A DNA stretch of 61,433 nt, the filler included, from Dimargaris cristalligena (lineage: Eukaryota), in assembly GCA_003614675.1 (NCBI GenBank). It is 2 parts of 2 records of this genome, joined end to end, with 100 filler letters (N's around TTAATTAATTAA, not from the genome) between each part and the next. Parts side by side here need not be neighbours in the genome. Positions count along the whole stretch, not along the records: positions 1 to 30,720 come from ML002452.1; 1 more part is not named here. One strand, written 5' to 3'. Positions within the stretch are counted from its first letter, which is position 1. Each line of letters opens with the position of its first letter. Shown one piece after another: positions 1-61,433 of this stretch. The notes beneath the pieces were generated by a model. It did not search any database. It was not told the origin of the DNA and saw only the letters and a program-made list of their open reading frames with translations. Both the position numbers and the translations under genes were made by a program.

Positions 1-1134
1 TTTCCTAAATTTTGGATTATCCCATATCGTTTACTCTTTGCAGGGTGATATTGATGGCGAGGGTCGTTGGCCCCACATTTGAAGGCCCAACCCGATTAAA
101 AACCTATTTCGATCGAAGATAGAATCTCACCCCAAGGGGCTCCCTGGCCCAACTTCAGATAAGGACTACTAGGCAACTGGGGATCAATCGGGGGGGGGGG
201 TCCTTCTAGTACGTGGAGGGTAGGGTACAATGAATGGGCCTGGGCCAAGTGGCGACGCGGAAAAGATAATACCGGGGATCAGGGGAAAATTAATAGTAAA
301 CTTGAGTGGTATAAAAACTGCTTGTCTTTATTGAGCGAATACCTGGGGGGTATTTATAGAAAATTCGGTTACTAGAAAAGAATATAAACACAGTGACCTC
401 AGTAGGTCACTGTGGTACTGGGATACCCAATGGGCGGTAATGTATAATGAAGACAGTTAACTAGAAGAATATATGGAATAATGAAGGTCGCTAATGATGG
501 TGGCTTGGGGATACCAAGGCTGGGGATACGCCCCAACCTTCTATAACTAAGAAGTCGTCCTAATAAAATGCTGAATATTGGAAGATGAGCCCAGACCGTC
601 GAAGTACCAGTCTGGGCGGGAAAAGGTTGAAGGTCCGGCCTTCAGTGATGTTCTTCACCTTTTCCAAAAAATAAAATAGTTTGACCGGGGTATGATTTTA
701 AGGTTTAAGCAGGAATAGACTGGCGAACATCCCCCGACACGTAATTATAGTCGGGCAGGGTAATAAAGGAAAAGTCGGAAATTGAAAGTGGTTTTTGGTT
801 TGGAATATCAGATTATAATCTGCCATTTTTGTCTTTTATAACGTATTGGGAGGTAAACCAGTGTGTGAATAATCTATAAAGTGAAAAACGAATCCCTCAG
901 CACGAGTAAAGTACCTCTTTGGGGGATTTTAAGAAAATAACTTAACATCAACGTTCTAAGATCATAAAATAACGCAATAAAAAATATGAATAAGCCATGA
1001 TCTAATGGAGGCCAGGCTAGGTAATACTTGAATACCATGAAAAACGGACACATACACAATAGTCGTATAATAGGTTGGAATACAGCAAAGGACTATTTGC
1101 TTACTGCTAATTAAACTCGGGCCAATTGACACAA

Positions 1135-4100
1135 TTACATTCGGTGATTGAAATCGGGGGTATGGGCCAAAAGCCCGCCCTGGATATGCTTGCTTTCATG
1201 AGACGTAATTCCAATCGAATTGAGTACGTCCCGGATCTCAGTCCGGCGATTTTCACGTGGGAAAGTCCCGCGTGTCAGACTTTGAGTCTGCAACTCAGAG
1301 TCGGTATCATCCTGTTCGCTTGAATCGGGTCCGCCCATCTGGGCATACAGGGCCTCCCGTAGATTTTCAACCCGTACGTTCTCATGTTCTTGATAGGGGT
1401 GGCCCTCCAAGGAATTGCGCGCTGAAATATTAGAAATCGGCGCATTGGAAATCGACGTTCCATCGGTCGCGGACCCCAGCGTAGTCGGGGGACTAAGAAG
1501 TGTTGTTCGTGAGGTAACTGGGGATCCGGAAACATTCGACTGGCCCAGCTGAGAGGGCGGTAGGAGCAACGACCGGGTGGCGCCTCCCTTCAAGGCATCC
1601 AGATTCAGCGAAGCCCGAATTTGGGACCGGGAAGACATCCGGCGAGTGGTGCGCTGCTTATTGAGAAGCCCCGGTCGCTCCACAGCGGGGTAGTTACTCG
1701 TCAGGCGGTCCTGCAAATCGGGGTACTCGCGCAGCAACTGTTTACAGGCCGACAAGCACTCGAACACCTTAGAGACAGATACTAGCAACTCAGGCTCAAA
1801 GTGGAATTCGGATAGGCCAGTGGCAACGGAAAGGGGGATGGAAGGGGGGCCGTCGCCGGTGGGTGAGTCCCGAGTGTTAAGGGGAGTGGTCATGGCTGCA
1901 GCCAGGGCACTATCGCCCGATGACGTATTGGTGGTGGAGGAGGTCAAGGTCCGAATGGTGCCGGTTTCGGAATTCACCAACGACAGCTCAAACAAGTGGT
2001 ATTGGATGTTCTCAAGCCGGGGGGCCAAGAGGCAGCCTTCAACGACAGCATCCCACAGATTGACGGCTCGCCGCCGCCGGATAAGGTCCTCGGTGTAGTC
2101 GACCAAAGCCGGAATACCGAATGTCTGGGCAGCATAGAGCAAGTACATAACAATCATGGTGTTCAGATAGACCGCCAGGGCAGACTTCAGTTCACGTGCA
2201 AAGGTCTGCAGCTTAAGCATCATGGGAAGCACGAGGACCAACTCCTCGTGGGTGTAGCGCTGCAGGAGTAGCATGAGGATCACCCCGATACCGATCACGT
2301 CGTTACCGACACTGGACGGCTGCATAGCGTAGTTGAATAGAGCGCGGTGGAATTGGGAGCGGGACTCGATGTCAATCAGGGAGGCCCGGCGGCTTTGTAA
2401 AATGTGCCCACTGGAACCGGGCCGGGATCGGTTAGGAAGCAGCGGGGTGGCCCGGGATTCGCCGTCTACTTCGGACCCATCGTCGGGCCTTCCAAATGCG
2501 GCCACTAGCATAGTGTTTGAGTTCCGGTAGTACTCGGCATTTTGGTGGTAAAGTATGTCAATGACGAACTGAACGTAATGAAGACGGACGTTGATACTCG
2601 CCTCGGCGAAAAGGAAGGTGGTAGGGGCAATCAGACTGAGGCTGGTGGTAGAAACGATCATACTAGGCTGGTGGATATGGGCCTGTACATTGGTACGCAA
2701 TACGCAGGATACGGCTTGCAACAGAGCGATACGAAGTTTGGCAAGCTGGCGGGCGCTGGCGGCTTCCCCGGTACTGAGTGAGTGGGGAATAAGTCGCTCC
2801 CGGTAGGCGGAACTATTGCTAGTGACGGACTCATCGCCCCACGACTCGTCGGGGATCTGCAGTTCCTCCATAGTATGAACGACAATATCGGCGATTTGCT
2901 CGGCGTAATAGGTGTGGGTGCCCAATCCCCCTACGGCTGTAATTAGCTCCGATATGATATCACCGATGCGTACCGGAATGGTGGTCATCATCATGGGATC
3001 AGTGCCGGAGCTAGAGCCACCGGTACCTTGGTGACCGGGTGGGCAGGAGGACGAACCAAAATATCTACCGGAATTGATGGACCCAAAGTGGGCCCCGGGA
3101 CCAAGGCTGCTCCGAGACTTGCCCAGGGGTGGGGAGCCTAAAACCACCGAGCCCAGGGCCAATCGGGAGCAGGAGCAGGGTTGCTGGGAGTCGGTGTGGA
3201 TGGTACAGGGGGCCGTAGGTCCTGGTGGAGGGGAGGTTCCGGACGAGCGGCCCTGGTCAGAGGACAGCCGAGAAGTCTGGGAAGGAGCACCGCCACTGAC
3301 CATGGCGCTGCTCGAGGGGCCACGACCGGCCATTTGGCCCACGGAGCGAGTGTCGCTCCGGGCTTGGCCATTGATGGCAAAATTGAACCGGTCGAGGCTA
3401 GCCGACTGACGAAGGGATGGTCCCTGCATCCGAGCGATTTGGATCTCCTCCTCGTCCTGCAGTAATACATTCACCACCAAGTGGCGTAGCAGGGTGTCAA
3501 GAATTTCCAGCACGGACAGACCGACCAGGGTATACCGGCCATTTAGCAAGGACGAAAGAAGGCGAGCAAGGCTCAGCTTTTTAGGGGCCTGGAGGTAGCT
3601 CTTCTCCAGGCGGGACTGGGTGGATTCGGCAAGGGCCCCAGCTCCTCCATCCGGTCCGGGGTTCTCGCTCGGGGAAGTGGTGCTGTTGAGACCCACGCTG
3701 CTACTAGAGGCATCAGGGGCCCCAGCGGGTGCCGCGTTGAGGGATAGATCCACCTGGCCCAATTCCTGCAGTAGCTCGGACACGAGGACGAACCGGTACT
3801 GGGGTTTGAGGGAGGCCATAATGTGGCTGAAGAGGTGGATGATGGGCTCACTGGGGTGCCACTGTGGGTTGGAGAGGTTGATGAAGCCAATCGTCTGGGC
3901 CACGAGAAAACGGGAGTTCAGGCTGTTGCCATTTTCAACCATGTCCTTGAGGGTTATCCAGGCCAGAGCACTAACTATATCGGGGTTCACAGAGGGGTTC
4001 TGCATACCCAGGCTCTGGACATAGGTCCACTGTAGCTTCCGGTGGGCCTTTTCCCCCTCCGTAGGCCATACGCCGGTCAGATTTTTGAGGATGGCGGGCA

Positions 4101-5136
4101 GGACAGCCTCGAGCTCCCGGTGGCTGTCAGAGATTTGGGTTGCCTCGGAGGAAATGACGGCGTTAATGGCGCGTAATCCGAGGAAGCAGTATTTAGCCGT
4201 TAAATCGGCGGAGGCCTGGTCGTAGAGGGCGAAGGAGGCGAACTTAGATATAAGCATGTTATAGGTTGCCCGTAGACGAAGGTCGATGCCGAGAGTTGAA
4301 CCATTGTGTTGCTGACAGAATTTGACAAACTTAGTAATGCAGAAATTACGAATAGCAATGGATGGGGGAAGTGCAGAACGACGTGATTAGGGTCAGTGTA
4401 TAAGAGGGTCGCGGAGTGGTTAGAAAAAGAGGTGCATATACTTAAGGCTGACAAGGATTGTAGAGGAAAAGGGATTAAAGGAATGCAGGCTTCTCCTTTA
4501 TCTCTGCGGCCGGATGTAGCCACCGTGGGGATTACCGCTGGCCGAGGTATGCTTTACCTGGGGGAGACGACGGCCTCCCCTTCCTCCCCGGCTCACCCCC
4601 GATAGGAGTGGTGTGCATAGATGTGGCGAGCACATGAAAGGATGAATAAGGGGTATTAAGTTACGACTCTCCCCGGTGTCACGGGTGACATAGAGGGTAC
4701 TACTTACGGTGTTGGTGGCGGCCCAGATAAGGTCCAGGTTATCGGTCAGGAAAATAGACCACAAGGAGTTCAGAATGGACTTGGTGAAGTAGTTGAGATC
4801 GGATTGGCAGGCCTTAAGCAAAGCGTTGAAGATTTCCAGGGAAACCTCGACCTCATGGGGCTTGCGCTTGTAGAGTTCGCGCTGAATTTTGCGCTCGAGA
4901 TAGACGCCGACTTTAGCCAGCTTGGCGGGTTTGGAATTCGCGTAGAAGACCAAGTAGGACAGTTCGTTGGACTTGGGTTTGGAGTCGGCGGTGGCAGGGT
5001 ACGGGTAGCAGTTCTCGACTAGGGTGGCATGCTTGATGTAGCGACGCATAATGGGGAAACGGTCGACATGGAACAGCGAATGATGGGCCGACCCATCCGG
5101 GGAAGTGGGAGTGGACTCGGAGGGTGGAGCCGGCAT
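1135..5136 (-). CDS. EFR3: EFR3-family plasma-membrane scaffold for the PI4-kinase (Stt4) complex; 2 exons, ~1207 aa
   Basis: N-terminal KHATLVENCYP...PKSNELSYLVFYANSKPAKLAKVGVYLERK matches my recollection of the Efr3 N-terminus. Exon 1 is 5136-4708 (donor GTAAGT), the intron is 4707-4330 (acceptor TAAG), and exon 2 is 4329-1135, reading FVKFCQQHNGSTLGID...MLISKF in frame with the 1040-aa ORF. Start could be the downstream Met of MRRYIKH. Confidence 0.85.
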
Positions 5137-7338
5137 GGTGAGGCAGGGAAGTCAAAGAAAGCGAAGGGAGAGACAAGGGAAGGAAGTAATGCGCGCGAGC
5201 TGTGAGGGTGGGGAAGCAATTGTAAAAGGGAAAGTGACGCAAAAAGTCAAGACCAAGACTTCAGGGAACGGAGGGTTATAAGTGGAACCAGGTCAACGGA
5301 GTGTTGGGCCAGTGCATTCGGGATGGAGAGAAGTCGAGCGACAAAGTCCGAAACCTTGCAGGGTAGGAAGAGGAGCTGACCAACACAGTGGGCGCAGATA
5401 TAAAAAAACGGGGCAATAAAGAGGACGGTTAAAAGGCCACTTAACCAGACACATAAGAAGCAACGCACGGCTAACGACGAAAGTACAAAAGGTGAAGAAG
5501 AGAGGGGTGGGGGAAGTGAAGGTGTATTATAGTGATTGTTGTGGCACATACTTCTGAACTTCCCGCATAGATGCTATATGCTCTATATGCTATATACTAT
5601 ACATGCGCATTCACACTAAAGGGGAGGGAAATTCGAGGTGGGTAGTTTAGCTGTCATATGCGGTGATGGTGGTGGTGTAGAGCCCACCCTAAGAATAGGC
5701 GGGGGAGGGGATGAGAGAACCAGGCCAACTGACTGACTAAGCCATCCAGCCAATTAAAATGCGGAGAGTCCGGGTCAAGGCCAGTAACCGACGACTGGGG
5801 CACGCGGTAGGGCTATATGTGTGTGGAGGGGGGAGGTTCTGATGAAAAGAAGGGACACACAACAACAGGGCCCGTCTCCCCCCACCCTTCCCGTCGGCCG
5901 ATGGGGGGGGCGGGATGCGATAATAGAATAGCAGTGGCAGTTGCAATCGTTTTTGTCGATGACGCGCGGGGGCCGGGTACCTCACCCGTCTTCACACGAC
6001 TGACCCCCGTCCCTCCCCAACCGCAACGGCGATCGAGCCCTAATGTGTGTCCCCTCCACCCCATTTCCTAACCTCCAATATTTTCATTTTCGAGTTGCCT
6101 AGTTCCCTCTATTCACACACATACCTTCCTACCAAGATGCCGTTTAATAATACGGGAAGTGAAACATGTGGGAGGAATAATAGTAGTTAATTATGCCTTT
6201 TGGGCCGCCACTGCTGGGAGGGCGGAAGGAGGAGGGGGCTATACCTCCAAGATTCATCACCATAATCACTTCCGGGAACAGTGGGAACCAAGAAGTCATG
6301 TGAAGTCCACTAGGGCATCTGTTGGGACTATAAACAAGCACGGCCAATAGTAATAGTGACCGTCCTTCTCCCATCGGGCCGACATAAGAAACCCCTAGGT
6401 TGGCTGAGCTGCGTAAGCCCCCCCCCCCCGCTCCCCCACTCTAGAAAGTACAGTTAAAACTTTGAAAAGGGGCCTTGGTATCCTCGATTGGGCCCTTCAG
6501 TCGTTTGTTATGACTTGCAATGTTAAATAACGACAGTACACACCTACCTACTCTTTATTCCTTTAACCACCTGTACAGTACGATCATCGATGCTACCCAG
6601 TGTCTAAAAGTCTAGTCGAGCAATATCACCTGATTCTGGATCTGATTTGAAAAGGCTATTTTATTGCAACCACACCCTGCCAAACTCCTATTTCCTTTGT
6701 TTATCTTCCACCCTAACAGCAATTACAAATATTGCCACAGAAGCACCGCCCCTCCCCTCCGGGTGATACCGCCAGATTCATTCCTGAAACCATGCCGCGG
6801 AACACTTGGTAGTTAGCCACATAAGCTCATCACTGTATAAATAAACTACCCAAGAGGGATGGGGAAATTTGGTTTTATGGTAAAGATTGGGGGGCTACGT
6901 AGGTTGAGTGGATGCACATAAGGGTTCAAATGATTAAATAGCTAGTTTTGAAAGGGAAGGGTTGCTCTATAACAGGTGTATATGTATGGTGTCAATAGAC
7001 GCGGCACTTTTTAACCCCTGTTCCGAAGAAATACGGAAAATGTTTCCCCCGCTAATGCACACCAGTCATCCTTTTAGTTTCCGACTACCGTAGGCGTAAA
7101 ACCGGGGATCAGGTCAGCGAAAACGAAAATGAAAAAAGTATAGAGAGGCAAAAGGTAGTATATAAATAGGGAAAATAATAAAGTTTTACATGAAAGAAAC
7201 AACAATATGCCATCACTAATCCGGACAGAGGGGGCACAATATGTAACACTGTGGAGCTATCAAACAACACACCCTGGTACACTTCTGTAGAGCAGATTGG
7301 CATCCACCAGAAGAATCCCCCGAATACCGTCGGGAACC

Positions 7339-9351
7339 TTATAAAGTCTCCTCCATGACCTTATTTTCACCCAGAAGCATCTCGTGCAAGGCCTTACCAC
7401 CGGGTACCATGGGGTAGACATGGTCCTTCCTGTCCACCATGACTTCCAGAAGCACGGGTCCGTCGTGGTTCAGGAACTCCTCGAGGCTGGCCTTGACCTG
7501 CTCGGGGTCGGTACAGCGCATACCCCGCACGTCCATGGCCTCGGCCAGTTTAACAAAGTTGGGATTCCGCATGGGAGTTCCACTGTACCGCTCCGAGTAG
7601 AAAATATCCTGCCATTGCTTAACCATACCCTGGAACTCGTTATTGAGAACCAACACCTTGACACCGATATTGTACTGGCTCATGGTGGCCAGTTCCATGG
7701 CAGTCATGCTGAACGAGGCGTCCCCGTCAACGTCAATGACCACCTTGTCGGGCTGGGCCACCTTGGCACCAATGGCCGAGGGTAGGCCGTAGCCCATGGT
7801 ACCTAAACCACCCGAAGTAATAAATGTACGGGGCTGACGCCAGCGAATGTACTGGGCGGCCCACATTTGGTGCTGGCCGACACCAGTGGTTACGATGAAA
7901 TCCTGTTTCCGGCTGTGGAGCAGTTCATTGAGCTGCTCAAGCACGGCCTGGGCCCGGATAGGGTGGTGACCGGGAGTGGTGGTCGCAGTACGGTTAAAGG
8001 TGAATGGGTAGGTCTTCTTCCAGTGGGCAATCTTGCTCAGCCAGGCGGACCGGTCGCATTGCTTAAGCATGGGAAGAAGGGTCTGGAGGTTTTGGGTCAC
8101 GTCACCTTCGACGGCGTAGTGCACGTCGACGACTTTGTTGATATTTTTGGGCATGATATCAAAGTGGACAATGCCACCACGACCTTCGTCGGCAGCACGG
8201 CGGGCGGCGGGGGCGAATTTCTTGATGTTACCGGTAACACGGTCATCGAAGCGAGCACCGAGGGCCAGGATCACATCGGCGGACTGCATGGCCAGATTGG
8301 CGTAGGCGGAACCGTGCATACCAAGCATGTGCAGACTGCGCGGGTCAGTCTCGTCGAAGGAACCCAGGCCCATGAGGGTGGTGGTGACGGGGATGTTGGC
8401 AATGTCGACGATTTGCTTGAGCACGGCGGGGCCATCGGGGGAGCCCATGATGCCCTGGCCTACGTAAAGCACGGGGCGCTCGGCCTTATTGACCAATTCG
8501 GCAATGCGGGCCATGCTGCTCTGAAACTTGGCCTGGGATTGGGTTTCGTGGCTGGGAGCAGCGGGGCGGGAAGGGATCGTGGGGGCGATCGGGATAGGGC
8601 GGTTCAGGATACCGGCGGTGACATCCTTGGGCAGATCAACAAGGACGGGGCCGGGGCGGCCGGATGTGGCGATTTCAAAGGCCTCGTTGATGCGGCGGGG
8701 CAGATCGGCGATATCCTTGACCATGACGTTCCATTTGGTGCAGGAACGGGAGATACCCACTACATCGGCTTCCTGGAAGGCATCACTACCAATGGACGTA
8801 GTGGGGACTTGGCCACAGAAGACCACCATAGGAGTACCGTCGGAGAGGGCATCCTGCATAGGGGTGACCACGTTGGTGGCACCCGGACCGGAAGTCACTA
8901 ATACCACGCCGGGCTTACCGGTAGCGCGGGCGTAACCCTCGGCCATATGGCCGGCCCCCTGTTCGTGGCGGGGAAGGATGAACTCAAATTGATCCGATTC
9001 ATAAATAGCGTCAAACACGGGCAGAATAGCTCCGCCTGGGTAACCAAAGATGTGCTTCACCCCCTGGCGCAGCATCATTTCATGGAATATCTCACCGCCC
9101 GAACGACCCACGAAGGAGTCGTCAAACCGGTGGGGGTCAGCTGGGGAAGTAAACCGGGGGGCTTCCAGCGGTTGAACTTTGCCAGCGGCGGCAGCGGTCG
9201 AGGCTTGGGCTGAAGAAGCAGTAGTATTGGGTTGGACCACACGGGGCTGTGCGGTGGACAGGGCCCGGAAACCCTGAGGCCGGAGGGCAGCGGCGATGGT
9301 GGACCGGCCTCGGATGGCCCGGGTTAGGGCAGGCATTGAACGGGGAAACAT
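7339..9351 (-). CDS. ILV2: Acetolactate synthase (AHAS) catalytic subunit, mitochondrial; single exon, 670 aa
   Basis: Motifs [59 protein letters not shown] and the ThDP-binding GDASFSM...NNEFQGMV; Arg/Ala/Ser-rich N-terminal presequence. Confidence 0.97.
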
Positions 9352-9585
9352 GGCGCAGGTTAAGGTCGCGACGTGTGTATGTGGTTGGGTAATATATGCA
9401 CGCTAGTGGAAGCAAAAGGTAGTAGTAGTATAGGGGTGTCTTTTTGGGCACGACGAGTGGCCAGTAAACAGTCAAGTCACGGACAGGGTAGTTGTTACAC
9501 AGAGGAGAGGGAGTGAAGAAGTCACCAGCCTAAGTAGATTGAGGAGGTTAAAGTAAGTAAGTAGGTTAAGTATACAACAACCGGC

Positions 9586-10526
9586 GATAAGAACAGGGAA
9601 AACCTTAAGGGTTTAAGTAGTGAAGAAAAAGGGGCAAAGTTTCGATAATTAGTACACGGGGTCCCGTTACGTTGTTAGTCAAGGACGAAAAGAATCAATA
9701 CGCGGAGGGTCTGGAGCTAGGGGCACCGAGCCGCCGCTATTTAAACCGGCGTGTCCAGAAAAAAACCCTTCCACTCCCAGGGCGAAAACCCACTCTGGCC
9801 AATCGGAGGGTCGGATGGTGCTCTTGCTGGGAAGGCACACCGCACCCCCACTTAGACACAGCCCTTGCGCGTGAAAGGAGGATTAGTATATACTATACTA
9901 CACTTACTAATAGGGCACTCATTCATTATAGAGATATGGAATATATAGTACCTACCTAAGATAAGTAAAATAGTAGGGGATATTTTCTTCTCCCACCATT
10001 CCCTGAATAAACGTCTAATTGTTATAAACAGGCGGGTGACTCATTGGCTCACCACTCCAGCAAACTGGCCCAATTCGAGACCAAGTTGACTCACTACCCG
10101 TCACCCATACTTATCACCCATCCAATCGTATCCCCCGTCTTATCGCTGCCCATGCCCCTTATTCCCCCCCCATCCTGACTGATGTTTCGTCGCCAACATA
10201 TGCGGGAGGGGGGTGGGTCTGCCTTATCAGACGCCTCATTTGGTATCTATATCTACACCTATACCTCGGCCACGCACCAGGGGTAGAACAAGAGATGCTG
10301 CATCCCTGACCAGCCATGCATACCGCCAGTATCTCAGATGAAGTAGAGTTTTATTTAAAGTGGATCTAAGGCAGGCGACCTTTTGGTCATAACCCTAATC
10401 CACAGGGAACATATTAAAGGATAGATGGCTCAAAATCCCTCAAAAGCTCAGATGGAGAGGGAAAAGACAGGAGGTCGCTAGTATCTCAAATGAGTCCGAT
10501 TGTGTAGTCCACCAGCCTGCCTTATC
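9586..10526. promoter_or_regulatory. ILV2 upstream region with two TGACTCA (Gcn4/CpcA-type) sites and six GATAAG/CTTATC GATA-factor sites
   Basis: TGACTCA at 10037-10043 (GTGACTCAT) and 10087-10093. GATAAG at 9586 and 9960; CTTATC at 10110, 10139, 10223 and 10521. Function is inferred from motif identity only. Confidence 0.55.
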
Positions 10527-11375
10527 AACCCCCCTCCCTATCTTAGTTAGAATATCTTTAATAGTATACCCAAATGGCAATACTATATAGCAATCGGTTA
10601 TACTTCACATATTTTCACCAGCCAGCTAGTCTAATTTACCCTTAAATAGCCAGACGTTTTCGTGACTCTCCAAATTAACACACACATCAGCAACCCAGTA
10701 AATCACTCTATTATTAACTCATTGATGGTTACACGATAACCACGAGCCTATTCATGGGCTAGCATAGCCAGCTATGCGGGTTTAGGCCTGCAGTACCGGT
10801 GGAATTGCTGAATGGAACTACATCTCCCGCCAGAGAGCAAAATCTGCCATCAGATTAATTAGCTGGCTTACCCACTGGCGGCATTCATCCCCGATATAAT
10901 CAGTCCCCTCTCCGACCCACCCCCGCATGTATTAATCAAACTGGTGCATCCCCCCATTGGTCAATCCCTTTGAATAATATCCCGTTATATATGCGCGCAT
11001 ATACTATCATTTAAAGAGTGCTCCTTGTTTGGGTCATTTTGTTATGATACCATGGCTATAAATGCTATGAATCGCATTTACACTTTCTCACTCCTCTTTA
11101 ACTATTTAAAATCTTTCGAGCACGTTTCTTCTCTATGGACTCCACACTCTATTCATACATATAGCACCACCATCAATGTGTTGACCCAAATATAGCCTGA
11201 GCAGTGCAAGCATGATTGCACATCAACCTCAAGTCAAGGTAATCGCATAAATTAGAAAAATTCACAAAATAGCGCATAAACAGAAATCAACAGAGTGACA
11301 ATAGCCAAAAGCATTTCCAAATTGTAATTTTATATTCCATGCGGCACCAGTCTGCCCAATACATAGCACAAACAT

Positions 11376-12648
11376 TTAACCAGGGGGGAGCATACTGACA
11401 TCCACTACCGAGTTCGCCTGGACGGGTTCCTCGGCCGCTTCCTCTTGGTACATGGACAGATTCTGGGACCGGGGCATCACCATCAAACCACTGCGTACGG
11501 CCTCCAAAATCCCGAACGGGCGGATCAGGGCAAGGAAGGCGTCGATCCGCTCACTCTTGGCGCTCAGTTCAATGGCCATGCTTTCCGCCGAAACATCCAC
11601 CACCCGGCCCTGGAAAAGGGACGCAAGCTCACGCAGGGCCTGTAGATTACGGTGAGAGTACATGAGGGGTTCGGACGAGAGGGCCTGTGGTGCCCCGCCT
11701 TCTTCCTGATCCATACCGCTGGTACTACGGCCTGAGTCCGTATTCCCGTCGTCGCCCTTGTAGGCAGGCACGTGGCCCATTTCCTCTTTACTGTGGCGGT
11801 AGGCGCGCATCTGGCGGATGGCCATCTCGGGCCCCAAAATGGACACCTTGGCCAGGAGCAGTTCCCGCTGGATCAGCTGCGTATCCGTGTAGTCCAGTAC
11901 CGCCCAAATGGGTACGAGATCCTCGAGCTGGCGCTTGGCCTGTTCCATCACTACCCGGTCCCCCTTGAGGACAATGGTCATACGGGACAGTCCCGGTACC
12001 TCGGTTTTGGAGGCCACGAGCGTATCAATACTGTACCCCCGCGCGGCCATGATACCGGTGACCCGACTTAGCACACCAGGCTCGTCCTGGGCCAGGCAAT
12101 CCAGAATGTGCTTGCGCTCGCTCGTGCTCTTGCTGATTGGGGTATTATAAAGGATGTTGGAGACGGCCTCCTCGGCCGTGATCTGGGGCGGCGCGGCAAA
12201 CCGCTTACGGTTGGGGTGGCTGAGTTTGCCAGCATGGGGATGGGACAGCTTGTAGGAGTTGGCTTTGGTAGATGAGTCGTTGCTCTGGTGGCGAATCGGC
12301 TGTTTGGCCCACGCGGCACACATGGGATTATCATACCACACCGCAGAGGACAAATGCAATTTTTAATCAAGCAGAATTGGTGAGATATGGTAACACGGGG
12401 TAGAGGGGGGTTAGTTACGGGCATACACACTCGGAGTCTACCTGCGCCAAAGGATAGGTCTCTCTCCCGTCTTTTCTTTTGTCAGCTTTGGTACAAATCC
12501 ACCAGGGGGAACAACCCCGCCTGTGTGGCCCTTTGGTGACTTGGCGACTTGGTGACGAAGGGAGGGGGGTGCTTACCTGAAGGAACCAACTGGTCGGGGC
12601 CACTCGCGTGGCCGCCACCCGCTGACGAATGGCGAGGGAGAGTAGCAT
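11376..12648 (-). CDS. ILV6: Acetolactate synthase small (regulatory) subunit, mitochondrial; 2 exons
   Basis: EAVSNILYNTP, ACT-domain QDEPGVLSRVTGIMAARGYSIDTLV, QAKRQLEDLVPIWAVLDYT, RELLLAKVSILGPE and C-terminal VDVSMLPPG are typical of fungal Ilv6. Exon 1 is 12648-12577 (MLLSLAIRQRVAATRVAPTSWFLQ, donor GTAAGC), the intron is 12576-12300 (CAG acceptor, position less certain), and exon 2 is 12299-11376. Confidence 0.93.
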
Positions 12649-12850
12649 GCGGGTCGGAGTAGATGAGCCCAACGAAGTGAGCTGAATAATGGCAGGGAGT
12701 AAAAAGAACAACAACTGATACGGCGACAAATCAATACTGTCTATCAAATTTAATACAGGGAAAAGAGCCCCCCACTAGCAGGGGCCGGTTTAGCGCGTTT
12801 TATAGCCGTATCATACCCCCGACTGGGATTATCAAAACCAACCATTATTG

Positions 12851-13050
12851 TGACTCAATAATGTTACGGAATAGACGCACTAGAGCTGGATGCAAGGGAG
12901 CCCTCCTAAAGGTATGGTATAGAATGTGACCTTTTCCACTCACTGTCTTCTCTCCATTATGACCAACTGGGTTGCCACCTAAAAAGTGAGTCACACCAGT
13001 CATTGGACCGTTTGGCCTAGTCCAATACTATACTTGGCCTATCACGTGAT
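12851..13050. promoter_or_regulatory. Divergent ILV6/PPR intergenic region with two Gcn4/CpcA-type sites and a palindromic E-box
   Basis: TGACTCA 12851-12857, TGAGTCA 12987-12993 (GTGAGTCAC), ATCACGTGAT 13041-13050. Confidence 0.55.
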
Positions 13051-13611
13051 ACTAAGACGGCCTAGCTACTCATTCCCCCGTTCTCCCAGCCTTAGTATGT
13101 TCCAGTTATATTATATGCGGACCCCTCCCAAGGTTAGTATGGTTGGTTGGGGAACAGATTATCCATAATGAGAATACACACAAAAGAAAGACACCACCAA
13201 CCAACAGGTAGATAGATTATTAATGCTAACTGGCCAGTCAGCCACACCATCTAAACCCCCATAGCCATACGGGGGGCCCTTTAGACCAGCTCAAAATACT
13301 GACGGTACAGTGTGTGAGATTATTAGGAATGTGTGGGTGTACTTGTAAAGTGGTGGGCAGGGCTCTGTAGAATTCCCGTCACTCCTGCTTCTTTGTCTTG
13401 GCCGAGTCCACCTTTACTACCGCTATACCACCTCTCTTTATATGTACGTCTTCGGTTGTAATTTTAATCCGTGGATCTTCATTAGTTTCGTTGAATCTCT
13501 TGTCAGACAGCTGGTTAGTGTAGTCTCGATCTCCACCTACTCTACAGAGTGCTTCCATTATCCCCCAGCTATTGTCGTGTCTACTTTATCCGATTCATCG
13601 CCAAATTCGCC

Positions 13612-14880
13612 ATGAAGCGTATGCCCGCCCTCCAAGCGCTCCGGTTCCCCGGCCGTCTCCCTAATCCCCGGGCTGCCGTGCCGAGCTCACTGGCCCGTCT
13701 TGCCACTAGCTCCCATAGTATCCCTGTCGAGTCGCCGGTTGATACGCGTCCCTCCCCGGCCGCCGCGGCCCTTGGCCAACGGACTCGCATTCCCCCCCTA
13801 CCCACCCAGCAGCCGCCTTCCAACGAGCCCCAGCCCCTCGAATTTCTGAATGTATCCCCGACCCTTTACCAACTGCGTCTCGGTCTATGGCAGTTCCGCC
13901 GCGACGACGTTTGGACCATTTACCAGCGCCTGGTAGCCCAGGACCAATTGTGCTACTTGAGCGCCCGGGACCATTTCAATATCTTGCACTCCATCACGCT
14001 CAAGGGTTACCTGTGGTTCAACGACAGTACGGCCAAGCACGAAATGTCCAAAATCATGTACGTCTGGAACCAGATTCAGGCCTGCGGACTCACCCCCACC
14101 GTGCGGGAGTACAACCACATGCTCGAGTTTCTGGCCCGGGCCCAGGATATTCGCCGCCTGGAGGCCGTGTTCCAACAGATGAAGACGGCCGGGGTTACCC
14201 CCAACTTTTTCTCCTATAACATGGTCATGTACGGCTACGCCAAGGCCGGCGAAGCCTCCCAGACCCTGGGCATTTTGGAATCCATTCGGGCCAAATTTGA
14301 TATTCGTTCGGGCTTCACCCGCTCGGCCCTGATCGAGCTCTATGGTGCCCTGGGCCAATCCAACGAGGCTCTGGCCATTTACCACGAGACCAAGGTCGAG
14401 CAAGGCGGGTCGGGCGGATGGCAGCACGGTCACAATATCCACTCGCGCAACGCCCTATTGCGGGCCCTGGGCAGAAGCCGCCGCCTGGAAACTATGCACC
14501 AGATTTTCGTGGAAGCCTGGCGCAACCATGGTATCATGGGTCTCGACCAGACTTCCTTTGAGATTATGATCCAATGGCACTCCACCCATAACGCCCTGGA
14601 GACCGCCCAGAATTACTTTGAATTGATGCAGGCGCCCCCCTTCAACTTTAAACCCACCGCCCGGACCTTCAAGTACCTGCTACCCCCCGCGGTGTGCGCC
14701 GGCGACCCGGTGTTCGCCGTCAAACACTTCCGGACCATGACCGACAAATTCCAAATTCCGCCCCTGGGCTACATGCTGCGGCATATGGTGGATTACTACG
14801 AACAAGAGGTTCTGGCGGAATCTAAACAAAACGATAGCGAAGTGGAGCGGGCTTACACTACTGTTGAGCCAGCAGTATAG
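13612..14880 (+). CDS. Pentatricopeptide-repeat (PPR) protein, probably mitochondrial; ~422 aa
   Basis: 35-aa repeats such as TVREYNHMLEFLARAQDIRRLEAVFQQMKTAGVTP and NFFSYNMVMYGYAKAGEASQTLGILESIRAKFDIR; first ATG at 13612 gives an Arg-rich presequence (MKRMPALQALRFPGRLP). Confidence 0.85.
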   Translation: MKRMPALQALRFPGRLPNPRAAVPSSLARLATSSHSIPVESPVDTRPSPAAAALGQRTRIPPLPTQQPPSNEPQPLEFLNVSPTLYQLRLGLWQFRRDDVWTIYQRLVAQDQLCYLSARDHFNILHSITLKGYLWFNDSTAKHEMSKIMYVWNQIQACGLTPTVREYNHMLEFLARAQDIRRLEAVFQQMKTAGVTPNFFSYNMVMYGYAKAGEASQTLGILESIRAKFDIRSGFTRSALIELYGALGQSNEALAIYHETKVEQGGSGGWQHGHNIHSRNALLRALGRSRRLETMHQIFVEAWRNHGIMGLDQTSFEIMIQWHSTHNALETAQNYFELMQAPPFNFKPTARTFKYLLPPAVCAGDPVFAVKHFRTMTDKFQIPPLGYMLRHMVDYYEQEVLAESKQNDSEVERAYTTVEPAV

Positions 14881-16468
14881 TGTGCCCTAATATAGACCAT
14901 CCATTTTTTGTTTTCATTTTTGTTTTTCCAATCTGTAGCCTTCCACCCTGTACCAGCCCTCCTTATTTATTTACCCGTCTATCCAATGCACCATGTAAAA
15001 CCGCCATCAAGAATAAACCCCAACCGAATTTTCCACTCCCATCCCTAATATTTACTTTCCTTCTTTGTGGATAAGCCAGGTAAATCCAATGTAATTCAGC
15101 GGTGTTAAAACCAATGTTGGTAGAATGTGTATTTATATTAGGGCGTTTTTGTGATACATATATAGCGTTTTAGGCTGTGAGGGAACGGGGTCAAATGTAA
15201 GGGCTCGGGGGGGAATATGGATATGGAGGGAGGGCGTTAGCGTTTCCTACCAATGGAAATATTGGGAATATGGTAGGGGGGATGGTCGAAGATTAAGGAT
15301 TGTTCCTAACTAATTCACAGCAGATACTCTTAAAGGACGTCGGGTTATGATTGTCTGATTTATTCATAGAATGGGGAATCTGTTGTTATTTATACTACGA
15401 CAGTAAGTTCAAGAATTGTTACTCGATTGTAATAGTGGCGACGATGGCTGAAGATTTGTCATTGATCATTTGGGTACGATTTGTCTTTGCGAAATGGGTC
15501 ATTAAGATACACTATCGCAGCCGAGGGCGTCGTTTGTGTGTGAACTGGGTCGGAGTGAGGACGGATATGGACTGATATTTAACTAGTGTAGATACATGTT
15601 TGATTAAACGATAAAGGACATAACGACGGACAAATACGGCCTTGCTGTATAGGCGAAGCGTGCCGAGCAACCTTCGCCAAATTGGCGTCCAAATTAACAT
15701 CTGTGGCCTGATTGAACCAAATTCTATTTTTAATCATCAATTTTATTTCCGATGATTTGACAACCACCATATTCGGGGAGTGTAAGGTTACTCAGGTTCA
15801 TTAAGTGGCCACCGTTGGAAATGGTTGGCATTACTGGACGGTGACGCACACCAGATCCGATGGGGAAGTGAAGCCACAGTATTTATGGCGTAGGTATTAG
15901 CACCAAAAGGGACTCCATAGTCAACAAAATGATATTTATAAAGGAATTGACTGGAACCATGTGTAAACTGGACACGAGAATACCTCAATAGGGTAACTTG
16001 AAATCACAGGTTAGGTATGGAATATAAAAGAACCAGGGAAAACACGCTAATATGAATAATGAACCGAGGAAAATTGAAATGAAATCATTATATACGGGTA
16101 CAAGTGGGCGTTGGTAAAGCCTAGAGGATTTTTCCTAAATTTATCCACTAGGCAAGGGGAGAAGAATAACCTATTGATTATTGGGGAGGGGACATGCGTC
16201 CACCTAAAATGGATGTTGGGCGAATCTTCCTGATCCGCTTCCCATACTGACAATTGGCTAGCTCAGAGCCTTTCAAACCAATTAAAATCAGCGCCAAATT
16301 AACCTAGTGGGGTTTAAAAATTCGACAATTATTGAAGAGCAACAGTTACACAGACGAGTTCGCAAGGGATCATAAAAACTATTAGGGGTGGGTGGGGGTG
16401 CGCGCTAGCGTATAGCCCACCGTATAGGACATTGGACATACGCATCCCCGAGAAATATACCACTATCA

Positions 16469-19414
16469 TCATTGGGGAGGGTATTCACGGCGGTAATGGT
16501 GACCGCCCTCGGGACCGGAACGAGGAATACCCGAGCCAGGAGGCATGCCGGACGACGATGGCGGGGGTTGGTTCAGATGCTTTTGTTCACCCATGCTCAT
16601 TAAAGATTCAACTACGTTGGTGTAATCTTCATCCATGGCCCGGCCGTTGTGGTGAGCCGCAGAAGGTGGGCGGCCCGGGGGAGGGGGGTGAGGCGATGGG
16701 TAGTGTGGAGGCGGAGGTCCACCTGCACCCGAGTTAGGGCCGGGACCGGGTCCATTGGGCGGATAGTAGGCCCGGGCCCGCTCGTCATGACCGTAGTAAG
16801 TACCTGGTCCGGGCTCGTTATTATCAACCTCTCTCCGAGTTAACGAGGACGAGTGCGGTGGCGGTTGATGATGGGGGTGTCGCCCGCCCTAGATAAAAGT
16901 GAAGCATACAAACGCAGCCAAGTGCAAAAATAAATATAGACAAAACAAGTGTTAGTCAAAGAATCGGGCATACATGCAATAGAATCGACATTAGGCGCCA
17001 TTTACGGAGATTCACATAGGAAACTCAATCGCAATTGAGATCGAGGCTATTTCGAAATAATCAAAATTGAGCAAAATCCGGCTATTCAAGAGAAGTATAT
17101 ATATAGTCCATATCTAGTAACTTCAATAACGCAGTGCGAGATGAAGGGGGCGCGTATTCGAAACATTACCATTCGATGACTCATGTCGGGATTTTCTTCG
17201 GGGTAGCCATGATGGTGAGAGGGACCGCTGGGGTTCCCGGCGTGGTGAGGGCGCGGGGGTTCACCACCCATGTAACCGGCCGGAGGTTCATGGGGACCGC
17301 GCATAGGAGCGGGGCCACCCCGGCGGTCCGCATAAGCGGAGGAATGAGGCGGGGGAGCACCACTCGCACCGTACGGGTGGTGGTGGCCGTGGGGGTCGTG
17401 GTATCCGACCGACTGCGGTGGCGCCTGGGCCGAGTTAATCCGCGGAGACATGCCATTGCGATCATTAGGCGGAAGGTGATGCGGCGCACGGCGGTCATGC
17501 GGGTGACCCGGAGGGAAGCCGTCTGTTGTAGGGGAGTGCATGGGGCGCATGGCGTTGGGGGCACTACTCACGCTACCCCGTTGGCTCGGGTGGTAACCAG
17601 GAGGAGGAGGGGGAGGTTGCGAGGACGGTGGAGCCGAATGGCCATGGTGGCCCTGCGGTGGAGGCGGGTAACTCGGATGATGGGAGACAGCGCCGTAACC
17701 GGAGCTCCCGGAGTGCGGGGGCATGGGGGCATGCGGATGGGGTGGAGTCATATGAGCGGGTGGGTAGCCCGTGGAGGGGTGCGACCGGGGAGGTGCGCCC
17801 GTGTTATCCACTGGAGGGCCGTTGGGAACCGGCCCTATCGGATGGCCGGGGGGAGGGCCATACGGGGATGGTGGGGGATGCGGGCCCCGAACAGCCACTG
17901 GTGGTGGCTGGCTTGGATGGCCGTAGTGCGGAGGTGCCACACCAGGGGCCATGGGCGCCGCCTTAGGTGTAGCACTGGGACCACCATTGATCGGAGGGGC
18001 AACAGAAGCGACCGCGTGGAGGGGAGGGGCCGATCCGGCGGGGCCAGCGGCGGGCGGTGCGTTTGCCGGCTCCGGTTGATTGATGGTGGGTGGGGCTGGC
18101 TGGTTGTGGGTCACGGCGGGATCAAGTGGAGCGGGGGGGGTTGGACAAATGGGAGAAATTACCCGTGTTTTGGGCATGCTGGAGCACCGCCAGTCGCTGT
18201 TTCACAACCTGATTGTTGGGATCCACCTCCAAAGCGCGGCCATAAGCGTTGACGGCGTCTTCGATCTGGTTGTTACAGTGCTCGTACAGGGTGCCCAAAT
18301 TGTGCCACACTTCCTTCATCTGGGAATCGAAGCGGAGGGCCCGACTGTAGGCATCCAGGGCGTCTCGGTACTGGGCAATGCGGAAATACAGCACGCCGAT
18401 GGAGCACCAAAACTGGGCGTTGTTGCTGTCACGGTACACGGCCTGCTGGTAACTGTCGTAAGCCTCGGTGTGCTGGTTGGACGTCATGTAGCAGCGGCCC
18501 AATAGGTACCAGGACTGGGCGTCGGCCTCGTTGGCGGAGATGGACCGGGTTAACAGGCTAACCGCATTCTCCATGTTGTAAAAGTTCACGGTGGGCTGGG
18601 AGTAGAGCCAACCCAGCTGCTGCAAGACCTTGGCGTGTTTGGGGTTGGTGGTCAGCACCTTTTCAAAGGCCTCTTTAGCCTGGATGGGATCGAGCAGGAG
18701 CTCGTGTAAATGACCGATTTGGAACAAAATATCGCTCTCGGTTAGCGGACTGGGAGGATTATTGAGGATATAACGGAAGTAAGACAGGCTGGACTCGTAC
18801 TTGCGCTGGGATTTGTGGATCAGGCCCAGTCGGAAATAAATCTCGTTGGACTTTTCAAAGTGGGGGTCGATTTTCATTACAGCGGAAAAGGCTTCCTCCG
18901 CATGCTCGTACGAGCCAAAACGGTCGTACAGGATACCGATCCCGTACCAGAGCTTGGGTTCCTTCGCGTTGGGCAAATGGTAAAGCGCCTGCTGATAGGC
19001 CGAATAGGCCCGGGCTAGCTTGTCGGTCATTAAGTAGCAGTGACCGAGGGCCCCCCAGACCTCACCGTTGATGGGCTCAACGCCAAGCACCTGCTGAAAG
19101 TACTCGGCGGCTTTTTCGAATTCGTCACGGGCACGGTGTATGGCGGCAATTTTGGTGAGAGCGGGAACAGAGTACGGATTGTGTTTCAAGGCGGACTCGT
19201 AGGCTTTAATCGCGCGTTCTTTGTCGTCCATCTGCTCCGAGATGGTTCCGATTTGGACCCAGATCTGCTCGCGCATCTGAACATCTTTCTGTATGGGGGA
19301 TGCAGGTACTTTGGCAGGGACCGGCGCGGAGTGATTAAAGTTGGATGCGGGAAGCCCGTTGGGCAGAGGCAGTCCAGGGGAGCGGACCGGCTGGCCGAGA
19401 ACTGGTGTAGCCAT
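16469..19414 (-). CDS. CYC8: General transcriptional co-repressor Cyc8/Ssn6: TPR domain plus Pro/His-rich tail; frame break near 18135
   Basis: TPR motifs WGALGHCYLM, EPKLWYGIGILYDRFGS, NEIYFRLGLIHK, DAQSWYLLGRCYM, YQQAVYRD and FWCSIGVLYF. The tail continues in another frame to 17170; intron 17169-16889 (GTAATG...TTGACTAAC...TAG); last exon 16888-16469 contains MDEDYTNVVESLMSM, resembling the C-terminal DEDY motif I recall from fungal Cyc8. An extra upstream exon is possible (CAG at 19422-19420). Confidence 0.88.
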
Positions 19415-22400
19415 CGGCACTGACGACGTTATGAATCAAGGGCAGGGGAAGGGAATAGGAAGACAGATGGGAAGTGTTGAGGGAATTAAAACAGCCTGGT
19501 GGTTTTGAGTAAAGGAAAGTATGGGGACCAGATAAGGGTATGCAGTTTTGAATGGGGGAGCTTGAAGAGAACTACGACTGGCTCCAATATCGAATAGTGG
19601 GTAGAGTGGGATTAAACAGTCGGCCTATTCGGGAAGATTGCTAAAGACGCGGGCAGTTGAGTGTATGACTGTACAGAGGGAGGCTAGGAAGGACAGACAG
19701 GGCCAGATCGGGTCAGGCAAACCAAAGAAAGTTAATAACTAAAGCACCTACGGCCGTATTAGGGAAATGGGGAAGGCTGCGGATGCTGGGAGAGAGAAAA
19801 AGACGAGACACACACGCGTTAAGATTTCCCAAAGTGGTTGCGTAAGGAAAAGAGAGCAAGGCTGGGTGCGGGAGTAGAGCCGAGGATGAGTAAGAAGCAA
19901 AGGATGAAAAAGAAGAGAGGGGATTGGAGGATGGGAAAGTGAATGGGGGGCAAACGTCAGTTGTCTGACTACTCTAAGTGTTGACGACACAATAGCGAAG
20001 CAAAGGTATAATAAGGAGGAGATAAAATATAAGGGTTAGTAGTATATTGAAATAAGGTAAGTAAGGAGCAACCCGAAGAATAAGGGGAAGAAGGAAGAAC
20101 AAAAAGGGCCGGGAGGCAGGGGTGGGGACGAGACGCGTGGTATTTATAAACGGATTATAGACTTACTCTGGCAGGGAGATCGGACCCAAGCAGAAAAAAA
20201 ATGAAATAGGGTTGGGTGTGAGCCCACCACCACACCACTATCAATGGCAGCACACACTCAGCAACCACGCTTGGGCATAGTGTGCGCCGGTCTATTGTAA
20301 GAAGTGTCCGTGTGTGTGGCCCGGTTGTCTATATACATCACCCACCCAGGTTATAATATAATACCCTCCGGACGGCGGTGGTTTATTTGGGGAAGTATCA
20401 CAAGGGGCGCGTTACATCGCCACCAGTAGTGCCAGATCCCTGATGGGTGAAGCGAGTGAGTGTGGGAGGAGAAGGGGCAATGTTGATGGGATGATTTGAC
20501 TATATTCTGTATAGTCTGGACCTAATCAGGGAACTCCTCTCCCCCCTCGTACAAACTACGGACGGACATCCTTTGAGCCATACATAAGCCACACTCGCCA
20601 TATGCGGTAACCCAGCTAGTGCGACGAATATATAGGCAGCCACTACGACCAACACGCATGAATAACGAATGAAGTGGCCATGTCCAAATAACCATGCCGT
20701 CACTATATATAACTCATGCATATATATACACACCCTCGTTAAACATACCCAAATACGACTACTATAGGGCTCCGCGCGGGGGAGGGGGGGTTTGTTCGGC
20801 CATTATTCCCCCCCCCACCTTCGCTGATGTCGCCGGGGTCACTAGCCAAGGCCTCCTCCATCGTGCCGTCCAGCGACACTGACAAAGCCAAACCAAAGGC
20901 CACCTTGGTAGGTAGAGGATCTGTCTCTGAACGCGGATGGCCGTCGTGTGTAAATCAGGGGCAACCGCCGCTCCTTACCATAGTGTTAGCATCGTCGCAT
21001 CGCTGGTTAAAAATGATGCTAAGAAGTAATTTAGAAGCAGTGTAGAAAGAGATGCAAGAGCAACTTGGCCTTGCCTTGATGTCCAGCCGTTTCGGCCTAG
21101 TTATATACTGCATACAAACACGCCGTCTGGCATTAGGCGGTCTCTGTGCATGCCATATATGCACCAGGTAGCAACCTCCTCCCCTCCCTCTCTACTCGCT
21201 GTTGGGTTTGCCACATGCACCCGCTTTTCATCCATCTTACCCCCTCCGCCGCTATGCGCGCATTCATTTTAACGGTACACCGTGCGCTTCGTTCAGAAAT
21301 ATGTCTACTCTGACTCTCTGGTATGTCGGTCTTCCCCGAGTTCATTTTAGCGCGGCATTCCCCTGCGACCATCTCTTTACTGATTAGTCTTTCCGGTCCG
21401 CTACACCACCGACTCCTCCAGAGACCGTCCAATTGGACCTTCTTCGTTCATTCCCCTCCAACCGCCATCACCCGAGGTTTGAGGACATATTCCATGCAGG
21501 GGAGTCGGTGATGGTGTTTCCGAGAAGCCAACGAGGCTATCTTGTAGTTCAACACCAACGGGACACTACTATGTGAACAAGGTGACGACGATCCTCAACC
21601 ATCAATCACACCACGGATCCTCCCCCCCAAAAAACAAATTAATTTCCGGCGAGTCATGGCGATACACACCACTTGGCATAACTCAAGGGATGGCTGCGAC
21701 CTGGCCTAGTATCTCGAAACCACCGCCCAATAGCTGTAGATGGGCCGAGTTTGGAGTGAAGATGGCATCCTTTCCTTTCAAATCCTACCCCGAATCCTCC
21801 CAATTCTAATATACTACTTTGTTCATCAGGGTATTTTTCCCGCAGCCTAAGTCTATCTAATTGGTCATTTGACGTGCCACTGTCCATGACGGGTAGTCGC
21901 GGCCTTGCGTGTCTAATCACACTCATCCGCTCGGCCCGTCGATTGGCTCAAGAGGCACTGGCCAATCTATGTAAACCCAAGCCAAATCAAACCAAGATAA
22001 ATCCCCCTCCCCCCATAAATACAGACTGCACATACACATGGGAGAAGTTCATCCAAGCCGTATAACGAAAAATCCATTAGATTCGGCCAATATTATAGTT
22101 AAAAATACATTTCCCATATATTTTCCCATACACGTATAATGTAAACCCTTATATAGCTGGGCCGAATTTCACCCACATCCAGCCCAGCTCCATGACCCAA
22201 AAATTAAGTTGATCAACCGGTCCCCTCTAAATCTGGGTTAAAAATAGATATGATTAAAAAGTATTCATTAATACTAACATATACTTGAAAATATGATTAG
22301 AATCGCCAAAGCCCCAAATAAATGCGAGGGGCATCTGAAATAATTGATAGTATATCGGCCCGCTACGAGAGGCTCGCGGTTATCAACCGGTGCCTAGGAA

Positions 22401-22478
22401 TTGCGAGCCTAACCGAGGGACGCCGACGGCATAGGCAAACGTCGTTGTATTTACATGGCAATCCTTCCCTTCGAGTAC

Positions 22479-25842
<3,364 letters not shown>

Positions 25843-27892
25843 GGTAAGAGCAGGTCGAGTCAAGGAGGAAGAATAGCAATGGTGGTGGTGGTATAACAAG
25901 GAGTCAATGGAGTTCCGAGGCAGAGTAAGGAGAACCAGCGAGGGAGGTGTTTGTATATTTATTATTGGGGAAGGTAATGTGGACCAAAAGAAGTTCAATA
26001 GAGGCTGGCGTGGTGGTACTAGTACTTAATAGGGGGAGGATAGTAGGAGAGACGTGGAAGGTGTGGGGGCTTTTATAAATGATATTAGAGCTCACATGCA
26101 ATAACTGTTGGCGTCCCAATGACGACAGTTCCCCCAAACCTCTGATATCCAGCGGTGCCTTTTCCCTTATTAATGAAGATAGTACCCACTCCTTGTCCCT
26201 TCTTTGGATAATGCCGTCGTAATTTGCCCACATTTTAATTTGCTACCATCGCCTGATTTTCCAGGAGAGCGTTGGCTCGGCCAGGCACCGCGCCTGGTAA
26301 TTGGTGGCTTTGCAAATGGGCCCATTTACCGTCCACCTTGCCCCAGCCTAAGGCAGGAAGGGTCCAGTAAAGGAATGTGAGGGACACTGCAGGCCGCTCT
26401 AACCCCCCTGTTTGTTTAGATATACGCCCCCCCTCCGAAGTCTTCCCAACTAGCCAATGCAAGCCTGGTGAATGATTTAATATATCGGACGTGGTCAAAG
26501 CGACTAACATAAATATATACCTCGGGCCTTTAGTCACCCTCCCAGTTATCTTTTTCTATACAAACACGTGGGTGTGGGGAGGAGCGGGTTGTATAATTCC
26601 ATATGGGGTTATATCATCTTCCTTGCCAAGCACCAAACAATAAATTAAGGAGTCCACACACACCTGACTATGTTTCGTATTAGTAGAGTTGGTCAATAGA
26701 TGATACACATTACTTCCTCTGGTTGATTTAGTGTATCGGTCACTTTTGCTTGCTGATATAATAGGGCTAGTAGGGCCAAAGCCATTGTATTTCAATCTCA
26801 ACTTGTCTATTCAAACTACGTACTTCCTTCTACCAAACTATTAATTATATACTTCAAGAAGTTTACACGCCGTGCTGTCCGACATAGTAGGATTAATTAC
26901 CAGTCCTCGCCAGCAATAACTCTAATAATACCTATACCAAGTACCATTTTGCCGCAATAACCAGCCTGATATCTATTTGGATCAGCAATTAAAGAAATTA
27001 TATCACAGAGCTTTTAAAAATAATCGCCTACAATTTGATTAAAGGTGTACTGTGTATTAGTTTTTTTACCATTTGCCTCGAAATGTTTTTAATTTGCAAA
27101 CTAATAGGCCATATACGACAACAAAGACCACTCCGGACAATGAGGAAGTTCCCTTCTGATGGATGTCTGATATATAAATGTGTCCTATGATTTAGTTTCC
27201 ATTTCTTCTGGGTGTACTCTTTACGTATCCTAAATGCTGTTCCTCCTGTGCCACCATTGGTGAACAATGCATTCGAGTCCATCTTCTCCAAACCGGCGAG
27301 CATCCCCGTTCCGAATAACCGGGGACCAGCCGCACCGACACCAGGCCTACCACGGCGGAGCCCAGAGTCTCCAACATTACATGTTTATAGCTTAGAGAGT
27401 CGATATTGACCATCATCCATTACTTTGCATTTCATTCTCTAGTTCTCTATTTTCACAGCCAAGATTCTACCGCACCAACTATACCCACATATTAGTACAG
27501 TGTCACAGGAAGCAAGAGAAGGAGAATGCCTCCAGTATTCCACTATATAAAGCTTGTAGGTAAGTAGGTGGACCAGCCCCGCTGAGTAGAGAGGGGGGCT
27601 ATTGAAAAGCCCACCAGTTACAGTATTGGGTTAGGAGGCCCTTCCAATCCAACGCCACTTCAGATATTCCTCCCACTTTCTGTCGCTGCGAAGGGTTTTG
27701 CTCATTTCCCCTTTCCTTGTATTTTTGGAAACCGAATTATTTTATGCACCAATCTACTTGATGTGTCTACCGGGACATGGCCACTCTTTCCCAACCTTCT
27801 TCCCAGTCCTTTCCATATTTCCATTTACCTGCTTGACCTGAAAACCCCGATTCGGCTCCACTCCCATCCCCAACAAACTGCAATTACTCACC

Positions 27893-29462
27893 ATGGTTCA
27901 TTCGCCAGCCCCACTTGAGAATGCCGAAAAGGCCATCGCTCAGCTCGTTTCCCTTGTCGACCAAATCAATAGCAACACAGCACAAACACCGACCGCAGCG
28001 GGATCCCGGGTAAGCTACTAGTCGGTAGTTTTCTGGGCTCTGCATTGCCAATTCACTCCAACAGACCGAATGCATAGCCCTACATCCTCATTATAGCGAT
28101 GCTTCGGTCATTAGCTTAACCCACCGGCGTTATCTACACGGGGTACTCCATAGCTGATAATGCCCCCAAAATTGAAGACCAAATAGCACCACCCCTTTCT
28201 AACTACTATACCCATAACCCGAATTTTCATTACAATTCTTACACTTTGGCACTCGCAGGAACACTGGGCCTCTATTCAACCGTTGGTGTACGAGGCCAGT
28301 GTGCTGTTTGCCGACTTAAGGGCATCGAACCGCCAACTCAATGAGCACCAGCACACCCTGAAAGCCGAAACGAACATAGCACGTCAAAAAATGGATGAGC
28401 TAGGTCTCGATCTTCAGAAACTGGCCTACGAAAAGGCCCATTTGCAGCAGGAGATCGACTCCATTAAGAATGTGAAGTAAGTATCCGAGGGACTGGGGGA
28501 AGATAACATTGTACGAGACCCACCAGTCAATACCTTTTATATGTTGCCTGAATGACACACTGGTGGTCCTACACATAGTCCGGCTGTAAACTATCCACCG
28601 AGTGCCCCCAATTTAAAGTCGAAAGATTTAGACCAAATCATTAATTCTCCTAACCAATATGTAATTATACGGTCCCGCTCCTAACTCCCTAGACCATTCT
28701 ATACCGAGCTGGGCCTGCAGCCGATTGAGAATTTCCGGGCCTATGTCGAATCCCGCCAGCAAGACTCCGCAGCCACAACCGATGATGAAATTATCCAGCG
28801 TCTAGAATTCGAGAAACTGGAACGGCAGAGGTAAAGCCGCCAAGCCTCGGCATGCAATCTCTATGCACCAAGCTGAATAGTATAATCCATTATGTTTGTT
28901 CATCATCTGAGTGTTTCCATTTATCCACGCATTGCGAGCAGATGGTATTCTGGATTTGCCCTAAGCATCTGTATTCGCGTACTATTTTACTGACATGTAT
29001 ATGGGCTCTTAACATCCAAATATCTTCACCTGTGTAGATTGGAAAAGCGGAAACTCGAACTTTTGGAACAGCAGGCTCTCCTACGACGGGAAAATCTGCG
29101 ACACCGGAGCTCCGTTGACACGCTTAGCAAGCAGATTGCAAAATTTACTTCGGTAAGCTCCCTTTGGCCTATGGCATCCCCATCTTCCGTTTACTCGTTT
29201 ATTACCACAATGCGAACTCTGACTACCCGTCACAGTGGACTCCATGGCAAAATCTGTTGGTATAGGGTTTTCGTCGAAATATAGAAAACCACCTGGGATA
29301 TATGAGGTTTGGATCTGTACCATTTGCAACTCACCTACATGTTTTTGTACCATTCTTGATTCTCTATCATGTCCCTAGGGTGCCGCGCCGCTCAAGAATA
29401 TATTTTCCGGCCTGGAGTATTCCACAGGCCGCCCGACGGAAAACAGCGGCCTATTCAATTAA
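27893..29462 (+). CDS. THOC5: THO complex subunit 5 (Thoc5/FMIP family), short fungal form; 5 exons, ~223 aa
   Basis: Exons 27893-28009, 28259-28476, 28693-28830, 29038-29152 and 29379-29462 splice in frame with GT-AG introns. Product contains LRASNR...KAETNIARQKMDELGLDLQKLAYEKAHLQQEI and RLEFEKLERQRL, matching Thoc5 coiled-coil motifs as I recall them. Confidence 0.8.
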
Positions 29463-30720
29463 CCGAGTCCGTGTTAGATGCAGAATTGGCTTACAACGGA
29501 CTCTGAATGCCAAATCATTTGCTCTGCCGAACTACACCATTGTTTACCAAAACTATACACCTGAATAGAAAAACGACTTGGAGAGCATTTACAATACTGT
29601 ATAATAAAATCTGCCCGGGTAGCTCCTATCTGATTGTCATCGGTGTTTTTGGAGCGATGGGCAATGGAGCCTACTTGTGAATTTTCAGAGGAAGCTGATA
29701 GGCAGAAGGTATGTGTTTAGTGCTATCTATGGAGTAATCAATTGTATCAATCCTAATCTAAATGGCCAAGTGCGCCGCCATCATCGTCGTCGCCTGTATT
29801 ACCGATGCTGAGGATTGCAGTTGAACCTATACCATCGGTATTCCAAACCGAGGTTCTATGTCAAAGCGGTAAGGATAAGACAGCATGTTTGAAAATGGTT
29901 TTGTAACGTTAGGCCACTACCATTTAGGCATTTTTCTGGCCCGGTTCATAAATTTAGTACGATTATCGCAGCCAATCGGGAGGGAGGTGCATCCCACAAC
30001 TTGGCTATAATTGTATAGTAGGACAGGGACTAGCCCCCACCTTATCCTAATGTACTATAAATACGGCAGTTTACTCTGTCCCCCTAAATGGTATCCTAAA
30101 CGGTCTTCAAATTGCCAGCTAGCCAGAGGTTTGATTGTCTGGGCCATCTTTCGGGGTAGCCTGGACCATTCGCCCGCCTCACGGCGGTCGCTGAATAGGT
30201 CTAAATCTATATCGCCCTGTTGGTGCCTAACCTGACCGTATAGTATAACTGCCTCAATTCACGAATTGTGGCCCTGGTGAAGGGAGAGTCGATTTAACTT
30301 ATCGCTCGATCCTCCGCTATCACGTAGGTGACATGACTTTGAATTACAAAATATAATTGAATACGATAGATCAGATGTAGTGCAATAGGATATACGCCAC
30401 TTAGTCGAATAACGCCTGTGAAGACTGTTACATTTTATTTCCTTAACTAATAGCAATTTAAAGGCGTCTTGAGTCTGCTGAAGCGGATTAACAGACCCTA
30501 ATATCTGCCCAACATTTCGAACTGATTTCCTTTTTAATGAAAGCTGTTGGGCCGGTGATTTGAGGAACCCCTCTCCCAGGACTAAGGCTGGGGCTGAGCC
30601 CCGCGCTATGCTCGGGATTGGATGGGTCACCGGACGTCGGGTTTGGAGGGCTCGAGGAACCTAGGTGGAACATACCGAATTCGGGCAGCGGTCCTTCGGC
30701 GATACGGATGGGATCGCTGA

Positions 30721-30820
30721 NNNNNNNNNNNNNNNNNNNNNNNNNNNNNNNNNNNNNNNNNNNNTTAATTAATTAANNNNNNNNNNNNNNNNNNNNNNNN
30801 NNNNNNNNNNNNNNNNNNNN
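30721..30820. other. Assembly gap / artificial contig linker N44-TTAATTAATTAA-N44
   Basis: Symmetric 100-bp spacer whose palindromic core puts stop codons in all six frames; not biological sequence. Confidence 0.95.
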
Positions 30821-31878
30821 GCTGGTAGTACAATTAAGCCGAGAGAAGGTGGTCCAGAGGAAGCGTCCTCTGGGATAAGGTAGCCCAAGTGAATTGATAG
30901 TCCGCATTTCTCAAAATTGGTGTAGTCGGCCGGGCTGAGGTCGACCAACCCATTGTTCTCGCCTTGTTTCAACGAGCGTTCAATCAGCGAAGCCAGGGCT
31001 TGCGTCGCAGCCGGTAGGTGATCCCTAAGCGGGGCCAAAGTTGGGGATGGAACCAATCCGACTGCACACTCGGTATTGGCTGCATAGTGGCAGTTCGGAC
31101 ACTGTAACACCGTATCCTCACCCGCGGTGGATGTATAGTGGAATTCGTGGGACTCGTCCCCTCCGATATTACCGCCATCGGCCCGTGCTTCAATAAACGG
31201 AAGTCCGACGGCCTTAAAAAATTGCCGGTAGGCCAACCGCATAGCAAGGTAGGTATCTAAAGCGGAGCGCCGATCAGCATCGAAGGTGTATAAATCCTTC
31301 ATAACGAATTCCCGGGCCCGGAGTAAGCCCGCCCGCGGCCTTAATTCGTCCCGGAATTTCCGGCCGACTTGGTAGAGGCGCAGCGGCAACTGCCGGAGTG
31401 ACGTGACCTCACTTCCGATTAGCTGGGTAATTTCCTCTTCGTGGGTGGGACCTAGGCAATAGGACGCACCCTTGCGGTCCTGGAGTCGAATCAGCTCCGA
31501 TCCAGTGGTATCCCACCGCCCGGTGCGTTTCCATAATTTGGCGGGCAGGAGGTTTGGCAACGTCAGTTTATGGGCTTCGGCGTAGTGGAGCATGGTCCGG
31601 TCGACCAGGGATTCCAAGTGGGCGAGGACCTTTTGGCCCAGGGGCAGCAGGGTGTAAATGCCGGTACTTGAGGCCCGGATAAACCCGGCCCGAACCATAA
31701 GGCGGTAGCTCGGGGTGCTGGTATCCAGCGACGGGCCTGATTCGGCTTTTAAGGTGGGTGCGTACAGGCGGGACATGCGTTCGCGGTAAAACCGCCGCTG
31801 GGCCCTGGGTTGGATCAGTGAGCCAGGTTGGGTGAATGGGGCCGCTCGCCCCGCTGACTTGGCGAAAGCGCGCAACAT
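30821..31878 (-). CDS. Mitochondrial (bacterial-type) prolyl-tRNA synthetase, 5' part only; truncated by the gap
   Basis: LMVRAGFIRASSTGIYTLLPLG, LWKRTGRW, CLGPTHEEEIT, LPLRLYQVGRKFRDELRPRAGLLRAREFVMKDLYTFD, GNIGGDESHEFH and CPNCHYAANTE. Likely ATG at 31878 (MLRAFAKSAGR presequence). Motif 3 and the anticodon-binding domain are not visible. Confidence 0.9.
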
Positions 31879-32416
31879 GTGCTTAAGGGGGTGGACGGAC
31901 TTGAAGGTGCCGTAAGGTATAGAGGGAGTGGGGAATAATCTAGGAAAAACAGTTGCCAGAGGTAACGACGAATATAGTCCTGCAAATAACAACTCTGTGT
32001 AGTATTCAGCCAGTTTTAGGATACTGGGGGCGCAGGCTAGCAAATGGCTTCCCCTGGCCTTGGAAAAAAGGTTTCTATTCGAAGTCTCGGTATGGTTCCT
32101 GGCAATCGCCTTCCATACTGACCGGATTCCTAACGAAACCTCAGAATGGGTTGCGACCTTGAGTCGGGTTGGGACTTTAACCTACTGCTCTCCTTACTGT
32201 CGCCCGCCTTTCTCTATTTCTATTATTTCCACTATTGCTATACCCGTGTTTTGGGCATTACCTGACTTTACACTTACAAGACCACTCGACCCCAGTATTT
32301 AGGCCCTTTTCCAACTATATTTCCCCATCAGACTGCTGTCACTCAACCCGATACACCCCAAAGCCACTTTTTTAAGCCAGAGTCCGCTCATATATACGGC
32401 CTCTTTATCGTCAACC

Positions 32417-32662
32417 ATGCTGAGCCGGCAACCCACCCGATTAACTCTAACTCCTACCGATTTGAACGCTTTCGAAGAGCGGCGACTGGAATACGCCCAG
32501 CAGCACCCCGAACTCCTCACCCGGTTCGCCGAAACCATACGGCCCACGGGGGCATCCACAACCGGGGCTTCTGCGACTGATCCCCAGCCCGGCACTCTCG
32601 AGGCTAAACTCGCCGAACGGACCAAAAAAACAACTGCTCAGCGTATCGGACTTGATCCTTAG
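32417..32662 (+). CDS. CDC26: Anaphase-promoting complex small subunit Cdc26; 81 aa
   Basis: N-terminus MLSRQPTRLTLTPTDLNAFEERR matches the Cdc26 signature MLRRxPTxLxLxxxDIxxFE; gene is divergent from the ProRS gene. Confidence 0.8.
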   Translation: MLSRQPTRLTLTPTDLNAFEERRLEYAQQHPELLTRFAETIRPTGASTTGASATDPQPGTLEAKLAERTKKTTAQRIGLDP

Positions 32663-33366
32663 GCATTCTTTACCAAGGGCTACATTCGCAACACGTCGTT
32701 CTAGTTGCCTATGAATTCCCAGCATAAAACCGTCTGAACTCTATAGCCATGCCATTTATCATGTATAACACCCCCCGTCAATTCCTCAGCTTTAAATAAT
32801 AAATCTATGGTGATAGTAATGACTAACCGCCTGATTGGAGCTATATTGTAGTACTGCTGGGGTCTACCGACTCTATATGTCCCCATTTTCGGAAGCACAT
32901 TATTGATTTTAAAAGTGACATTTAACAGTTCCTACCCCCATCGTTTTTACAAATTATACTAGTTTCAATCTTAGGTCGGTGCCGTGTTTTGCTATTCGAG
33001 TTGTTGAATATAATATAGCCCGAATTGGCGATTTGTCTGATAGAAATTAGCTATTTAGGCCAACTGGTCGATATTGAATGTCCTCGTTTAGTTTCTGACG
33101 ATAGTGATGGATTTTACAATAGTGCAATGAGATTGGGCAATATTAACCATACACCCACCAACATATTAATCCTAATAGCATCATCAAGTGGGTAAGCTAT
33201 GTCAGTAATTTTATTGAGGTATATTGGAGGGAAAAGATTACATACCCATATACCCGCAGGGTTCTTGTCCATGGCAATTGCTTAGAATGATTTGTATTCA
33301 ATATCCATCAACAATACATCAGGAATATTAAATACGGCCCTGTCAATTCGAATTGACGCTGTTTGT

Positions 33367-33936
33367 CTAGCTCTCTCTGTTCATACTACTCGTGGCCACA
33401 ATCGCTGCAAGTGCTCCTGCACCACCAATGACAGTACATAGCATACACAGCGCCGACGATGCGCTCATTCTGGGTCTTTCCAACCCGCCTGTCCTAGAGG
33501 CATATATACCAAGTTCAAGCATGTGGGAGTCCATATCAAATGGACCCTCTCTCGTTCCGGCGTCGAAGTCGTCCATTTGGGTAATCGTGGGCCCACGGTA
33601 AGTTGGGGGCGCGTGAGGATAGACTGTTAATTCGCTTGATATAGAGATACGTGATTCAATTTGGGGGCTAACCACGTCTTCTGCCAATGGGTTTGAGTGC
33701 TCACCTCTGGTGGTCCCTTCCTCTTCAACGCCAACTATGGTATCATCATCACTCAGAGGCTGAGTGTCCGGCTCGGAATATCGGTTTGGTGCGTCTATAG
33801 TACCTGGTGACTGGAGATTCGAACTGGAGGAGACATCGTTTAATCGATCAGGCAAGTCGCTATCGGAATACCCAACCGGACTAGCCAAAGTGCCTCCGGA
33901 AATCGCACAGCACAACAGGATCCATGATGGCAGCAT
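33367..33936 (-). CDS. Orphan protein with N-terminal signal peptide, acidic Ser/Asp/Pro-rich middle and C-terminal hydrophobic helix; 189 aa
   Basis: Starts MLPSWILLCCAISGGTLA-SP and ends ALCMLCTVIGGAGALAAIVATSSMNRES; ATG-initiated ORF within AT-rich flanks; TATA-like sequence upstream (~34143-34153). Confidence 0.6.
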   Translation of the reverse strand: MLPSWILLCCAISGGTLASPVGYSDSDLPDRLNDVSSSSNLQSPGTIDAPNRYSEPDTQPLSDDDTIVGVEEEGTTRGEHSNPLAEDVVSPQIESRISISSELTVYPHAPPTYRGPTITQMDDFDAGTREGPFDMDSHMLELGIYASRTGGLERPRMSASSALCMLCTVIGGAGALAAIVATSSMNRES

Positions 33937-35495
33937 AGTAGACCGTTTTGATCACACTGTAAATTAAAGGGTGGGATAGCGTGTACAGGTGAGCAGTATA
34001 AAGTGAATATCAAGAATATAAGATTATGATGGGGGTCTACACACTACCACTGAAATACCTTAAGGGAATTCAAGAGACAACTATGTATAATTGTGGGTTA
34101 ATTGTAAATATACAACCAAGAGGAGGAACTAAGGCCAGTGCTATTTAATAAATAGGATCATCTTGATATTCTATACACATATTTTCATCTAATATCTAAA
34201 TAATCCTTCAATAAATTAACCTTTATTTACCTTTTCTCCAAATTACATTGGGGTGAATCTAGTGAGCTGGATACACCCCACCGCGCGCTAATTGTAACAC
34301 AAGGCTGGTAACGAAATCAAATCAAAATAAAACTACAACCTATAGGGCATGGTTTAGCCGACTCATTGTGCGGCCTTCCCCAATGTCTATCTTTGAAGAC
34401 CTAATTGGCTGAAAGCTGGGTTGGCCTATTGACACCAATTGGGGGTATAAAGGAGGCTATACTAGGTATACAAAAAGTACTGCCGGATTTCAATGGCTTT
34501 ATACCTAAATTATCTCTGGTAAATGGGGCTTTATCACCACCCAATTCCTTTTTCATTACCTATATGCACCACCTTCTCTTGAAGATGTCCCACCACGGAC
34601 AGTATAATTTTGTGTTTCGGCCTGATTATAGTAGTTTATCGACATACACTGTAATCACGCGTTTAGCCACTTAAGTTGAGCTATAGCTGGTGTCACCCCT
34701 TACATAAGGATATATTGTTATATACCTCTACGATTGCCAACAGCCCCCCCCCCCAAATTATCTCATCCAGCCCGGACAACAGTATGATTCCACTGTGTAG
34801 GAAGCTGGTGCTATCAGCGTTGGGTCACGCTGAAAAGGGGCTAGCATCTCCCACCCGCATCCCTAAGCACCATAGCTCAACTGGCGTCCTACAGCCACAC
34901 AAGCTTTCCTAGGGCGGATTAAGATTTAGTAATATACATTAGTTCGAAAGGACGAATATAATTGATTCGGACTAATAAAAATAATGAGCAAAAGTGGACC
35001 ACGTCCGCTAAGCAAAAAAAAAACCCCAATATATTGTGCTTCAATATTGTTCTGTAGTGTATCAAAATGTAGTGTTTTAGAGAGTTGGTGTCGATTGATA
35101 AGGAACATCCGATATATTGATAATGCAGTCGCTTAATGAAGATAGTTACGAAAACATTGAAGCCATAAATAGTAAATTAAAGACTCACAATGGTGCAAGG
35201 GTATATGAGGTAGATACGTTTAAAGGCGTGGTAAAGGGAGGTGCGCTTTAGAAATGTAATGAAAATAAAACCCGATAGACGATTGAGGTGGATACATGTG
35301 CTCATATAGCAGAAGCAATTCAGACTAGACGCTTGGATCAAATACACAAAGATATGCTAGACAGTTGACCCCAACTACTGTCTAATGCACTGAATTCTGC
35401 TGACCCTTTCCACTGCTCTTAATGTAGACGGCTCATACATGGTGTTGGCTCTATGGGGCCCGCTATCTCCAGCGGTTGCGGCGTTAACAGATTCA

Positions 35496-35732
35496 TTATT
35501 GGGGGACTTGGGCTTTACGACCCATTCCTAGCCGATTTTTCACTTTTTCAACACCGTTCCTGGCGCTGCTTTTGATTTGCTTGTATTTTTCAATAGCATG
35601 ACCTACGGCGAAGCCAACCTGTGAGCTTATGGGGTACGTTCCGGCAGATCGGGGTTGCGGCAAGGGTGAGGCTGCGACGAGCATGGCACCGATAAGAGCA
35701 ATGGAGATAAGTAGTTGGCAGAACTTAACCAT
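35496..35732 (-). CDS. Small secreted cationic peptide precursor; 78 aa
   Basis: Signal peptide MVKFCQLLISIALIGAMLVAA-SPLPQP followed by a Lys/Arg-rich, Cys-free segment; ATG context AGCATGG. Confidence 0.6.
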   Translation of the reverse strand: MVKFCQLLISIALIGAMLVAASPLPQPRSAGTYPISSQVGFAVGHAIEKYKQIKSSARNGVEKVKNRLGMGRKAQVPQ

Positions 35733-36514
35733 GCTGAGGGTAGTTAGGAAGCTGGGTGACAAAAAAGGTGAAACGAAATGAATAACTTAGGGTAGACAAG
35801 CTATAAACTTCTCAATATAGGGTAGTGGCAATGTGGGGATAAGGATTGCGGTAATGAAGTAGACTGTAAATGATGTGGGACGGTGATTAAAAGTAAAGCG
35901 CCATCTGTGGTATTTATTTAGTTGTCTGGCAATCGGGTGGCGGGCTGAATTAGGTGGACCTCCTACCATCTAATACAACTAATAGACTCGTTAAACCACC
36001 AGGTATCTTTCCTTCAGTCTCGGGGGACTCTCTCTGATGTGTCGTAGATGAACGGCCACCTAATAACTGCCAGAACTCCCCCCCCCATCTCTCTGCTGTC
36101 TCGACTCTTGGGATATAACAAAGGGATTGGCACTACGCTAATTTACGGGTAACACCTGGTATCCAAGAGTCGGGCGGGGGGTCGTCAAAACCACCATTTC
36201 TCGCCCTTCTCTTGTTTCTGGTCAAACTGCCGTGCAGACAGGAAGCACATCCCAGTCCCCACAGGCTACCAATTCAAGTCGCCTATAAGATTATCCGCCG
36301 AGTATGCCTTGATTTCTGTTGTATAATGGGGACTGGCATTCGAGTTTGGGTCCAAGCGATTGCAATACAAATTGAGCTGCCACTTCTCAAAGAGATCAAC
36401 ACACCAGATGCCGATTAGTTTTACTTGCGGGGCTCATTTCGCTATGCCTTCTGGTCAGACTGCTGCCCCCACTTTCCCCTCTTCATAATTTACCCATCTG
36501 ATCGCCGATCTGCG

Positions 36515-37796
36515 TTGGGTGTACTTCAATACAACATTCCCTCTTACCCAGAAATGGGCTGCTCAGATCATCTGGCCAATTTACTTACATTTTAATCAGC
36601 TGGTCATTAATTTACTCAACAATCAATATATATTAAATATAGAGTAACCTATTTGACCCTGCCCTCCCTCCATAGCATCCCACCTCTCTATCCTGCTCAT
36701 TCACTCCAACTCCTCTTAAATACAATGAACACCTAACAGGAATTAATATCAGTGCATTAACCCCTCCCCCCATGTTTGTGGTACTAATATCACCCTAACT
36801 TGTGTCCATTGGACAATTAGCTGTTTTAGTCAAGGTAACTTGGTAAGAAAATATTGATGTTATAGATTTTGCAAGCCCTGTTTACTGGAATTTACTAATT
36901 ATTATTATTTTTAGAGTACATTTTTCTAGCTAAATAATAAGTTGTTGGCCCTCCTAACCTAACCTAAATCTGGACTTAATAATTGTCCACCCTTATTAGG
37001 CCTTATAGAACCATATTAACCCTCCCATAGTTACCCCCAGTACTATGGGATCATCATTTATTATATAACCCTTCTCCTTCCAGCCCCAATGCTTTGCACA
37101 AAACACCCAACCTGCTGATCCAAAGACTCTTCCAGTTCCTATAAGAGTCTTCCCAATATAAAGCCTATCTGGTTAGTCTATACCATAGTTTAGTAGTATC
37201 TCCCCTTGGGACCTCCCTCTAGAGCTGTCCCTACATATATATAACTGGGCCCCATTAGGACTGGTTAGTTTCCTTAGCTTATTCATATCCCCTAGTTTAC
37301 CTCAATAAACTCTATATATGTGTACTCCCCTTTGTACTGACTAGTAAGTGTGCTGCTGTACATCCTTTACATAATCCCATTACCTAAGCCTTTATTGGTT
37401 AGTACTGTGCCCCCATCCTAACACTAGTAGCCTGCTTGGCCAAGCCTAAGCCCTACCTACCATTAGAAGCCTATCCTCAGGACTCTTGATGGACTAAGAG
37501 TGGTTAACCTGGGTAGCATAAATAATAAGCTGTCCAGAAATAGTTAAAAATGTGATACATAAATGTGCCATTTTATACTACTGTACCCCTACTAGTCTAG
37601 CTAAAAGCACATGAATAAGTAACTAAACCAATAAGTCAGGGTCTACTAAAACTTGCCTTTACCATTAGCCCCCATTTATTACTAGTACTCAATCACAAAT
37701 ACCAGCTGTTTTTTAGTAATTTTTCATAAAATGAACTTATATTTATTATGATAACTATTCCCTGAACATATTTGTTGCCTAGCAGATTTAGGCATT
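36515..37796. other. CpG-free island, probable decayed repeat or transposon relic
   Basis: No CG dinucleotide found by eye across ~1280 bp although both C and G are common; no ORF of 60 aa or more lies wholly inside it. Confidence 0.6.
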
Positions 37797-38516
37797 CGCG
37801 TTGGGACACAGTGGTTCATTTGGAGATGCCTCGAAATCCCCGCAACGAGTAAGAAACTTCGGAGGTTAAACAGTATGGGATTAGGCTGAAAGGAAAGAAA
37901 CGGATCAAAAACTGACGCCACAACTAGAGAAGGGACTGTGCAGAAGTGGGGTATACTTGAAAGATAACGGGGGAATGCTGTTGGGTTGGGGAAGGTGGGC
38001 TATAATAGTTTCATGACGAAGAGTCTATTGAACACTATCCACAGTGCTCTTGTTGGACGTTTCATTATACCGAGTATAATTTAACCACAATGGAAACAGT
38101 ATACCAGCAGTGTACCGGGGGATTGGAAGAATAAGGCTGCCAATTGGGAGAGCCTGAAGCTGGTCATTATTCCATCAGACCTGGGTATTTTTTTAGATGG
38201 ATTAGAGGTATTTATATCCCACGGCACGGCTGCGGAGTAACTAAGCATAATTTAGACAACTTGGGTCCGCTGTGGCCATATCTGGCCCATAACTAGAAGA
38301 GTGGAACCTGGCAGGACTCTCCAACTTGCTGACTCTTTCGGTTCCAAAGTTCGGCATTGCCTACTTCTTCTTTCATCCTGTGACTGTTGCTGGCTCGCCC
38401 CATTGACTCGACTATCCCCGTACGGTTACTCTTTATTTCAAGCCCCGCCGCCTTCGACTCAAGCGTCCCTCCCTTGGATTGTCAATTGCCCTTTCAGCTA
38501 CCCCAGTAGGCCGACT

Positions 38517-41442
38517 ATGAATTCCCCCGGTTGCCACCTTCCCAACGCATGGTGCTCCCATGTGATGGGTGCGGAGTACTGCTCCACCTCGGTACCCGTG
38601 GTGTACAAGGATGAGTGCACCCTATGTTTCGATACCCAGGTACAGCACATCCCTCTTTTATATACACCCCCTCCTATATAATGCTCGGGCCCGCGCGCTA
38701 ATGTATGGGGCCAACTTCTGCCCCCCATACTATCATTCATGCCGAACAGTTTCCACACGGTGGTTTTTGCGGGCGTTATTCCATGGGACTCGTACCGGGG
38801 CTTCCTATTGTGGCGTTATAACTCACCTGCTTCCATGGTTTGCTTGGATTTCGCCTACATTTCCCAGGATTCCGCGGGTGGCCTCGATATCTGCCTCAAA
38901 TGCTTTAACGGTGGCTGTACAGACACGATACGGCAGCATGGCTTTAAACACTACCAGAAGACTGGCCATACTTTGGCCCTCAATATTAAGCGCACCCTAA
39001 AACCCTCCGTAAGTGATCAGTGGATACAGTATTCCCTTCGTTAGTCTGTAGAGCCCATGGGCTACCCAAGTCCCAAGCGGTTGAAATACCAAAAGTCGGC
39101 CGAAGAGTTCCTCTTGCGATCAAGTTTGGTTGCAAATGCATATCCTTTACCCTCCATCCCACCACAATTTAAATATTCTCTCTTGGACGAGTATCCGCCC
39201 CAAACCTACCTATTCCAGCCGATGTACTCAATTCATTAACCAATTTCGAACCCCCCCCCCCGACTATACTTTACCTGTTCAGTATCAACAAGACTCCCCC
39301 AAGCCCGCCAAAATTAGCAAGCTGGCGATCGTGGAAGAGGCTAACGATGAAGAAAAATATCAGCATACTACTGCCCTTAAATGCTACGCCTGTGCCCTCA
39401 CACTTCCCTGCGACCCCCTCCCTGAGGCGGTGGCCCTTGCCGTTACCGTGATTAATACTTCCCTTTCCGCGACCAAGAAGTCCGAGATTCAGAGCTGGGA
39501 AGCCGATGACCTGATGCCTTGTGAACACACCCTGACCCTTGGCCCTTCCGCCTCTAATAGCGGCGCTCGGGACCATTGCCATGAGTGTGATTTAACAAAT
39601 AATCTCTGGCTGTGCCTCACCTGCGGCAACGTGGGCTGTGGCCGTCGTCATTTCGACGGGTCAGGTGGTAACAATCACGGCATTTCTCATTTCGAGATCA
39701 CCGGCCACCCCGTTGCCTGTAAACTAGGAACTATTAGCCCTGAAGGAACGGCGGATGTATACTGTTACCTTTGTGACGACGAACGTACCGATCCTGATCT
39801 GGCTGACCACTTGGCTGCCTTTGGTATCAACATCGACCATGTCCACAAAACGGACAAGAGTATGGCCGAGCTGCAGCTGGAAAAGAACAACGAGTTCGAT
39901 TTTAGCATGACCACAGAAGACGGCAAGCAGTTGCTTCCACTTTTCGGTCCGGGCCTGACTGGCCTGGTGAATCTAGGTAACAGCTGCTATATGGCTTCGG
40001 TTCTCCAGTGTGTCATGGCTATCCCCGCCTTCCGCGACCGGTATTTCTCCTTGGCCGCCAGCCATCCCCTAACCTGCCCGGAACAGCCCGCCCGCTGCTT
40101 CTTCTGCCAAACGGCCAAACTGGCCGAGGGTATGTTTAGTGGTCGGTATTCCGTCCCCCTCGAATCCGGTGACAATCAATCGGAAATGCGGGGCCAGGCC
40201 GGTATCTCGCCGCGCATGTTCAAAATGCTCATTGGCGCGGGCCACCCGGATTTTGCCACTATGCAACAACAGGATGCCTACGAATTCTTCCAACAGTCAG
40301 TCAAAGTAACCCACCAAAAAGAACGTGCGGTGGAAGGTGGAGTTCACGACCCAACCAAAGAGTTTGACTTTCAGCTGGAGGAACGTCTCCAATGCCTGCA
40401 GTGCAAACGGGTGCGATACACGACAGTAAAGACCAATGCGTTGACCCTGCCCATCCCCGAGTCCGAATCACCCCTATCGCTCCGGGACTGTCTCGACCAG
40501 TGGTCGGGCCCGGAATCCATCGAGCAGTACCGCTGTCCCCACTGCCGGACTGCCACCATTGCCCAAAAGACGGTTCGGTTCGCCACTTTCCCGGCCTTTT
40601 TGGTGCTACACATGGGCCGCTTCCAGCTGATCAACTGGGTTCCCCAAAAGGTCCAAACGGCGGTCAACCTGCCCTGCCGTGTGTCGGGTTCGGGGGACGA
40701 CGCCCCCATTGACTTAGAGCGTTACCGTAGCCACGGCCAACAGCCCGACGAGATCTCCCTTTTGGAGGATTCCCCGCAGGCTGAAGCACCAGCCCCGGTC
40801 GACGCCTTGGACTTGGCCGTGTTGGATCAACTCATGGCCATGGGGTTCCCCGAGGTGCGCTGCCGGAGGGCCTTACACCAAACGGGTTATAACGGAGCGG
40901 GGATTGCCATGAATTGGCTTCTGGAGCATATGGATGACCCTAACATTGACACTCCCCTTCCGACCGACGGTGGAAACTCCCATAGTGCCCCCGGGGCAGG
41001 TGCCGCCAGTAGTAGTCGCCCCGTCGATGCTGATCAGCTGATGATGTTGGTGGGTATGGGTTTCGGGGACGATCATGCCACGCGGGCTCTGGAACAGACG
41101 GGACACGACTTAGAGCGAGCCATCGAATGGATTTTCAGCCATCCGGAGGGCGACTATGATCAGGCGACCGGGTCTTCGGGCGAGGGTGGATTGGCGATGT
41201 CCGGCAACCCAATCGATGACGGGGAGGATTTGGCCACCGCTGCCCGTCACCCCGGACATTACCAGCTGCAGAGTTTCATCTCCCACAAGGGTACCTCCAT
41301 CCACTGTGGCCACTATGTGGCCCACACTTGGCACCCGGAGCATAACACTTGGGTGCTGTTCAATGACAACAAAGTGGTAGCGGCCCCGGAACCCCCCGTG
41401 TCGGGAGCCTATGTGTACTTTTTACGCCGAGAACAGTCGTAA
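38517..41442 (+). CDS. UBP14: Ubiquitin C-terminal hydrolase 14 (USP5/isopeptidase T family); 3 exons, ~807 aa
   Basis: Exons 38517-38639, 38868-39008 and 39283-41442. Motifs VYKDECTLCFD, ZnF-UBP NLWLCLTCGNVGCGR, Cys box GLVNLGNSCYMAS, QQDAYEF, two UBA domains (MGFP, MGFG) and His box HKGTSIHCGHYVAH. Confidence 0.95.
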
Positions 41443-42004
41443 ACTCCATTTACTTTATATCCGATATACTAAGTTATAGTTTTCTACATTTTATTTTTAT
41501 TTTCTCTTTGCCAACGTTTTATTATCACTGTTCTCCAACCACTGACGTTTATGCAGTCTTACAACCATACCAATTGTTTTAAAACAAATGAATAAAACAT
41601 ATCTAGAACATAAAATGAATGATTGGACGCGTGGTCAGTAAGCTGCCTCTGAAATAGTTGTATTTTACAATGGAGCGGCGGCCTTTATAGATGTCTCTTG
41701 GGAAGTGTGGTTTTCAGTATACTTAGTGGCGCTGTTCACACACGCAAATGCTCCCCAGGTTGTAGAGTGTGAATTGATTGTTATTGTATTTTTCTTTTGA
41801 AACGTCTACCATTATTTTTGGCGTGGTATTAAGGTTTCCGGTATCCCCTCGGCTATTGATTTGATGCACCTTAGTAACTGAGATTATAATCATGTTGACT
41901 GAATGGATAAACCAATGTTGCTAGATAGAAGTGATAGGCCCCCATCAATTTACCATGAAACAGCTCGTCAACTAAATGGACAGACTACTTTGACCATTTC
42001 TAAG

Positions 42005-42024
42005 GTCACATGACATCACATGAC
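42005..42024. promoter_or_regulatory. Tandem E-box-like elements upstream of the snoRNA host gene
   Basis: GTCACATGAC immediately followed by ATCACATGAC (CACATG core twice); function inferred. Confidence 0.4.
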
Positions 42025-42312
42025 TTTGAAAATATACCGCCCATCTTTTATTTTTTTTATTGATGAAGCCAGATTTCACTCAGAATTTTTTGCTTCCCAA
42101 TATTCTTGATACGTTTACAAAAAAAACGGACTAGTATTTAACCCATTTGGTTCCAGGCCTAATTGGAGAATCAACTGCTTCATCATTTATATTCTTCTAT
42201 GTGGGTATAGGTTTGGGTATTGTCTATTCCAATAATCGGTAAGTTAAACCTCTATTTTCGCGTCTTGTAGTTTACGTGCATCCTGACTGTGTCTCTTTCA
42301 GGATGCACTCTT

Positions 42313-42412
42313 GTGTAGGATTGATGATCATTGAAGACGAGTCTAAAGAGGTTATCTCTCATGTCGACAAACCCTTTCATTTGGCAATTATTTTTTTTGG
42401 CTGACCGAACAC
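42313..42412 (+). ncRNA. Box C/D snoRNA, snR75/SNORD15-like (25S Gm2288-equivalent guide, imperfect)
   Basis: C box TTGATGA at 42321; GAAGACGAG-T-CTAA resembles the snR75/U15 element GATGACGAG-T-CTGA; D box CTGA at 42401; imperfect terminal stem GTGTAGG/CCGAACAC; sits immediately upstream of the snR74-like RNA. Confidence 0.55.
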
Positions 42413-42607
42413 CCAAGCAGCATTGAATACGTGTCTGGAACTGGCTTTGACAGTGACTAATACCTTGTAACCGCCCTGTCCTTGTACTACTTCCATCAAA
42501 CCCCTTAGATCGTGTTATGTTTATAATAAATGATGTAGTTCGTTGACCATTTGTAGTTCGCGACAGTAAGGTAATTGCCGATTTTATTTATGCTAAATCG
42601 CAAACTA

Positions 42608-42675
42608 ATGGTAATGATGTATTAATATTTAACAAGCATATGTCTGACTAGTGATGACAAATAGGACTGAATCAT
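42608..42675 (+). ncRNA. Box C/D snoRNA snR74/SNORD27 homolog (18S Am28 equivalent)
   Basis: C box ATGATGT at 42614; guide ACAAGCATATG 42632-42642 is complementary to the conserved 18S 5' sequence CATATGCTTGT; D' CTGA at 42644, C' GTGATGA at 42651, D CTGA at 42667; terminal stem ATGGT/ATCAT. The D+5 rule lands on yeast-numbered A28. Confidence 0.88.
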
Positions 42676-42859
42676 CAATACCGAGATTTGGTGGGATGTT
42701 TTGAATGTTCTGGTGACTAACTGCTGAATACCCGGATCCACTTTACTTCCTTCGAATAGTTTAATAGAAACCTTGTCACGAAAGGTCAATGTGTTCGTCG
42801 TTTCAGTTTTCAGTTAATTGGTAAGTTTCGCTGAGCTTGTTATACTACCCTGTCGCTCT

Positions 42860-42950
42860 ACTATATGATGAATTATATCACGACGGTCTAATGATTGTAG
42901 GCAAAAAGCCTTAATGATTAAGCGGCCAGTACTAGGCATTTTCTGATCAC
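42860..42950 (+). ncRNA. Box C/D snoRNA snR73/SNORD35 homolog (25S Cm2959 equivalent)
   Basis: C box ATGATGA at 42865; 13-nt guide TCACGACGGTCTA 42878-42890 is complementary to the peptidyl-transferase-centre sequence TAGACCGTCGTGA; D' ATGA at 42891, internal hairpin AGGC/GCCT, C' ATGATTA at 42914, D CTGA at 42943. The D+5 rule lands on yeast-numbered C2959. Confidence 0.88.
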
Positions 42951-43180
42951 CAGCAATTGTCGACTATTCCGGCTTGTGGACGTTGTTCAGCACCATTTTC
43001 TAACCATTGGTAATGTACTTCTACTCTACCCGATTTCCACATTAGATAGCCGGCGACTGTGATTCCCTGTTTCATTGTATAGTTTTTATTTTATGGTCGT
43101 TATAATATTTACTTGAATAAAAAACTATTGTAAATTTATTACCAATCAATTAATCCGATGAAGGACATTACTATCATAAA

Positions 43181-45008
43181 TTACAAGATAGGCTGTTGAA
43201 TAGGCTCATTGAGGGGAACCATCTCGTAGAAGTAGCAGAAATTGGAGTTGATGCCGTCCCAGCCTCGGTTTCCAGATGCGCTGATCATGAAACGGCCGCT
43301 TTGATCAATGATGACTGACGAGATGGCCACCCCGTGGTGGCCCGGAATCACCTGGAACGGAACGCCGACTGACTTGTCGTCGTCAGTGGAGGTCTCCAGA
43401 TCCCACATGCGAAGATTGTCTTGGGAGCCTCTGGTGTGGGGAGTGGAAGGACATGTAAACCATAGGCAGATGGGATACACCAAAATAAGGATATATAATT
43501 ACGGTTAGCAAACGCATTGTACTAGATTGGGGAGGCTACAGAGCGGGGGTCGCTTTTATAGCTGTGTTAGACAAGTGCATAGTTAGGGATTATGCTAAAT
43601 AAAGGCATGTGCACACTTACACGACTATCTGTTTGCCATTGACGGTACAGGTTAGACTTGTAACTGGTCCTGAGTTATTGGGGAGCTTTAAGGTTCGGAT
43701 AAATTGGCCCATTGAGAAGTCCCACTCTTCTACAGTTGCGTTACGGCGGCCGATGTAGACTTTACTGCCGTCAGGCGACCAGGCGCTCTAGTTTCGGGAA
43801 AGTAGATGAAGTCGATATACATATGGTTGCGAGATGGACTAATGTGAGTTAGTGATTTAAAGAAAAAGCTCCGCACCTCCATCAAGTTATCAATAGAAAA
43901 AGATCCAGTCTTGCAATCTGGCCAGTATAATATAACCCCCCCCTGGTAGAAAAGATGGACTTACCGCCAGGCACCACGGTGGGTTTTTCCCTTGTGGATT
44001 GAACGACTGAGGTAACTGCGTGGGGTCTCGCAAATCCCAGAATTTACATTGACCGTCTATGCTAGTAGTCATCAGGATAGGCTGGCTGGGGGCGGACGCT
44101 CCCTTTTCCCCCTCTGTGTTCCCCGTAGTCGGCTGTCGAGGGGTGGGGCGGAATGAAACCCCCGAAATTTGGGACACATGGCCCTTAAACTCTCGGGCAA
44201 CTTGGCCCGTATTGAGGTCCCAATAGAGCACCCGCTTGTCCCACGAACCGCTCACCATGCCGTATTCGTCCGGCGAGATCTTAAGGGCCGATACGGGGAA
44301 AGTATGTTCCTTAAACACGTGGATTTTCCGGCCCTCGTCGAACCGAAGGCCCCACAGGGCAATGTACTTGCTCTGACCCGATACGGCGAACATGGCCTCC
44401 GACTGAACATCCAGACTGTATACAGGGGAGAGGGATCGGCTGTAGTAGGGGTTTTTGACGCTACCTCGGATGGTATCCGGATACGGGTCGGGTGTGTTGT
44501 CGTTATCCCAGTACGAAGCAATCACACCGGCTTTGGTGACGGTGTCGACTTGCATGTGCCGCTGGCTCTGGGTGAGGGGGAGGGCCCCGTTCATGGAATC
44601 GTAGAAATTCCATTTGCGGATGTAGCCGTCTTCCGATCCCGTCAGGACCCACTTGTTGCAAGGGGTGGCGGCGACCGAATAGATGGCATTCGGGTGGACA
44701 GCGGAGACGTAGGGGATCACATTGTAGGTGCGACAGGTGCCGCAGGTCTTGTAGATGGGGCGGAGGGGTTTGGCCGGATGGTCCAGAATGGTCACTTGGC
44801 CCTCGCCGGGTACCTGTTCGGGTACGACTTTGACTTTGACGAGTGGCTTGGTGGGAACTTTGGCGGTTGATAATGCGGAGGTGGTTGCGGAGGGGTCCTG
44901 CGGATGGCCATCGGTCGATTCGTGCTTCACAAGTACGGGAGCGTCGGCCGATTCGTTCTTCACGGGCACGGGGGCGTCGGCCGATGAAGCCTCGATGGTA
45001 GCGTCCAT
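43181..45008 (-). CDS. SPT8: SAGA complex WD40 subunit Spt8; 3 exons, ~486 aa
   Basis: Exons 45008-43965, 43787-43621 and 43430-43181. Motifs TYNVIPYVSAVH, LTGSEDGYIRKWNF, LTQSQRH, SPVYSLDVQSEA, PPWCLASAWSPDG..YIGRRN and IPGHHG...SGNRGW fit fungal Spt8. Confidence 0.88.
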
Positions 45009-47590
45009 GGGGAGGGGAAATGTCAAATTATGGGAAAATCGACGAGGGAAAAATATGTGAGGTTGAATGGGTGGGATCTCTCAAGCAGCGGAAGCGGAAA
45101 AGTTCTTCGCTGGATCTCCCTGAACAACGAGTGCCTTAATAAAGCGAGAGTAACATAGGGAGCTCTTCGACTAGCGGGAGCGTGTCCTCCCCGGATGTCG
45201 AAGGGAGGGATCGCCTGATTCCAATCGTTCGCCGACCGAATTTTTTCATAAAATCGAGAAACAATCAATCGAGCTGGGACAAGTTACTGCCAGCGCTTTG
45301 GAATGGCTACGAGGCCCTCTAGAATCAGTGGGCCAAAGCTTCGTTATGCAAATGGGCAATTCGATCGTTGGTTATTATTTTGTTGAGAATTGGAATGACC
45401 CTTCGATTCAGGATTAAAGGAGATCAGAGGCATACAGCCTATTACCATCAAGGGAAGGCTGGCTTCTACATCTGCGACACACTGGACCGATAAAGGCCCC
45501 GAGGTCATATCGGAGTCGAAGCCGATCGTCAGTAGTTATTTAACCCAATCTTCATCTCTCCTTTTAAACTTTAGATGGATCATTAAAGAATCCATGGACG
45601 GCAGTCTAGGGCTCTTTAAGTACTGGATTTTATCCCCAGCTCTGCCCTTATGGGACTAATTTTGTTCTATTGCTGCTACACTAATGGTTGCCATCTTGGG
45701 ATTTTTCTAACCCCCTAATGGCACTTGTGTAAGGGCGAATCACATGACCATTAATAAGTTGCAGGCAACCCCGTATTGCAAGTAGAATCGTTTGGTGAAG
45801 GAGATGGGCCATTTCTCATAGAGAGGGGGGGGTATAACTGGCTACAATTAGTATCCCAACCCACCACTCCTAAATCTGTAAGGCATATTCACCTGCTTCA
45901 CCAAATGCTACGAAGCGTACGGATACCTCTCGCATAGCCGGGCTATTATGTAGTTTATTGTCTTATGACTTGCACACTTCACAGTAAGAGATTGTCTCCT
46001 GTATATAAATTATACCATATTTCCATGCTCAGTGCTTCTCGATGCTCACAGCACCATCTTCCGCATGAAGGGCAAGTTTGGGGATATTGGAAGCGGTCAT
46101 TATAACCGGCCCTAGCATGGGTATGGACATAGTAGTCACTCAACATAATGGTTTGGCTCATCGTTTGGTACATTAATGTACCCATTGAATTACCTTGCCT
46201 AAACAAGCATTTGGTCACCTACCTACTATGGGTATATTGCATAATACAAATATGACTGTATTTTGCAGCCGGGTGATCATCCACTACCTTCTTATCCGGG
46301 ACTTCTAATTCCATTGGTTGGTCACAAACAAGTTGTTTGCATTCGATTAATAACCCATTAATTTAACAATATGTAAATCATCATGCACAAACTGGTTTAT
46401 AAATATGGGTATTTAGGCGGAGGGGTACGGGGTAATTAAAGGATTATCAGGGGGAGCAGCGTGTGAGAAGGGGGTAGGGTTTTCCACTGCCGATGGGATT
46501 CTAGAGCGGAAGGCATCTTTTGAGCGCGGAATTATATAGGGGTGAGGGTCGGTGAAATGGCTATCGCATGTAAGTAGAACTCCATTCTTTCCGTAAAGGG
46601 CTCTTTTTCAAAATCATTTTAATGCCAGGGTATCGAAAGTATTTAATACCATGTTCGAAATTACCGCGAACCAATATCCGGAACGCAATCACATCGAAGA
46701 AAACAGGTGTCGATGGATTTTTGGCAACTTCAGCGACGGAAAGATACGGACCACATGGTCTTAAATGGGCACATCTACTGGTCCAATCTCTCCCACAAAC
46801 GAACGTGGGTTATTAAACGGGAAATAAACACACGTCATCCCGGGTTCTCTATATTTTAATATAATACTGAATAAAATTTATAATTATCATTGAAATCTCC
46901 CCCTCGGTCACAGCGGTGATTCGGATCCCTTTCTCCCTAGCATGATAGATATAACGTTTTGGAGTTATGATAGTAAGAAAGAGAAGTCGCTCAAAAACCG
47001 ATTCCCCATACATGATATATATTTAAAGGGCCAGGGTTAAAATTCAGCCATTAGGTAACAAGGGGTCGATAAAGGCTCACCGTTGCATTAATCCGGAAGG
47101 GGTACCACATGAATCACTAATATTTCACTGGAGCACCCCCAATGCCAGGAGATATTGTGGTATGTTAGCAACCCGAGGATCCGTAAAACTGGTTTAGTGC
47201 GCATATATTTCTCAAGTTAATTTGTTAGAGCGCAACCGGGTTTGGAATAGCCATCCAGTGCTACAGTTCGAGAACGACGATGTGGAAATGGGGGGTGGGG
47301 ATGCGTAAATGACTAGCACTGTTCCGATTCATCTCGATTGGTAAATGGTTTGAAACTATCCGGAGCAGTATCTCTTATCCAAGCCTCCAGTGTACATCAA
47401 TATAGAAGTCCATATTGGCACGATTCCTTTTTCCTGTAGGGCTGTCCCAGACCATCAAACGCGTGGTAATCGTATAAATACTCCATTTTCGCCAAATCGA
47501 TGTAGTTACCAGAACTCCACGACTCGACTATTTCTTTTCGTATATCCCATTGCGCATCAGTGGGTTATTTATTGTACCTGAAATACAATT

Positions 47591-48870
47591 ATGCCCTTTT
47601 CCTCTCAAGTCGACAGTTGGAAACCCCAGTGGTACGGTAAGTATAGCGGCCGGGATACGCCAAGACTCGCGCGCCAGATACTTGAGACTACCCAAGGGTA
47701 CTTGACTCCGGAAACAAAGCTGCTTGACCTCGGTTGTGGCGACGGGGTATTGACGTTTGCCTTACAGGAGCAATGCGCTCAAGTGGTTGGCGTGGATAAG
47801 AGCCCGGCAATGGTTGAGGCCGCTCGTGAGCGGGGTTGCAAAGACGTCCGCTTAGCGGACGGGGCCGCTCTACAGGAAGCTGGAATTAAACCCGATGAGT
47901 TTGACATTGTCTTCTCAAATGATGGTAAGTAATACTCGCATATTTCATATATAATTAATGGTGTCAGATTGGGTAAATGATGGCGGTGCACATTACTACT
48001 TGCCATTTTTTATTTTATTTTTTGAAAATCTTATACTTAATGGGTGGTATCTATACATGCCTTTATTTTTACCGCCAACTCTTGCAGGCTATTTACTCGG
48101 TAGAGCCTAACCTCCAATTATTATTTTCTGACCCTCACCTTCACCCACAGCTCTCCAATGGATGAAAGCCGACCCCGGTAAAGTGGTTCGGGAAATACAC
48201 CAGTGTTTAAAACCCGGGGGTGTGTTAATTGCCAAATTTCCCGCCCACCATTCCATCTCAGGTAATTGCTTGATAAACCCTTCGAAAATCACTGGGTTGC
48301 AGAGAAAGCCAACCGACACAGGGAGCCAATTCAATCAGGTTTATTCTGACCAAAGCTCTGGCCTTCCATGTTAGTACTATAAATAGAGCACTAATGATTA
48401 TAATGCATGGTCCCGTTGTTCAATTCCCCCCTATGTATCAAGAGTTTAACGATGTTTGTTAATATACCTGCTATTATTCCCATCACCACACCCTTTTAAT
48501 ATTGGCCATATATTTTTTTGCTCCAGCCATTCATGCGGCCCTTATTGCTGCCGCCAACCAACGTGGATATGACGGGGTGGCAATATCGCCTTGGTACTAT
48601 CCGACCGCTGAAGAATATCGCGCCGTTCTCGAGGACAACTGGATGCATGTCCACAGGGCGGAGATTGAGCCCGTTGTGGTGCAGTTGTCCGTTACCTTGC
48701 GGGTGTTTCTTGAGTCGATTGCCTATGGATATGTGGCGGGATGGGCCGATGCAGCCACCCAGAAGGAGATATTGGACGAAGTAGAACGGGCGGTTGAACC
48801 AGTCGTATGCCGCCACGGGTTATATTACAGCGACCATATGTACCTTTATGTAGTGGCCCAGAAACCTTAA
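47591..48870 (+). CDS. Class I SAM-dependent methyltransferase, trans-aconitate methyltransferase (Tam)-like, copy 1; 3 exons, ~262 aa
   Basis: Exons 47591-47924, 48151-48261 and 48527-48870. Motifs LLDLGCGDG, GVDKSPAMVEAAR, FDIVFSNDALQW, LKPGG and SPWYYPTAEEYRAVLE. Confidence 0.88.
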
Positions 48871-51800
48871 ATGGAGCCAAAGACAATACTATATGGGAGA
48901 AGGTCATTCAGGCTGTATAACGAAAAATCCATGGGATGGGGCCAATATTACTGGTTAAAAGCTATTCTCATATATTTTCGTCCATACACGTATTATGTAA
49001 AATCTTATACAGCTGGTTTGAATTTCATACATATACTGTTGTTAAGTGCGGGCTCAATAAGTCCATCATATATGAGAACCCAAGTGACATTTCCCCCCTG
49101 AAACTGGATCCCCCCCCGGTGACTATACTGTTCCATCTGGGGTCACTGTTGAATAAAAATACCTATCGGATACTCATATCTAATATCCAAGTAGTAAGAA
49201 AAGGTGGACATGATACAGTTAAAGTACATATTTCCTGATGGCAATCTTATAACTACTCTGGGACTGTACGGTAGTGAGTAAAATCCAAGGAATGTATCAG
49301 TAAAAAATGGGGCCTAAAATGTAGAAAAAGTATTACCAAAGACTATATGGGGTATACCGATAATTTCTAAACATTACCGTTAGAAGTGGTGTTCCCAGGG
49401 TGGGTTACAGACTGAATACACTTGGAACCAAGTGCAGATATGTGTAGTCAGGGCTATTAGGCCAATTAGGCTACATGGGGGCCATGTCCAACATCATAAT
49501 CAAGGGCAGAGGGGAGTTTACTGCTGTGATCCCATGACTTGATAAAGCTGATGGTGCCGCCATCCATTGGATTATTTCCTCGATTGTACGTCAGCGTTCG
49601 GTATTTGATTTAAACCTAGGTATTATTTACAGATTTGATCCTTTTTTTTGCGCATACTCCGTAATTACGCAATAAATTCTCAATATCCAAATTCGCATTT
49701 AGTACAGAAATCCTCTCTAGAAATGGCACAATGAACTTGGTATGGGAGGAGGGGGGGTGACCACCCGGGACTTTTGGAGGGTTGTCTTATGGTTGAGAGG
49801 AACGTAGTGACTGAGTCGATTACTTAAGCTAGGCCCTCTGCAGCTCTTATTGGTCGGATTTGGCGGGCGTGAGTGTTACAACACCGTCAATTCGTCGCGT
49901 TGGACTCTTCTATTTACTTTCGGCGTGCGAAAAAAACAAGCATCTGGTACCATTTAAGCACAATTTCCACACGGTTTTTCTTACCGGGCTTCCGTTTCCG
50001 CTTGCTAAAAAGAGGCCTTCTTCATTCGGACCATGTAACCAGTCGACTAAATTCCGAAGATGCAATATAATAAGCAACCGCATGCCAAGCTGACACCCAA
50101 GGGCTTCGAGCTGCAGTGTGCGTCGGTATGTTTGTATCAGGTGGCCCGTACTAGGTGCACTAATGGTTGAGTATATAACCCCCCCTAGTAGAATATATTA
50201 TGTGGCGTACGAAGAAATACCCATATTCGACGAGGGGAGGTCAAGATTCGGGTGATTGAATACACGTAGGTGGATGCACCAAAACTTGGTTGTCGTAAAA
50301 CCGGTTATCCCCTCCCCCCCGTAAACTGACACTTAGTTGCAAGGGGTTCGTCGAGTGGCCCTTGGGATCTCGGTAGAGAACATGGTTGTTGGTTCTAATT
50401 GTTATCAATTTTCGCACCACGATTAATTGCAACCAGTGTGATATCATCCTTACCTAAATTTCGCTGGGCAACAGGGGACATACGCAATGCCTGGGCTTAA
50501 GTTGGCATTTACTTGACTGGGCTTATCGACCAGTGAAGGTTTGGGTCCATCTGGGAGAGATCCTATACGAATATGTAATAATGTGAGTAGTAATAGGGGG
50601 GTGAAAATGTTCGTGGCGTATTAGCGGTGTACTGCACAGTCTGGTCAGAAAAGAAGATTCTTCTTTGTAAACCTGATCGCGGAGTTCCCCATTAGTCAGA
50701 CCTAATCGAAATACCAGGGCCTTTTAGTCGGTTTTGCTAACATTGACCCCACAATGGCCGAAAAATTAACATGTAAATTTTAGCCAACTTATGTACTTGG
50801 TACATTTGTCGGAGAATTGCCATGGGGGGATTGAGTGAGTTTTTCGGGTGGGTGTTGCTTACCTACCGGGAAGTGCCTTCTTACAATCAAGCCAAATTGG
50901 GCCATTGGACAGAGGCCGAGTAATATACACATACTTCATCTGAAATACTGAATATATGAGTCGGACTGTAGCGGCGATACCAATACTACTGTCACACGAT
51001 AGCCCCCTTTGCCGCCGAGTTGAACCACACATGTTAATACGCTTCTCATTGACATCCTTTTGCGCCAAAAATTACAATAGGAGGAGACATTGCAACCCTC
51101 AGAAGGGGCGGACGGTCCCGAGTTAGGACGATCCCTTATCTCGACCAATGAGAACGCTCCATCTAACCCCCTCACCATAGCAGCCTTCTCAGAACAAGCT
51201 GCGAACGGCAGTCACTCTACCCAGATACCAGAAATATAGATATAAAAGAAGTAACGACTTGTGTACTCAAAAGATCTTCACGTTTCAATAAAATACTTAT
51301 TATAAACTACAAATCTTATTCACAATAACCCCACTCGGCATTACTTGATTAATCTGTCCCCACTTGGCATCCCGTTACAACATGTTCAATGGAACAAAAT
51401 GAGTGAGGTTGAGAATAATCAGTGTTTGCGAACAGCTGATAAAACTGGCCTGTAAAGCTACAGGTTGTGCATAGCGGCGGATTTTTTATATTAACTACCG
51501 GGGATGTTTCACATTGCTGTTTTATAGTTGGAGTGCAGTGCAAGTGGGGAAATGAGGTGGCAACCTAATTTCCTTCAAGAGTGTTTGTCTCATTAAACCG
51601 GTTTTTTGTCAAGTGGTCGGACTGAACCCCGCTCGTATGATTCTCAACAGTCATAGTGCAAATAGTCATGGTAAATGGCGGAAATTAGAAGCTAAAAAAT
51701 TATGATACCAAACCCAGTGGAATGTACGTGACTGTGCCCGGGCATAAAGGTGAACCCAACTAGGTGGTTTTGATACGTCCGCCTCGGGCCCAGCATATTG

Positions 51801-52078
51801 ATGGGCTTGAATATGAAAGTTAAATTTACAGTGGTTTGCGGGGTTGGGAGGGGGGGGGGTTCCGTTTGATGTAGGGGTTTATTTTCCATATAAAAGATGG
51901 CTTACCGGCACGTATTGGAATTATATATATTATGTTTTAATTTACATACCTTAATCAATCATTCTAACAGCCTCCTTACATCACCAGTTGAGTACTAGTG
52001 CCATAGTACAGTTTATTAATATCATTTTGCGGATCCCTTGGTACCATACTTTTACAATAGATTCAGCTCATCATCGCC

Positions 52079-53339
52079 ATGGCCGTTTCCTCTCAAGTCG
52101 ATAGCTGGAGACCGGAATGGTACGATCGATATAGTAGCCGGGATACGTTGAGACTAGCGCGCCGTGTCCTCGAGACAGCTCAAAAGCACTTGGCCCCCGA
52201 ATCGAGATTACTGGATATTGGCTGTGGTGACGGATTATTAACGGTCGTTTTACAGGACCAGTGTAGCCAAGTGGTTGGCGTGGACAAGAGCCCGGCAATG
52301 GTTAATGCTGCCCGTAAGCGTGGCTGCAGCGACGTACGGGAGGCCGATGGGTCTAACCTACAGGCTGCTGGGATCGGGGCCGAGGAGTTCGACCTAATAT
52401 TTTCAAATGACGGTAAGATAATTTAGGGACTTGCAATCCCCTGGGGCTGTGTTCTAGACGGACTTCCCTTAGCTAATTTCCACAGGTTTAACAACACACC
52501 ACCTTGTACCATAACTCCGAGCGTGTAGTTTGTTACGAATATGCGTGTATATTCTTTTCCACTACCGCGACTAATGTATGGCTATTTATATATATATATC
52601 AATGTGTCCATCTACCTTTCTAGCCATTCACTGGATGAAGGATCCTGATAGAGTAGTACAAGAGATGCATCGGTGTCTAAAGCCGGGTGGTATATTAACG
52701 ATTAAGTTTGTGGCTCATCATTCATCCTCAGGTAGGCAACAATGACAAACTCGCGCTGTTTTATCATCGGGTGGGACGGGACTGTTTTGCAAGACCCCGG
52801 CATTATTCCCATTATATAAACCTTCCCTACTTTTATACGATGCACCAAGGATATACGGTATTTTAGTTGGCGATTACCCAGCTACTGTTGGCCAATATTA
52901 ACCTTATGCAATGGACTCTATCCGGCCCTTTTGTTTGATTACCCTGTCCCATGGGTCGGATTTGCCATCCCTGAATGCACGGTGGTCCCAATTAGCGATT
53001 CACGCGGCTATACTTTACGTCAGTAAACGTTACAGGCCCGACGGCCAAATGATTTCCCCTTGGTATTTCCCAACCGCGGAGGAATACCGAGAGGTCCTTG
53101 AGCGAAACGGATTTCGCGACTGCCAGGTCGAAGTCGAAGCCGTTGTGGTGCCTCTATCTATTTCTTTGCGCGAGTTTCTTGAGTCGGTCCTCTTTGGATT
53201 TGTGGCGGACTGGGCCGATGCACCGACCCAGAAGAAGATATTCGATGAAGTAGAGGAGATTGTTGGTCCGGTGGTTTGCCGGCATGGGGTGTTCTATTGC
53301 GAAAATGTGTACCTTCATGTATTGGCCTACAAAGCCTAG
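52079..53339 (+). CDS. Class I SAM-dependent methyltransferase, Tam-like, copy 2 (tandem paralog); 3 exons, ~261 aa
   Basis: Exons 52079-52412, 52624-52731 and 52996-53339, with the same intron positions and phases as copy 1. Motifs LLDIGCGDG, FDLIFSNDAIHW, LKPGG and SPWYFPTAEEYREVLE. Confidence 0.88.
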
Positions 53340-53435
53340 CCTTCTGGAGCCGCATTCCTAAGCGGATTGTCATTGTTTAGTAGACCCCCCACTCTATGTG
53401 TTACCAGTGTTGGCTAGATATGCATCGTATTGGTG

Positions 53436-54260
53436 TGACTCACCAGACCCTTCCTCAAGTCGGGCATTAGTTTATCCACTTTGAACAGTTTTGACTCACT
53501 AAACAGTCAACGTAAATGACTCCTTAGCAAGAGGGGCGGCCACCATGCCGTATCAATATGAGCAACAAATTGAGTTAGAAGTTATCTAGAAGACTGGGAG
53601 CGGAAAGTACGGTGATTCATTAACGGTCGGGTAATTGATACCCCGGGGTTTCAGTCGTCCACCCATTATAGTTTCGAAAGGACCACTGGACTCTTCAGGA
53701 ATTAATAACTAGCTATACGAGTGTGTCGGCATTGGCGGTAGATACAGGCGCCTGCCAAGGCGCTTTTAGACAATGTCACCCTCTGAAGTCGAACCGGGTA
53801 GACCTCTTGGTTTATTGAGCCTAATTTAACGGGGTTAAAAGTGGTATCGTTCAGTCGAAACTGCATGGAGTCGGGCCCAGCGAGCGATGCTTGGCTCGGT
53901 AAGCATTCTCGGCCGGGGGGTATGGGGTTATGGAGTGCGTCTGTCGACCATTGGACAGTTCTATTCGCATAGCCACTGCTAAATACTACTACTACTACTA
54001 CTCCTCCTCCTGCTATAGACATGCACCCCTTTTGGAGTATAGTACCGGGTTTTGTCGCCCAACTGAGGCGACAAGTTCGTCGTTGCTGACCCTTACTGGT
54101 GCAATACCAATGAACTGTCTCTAGAGAGAAATCTACCCTATCAGTGAGTGCTTGGTTGTTTTACCCCACTGTGGGAGAGAAGAGCCCTTATTCCCCCGCA
54201 TATAGAAGGGACAGAGCCTAGGAGGTGTGATAGTGGTGAGTCAGTAGTATTTTTTTATAA
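53436..54260. promoter_or_regulatory. ILV3 upstream region with three Gcn4/CpcA-type sites and a TATA-like element
   Basis: TGACTCA 53436-53442 and 53492-53498, TGAGTCA 54237-54243; near-matches TGACTCC at 53517 and TGATTCA at 53613; TTTATAA ending at 54260. Confidence 0.55.
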
Positions 54261-54387
54261 CTAGACCCGGCTAACTATAGTCTGTTGGCCCCTTTAACTT
54301 CTTCTTCCTAATTATTAAAGCGCCTCTTACCGCCTGTGGTGCATTGCTTTATTCTTTAGTCCTTTATTGCTCCGAATTCCTCCCAAA

Positions 54388-56809
54388 ATGCTCGCCCAAC
54401 GCAACGCCCTGTTCTCGACTCTACGACGGACCCCCACATTTGGTCGGTCACAGAGGTAGGCTGGCCACATATCACAGTGCTATAGCACCAATGGGCTATA
54501 TCTACCACGACCCACCGTGCCCCACAGCCTTTCCTAGTCTTTTCCCGGCGAGGGAAATGGTCAACCTCCGATCCGACTCCTCTAAGCGCATGCGCTTTTG
54601 GTATGCTGCATATCACGTCCAGGCCCCTGGCCTAAAGGACAGCAGCTGTCCATGTCTCACCATTCTAACCTGCTCAGTCCATATAAAATGCACACATTGG
54701 TCCCATCAACTATAGACTCCCTGGTCTACGGGCGTATTCTTCCGCCAAAGATGACCAGGCCATCAATCGCTTTAGTTCTAAAATCACGCAGCCCAAAGCC
54801 TACGCTGCTTCCCAGGCCATGTGTAAGTCAAAGCTATTACATTGCTCTGGCCCCGTTGTAAACGTTTTCCGTGATCCTTCATAGATTTCCGAAGTGAATG
54901 TATCTAACTTTGTTTACCGACCCTCTAACCTACCCTACTATCCATCCCGCTCTAGTGTACGCGACTGGCCTGGAACCGGACGATATGAAGAAGGCCCAGG
55001 TCGGCATTTCGAGCGTGTAAGTACGATTCGTATATGCTTTTATTTACGTTTTGGTATATATATATTCATTGATTTATAAAAATTCCTGCACGTACCCGGT
55101 GTCACTCTTGCTCCCAGTGAAATTGTCGACTTTTCGGCCGGATAGCCGTCGAATCCGTCGGGGGTGGCGCATAGGCTCCAGTCGTGTTTGCGATATTCTC
55201 TGTTTTTAACCCATATATATATATGCTATGTATCTAACCATAACGACAATGTCGTAGCTGGTACGAGGGCAATCCCTGTAATATGCACCTTAATGACTTG
55301 GCCGCCAAGGTCAAGGAGAGTGTTCAACAAGCGGGTCTGGTCGGCTACCGCTTCAATACCATCGGTGTCAGTGACGGTATCAGCATGGGTACCAATGGCA
55401 TGTCCTACTCCCTCCAATCCCGTGAGATCATTGCCGACTCCATCGAGACTGTCATGAGTGCCCAGTGGTACGATGCCAATATTTCCCTGCCCGGTTGTGA
55501 TAAGAACATGCCCGGCTGCCTGATTGCCATGGGCCGCGTCAATCGTCCCTCGCTCATGGTGTATGGCGGTACCATCAAGCCCGGCAAGTCCCAGTGCACG
55601 GGCGAGAAATTGGACATCGTGTCCGCCTTCCAGTGCTACGGCGAGTACATCGCCGGACGTATCACTGAAGAGGAGCGAACCGACATTATCCGGCACGCCT
55701 GTCCCGGTCCCGGGGCCTGCGGTGGCATGTATACGGCCAACACGATGGCCAGTGCCATCGAAGCCATGGGTATGGCCCTTCCTTACAGCTCGTCGAACCC
55801 CGCCGAGAGCCCCGAGAAATTGGCCGAATGCGCCCAGACCGGCCCGGCCATCCTCAATATTTTGAAAAAGAACATTACCCCGCGCCAAATTATGACCCGC
55901 GAGGCTTTTGAAAACGCCATGGTGCTGATTATGGCCCTGGGCGGCTCTACCAATGCCGTCCTGCACATGATTGCTATAGCCCGCGCCGTCGGCATCAAAC
56001 TGACCCTGGATGACTTCCAACGGGTTAGTGACGCCACTCCCCTGCTGGCCGATTTGAAGCCCAGTGGTAAGTACGTTATGGAGGAGATCCAGGCCATCGG
56101 TGGCACTCCGGCTATCCTAAAGTACTTGCTGGAGAAGGGCAAGATCAACGGAGACTGTATGACCGTGACCGGCCAGACTCTGCAGGAGAACCTCGAGAAA
56201 CTCCCCGGGCTTACCGCGGGACAGCCCATCATCCAACCTTGGGAACAGCCCCTCAAGAAGTCGGGTCACCTGCAAATTCTGCGTGGTAACCTCGCTCCCG
56301 AGGGCAGCGTGGCCAAGATTACGGGCAAGGAGGGTCTGCACTTTGAAGGTACCGCCATTGTCTTTGACTGCGAAGAAGACATGCTGCTGGCCTTGGAGAA
56401 TAAGGAAATCCACAAGGGCCACGTCATCGTGATCCGGTACGAGGGCCCCAAGGGCGGTCCGGGTATGCCTGAGATGCTGACCCCCACCAGTGCAGTCATG
56501 GGAGCCGGTCTCGGCAAGGACGTGGCCCTGCTCACCGACGGCCGCTTCTCGGGTGGTAGCCACGGCTTTATCATTGGTCACATTGCCCCCGAGGCCCAGG
56601 AGGGTGGCCCGATCGCCCTGGTGCGCAACGGCGACAAGGTGGTCATCGATGCGGAAAGTAAGGCCATCACCCTGGAAGTCAGCGACGCTGAATTAGCTGA
56701 GCGCCGGAAGGTGTGGAAGGCCCCGCCTTATCAGGCCACCAGCGGGACGCTGTTTAAGTTCATCAAGAATGTCTCGTCCGCCTCCGAGGGATGCGTTACG
56801 GATGCTTAA
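54388..56809 (+). CDS. ILV3: Dihydroxy-acid dehydratase, mitochondrial; 4 exons, ~595 aa
   Basis: Exons 54388-54455, 54716-54822, 54956-55016 and 55258-56809 give presequence + [25 protein letters not shown]...[11 protein letters not shown], then [51 protein letters not shown] and [11 protein letters not shown]. Confidence 0.96.
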
Positions 56810-57682
56810 TTCATATTCGATTCCAGCTCGAATCATAAAATTTACTATTAGCGGGTTTTAACTAAATAAAACGGATCGAATTTATCGACCATTTGATTGT
56901 TGTGAATACCAGCTGCAACAGACCATGTTGGAAATATTAGCGCACGTTTATTTCGAGCGTATCTTAATGTTTATATTAGGACCCTTAAAAAAATGTTTAC
57001 CCAATAGTCTGATTTGTGTATCCCAGTAACTATTTTAGTATTCATGCATTTGATAATCTCTATAACCAAATTCCCAAGAATTGAAAGATCTGGGGAGGGG
57101 TGGTGGCTAACCACCTACTCCAGGACGATTTTATATTATGACCCTAGGCGTCTGGTTTTGTCCATTCTGAATCAATCCATTACTTATAGTAACAGTTGGC
57201 TTTGATCTGACTCACTGGTCGTCTATGACTTTGTGCTTGGTTCGGATTTGTTAATAATGTAACTTAAACCAACTATTATACCGAGCCTCTATGGCCAAAG
57301 TAAGTGGGTAGGCTCTCTCATTCGCATGAACCCAATTCCTTTCAACTATATTTTACGCGACTTGTTCAAGTACTTATGTTTCTATACTTATTTTCTTTAT
57401 TAATAGGCGTACCTATTCCCTTTTATTATACCCGTCCCATTGAATAACCGGCATTCCATCACCCATAGCCCTCTGGCCCTTCGTTTTGTTTTTTTTTGCA
57501 TAGCTACCGGGAACTCATCTATTTACCCCTTAGTTCACATTGTCCATTATTCCGCCCTCCCTTCTTACGAATCAACCTACTCGATAACCGGCCATTCTGG
57601 CTCTATTCTGTTCAACATACCCGTGATTGGTCACCCTTTTTTATCTTTATATTGCATTAACTATATACTTTTTTTTTACCCG

Positions 57683-59962
57683 ATGCAAAAAAGAGCCCTT
57701 TCGAGTACGCCGGGTGCCGGTCCAGCCGGCTCCGGAGCCAGCGGCGAAAAGAGCGGGGAACCCGCAAGTGCCACGACGGGCAATGTGGATCGCATCGTAC
57801 TGCAGTATCTGCAATCCAAGGGCTACAGCAAAGCGGCGGCCAGTCTCGCGTCGGAGGCCCCCGTGCAAAGCCTAGTTGAACTCGCCGATCAGTTCCAGCC
57901 CAACGAAGACGTGTCGGTGCCCAATTACATTTTGTTTTACAATGACGCCGAACAGGGAAATCCCGACATTTACCGCAGCAGCTACGGCCAGCTCCGCAAT
58001 TGGATCGAACGCTCCTTGGAGCTGTACCAGCCGGAACTCCTCACCATTTCGTACCCCATCTTTGTACACGCGTACTTGGACTTGGTCACCAAACAACTCC
58101 CCGACCATGCCCGCACCTTCTGGGCCCAGTTCCACGGTGACCACGTTTGGACCCACCCCGACGAGATCAGCCAACTGGCCCTCATTGTGGAACCTACCCA
58201 TGTGCGCGAAAACACGTTGGCCCAAACCTTTATGCAAACCAAGTACAATATCCGGATGTCTAAAGTGGCCTTCGAACTGCTCATGTCATTTCTGCAGGAA
58301 AACAAACTTATGCTGCTACTGCGGATTATCAACCAGTACCTGAATATCAAGGTCGATGATCAGGTTACCACAGGGGCTGGTGATGCGGACCGGACGAGCG
58401 ATATCGGGCTGGTGGGGGTCACGAATGGCCAGTTGGCCCAGTTCAACCAGGAGCGCTTGACTCTCGGCCATCGGTCCGTCGATCCCGAGCTGCGCACCGA
58501 AGTGGAACAGACCCTCAAGGATATCCAAAACCGGCAACCCGATGCCCCCGAGATGGATGTGGATACTCCCATGGTTGGTACCCTTCTTCAGGACCTGCAG
58601 AAGATTAAGAAGGAGCCCCTCACCGACGCGCCTGGACTCCAGGATGTTCCCTTTCCACCTCACAAGACTTTTGACGTAAAGGAGCAGCTGCGGCAATTGG
58701 CTGATGTTCGCAAAACGGTATCTCTAAGTCGGGAGGCTCTCCCGTCGATTTGCTGCTACACCTTCCATAACACCTACGATTCGCTCAACTGTACTACCGT
58801 TTCCGATGACCTGACTTTGCTGGCCGGTGGTTTTTCCGAATCGTATATTAAACTGTGGAGCCTGACCGACGAGCCCCTACGGGGATTGCGAAGTAATTTC
58901 AATCCCTCCCACGTGGCCGATATGGACGACCTCAACCGGTACCGGGAGCGCACGGATCAGCGCTACCGGAAACTCGTGGGCCATTCGGGACCGGTGTACG
59001 GCGTTAGTTTGAGCCCCGACGCTCAATATCTTGTCTCGTGTTCCGAGGATAAGACGGCGCGCCTGTGGAGTCTGGACACCTTCACCAATCTGGTCTGTTA
59101 CCGGGGCCATAATTATCCAATTTGGGACGTCGAGTTTGGGCCGTACGGAGTTTACTTTGCCACGGCCGCGCACGATCGTACGGCCCGCTTGTGGAGCTGC
59201 GAACATATTTACCCATTGCGTATCTTCGCCGGCCATCTGGCCGACGTGGACTGCGTGAAATTCCATCCCAACTCCAAATATTTGGTGACTGGGTCGACGG
59301 ACCGTACCTGTCGACTGTGGGATCTGCAGCGGGGTACCTGCGTGCGAGTATTTACGGGCCACCAGGGACCCATCACCGCCGTGGCGGTGGCCCCCAACGG
59401 CCGTACCATGGCCTCTGCCAGTGAGGATAGGACGATTACCTTATGGGACTTGGGGTCGGGCCGTCAGATCCAGCGGGTGGTGGGCCACGAGAAGTCCATT
59501 TATTCGCTGGCCTTTAGTCAGGAAAGTACTCTTCTGATGTCCGGGGGAGCCGACTGTACTGTGCGGCTCTGGGATGTGTCCTCCGAGGCCCTATCCGCTG
59601 TCAATAACCCCTCCTTCCCGCCCGCCGCTACTACCGCAGGTTCGACAGTGGACGGGACTCAGCCATCGTCGGTTAATGGGGTAGGCGGAACCCCGCATTC
59701 TTCCGCCGAGCATCCTCCAACCAACTCTGATTCCACAACCCACACCCATAATGCCACCGATGCCTTCCTCTCTTCCACCCACCCTACCGTGTCCCCCAGC
59801 TCGGCCTCGGCCGGCGGGTCTAGTTCGACAAAACGCCCTCCTATCCAGCCAAGCACCAACCTGCTTTCCACATTCCCGACCAAACGTACCCCCGTCTACA
59901 ACGTACACTATACCCGGCGGAATCTAGGTATTGCTATTGGTGCTTTCCAACCCCAAGAGTAA
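57683..59962 (+). CDS. TAF5: TFIID/SAGA subunit Taf5 (LisH, NTD2, WD40); single exon, ~759 aa
   Basis: LisH IVLQYLQSKGY, NTD2 YPIFVHAYLDLV, LPSICCYTFHNT, LVGHSGPVYG, YRGHNYPIWDV, PLRIFAGHLADVDCVKFHPN and C-terminal FPTKRTPVYNVHYTRRNL; first ATG at 57683. Confidence 0.95.
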   Translation: MQKRALSSTPGAGPAGSGASGEKSGEPASATTGNVDRIVLQYLQSKGYSKAAASLASEAPVQSLVELADQFQPNEDVSVPNYILFYNDAEQGNPDIYRSSYGQLRNWIERSLELYQPELLTISYPIFVHAYLDLVTKQLPDHARTFWAQFHGDHVWTHPDEISQLALIVEPTHVRENTLAQTFMQTKYNIRMSKVAFELLMSFLQENKLMLLLRIINQYLNIKVDDQVTTGAGDADRTSDIGLVGVTNGQLAQFNQERLTLGHRSVDPELRTEVEQTLKDIQNRQPDAPEMDVDTPMVGTLLQDLQKIKKEPLTDAPGLQDVPFPPHKTFDVKEQLRQLADVRKTVSLSREALPSICCYTFHNTYDSLNCTTVSDDLTLLAGGFSESYIKLWSLTDEPLRGLRSNFNPSHVADMDDLNRYRERTDQRYRKLVGHSGPVYGVSLSPDAQYLVSCSEDKTARLWSLDTFTNLVCYRGHNYPIWDVEFGPYGVYFATAAHDRTARLWSCEHIYPLRIFAGHLADVDCVKFHPNSKYLVTGSTDRTCRLWDLQRGTCVRVFTGHQGPITAVAVAPNGRTMASASEDRTITLWDLGSGRQIQRVVGHEKSIYSLAFSQESTLLMSGGADCTVRLWDVSSEALSAVNNPSFPPAATTAGSTVDGTQPSSVNGVGGTPHSSAEHPPTNSDSTTHTHNATDAFLSSTHPTVSPSSASAGGSSSTKRPPIQPSTNLLSTFPTKRTPVYNVHYTRRNLGIAIGAFQPQE

Positions 59963-60692
59963 ACTTCAATGTAGAGAAAATGCGCTCGCTACTAATCAGT
60001 CGGCGCCTTAAAATCGTTATATATATATAACTAACTAGTGCGGAGGCTATGTATGCGAGATTTGTGTGCATGGGGGGGGGTATAGTTAGTTTATTTATGT
60101 ATTCTATGTAGCTCCAAAAACAGAATTATAGTGAATAAAAGGCCATGGCAATAATTTCATTGGTCATTATTTCGAATAGCTAGTAATGGGTAATTGGTAT
60201 AGAGTAGAGGAAGGGTAAATTGAGAAGCCAGAAAGGGATTCGTATTTATCGGATGGAGCCATGCGGTATAAATGTTAGCTAGCTGATTAGAAATGGGCCT
60301 CAGTACCATATAGCCGAACATAACGTTATTTTGTAGAAACGTGAATATAGCCATGAATTTCTAATAATATCGAATAAGGGACATTGTATGTAGTCGGGTG
60401 ATTGTTAAATTCTTTAGTAAATAGCAAATAGCCGCCGGGTCCATTATTAGGCCTAGTCTCGATCATATCTGGCCTTGATTCCAGAAATATTTATAATGAT
60501 ACTTTCGTCAGCTGTCTCTTGGAGATGGCATATTTTACTCTACCCTCATGTTATTCATGAGCCCAAGTTTTGAAATATCTATGCTGTTACATAGCCATGG
60601 GAGACATCAGACTGCCAGTTGGGATAGATTGTTGGTATTATTGTAAACAATAATATATGTATAAAATAGCCAACCAAAAATAAATTTCAAAA

Positions 60693-60767
60693 GCCTTATT
60701 AGCTCAGTTGGTTTAGAGCGTCGTGCTAATAACGCGAAGGTCACAGGTTCGATCCCTGTATGAGGCA
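60693..60767 (+). tRNA. tRNA-Ile (anticodon AAT), intronless
   Basis: Acceptor stem GCCTTAT/ATGAGGC plus discriminator A; D arm GCTC..GAGC; anticodon arm TCGTG-CTAATAA-CGCGA; T arm ACAGG-TTCGATC-CCTGT. Confidence 0.96.
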
Positions 60768-60769
60768 TC

Positions 60770-60777
60770 TTTTTTTT
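60770..60777 (+). terminator. RNA polymerase III oligo-T terminator
   Basis: T8 run directly after the tRNA 3' end. Confidence 0.8.
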
Positions 60778-61433
60778 GATAGTTTTGGGGTCTAATATTT
60801 CCACAGTTCATCTGGGCAAAAAAATATTGCGTGCCTGTGTGGGTTCATCATTTTACAATTTGACCAAAATTCACCTATATGTTTTAATAGACTGAATCAG
60901 TTAAGGTGATGTGGCCCTCCAATCTTCCCGAAATAATAAAACCCCAACTTCTAACCCAGCTACGTGGTACTATACCCATACTTATATAGTTAACCAATTG
61001 CATATCTTAGTTATAATGCTTAATGCACATAATAAGGATATCGACTACTAATGCTACTAAGGGACAGTACGTGGAGTGGGGTGGGCAAATATGTGATCTA
61101 AACCAGTATAGTAGTATAAGTTTAGTGGATTAGGCAATTGAAGAGTGATAAGGCTTAATTGAAGGATTAATTTATAACTGATTATAGCCAAATGATACTA
61201 GCAATTAAATGTGCCCGCTAGGATAAACAATCAGAGCCTTTGGCAAAAACCGAGTTGGTAGGAGAGATAAATAAATAGCTATAATTTAATAGAAATAGTT
61301 GTTGTGGTGTGGCAGAGCGACTAATATAATAATAGGCGAAAAATGCCTTATTGTCAAAAGATATAGTAAAATCGGACTCAAGATAACTGTAGGCAAAACT
61401 GCCGGTACAGTTCAGAAGAATGAAAAAAGAGAT

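What the first reader, a model, noticed from the sequence alone, without database searches (positions are those of the whole stretch)
7339..12648. Catalytic and regulatory AHAS subunit genes (ILV2, ILV6) are direct neighbours
Seen: ILV6 and ILV2 lie head-to-tail on the minus strand about 2 kb apart, with no gene between them and no gap. Known: they encode the two subunits of one enzyme; bacteria pair them in operons (ilvBN, ilvIH), whereas in S. cerevisiae they are on different chromosomes. Both have mitochondrial presequences and ILV6 has an intron and fungal-type sequence, so this is not a recent bacterial operon transfer. Inference: a eukaryotic primary-metabolism mini-cluster kept for subunit co-regulation. 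I do not know whether it has been described.
Basis: partly seen in the sequence, partly recalled or inferred. Interest (0 to 1): 0.75.

Follow-up and report, generated by a model that had tools for sequence, protein, structure and literature searches.

The report
Linked acetolactate synthase subunit genes
The genes for the catalytic and the regulatory subunit of the first enzyme of valine, leucine and isoleucine synthesis sit next to each other in this early-diverging fungus, and the same two genes also share a contig in many distant relatives, so this is an old linkage and not an accident, though a similar cluster has already been noted in one other fungus.

Summary
ILV2 (7342-9351, minus strand, one exon, 670 aa) and ILV6 (exons 12648-12577 and 12299-11379, minus strand, one 277-nt intron) lie head to tail. 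The 2,024-bp spacer between them is non-coding. ILV2 is 100% identical to the public Dimargaris cristalligena protein, so the source is a Zoopagomycota mycoparasite.

The pairing is more than chance. These species belong to Dimargaritales, Kickxellales, Zoopagales and Mortierellales. In contrast, 0 of 80 mostly Ascomycota-like metagenome ILV6 loci carry ILV2.

It is not a bacterial operon. ILV6 comes first, it has an intron, and its phylogeny is fungal.

Each gene has its own upstream region with two TGASTCA motifs. Co-regulation through a shared transcription factor therefore needs no adjacency, and "kept for co-regulation" remains untested because no RNA run was listed.

A 2022 paper already calls ilvB-ilvF1-ilvE1 (ILV2-ILV6-ILV5) a gene cluster in Mortierella alpina.

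Two caveats apply. Short-read contigs of four runs all break at a high-copy repeat inside the spacer. The window is also two contigs glued at 30721-30820, so the ILV3 gene at 55 kb is not shown to be linked.

Verdict: real, a new member of a known kind, moderate interest.

The parts
7342..9351 (-). ILV2: acetohydroxyacid (acetolactate) synthase catalytic subunit. Single exon, 670 aa, with a basic N-terminal presequence-like stretch. Stop codon at 7339-7341.
   Evidence: ORF. (TPP_enzyme_N/M/C). (TIGR00118, 768.5 bits against cutoff 538.35). (100% identical to the D. cristalligena protein P0123 over 90% of the query; 74-77% identical to other Dimargaritales over 96-98%). (best solved relatives are fungal AHAS chains, e.g. 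6wo1_A and 6u9d_A).
9352..11375 (.). 2,024-bp non-coding spacer: the ILV6 3' flank followed by the ILV2 upstream region.
   Evidence: no ATG-started ORF over 52 aa; GC 0.449 against 0.59-0.60 in the CDSs. (no tRNA or Rfam hit). (no N).
10037..10093 (.). Two TGACTCA motifs (10037-10043 and 10087-10093), 686 and 736 bp upstream of the ILV2 ATG. Candidate binding sites for a Gcn4/CpcA-type bZIP factor (inferred).
10333..10448 (.). Short high-copy dispersed repeat in two parts (about 10333-10392 and 10398-10448). All short-read contigs break here.
   Evidence: summed depth 1,544-62,800 in bin 10244-10477 against 26-1,010 in the flanks; loose ends at 10332-10334, 10392, 10441 and 10448. (no second copy in the window).
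11379..12299 (-). ILV6 exon 2 (307 codons): ACT domain, a fungal-type insert and the ALS_ss_C domain. Stop codon at 11376-11378.
   Evidence: (ACT_AHAS_ss, ALS_ss_C). (TIGR00119, 186.1 bits against cutoff 56.9; 216 residues span 157 profile positions, which shows the insert). (6wo1_B and 6u9d_C are the best solved relatives).
12300..12576 (-). ILV6 intron, 277 nt, GTAAGC...CAG, phase 0.
   Evidence: The spliced N-terminus matches relatives P0004-P0006 in length and character. There is no RNA evidence.
12577..12648 (-). ILV6 exon 1 (24 codons), presequence-like. The public 315-aa model P0003 instead starts inside my intron and lacks a presequence.
12851..12993 (.). TGACTCA (12851-12857) and TGAGTCA (12987-12993), 203 and 339 bp upstream of the ILV6 ATG. 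They lie in the 961-bp region shared with a divergent PPR-repeat gene.
   Evidence: One search identifies the PPR gene at 13519-14880 (+).

Best explanation
These are two separately transcribed nuclear genes for one mitochondrial enzyme, acetohydroxyacid synthase. ILV2 encodes the thiamine-diphosphate-dependent catalytic subunit. ILV6 encodes the ACT-domain regulatory subunit, which in yeast confers valine feedback.

They lie in tandem, ILV6 upstream and ILV2 2 kb downstream, in Dimargaris cristalligena (Kickxellomycotina, Zoopagomycota). Both were inherited vertically.

The pairing is the local form of an old linkage of early branched-chain amino-acid genes in early-diverging fungi. That linkage is seen in Zoopagomycota and Mortierellomycota and is absent from the Ascomycota-like loci sampled here.

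Shown: gene identity, arrangement, fungal ancestry, and co-occurrence on one contig in many relatives.

Inferred: each gene is driven from its own upstream region, and both respond to general amino-acid control through paired TGASTCA sites.

Open: whether the linkage persists through selection (balanced dosage or co-inheritance of two interacting subunits, or a shared chromatin domain) or by inertia.
For: Identity.

Source organism: ILV2 is 100% identical to the D. cristalligena protein P0123. The contig length recorded for P0123, 30720, equals the length of the window's first contig.

Vertical descent: the window's ILV6 groups with Dxerosporica, Tieghemiomyces and Dispira orthologues (96/97 support) inside a Kickxellomycotina clade (100/99).

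Linkage in relatives: the ILV6 list and the ILV2 lists give the same 'longest_contig' for the same species in 12 of 24 comparable species or strains:
- Dispira simplex 19063
- Coemansia sp. RSA 2675 13500
- Coemansia RSA 2049/1939 cluster 23449
- C. thaxteri 33479
- Martensiomyces 195328
- Thamnocephalis 30442
- Actinomortierella ambigua 68757
- A. wolfii 197451
- Podila clonocystis 32624
- Gryganskiella 44339
- Mortierella sp. 14UC 27376
- a Linnemannia elongata MAG 2500456 (too long to be informative)

Independent statement in print for Mortierella alpina: IlvB, IlvF1 and IlvE1 are on one contig and are called a cluster (PMC8880518, passages read).

Contrast group: 0 of 80 metagenome ILV6 loci contain ILV2 at tblastn E<=1e-3. 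Of these loci, 32 have at least 3 kb downstream and 21 have at least 3 kb on both sides. Most are Ascomycota-like by their best named hit.

Regulatory motifs: 4 of the window's 9 TGASTCA sites lie in the 1,961 bp upstream of the two ATGs (binomial 1.2e-4). A further 3 of the 9 lie within 1 kb upstream of the ILV3 ATG on the other contig.
Against: No contig of 4 runs bridges the repeat in the spacer, so the physical join is not independently confirmed.

'Same contig' is inferred from equal contig lengths, not from coordinates.

Twelve of 24 comparisons gave different contig lengths, among them the close relative Tieghemiomyces (51882 against 18228) and Mycoemilia (105087 against 79107). Several of these are uninformative, either because a contig is under 6 kb or because the cluster has many members.

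The one Mortierellaceae-like metagenome contig (L005) has ILV6 without ILV2 within 3.3 kb upstream or 5.4 kb downstream. It has no TGASTCA site at all.

The TGASTCA sites are motif matches only. The whole-window count (9 against 4.9 expected) is reached by 5 of 100 shuffles.

There is no expression data.
Confidence: 0.8

Rival explanations
1. Chance juxtaposition: two unrelated rearrangements happened to place ILV6 next to ILV2 in this species only.
For: Any single adjacent pair picked out after the fact among thousands of genes could arise by chance. The closest relative by ILV6 identity, Tieghemiomyces, shows different contig lengths for the two genes.
Against: The two genes share a contig in 11 informative other species of four orders, on contigs as short as 13.5, 19 and 23 kb. 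For genomes of tens of Mb (my estimate), the chance of two random genes sharing such a contig is well under 1% per species. A cluster is also reported in M. alpina.
Confidence: 0.05
2. Assembly artefact: the two halves of the contig were joined wrongly through the high-copy repeat in the spacer, or by a chimeric amplification product.
For: All Logan contigs of 4 runs end or start inside 10333-10448, many loose ends lead elsewhere, and no record bridges the repeat.
Against: In all four runs, including one from a second study, the ILV2-side and ILV6-side contigs stop at matching window positions. In run X2, short exact pieces (10237-10361, 10363-10426, 10407-13500) follow the window sequence at locus-like depth. 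The repeat is only about 115 bp. A false join that happened to unite the two subunits of one enzyme, the same two genes that share contigs in relatives, is very unlikely.
Confidence: 0.04
3. Remnant of a bacterial ilvBN/ilvIH-type operon acquired by horizontal transfer.
For: Bacteria pair these two genes in operons (recalled knowledge). NCBIfam bacterial models match both proteins strongly.
Against: The 120 best hits listed for each protein are fungal or unnamed. The window's ILV6 groups with its Dimargaritales orthologues inside a Kickxellomycotina clade. ILV6 has a spliceosomal-type intron, a fungal-type insert and a presequence. The gene order is small then large, with a 2-kb spacer.
Confidence: 0.01
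4. Neutral relic: the linkage is ancestral but persists only because rearrangement has not yet separated the genes. It has no functional benefit.
For: Each gene has its own upstream region and motifs. The linkage is absent from the sampled Ascomycota-like loci, and fungi without it, such as yeast, regulate the enzyme well (the yeast point is recalled). Half of the comparisons gave different contigs.
Against: The flanking genes are not shared between the window (EFR3, PPR) and the Mortierellaceae-like contig L005 (hydroxyisobutyryl-CoA-hydrolase-like gene, LeuB fusion). The surroundings were therefore reshuffled while the ILV2-ILV6 linkage survived across two phyla.
Confidence: 0.35

Closest known systems
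[quoted passage not shown]
   Same: The catalytic (IlvB = ILV2) and regulatory (IlvF1 = ILV6) AHAS subunit genes lie on one contig in an early-diverging fungus and are called a cluster. There is also a second ILV6 paralogue elsewhere, as in D. cristalligena (P0013).
   Different: That cluster also includes ILV5 (IlvE1). No ketol-acid reductoisomerase was found on the window's 30.7-kb contig. It is in a different phylum. The paper gives contigs, not distances or orientation, and makes no cross-lineage comparison in the passages I read.
Bacterial ilvBN / ilvIH / ilvGM operons (recalled textbook knowledge)
   Same: The same two subunits are encoded side by side on one strand.
   Different: In bacteria the order is large then small, with abutting genes on one transcript. 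Here the order is small then large, with a 2-kb spacer, an intron, presequences and separate upstream regions.
Saccharomyces cerevisiae ILV2 / ILV6 and the solved fungal AHAS holoenzymes (6u9d, 6wo1)
   Same: The proteins are orthologous. E-values are 4.3e-249 to 6u9d_A and 1.1e-66 to 6u9d_C. The function is expected to be the same: a valine-regulated mitochondrial AHAS.
   Different: In yeast the two genes are on different chromosomes (recalled from their systematic names). None of the 80 mostly Ascomycota-like metagenome ILV6 loci has ILV2 nearby.
Neighbouring genes for subunits of one complex in eukaryotes (for example divergent histone pairs, or fasA/fasB in some fungi; recalled)
   Same: Two interacting subunits of one enzyme are encoded by neighbouring genes.
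   Different: Those pairs are often divergent and share a promoter. This pair is tandem and each gene has its own upstream region.

Membership tests
Biosynthetic-type acetolactate synthase large subunit (TIGR00118; fungal Ilv2) | Three ThDP-enzyme domains in N, M, C order, and a whole-protein score above the curated equivalog cutoff | tested here: met
   PF02776, PF00205 and PF02775 at residues 84-198, 281-425 and 490-637; 768.5 bits against cutoff 538.35.
Biosynthetic-type acetolactate synthase large subunit (TIGR00118; fungal Ilv2) | ThDP-binding GDG...NN motif (motif recalled) | tested here: met
   Read directly in the translation...[31 protein letters not shown]...
Biosynthetic-type acetolactate synthase large subunit (TIGR00118; fungal Ilv2) | Enzyme activity and mitochondrial location | not testable with these tools
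   Only the N-terminal composition is available (8 R+K, 0 D+E in 60 residues).
Acetolactate synthase small (regulatory) subunit (TIGR00119; fungal Ilv6) | N-terminal ACT domain plus ALS_ss_C domain, and a score above the curated cutoff | tested here: met
   PF22629 at 88-150 and PF10369 at 240-298; 186.1 bits against cutoff 56.9.
Acetolactate synthase small (regulatory) subunit (TIGR00119; fungal Ilv6) | Valine feedback regulation of the catalytic subunit | not testable with these tools
   Inferred from orthology to 6u9d_C and 6wo1_B.
Early-diverging-fungal BCAA gene cluster (M. alpina ilvB-ilvF1-ilvE1 type) | ILV2 and ILV6 on one contig | tested here: met
   Window 7342-12648, inside contig 1-30720.
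Early-diverging-fungal BCAA gene cluster (M. alpina ilvB-ilvF1-ilvE1 type) | ILV5 (ketol-acid reductoisomerase) also in the cluster | tested here: not met
   No such Pfam hit among the ORFs scanned on contig A: four of at least 150 aa (the overlapping, opposite-strand ORFs of that size were not scanned) and, 23 of the 25 ORFs of at least 90 aa listed outside the TPR gene (17086-19435) in 14881-30720, plus two ORFs at 5811-6440. A gene split by many introns could be missed.
Early-diverging-fungal BCAA gene cluster (M. alpina ilvB-ilvF1-ilvE1 type) | Orthology and common descent of the linked pair across lineages | tested here: inconclusive
   The window's ILV6 groups with its Dimargaritales orthologues inside a Kickxellomycotina clade. 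The two genes share a contig in 12 of 24 comparisons. Coordinates, orientation and ILV6 paralogue assignment in the relatives were not obtainable.
Bacterial ilvBN-type operon | Large subunit gene first, small subunit gene immediately after, one transcript (recalled) | tested here: not met
   The order is reversed, the spacer is 2,024 bp, and ILV6 has an intron.

The most novel reading that the evidence does not exclude
The ILV6-ILV2 pair is a surviving core of an ancient cluster of branched-chain amino-acid genes (ILV2, ILV6, and in some lineages ILV5 and LEU2). In this reading the cluster dates back to the common ancestor of Zoopagomycota and Mucoromycota sensu lato, has been held together by selection on two interacting subunits for hundreds of millions of years while the surrounding gene order was scrambled, and was dissolved in Dikarya.

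Side observations fit a wider tendency of these lineages to cluster and fuse BCAA genes:
- ILV6 lies next to a LeuB-aconitase-type fusion gene in a Mortierellaceae-like contig.
- An ILV2-LeuB fused gene model exists in Bifiguratus.
- An Atlas cluster of 437 Iso_dh+Aconitase proteins is commonest in Zoopagomycota.
Probability: 0.4. Interest if true: 0.6.

Novelty: new member of a known kind. Interest (0 to 1): 0.42.

Why it matters
Clusters of primary-metabolism genes are rare in eukaryotes and are used to ask why gene order is ever conserved. A two-subunit enzyme whose genes stay linked across two fungal phyla but not in Dikarya would be a clean natural test case. It would let co-regulation, dosage balance and co-inheritance be compared as explanations. 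It concerns an enzyme that is an established herbicide and antifungal target. For annotation, the region also shows that the public models of both genes in this species lack their presequence-coding 5' ends.

Tried and rejected
- Whole genome of the window: not held. I could not count copies or search for ILV5/LEU genes genome-wide.
- RNA evidence: no RNA holder was listed for 7000-13000. The intron, transcript ends and co-expression are therefore untested.
- The listing of cluster members, to get accession numbers (consecutive numbers would show adjacency): the database was switched off. I used equality of 'longest_contig' instead.
- Earlier findings of this scan: three look-ups returned nothing.
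- Metagenome scan with an ILV6 alignment: 80 loci, none with ILV2. Nearly all are Ascomycota-like by best named hit, so the scan gave a contrast group and not relatives. One Mortierellaceae-like contig (L005) carried ILV6 beside other BCAA-related genes but not ILV2.
- Genome-contig scan: 35 pattern matches, no relative.
- Leu3-type sites (CCGGNNCCGG, motif recalled): none in the upstream region of either gene.
- TGASTCA in L005: none.
- ILV3 (55244-56806) as a third member of the cluster: rejected as evidence, because it lies beyond the artificial linker on a different contig.
- A second ILV2 or ILV6 copy, or a LeuB/aconitase remnant, in the window: none.
- Structure prediction and complex prediction: not run, because these are textbook orthologues of solved complexes.
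- Literature: searches found no statement on ILV2-ILV6 linkage. The search led to PMC8880518. PMC8262921 was checked by passages and says nothing on AHAS gene positions.

Full report
**What is there**

On the minus strand, a 670-codon uninterrupted ORF (7342-9351) encodes a protein with the three thiamine-diphosphate enzyme domains in order. It scores 768.5 bits on the NCBIfam equivalog for the biosynthetic acetolactate synthase large subunit, against a cutoff of 538. Its best solved relatives are fungal AHAS catalytic chains.

Upstream on the same strand, a 307-codon ORF (12299-11379) carries the AHAS small-subunit ACT domain and the ALS_ss_C domain. It scores 186 bits on TIGR00119 against a cutoff of 57. 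Its best solved relatives are the fungal regulatory subunits 6wo1_B and 6u9d_C.

A 24-codon exon (12648-12577) ends at GTAAGC. It joins in phase, across 277 nt ending in CAG, to that ORF. The resulting N-terminus matches those of Tieghemiomyces and Dispira Ilv6 in length and basic character. The public 315-aa model (P0003) starts inside my intron and has no presequence. The public ILV2 model (P0123, 613 aa) replaces the presequence with a six-residue mini-exon taken from the spacer. Relatives cover 96-98% of my 670-aa reading. No RNA was available to decide between the models.

**The spacer**

The 2,024 bp between the ILV6 stop and the ILV2 start are 45% GC, against about 60% in the coding parts. 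The spacer has no ATG-started ORF over 52 aa and no tRNA or Rfam match.

It does contain a short repeat at about 10333-10448. Summed depth in Logan contigs there is roughly 50-65 times that of the flanks in all four runs laid. Every contig stops at this repeat, and many loose ends lead elsewhere. No listed record bridges it, so I cannot independently confirm the join. In each run the two flanking contigs end at matching window positions. In run X2, exact short pieces follow the window sequence across the repeat.

**The window is a composite**

Positions 30721-30820 are N44-TTAATTAATTAA-N44, an artificial linker. The first contig is exactly 30,720 bp. That is the contig length recorded for the Dimargaris cristalligena ILV2 protein, which is 100% identical to the window's ILV2. 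The AHAS pair lies wholly in this contig.

A dihydroxy-acid dehydratase gene (ILV3, main exon 55244-56806) lies on the second contig. Its nearness in the window is not evidence of linkage.

**Is the pairing more than chance?**

I therefore compared the 'longest_contig' value that the homologue searches report for each protein cluster.

Between the ILV6 list and the two ILV2 lists, 24 named species or strains other than the source could be compared.
- Dimargaritales: Dispira simplex 19,063.
- Kickxellales: Coemansia sp. RSA 2675 13,500; the Coemansia RSA 2049/RSA 1939 cluster 23,449; C. thaxteri 33,479; Martensiomyces 195,328.
- Zoopagales: Thamnocephalis 30,442.
- Mortierellales: Actinomortierella ambigua 68,757; A. 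wolfii 197,451; Podila clonocystis 32,624; Gryganskiella 44,339; Mortierella sp. 14UC 27,376; and a 2.5-Mb Linnemannia MAG contig, which is uninformative.

Twelve differ: Tieghemiomyces, D. xerosporica, Mycoemilia, Coemansia RSA 1933, Podila humilis, P. epigama, Lunasporangiospora, Mortierella spp. AM989 and GBA39, L. gamsii, Rhizophagus and Gigaspora. Four of these involve a contig under 6 kb, and several involve clusters with many members, where the recorded contig may belong to another assembly. Coemansia RSA 1939 by name is ambiguous (ILV6 48,955 against 23,449 for the ILV2 cluster). A 'different' result is therefore weak evidence, while a 'same' result is strong.

For genomes of tens of Mb (my estimate), two random genes would share a 13-70 kb contig well under 1% of the time.

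**Contrast group**

A metagenome scan with an ILV6 alignment returned 80 loci. By best named hit, nearly all are Ascomycota-like. None contains ILV2 at tblastn E<=1e-3, and 32 of them extend at least 3 kb downstream and 21 at least 3 kb on both sides. This fits the recalled fact that yeast ILV2 and ILV6 lie on different chromosomes.

**Already in print**

[quoted passage not shown] It places IlvB, IlvF1 and IlvE1 on one contig. ILV2-ILV6 linkage is therefore described for one Mortierellomycota species.

My other searches found nothing on Zoopagomycota or on conservation across lineages. Supplements of that paper were not read.

The one Mortierellaceae-like metagenome contig, L005, matches the second cluster of that paper. 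It carries ILV6 (3188-4180), followed by a LeuB gene, and no ILV2.

The window's contig has no ketol-acid reductoisomerase among the ORFs scanned. Here the cluster is only the pair.

**Origin**

The 120 best hits listed for each protein are fungal or unnamed. In a maximum-likelihood tree, the window's ILV6 groups with the other Dimargaritales orthologues inside a Kickxellomycotina clade. A second, diverged ILV6-like protein of D. cristalligena (P0013, 55% identical, other contig) and its Dispira counterpart (P0096) form a separate old branch of that clade.

ILV6 precedes ILV2, which reverses the bacterial order (recalled). There is an intron and a 2-kb spacer. A recent operon transfer is excluded for practical purposes.

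**How it probably works**

Each gene has its own upstream region. The window holds nine TGASTCA sites, against 4.9 expected; 5 of 100 shuffles reach nine.
- Two sites lie 686 and 736 bp upstream of the ILV2 ATG.
- Two lie 203 and 339 bp upstream of the ILV6 ATG.
- Three lie within 1 kb upstream of the ILV3 ATG, which I place at 54388.

Under a uniform model this is 7 of 9 sites in 2,961 bp (P about 2e-8). For the pair alone it is 4 of 9 in 1,961 bp (P about 1e-4).

TGASTCA is the recalled binding site of Gcn4/CpcA-type factors that drive general amino-acid control in fungi. I infer that the three genes belong to such a regulon. That would co-regulate the two subunits whether or not they are neighbours.

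No Leu3-type site is present in either upstream region. L005 has no TGASTCA.

The adjacency may add balanced dosage, co-inheritance of matched alleles or a shared chromatin state, or it may add nothing. The flanking genes differ between the window (EFR3-like, PPR) and L005, while the ILV2-ILV6 linkage persists across phyla. This mildly favours selection, but I could not test it.

**Verdict**

The phenomenon is partly known. I rate it a new member of a known kind, of moderate interest.

The more interesting possibility is an ancient linkage conserved across Zoopagomycota and Mortierellomycota and lost in Dikarya. It is supported only indirectly and needs gene coordinates from the relatives' assemblies.

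Noticed in passing
window 30721-30820: Artificial linker N44-TTAATTAATTAA-N44. The window is two separate contigs (1-30720 and 30821-61433) glued together, so any 'linkage' across this point is not real.
   Followed up: yes
window 54388-56806 (+): Dihydroxy-acid dehydratase (ILV3; TIGR00110, 747.8 bits) with several short 5' exons and a presequence-like start. It is a third BCAA-pathway gene in the window but lies on the second contig. Three TGASTCA sites (53436, 53492, 54237) lie within 1 kb upstream of the start I propose.
   Followed up: partly
window 10333-10448: Short dispersed repeat in the ILV6-ILV2 spacer, with summed depth about 50-65 times the flanks in four sequencing runs. It has no other copy in the window and no Rfam match. 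Its nature (MITE-like element, transposon fragment or something else) is unknown.
   Followed up: partly
L005 4783-8255 (+), Mortierellaceae-like metagenome contig: A single 1,033-aa ORF joins a LeuB 3-isopropylmalate dehydrogenase (TIGR00169, 419.9 bits, above cutoff) to an aconitase/isopropylmalate-dehydratase-like large-plus-small domain. It lies directly downstream of ILV6. Upstream of ILV6 is a 3-hydroxyisobutyryl-CoA-hydrolase-like gene. The ESM Atlas holds a cluster of 437 Iso_dh+Aconitase proteins, commonest in Zoopagomycota.
   Followed up: partly
protein P0144 (Bifiguratus adelaidae): The public gene model fuses ILV2 (residues 8-582) to a LeuB domain (581-904, 417.7 bits). This is either a true fusion or two merged tandem neighbours. 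Either way, ILV2 and LEU2 are adjacent in that Mucoromycota species.
   Followed up: partly
proteins P0013, P0005 and P0096: Dimargaritales carry a second, fast-evolving ILV6 paralogue. In Dispira parvispora both paralogues report the same 9,336-bp contig, which suggests they are neighbours there. In D. cristalligena the paralogue reports a different contig (33,385).
   Followed up: partly
window 7342-9351 and 11379-12648: The public gene models for both genes (P0123, 613 aa; P0003, 315 aa) lack the presequence-coding 5' ends that the ORF and the relatives support.
   Followed up: yes
window 19500-30700 and 45100-53700: Long stretches without ORFs of 150 aa or more. Diverged direct repeats of about 300 nt lie at 47591/52079 and 48583/53052 (70-71% identical), and 68-81-nt repeats are shared between 22038-22178 and 48893-49034. 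Not examined further.
   Followed up: no

Follow-up and report, generated by a model that had tools for sequence, protein, structure and literature searches.

What occupies the gap between the UBP14 gene and its downstream neighbor in Dimargaris cristalligena? The window, which denotes the whole stretch of DNA analyzed (61,433 nucleotides), joins contigs C245 and C246 at positions 30721–30820 by runs of N with a 12-base island, and adjacency of the two contigs is not to be assumed. The gap lies in the middle of contig C246 of the assembly (G000). The upstream protein matches a D. cristalligena record at 100% identity, and next in rank come the Ubp14 proteins of Tieghemiomyces, Dispira, and further Dimargaris. 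The downstream gene encodes a WD40 protein, for which the nearest Atlas clusters are SPT8 (a lead-level match). The species is placed by NCBI in the Kickxellomycota, Dimargaritales. This group is usually counted among the Zoopagomycota. Positions 41900–43180 contain no part of any ORF of at least 50 aa. The earlier note had proposed that a non-coding host gene with three introns, each holding one box C/D snoRNA in the order snR75-snR74-snR73, is hidden here. Matching intron geometry, guides in register with rRNA, and exons free of ORFs together establish a host gene at the level of the sequence. It would be transcribed by Pol II, spliced, and non-coding, and would carry snR75-snR74-snR73, which form the 3′ half of the fungal snoRNA cluster I. 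The probability that we assign to this reading is roughly 0.9.

The gene model is located on the plus strand. Exon 1 (42100–42238, start approximate) ends at the donor of intron 1 (42239–42508, 270 nt), for which the donor GTAAGT, the branch A, and the acceptor TAG appear at 42239, 42460, and ending at 42508, respectively. Exon 2 (42509–42570, 62 nt) is followed by intron 2 (42571–42759, 189 nt) with donor GTAATT at 42571, branch A at 42720, and TAG ending at 42759. Exon 3 (42760–42820, 61 nt) is followed by intron 3 (42821–43045, 225 nt) with donor GTAAGT at 42821, branch A at 43003, and TAG ending at 43045. Exon 4 (43046–43140, end approximate) contains AATAAA at 43116, and its putative 3′ end faces that of the convergent SPT8-like gene, which has its stop at 43181. 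The donors, branches, and acceptors are thus those that had been claimed. Once spliced, the model has ATG ORFs of at most 10–23 aa, depending on the assumed start, and the unspliced sequence has one of 33 aa; the exons lack a long ORF, as in the intronic form of cluster I, and the non-coding assignment stands.

A second potential donor, GTAAGG, starts at 42566 and overlaps GTAATT at 42571; with this donor exon 2 would be 57 nt and intron 2 would be 194 nt. The overlap has a layout like that of a [D5,6] stwintron, in which excision of 42571–42759 would join GTAAG to T and exon 3 could be skipped. Papers are cited here by PMC number. In a [D5,6] stwintron the internal intron splits the external donor between its fifth and sixth bases and must leave first (PMC7138796). 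Since a plausible donor already exists in the GTAAGG at 42566, prior removal of 42571–42759 need not be obligatory.

The branch motifs of the three introns conform to CTAAY. The distances from the end of box D to the branch A are 56, 50, and 57 nt, and those from the branch A to the AG are 48, 39, and 42 nt, for introns 1, 2, and 3, respectively. One snoRNA per intron is found as expected, at a measured 50–57 nt from the branch point rather than the approximately 45–55 nt first given. The five host introns measured here and at the related hosts described below share this geometry (50–62 nt from the end of D to the branch A and 39–54 nt from there to the AG). The long branch-to-AG spacing looks normal in this genome, because annotated intron 2 of UBP14 has a branch-like motif about 43 nt from its AG. 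Three chained donor-branch-acceptor units were obtained in 0 of 5000 dinucleotide shuffles and two units in 11 of 5000; these odds are optimistic, because the patterns were written after the sequence had been seen.

Intron 1 also contains a perfect 11-bp hairpin (42276–42308; −19.5 kcal/mol) that covers a cryptic CTGAC branch-like motif and a cryptic acceptor (AG ending at 42301). Local shuffling of the region gave a stem of this kind in 10 of 1000 trials, and the hairpin is absent from the snR75 paralogue on contig C247. Use of the cryptic sites would yield an intron of 63 nt and place snR75 in an exon; their branch-to-AG spacing, 15 nt, is small by the standard of these genes. A strong hairpin ahead of snR75 would suit an unspliced precursor from which the snoRNAs are cut by RNase III-type cleavage and trimming, the splice signals being relics, and fission yeast is known to process snoRNA precursors with RNase III (PMC12508059). 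This alternative is highly improbable: the splice signals are intact and evenly spaced in the three introns and in two other hosts, no comparable hairpin precedes snR74 or snR73, and a Saccharomyces-like metagenome locus (L055) shows no such splice signals by eye. The spliced host gene remains the preferred reading.

A box C near the 5′ end, a box D (CTGA) near the 3′ end, and an internal D′ are found in all three snoRNAs. The putative snR75 orthologue (42319–42406, plus strand) has box C at 42321–42327, the guide at 42333–42341, D′ (CTAA) at 42343–42346, and D at 42401–42404. The putative snR74/SNORD27 orthologue (42609–42674, plus strand) has C at 42613–42619, the guide at 42631–42642, D′ at 42644–42647, C′ at 42651–42657, and D at 42667–42670. 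The putative snR73 orthologue (42861–42948, plus strand) has C at 42865–42871, the guide at 42878–42890, D′ (ATGA) at 42891–42894, and D at 42943–42946. The D′ box of snR75 is degenerate, with CTAA in the window copy and CCAA in the paralogue; CCAA is also present in metagenome locus L037, where snR75 scores 64 bits. Stable terminal stems were not found for these snoRNAs.

The three introns were compared with Rfam models by E-value, and the best family for each was taken among the 14 matches listed. These families are snR75 (RF01185; 23.7 bits, E 0.027) for intron 1, SNORD27 (RF00086; 33.8 bits, E 0.0015) for intron 2, and snR73 (RF01207; 24.3 bits, E 0.26) for intron 3. The check that the earlier note had called for is thus borne out for family but not for score, since the gathering values are 40, 52, and 37 bits, respectively. 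At the gathering threshold only a tRNA is detected across the window, and all three snoRNAs fall below the cut-off. The snR74 RNAs of clear fungal clusters likewise score under the SNORD27 cut-off, at 36.3 and 48.6 bits. The three RNAs are called orthologues here by putative target and by position, and not as curated Rfam members. HMMs built from three to five metagenome fungal orthologues match the three places with E-values of 1.1e-5 (snR75), 5.4e-5, and 8.5e-4 within 1.8 kb; scaled to the genome these become 0.39, 1.8, and 29, and none is significant singly. Among 5000 shuffles, one gave two rRNA-complementary C/D units and none gave two that were intronic; these odds, too, are optimistic, the patterns having been written with the sequence in view. 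The same C/D detector, run on both strands of the whole window, returned only the snR74 and snR73 units and missed snR75. The identification rests on the combination of this evidence and on no single score. The expected family is best at each intron and the orthologue HMMs agree, which upholds the order snR75-snR74-snR73 with one box C/D snoRNA per intron.

The assembly carries two nuclear rDNAs, a long and divergent one on C850 (L003, L008) and a standard-looking one on C1293 (L004, L009), with SSU sequences that are 72% identical over 1628 columns. The C850 LSU is 5.1 kb and contains a group I intron. We infer that the C850 rDNA belongs to Dimargaris; the other may come from a second fungus. 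The site labels 18S A28 and 25S C2959 are those of the earlier note; A2281 and U2282 are conventional labels or were counted from G2288, and “U15-type guide” is likewise a conventional name. Counted from the Rfam-defined starts in L008 and L003, with the intron and expansions included, the predicted target sites in the C850 rRNA are 18S A28 and U685 and 25S C4675, G2893, and C2269. The labels G2288 and C2197 come from PMC3116282.

The snR74 guide pairs perfectly over 12 nt with the organism's own 18S rRNA at A28, which is its best site in the molecule. An A of the guide lies opposite a variant U of the C850 18S rRNA, giving 12 pairs versus 11 with the second, standard rDNA. The snR73 guide pairs in register at 13 of 13 positions with the organism's own 25S rRNA, again at its best site in the molecule, and the target C (the C2959 equivalent) is the same C as for the orthologues in L055 and L068. 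The two perfect guides that had been reported thus hold on the genome's own rRNA. The target nucleotide equals that of the orthologues for snR74, snR73, snR77, snR76, and the snR75 paralogue; for the families snR75, snR74, and snR73 the comparators were L055 and L068.

Comparators were obtained by a metagenome scan with the snR74 guide, which returned at least 123 stretches; 20 chosen loci were examined with Rfam. Cluster neighbors are present beside snR74 in 6 of the at least 123 loci, and the order is unbroken in all 6. The Saccharomyces-like L055 carries 78-77-76-75-74-73-72 with no introns seen and 66–119 bits on six families. L068 and L075 are intronic with 77-76-75-74-73, L037 contains 77-76-75-74, L116 contains 75-74, and L121 contains 74-73. 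Two further loci (L067 and L063) appear to be non-fungal clusters in which U27/snR74-type RNAs lie near U15/snR75-type RNAs, and L067 also has a snR72-type guide. The U27-U15 linkage may be older than the fungi, or it may be a chance product of large clusters.

The snR75 guide of the window forms 6 bp, a mismatch, and 2 bp in register on the 25S G2288 equivalent, the G to which its orthologues are directed, but its two best 25S sites do not include the expected one. This mismatch was absent from the earlier account. The guide of the C247 paralogue forms 6+5 bp, and the expected site ranks first. The window guide pairs over only 6+2 nt because both copies carry an A where five of five comparators have a T and the rRNA is unchanged; a compensatory rRNA change was ruled out, the organism's own 25S rRNA being standard there. 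Both Dimargaris copies also lack the 10–11-nt element that pairs 3′ of the target and is kept in five of five fungal comparators. In yeast, this downstream extra-pairing element is needed for efficient methylation (PMC3116282). Complements to the 5′ flank are present instead, of 8 nt in the window copy (77 of 2000 shuffles as good) and of 7 nt in the paralogue (275 of 2000), and a candidate segment for extra pairing in the window copy lies at 42378–42385 (plus strand). Extra pairing on the 5′ side by these putative snR75 copies is suggestive only.

The weaker pairing in the window (6+2 versus 6+5 bp), together with the rank of the expected 25S site, raises the alternative that the host is real for snR74 and snR73 but that snR75 of intron 1 is decaying and the C247 paralogue methylates the G2288 equivalent. 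The hairpin unique to intron 1, which stretches the distance from the donor to box C to 82 nt, points the same way. The two copies nevertheless share 79% identity over the snoRNA and have flanks that hardly align, a contrast that points to selection acting on each copy, and the mismatch that they have in common predates the duplication. Boxes C and D of the window copy are intact, and the orthologue HMM gives it 16.3 bits versus 10.7 for the paralogue. Decay of the window copy is the less likely outcome.

The earlier note had described a three-member cluster. The identity, order, and placement of the three members stand, but the trio is not alone in the genome. A second non-coding host with two introns is found at C113:4113–4603 (L165:1444–1934, plus strand), with snR77 followed by a probable snR76; it represents the 5′ half of the cluster. 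Of the nine genomic matches to the snR77 guide pattern, this is the one with a C/D and intron context; the RNA scores 29 bits (E 0.012) with snoR77Y and forms 11 Watson–Crick pairs at the U targeted by its orthologues. The RNA in the second intron has boxes C, D′, and D and a guide in register on the snR76 target, with 12 of 13 positions paired beyond the first. It has no match in Rfam, its guide contains a mismatch, its branch motif is weak, and its HMM score is equalled by a chance match. It is probably snR76, a weaker call than snR77. The C113 host sits in the middle of its contig between a GST-like gene (assigned by eye) and a tRNA, and the split is therefore not an assembly break. Identical tRNA genes (anticodon AAU) are located at 60693–60767 of the window (C246) and at L165:2644–2718 (C113).

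The second snR75 (C247, snoRNA at 21295–21383, minus strand) resides in a host with a single intron of 269 nt (L002:1388–1656) and the same geometry. It was identified when the gap sequence was compared with the whole genome at the DNA level; the 79% identity covers the snoRNA, and the flanks barely align. A relic of intron 2 in this paralogue was considered and is not significant. Physical linkage of C246 and C247 was ruled out, as the window joins separate contigs by runs of N and the three contig numbers follow length. A complete cluster, with snR77 to snR73 in one transcript, is not found at the window locus, which is the 3′ half. The ascomycete cluster I appears in this genome as 77-76 and 75-74-73 with its order kept.

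The search for the other members suggested at the outset thus yielded snR77 and a probable snR76, but not snR72 or snR78. The snR72 pattern gave 0 matches in the genome, which is not proof of absence. A snR78 pattern fitted to the altered 25S site gave 11 matches versus 32 for the control, one of them rDNA and none in a C/D context by eye, again without proving absence. The yeast snR78 target site is changed in C850 at about 3010–3030 from the start of the L003 LSU, where the U appears as C. The altered target may explain why snR78 was not found. The first snR77 pattern had given three matches, none of them real. A perfect-guide snR76 pattern gave 15 matches, of which 12 were inspected and none was real; the mismatch in the guide of the C113 copy kept it from being detected, and blanks of this kind are therefore not proof of absence. 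The Rfam model of snR13 returned nothing on the genome, and its control matched nowhere either. An A2281-type D guide gave ten genomic matches, none convincing.

Could the whole pattern be a coincidence of motifs in an AT-rich intergenic gap? No Rfam match reaches the gathering level, and short rRNA complements of 8–9 nt are frequent. Against this stand the shuffles, the conserved paralogue, the identical target nucleotides, the conserved order, and a second host that carries missing members, by which chance is effectively refuted.

The two hosts may be ancestral, with 77-76 and 75-74-73 fused only in an ancestor of Mucoromycota and Dikarya, or the split may be derived. Each half is a complete gene in the middle of its contig, the upstream regions of the two are separate and not significantly similar, and in one accepted tree the Zoopagomycota are the sister group of Mucoromycota plus Dikarya (PMC8476143). 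Against an ancestral two-host state, the cluster is known to fragment, e.g., in Basidiomycota (PMC3596301), the rDNA of this genome is highly divergent, and a recent duplication of a snoRNA host is present. The alternative tree in the same source, which joins Zoopagomycota with Mucoromycota, would favor fission (PMC8476143). A derived split is the probable state and an ancestral one is unlikely. Most probably, a 77-76-75-74-73 host existed earlier and was split in this lineage, or was duplicated with reciprocal loss, and snR75 was duplicated again.

A tandem E-box-like sequence, TCACATGAC, at 42006–42024 (plus strand) is a candidate promoter element. Its 14-mer at 42011–42024 occurs exactly twice in the genome, each time upstream of a snR75 host (the reversed control occurs once), and a related 9-mer precedes the snR77 host by a comparable distance. 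In all three hosts the E-box-like element is about 210–225 nt before the first donor. These positions hint, more weakly than for the features above, at a promoter element common to the three hosts. The combination of motif and donor is not enriched genome-wide (21 matches versus 16 for the control). As a general marker of snoRNA hosts the motif is not supported, since a snoRNA is present only at the three known hosts among the 21 motif-plus-donor matches, and five one-mismatch matches of the motif showed no snoRNA by eye. Promoter homology between the C113 host and the snR75 hosts is not significant, as 42 of 500 and 433 of 500 shuffles score as well. In fission yeast, a shared element, Homol-D, drives cluster I (PMC4138321).

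Near its 3′ end, snR73 contains a possible second guide (42934–42941, plus strand). The best 25S site of this segment is a U, with 8 bp, a mismatch, and 2 bp. For the end segment of the L068 snR73, the best 25S site is the A that precedes the snR75 target by seven bases; the same holds for the U15-like RNA of L067. The L068 RNA (L068:1256–1341, minus strand) is a fungal snR73 that ends in a U15-type guide for the A2281 equivalent, and it is probably a double-guide snR73. The Dimargaris segment is one base shorter, and its register therefore falls on the neighboring U. Part of the segment lies in a hairpin common to four of four aligned snR73 RNAs, two of which are without the guide, and matches of 8 nt to rRNA are frequent. 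Function of the shifted guide in Dimargaris is doubtful; the unshifted guide of L068 suggests an overlooked double-guide snR73. A broader proposal, that Dimargaris has kept a two-host state from before fusion and has rewired its guides around G2288, with a mismatch-tolerant snR75 that docks on the 5′ side and a shifted U15-type guide on snR73, is distinctly unlikely. If it were true, the shifted guide would install a 2′-O-methyl-U at the U2282 equivalent (U2887 in the C850 numbering), a site that is not known to be modified in yeast.

Intronic box C/D snoRNAs are released by debranching and trimming of the intron, are assembled with fibrillarin, and direct methylation opposite the fifth base before D′. 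In Dimargaris, the host would be transcribed by Pol II and spliced, each lariat would be debranched and trimmed to the snoRNA, and each snoRNA would bind the core proteins Snu13, Nop56, Nop58, and fibrillarin. The base paired with the fifth nucleotide before D′ would then be 2′-O-methylated, i.e., 18S A28 by snR74 and the 25S C2959 equivalent by snR73. The 25S G2288 equivalent would be methylated by snR75 less efficiently, or through the better paralogue. The spliced exon RNA would be a by-product.

The locus resembles the intronic form of fungal cluster I (snR78-77-76-75-74-73-72) in its ORF-poor host, one C/D snoRNA per intron, short exons, order, and targets. It differs in that the Dimargaris cluster is split over two hosts on different contigs, with an additional duplicate snR75 host; snR78 and snR72 were not found, and the snR75 guide is mismatched and without the downstream extra-pairing element. 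The snR72–snR78 polycistron of Saccharomyces cerevisiae contains the same families in the same relative order, whereas every member found here is intronic. The loss of introns in these clusters is reportedly the subject of a 2010 Science paper. The primary transcript of the yeast cluster is unspliced (PMC3596301). The U15/SNORD15-type double guides, which are in one Rfam clan with snR75 (CL00045), have in common with Dimargaris the D′ guide for the G2288 equivalent; in contrast to U15, the U15-like segment in Dimargaris ends snR73 and is one base shorter, and snR75 has only 5 bp in the D-guide register. The vertebrate UHG and gas5 hosts are likewise spliced non-coding RNAs with the introns as product (compared in PMC3596301 and PMC2780460), but they carry different snoRNA sets and no sequence homology is claimed.

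Intronic cluster I has been described in Euascomycetes, fission yeasts, Basidiomycota, and Rhizopus oryzae, with loss and scattering of members (PMC3596301), and its splicing has been verified in other fungi (PMC3596301, PMC2780460). Members are catalogued in Neurospora (PMC2780460) and Trichophyton (PMC3890542). The Dimargaris lineage lies outside those surveyed in the available parts of PMC3596301 and PMC2780460. A literature search, with most subscription papers beyond its range, returned no snoRNA report for Dimargaris, and in the available text of papers on Zoopagomycota, snoRNAs, and introns nothing on this cluster was found. With the intronic cluster already known, Rhizopus included, what is new is the rest of the cluster on C113 and C247 and its presence in an early-diverging lineage.

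No new mechanism is revealed. The locus adds diverged snoRNA sequences that escape the present Rfam thresholds, as well as cases in which drift between guide and target can be tested against unusual rRNA. Its value is evolutionary, because the 75-74-73 and 77-76 order exists outside Dikarya and Mucoromycota. Published dates for the cluster disagree: its formation was placed at the root of Ascomycota in PMC5824354, and PMC3596301 reports it in Rhizopus. The ordered 75-74-73 and 77-76 sets in Dimargaritales, with one snoRNA per intron, favor the earlier of these dates and an ancestor whose cluster was intronic, provided that the order did not arise twice, and they suggest that the cluster did not originate at the root of Ascomycota.
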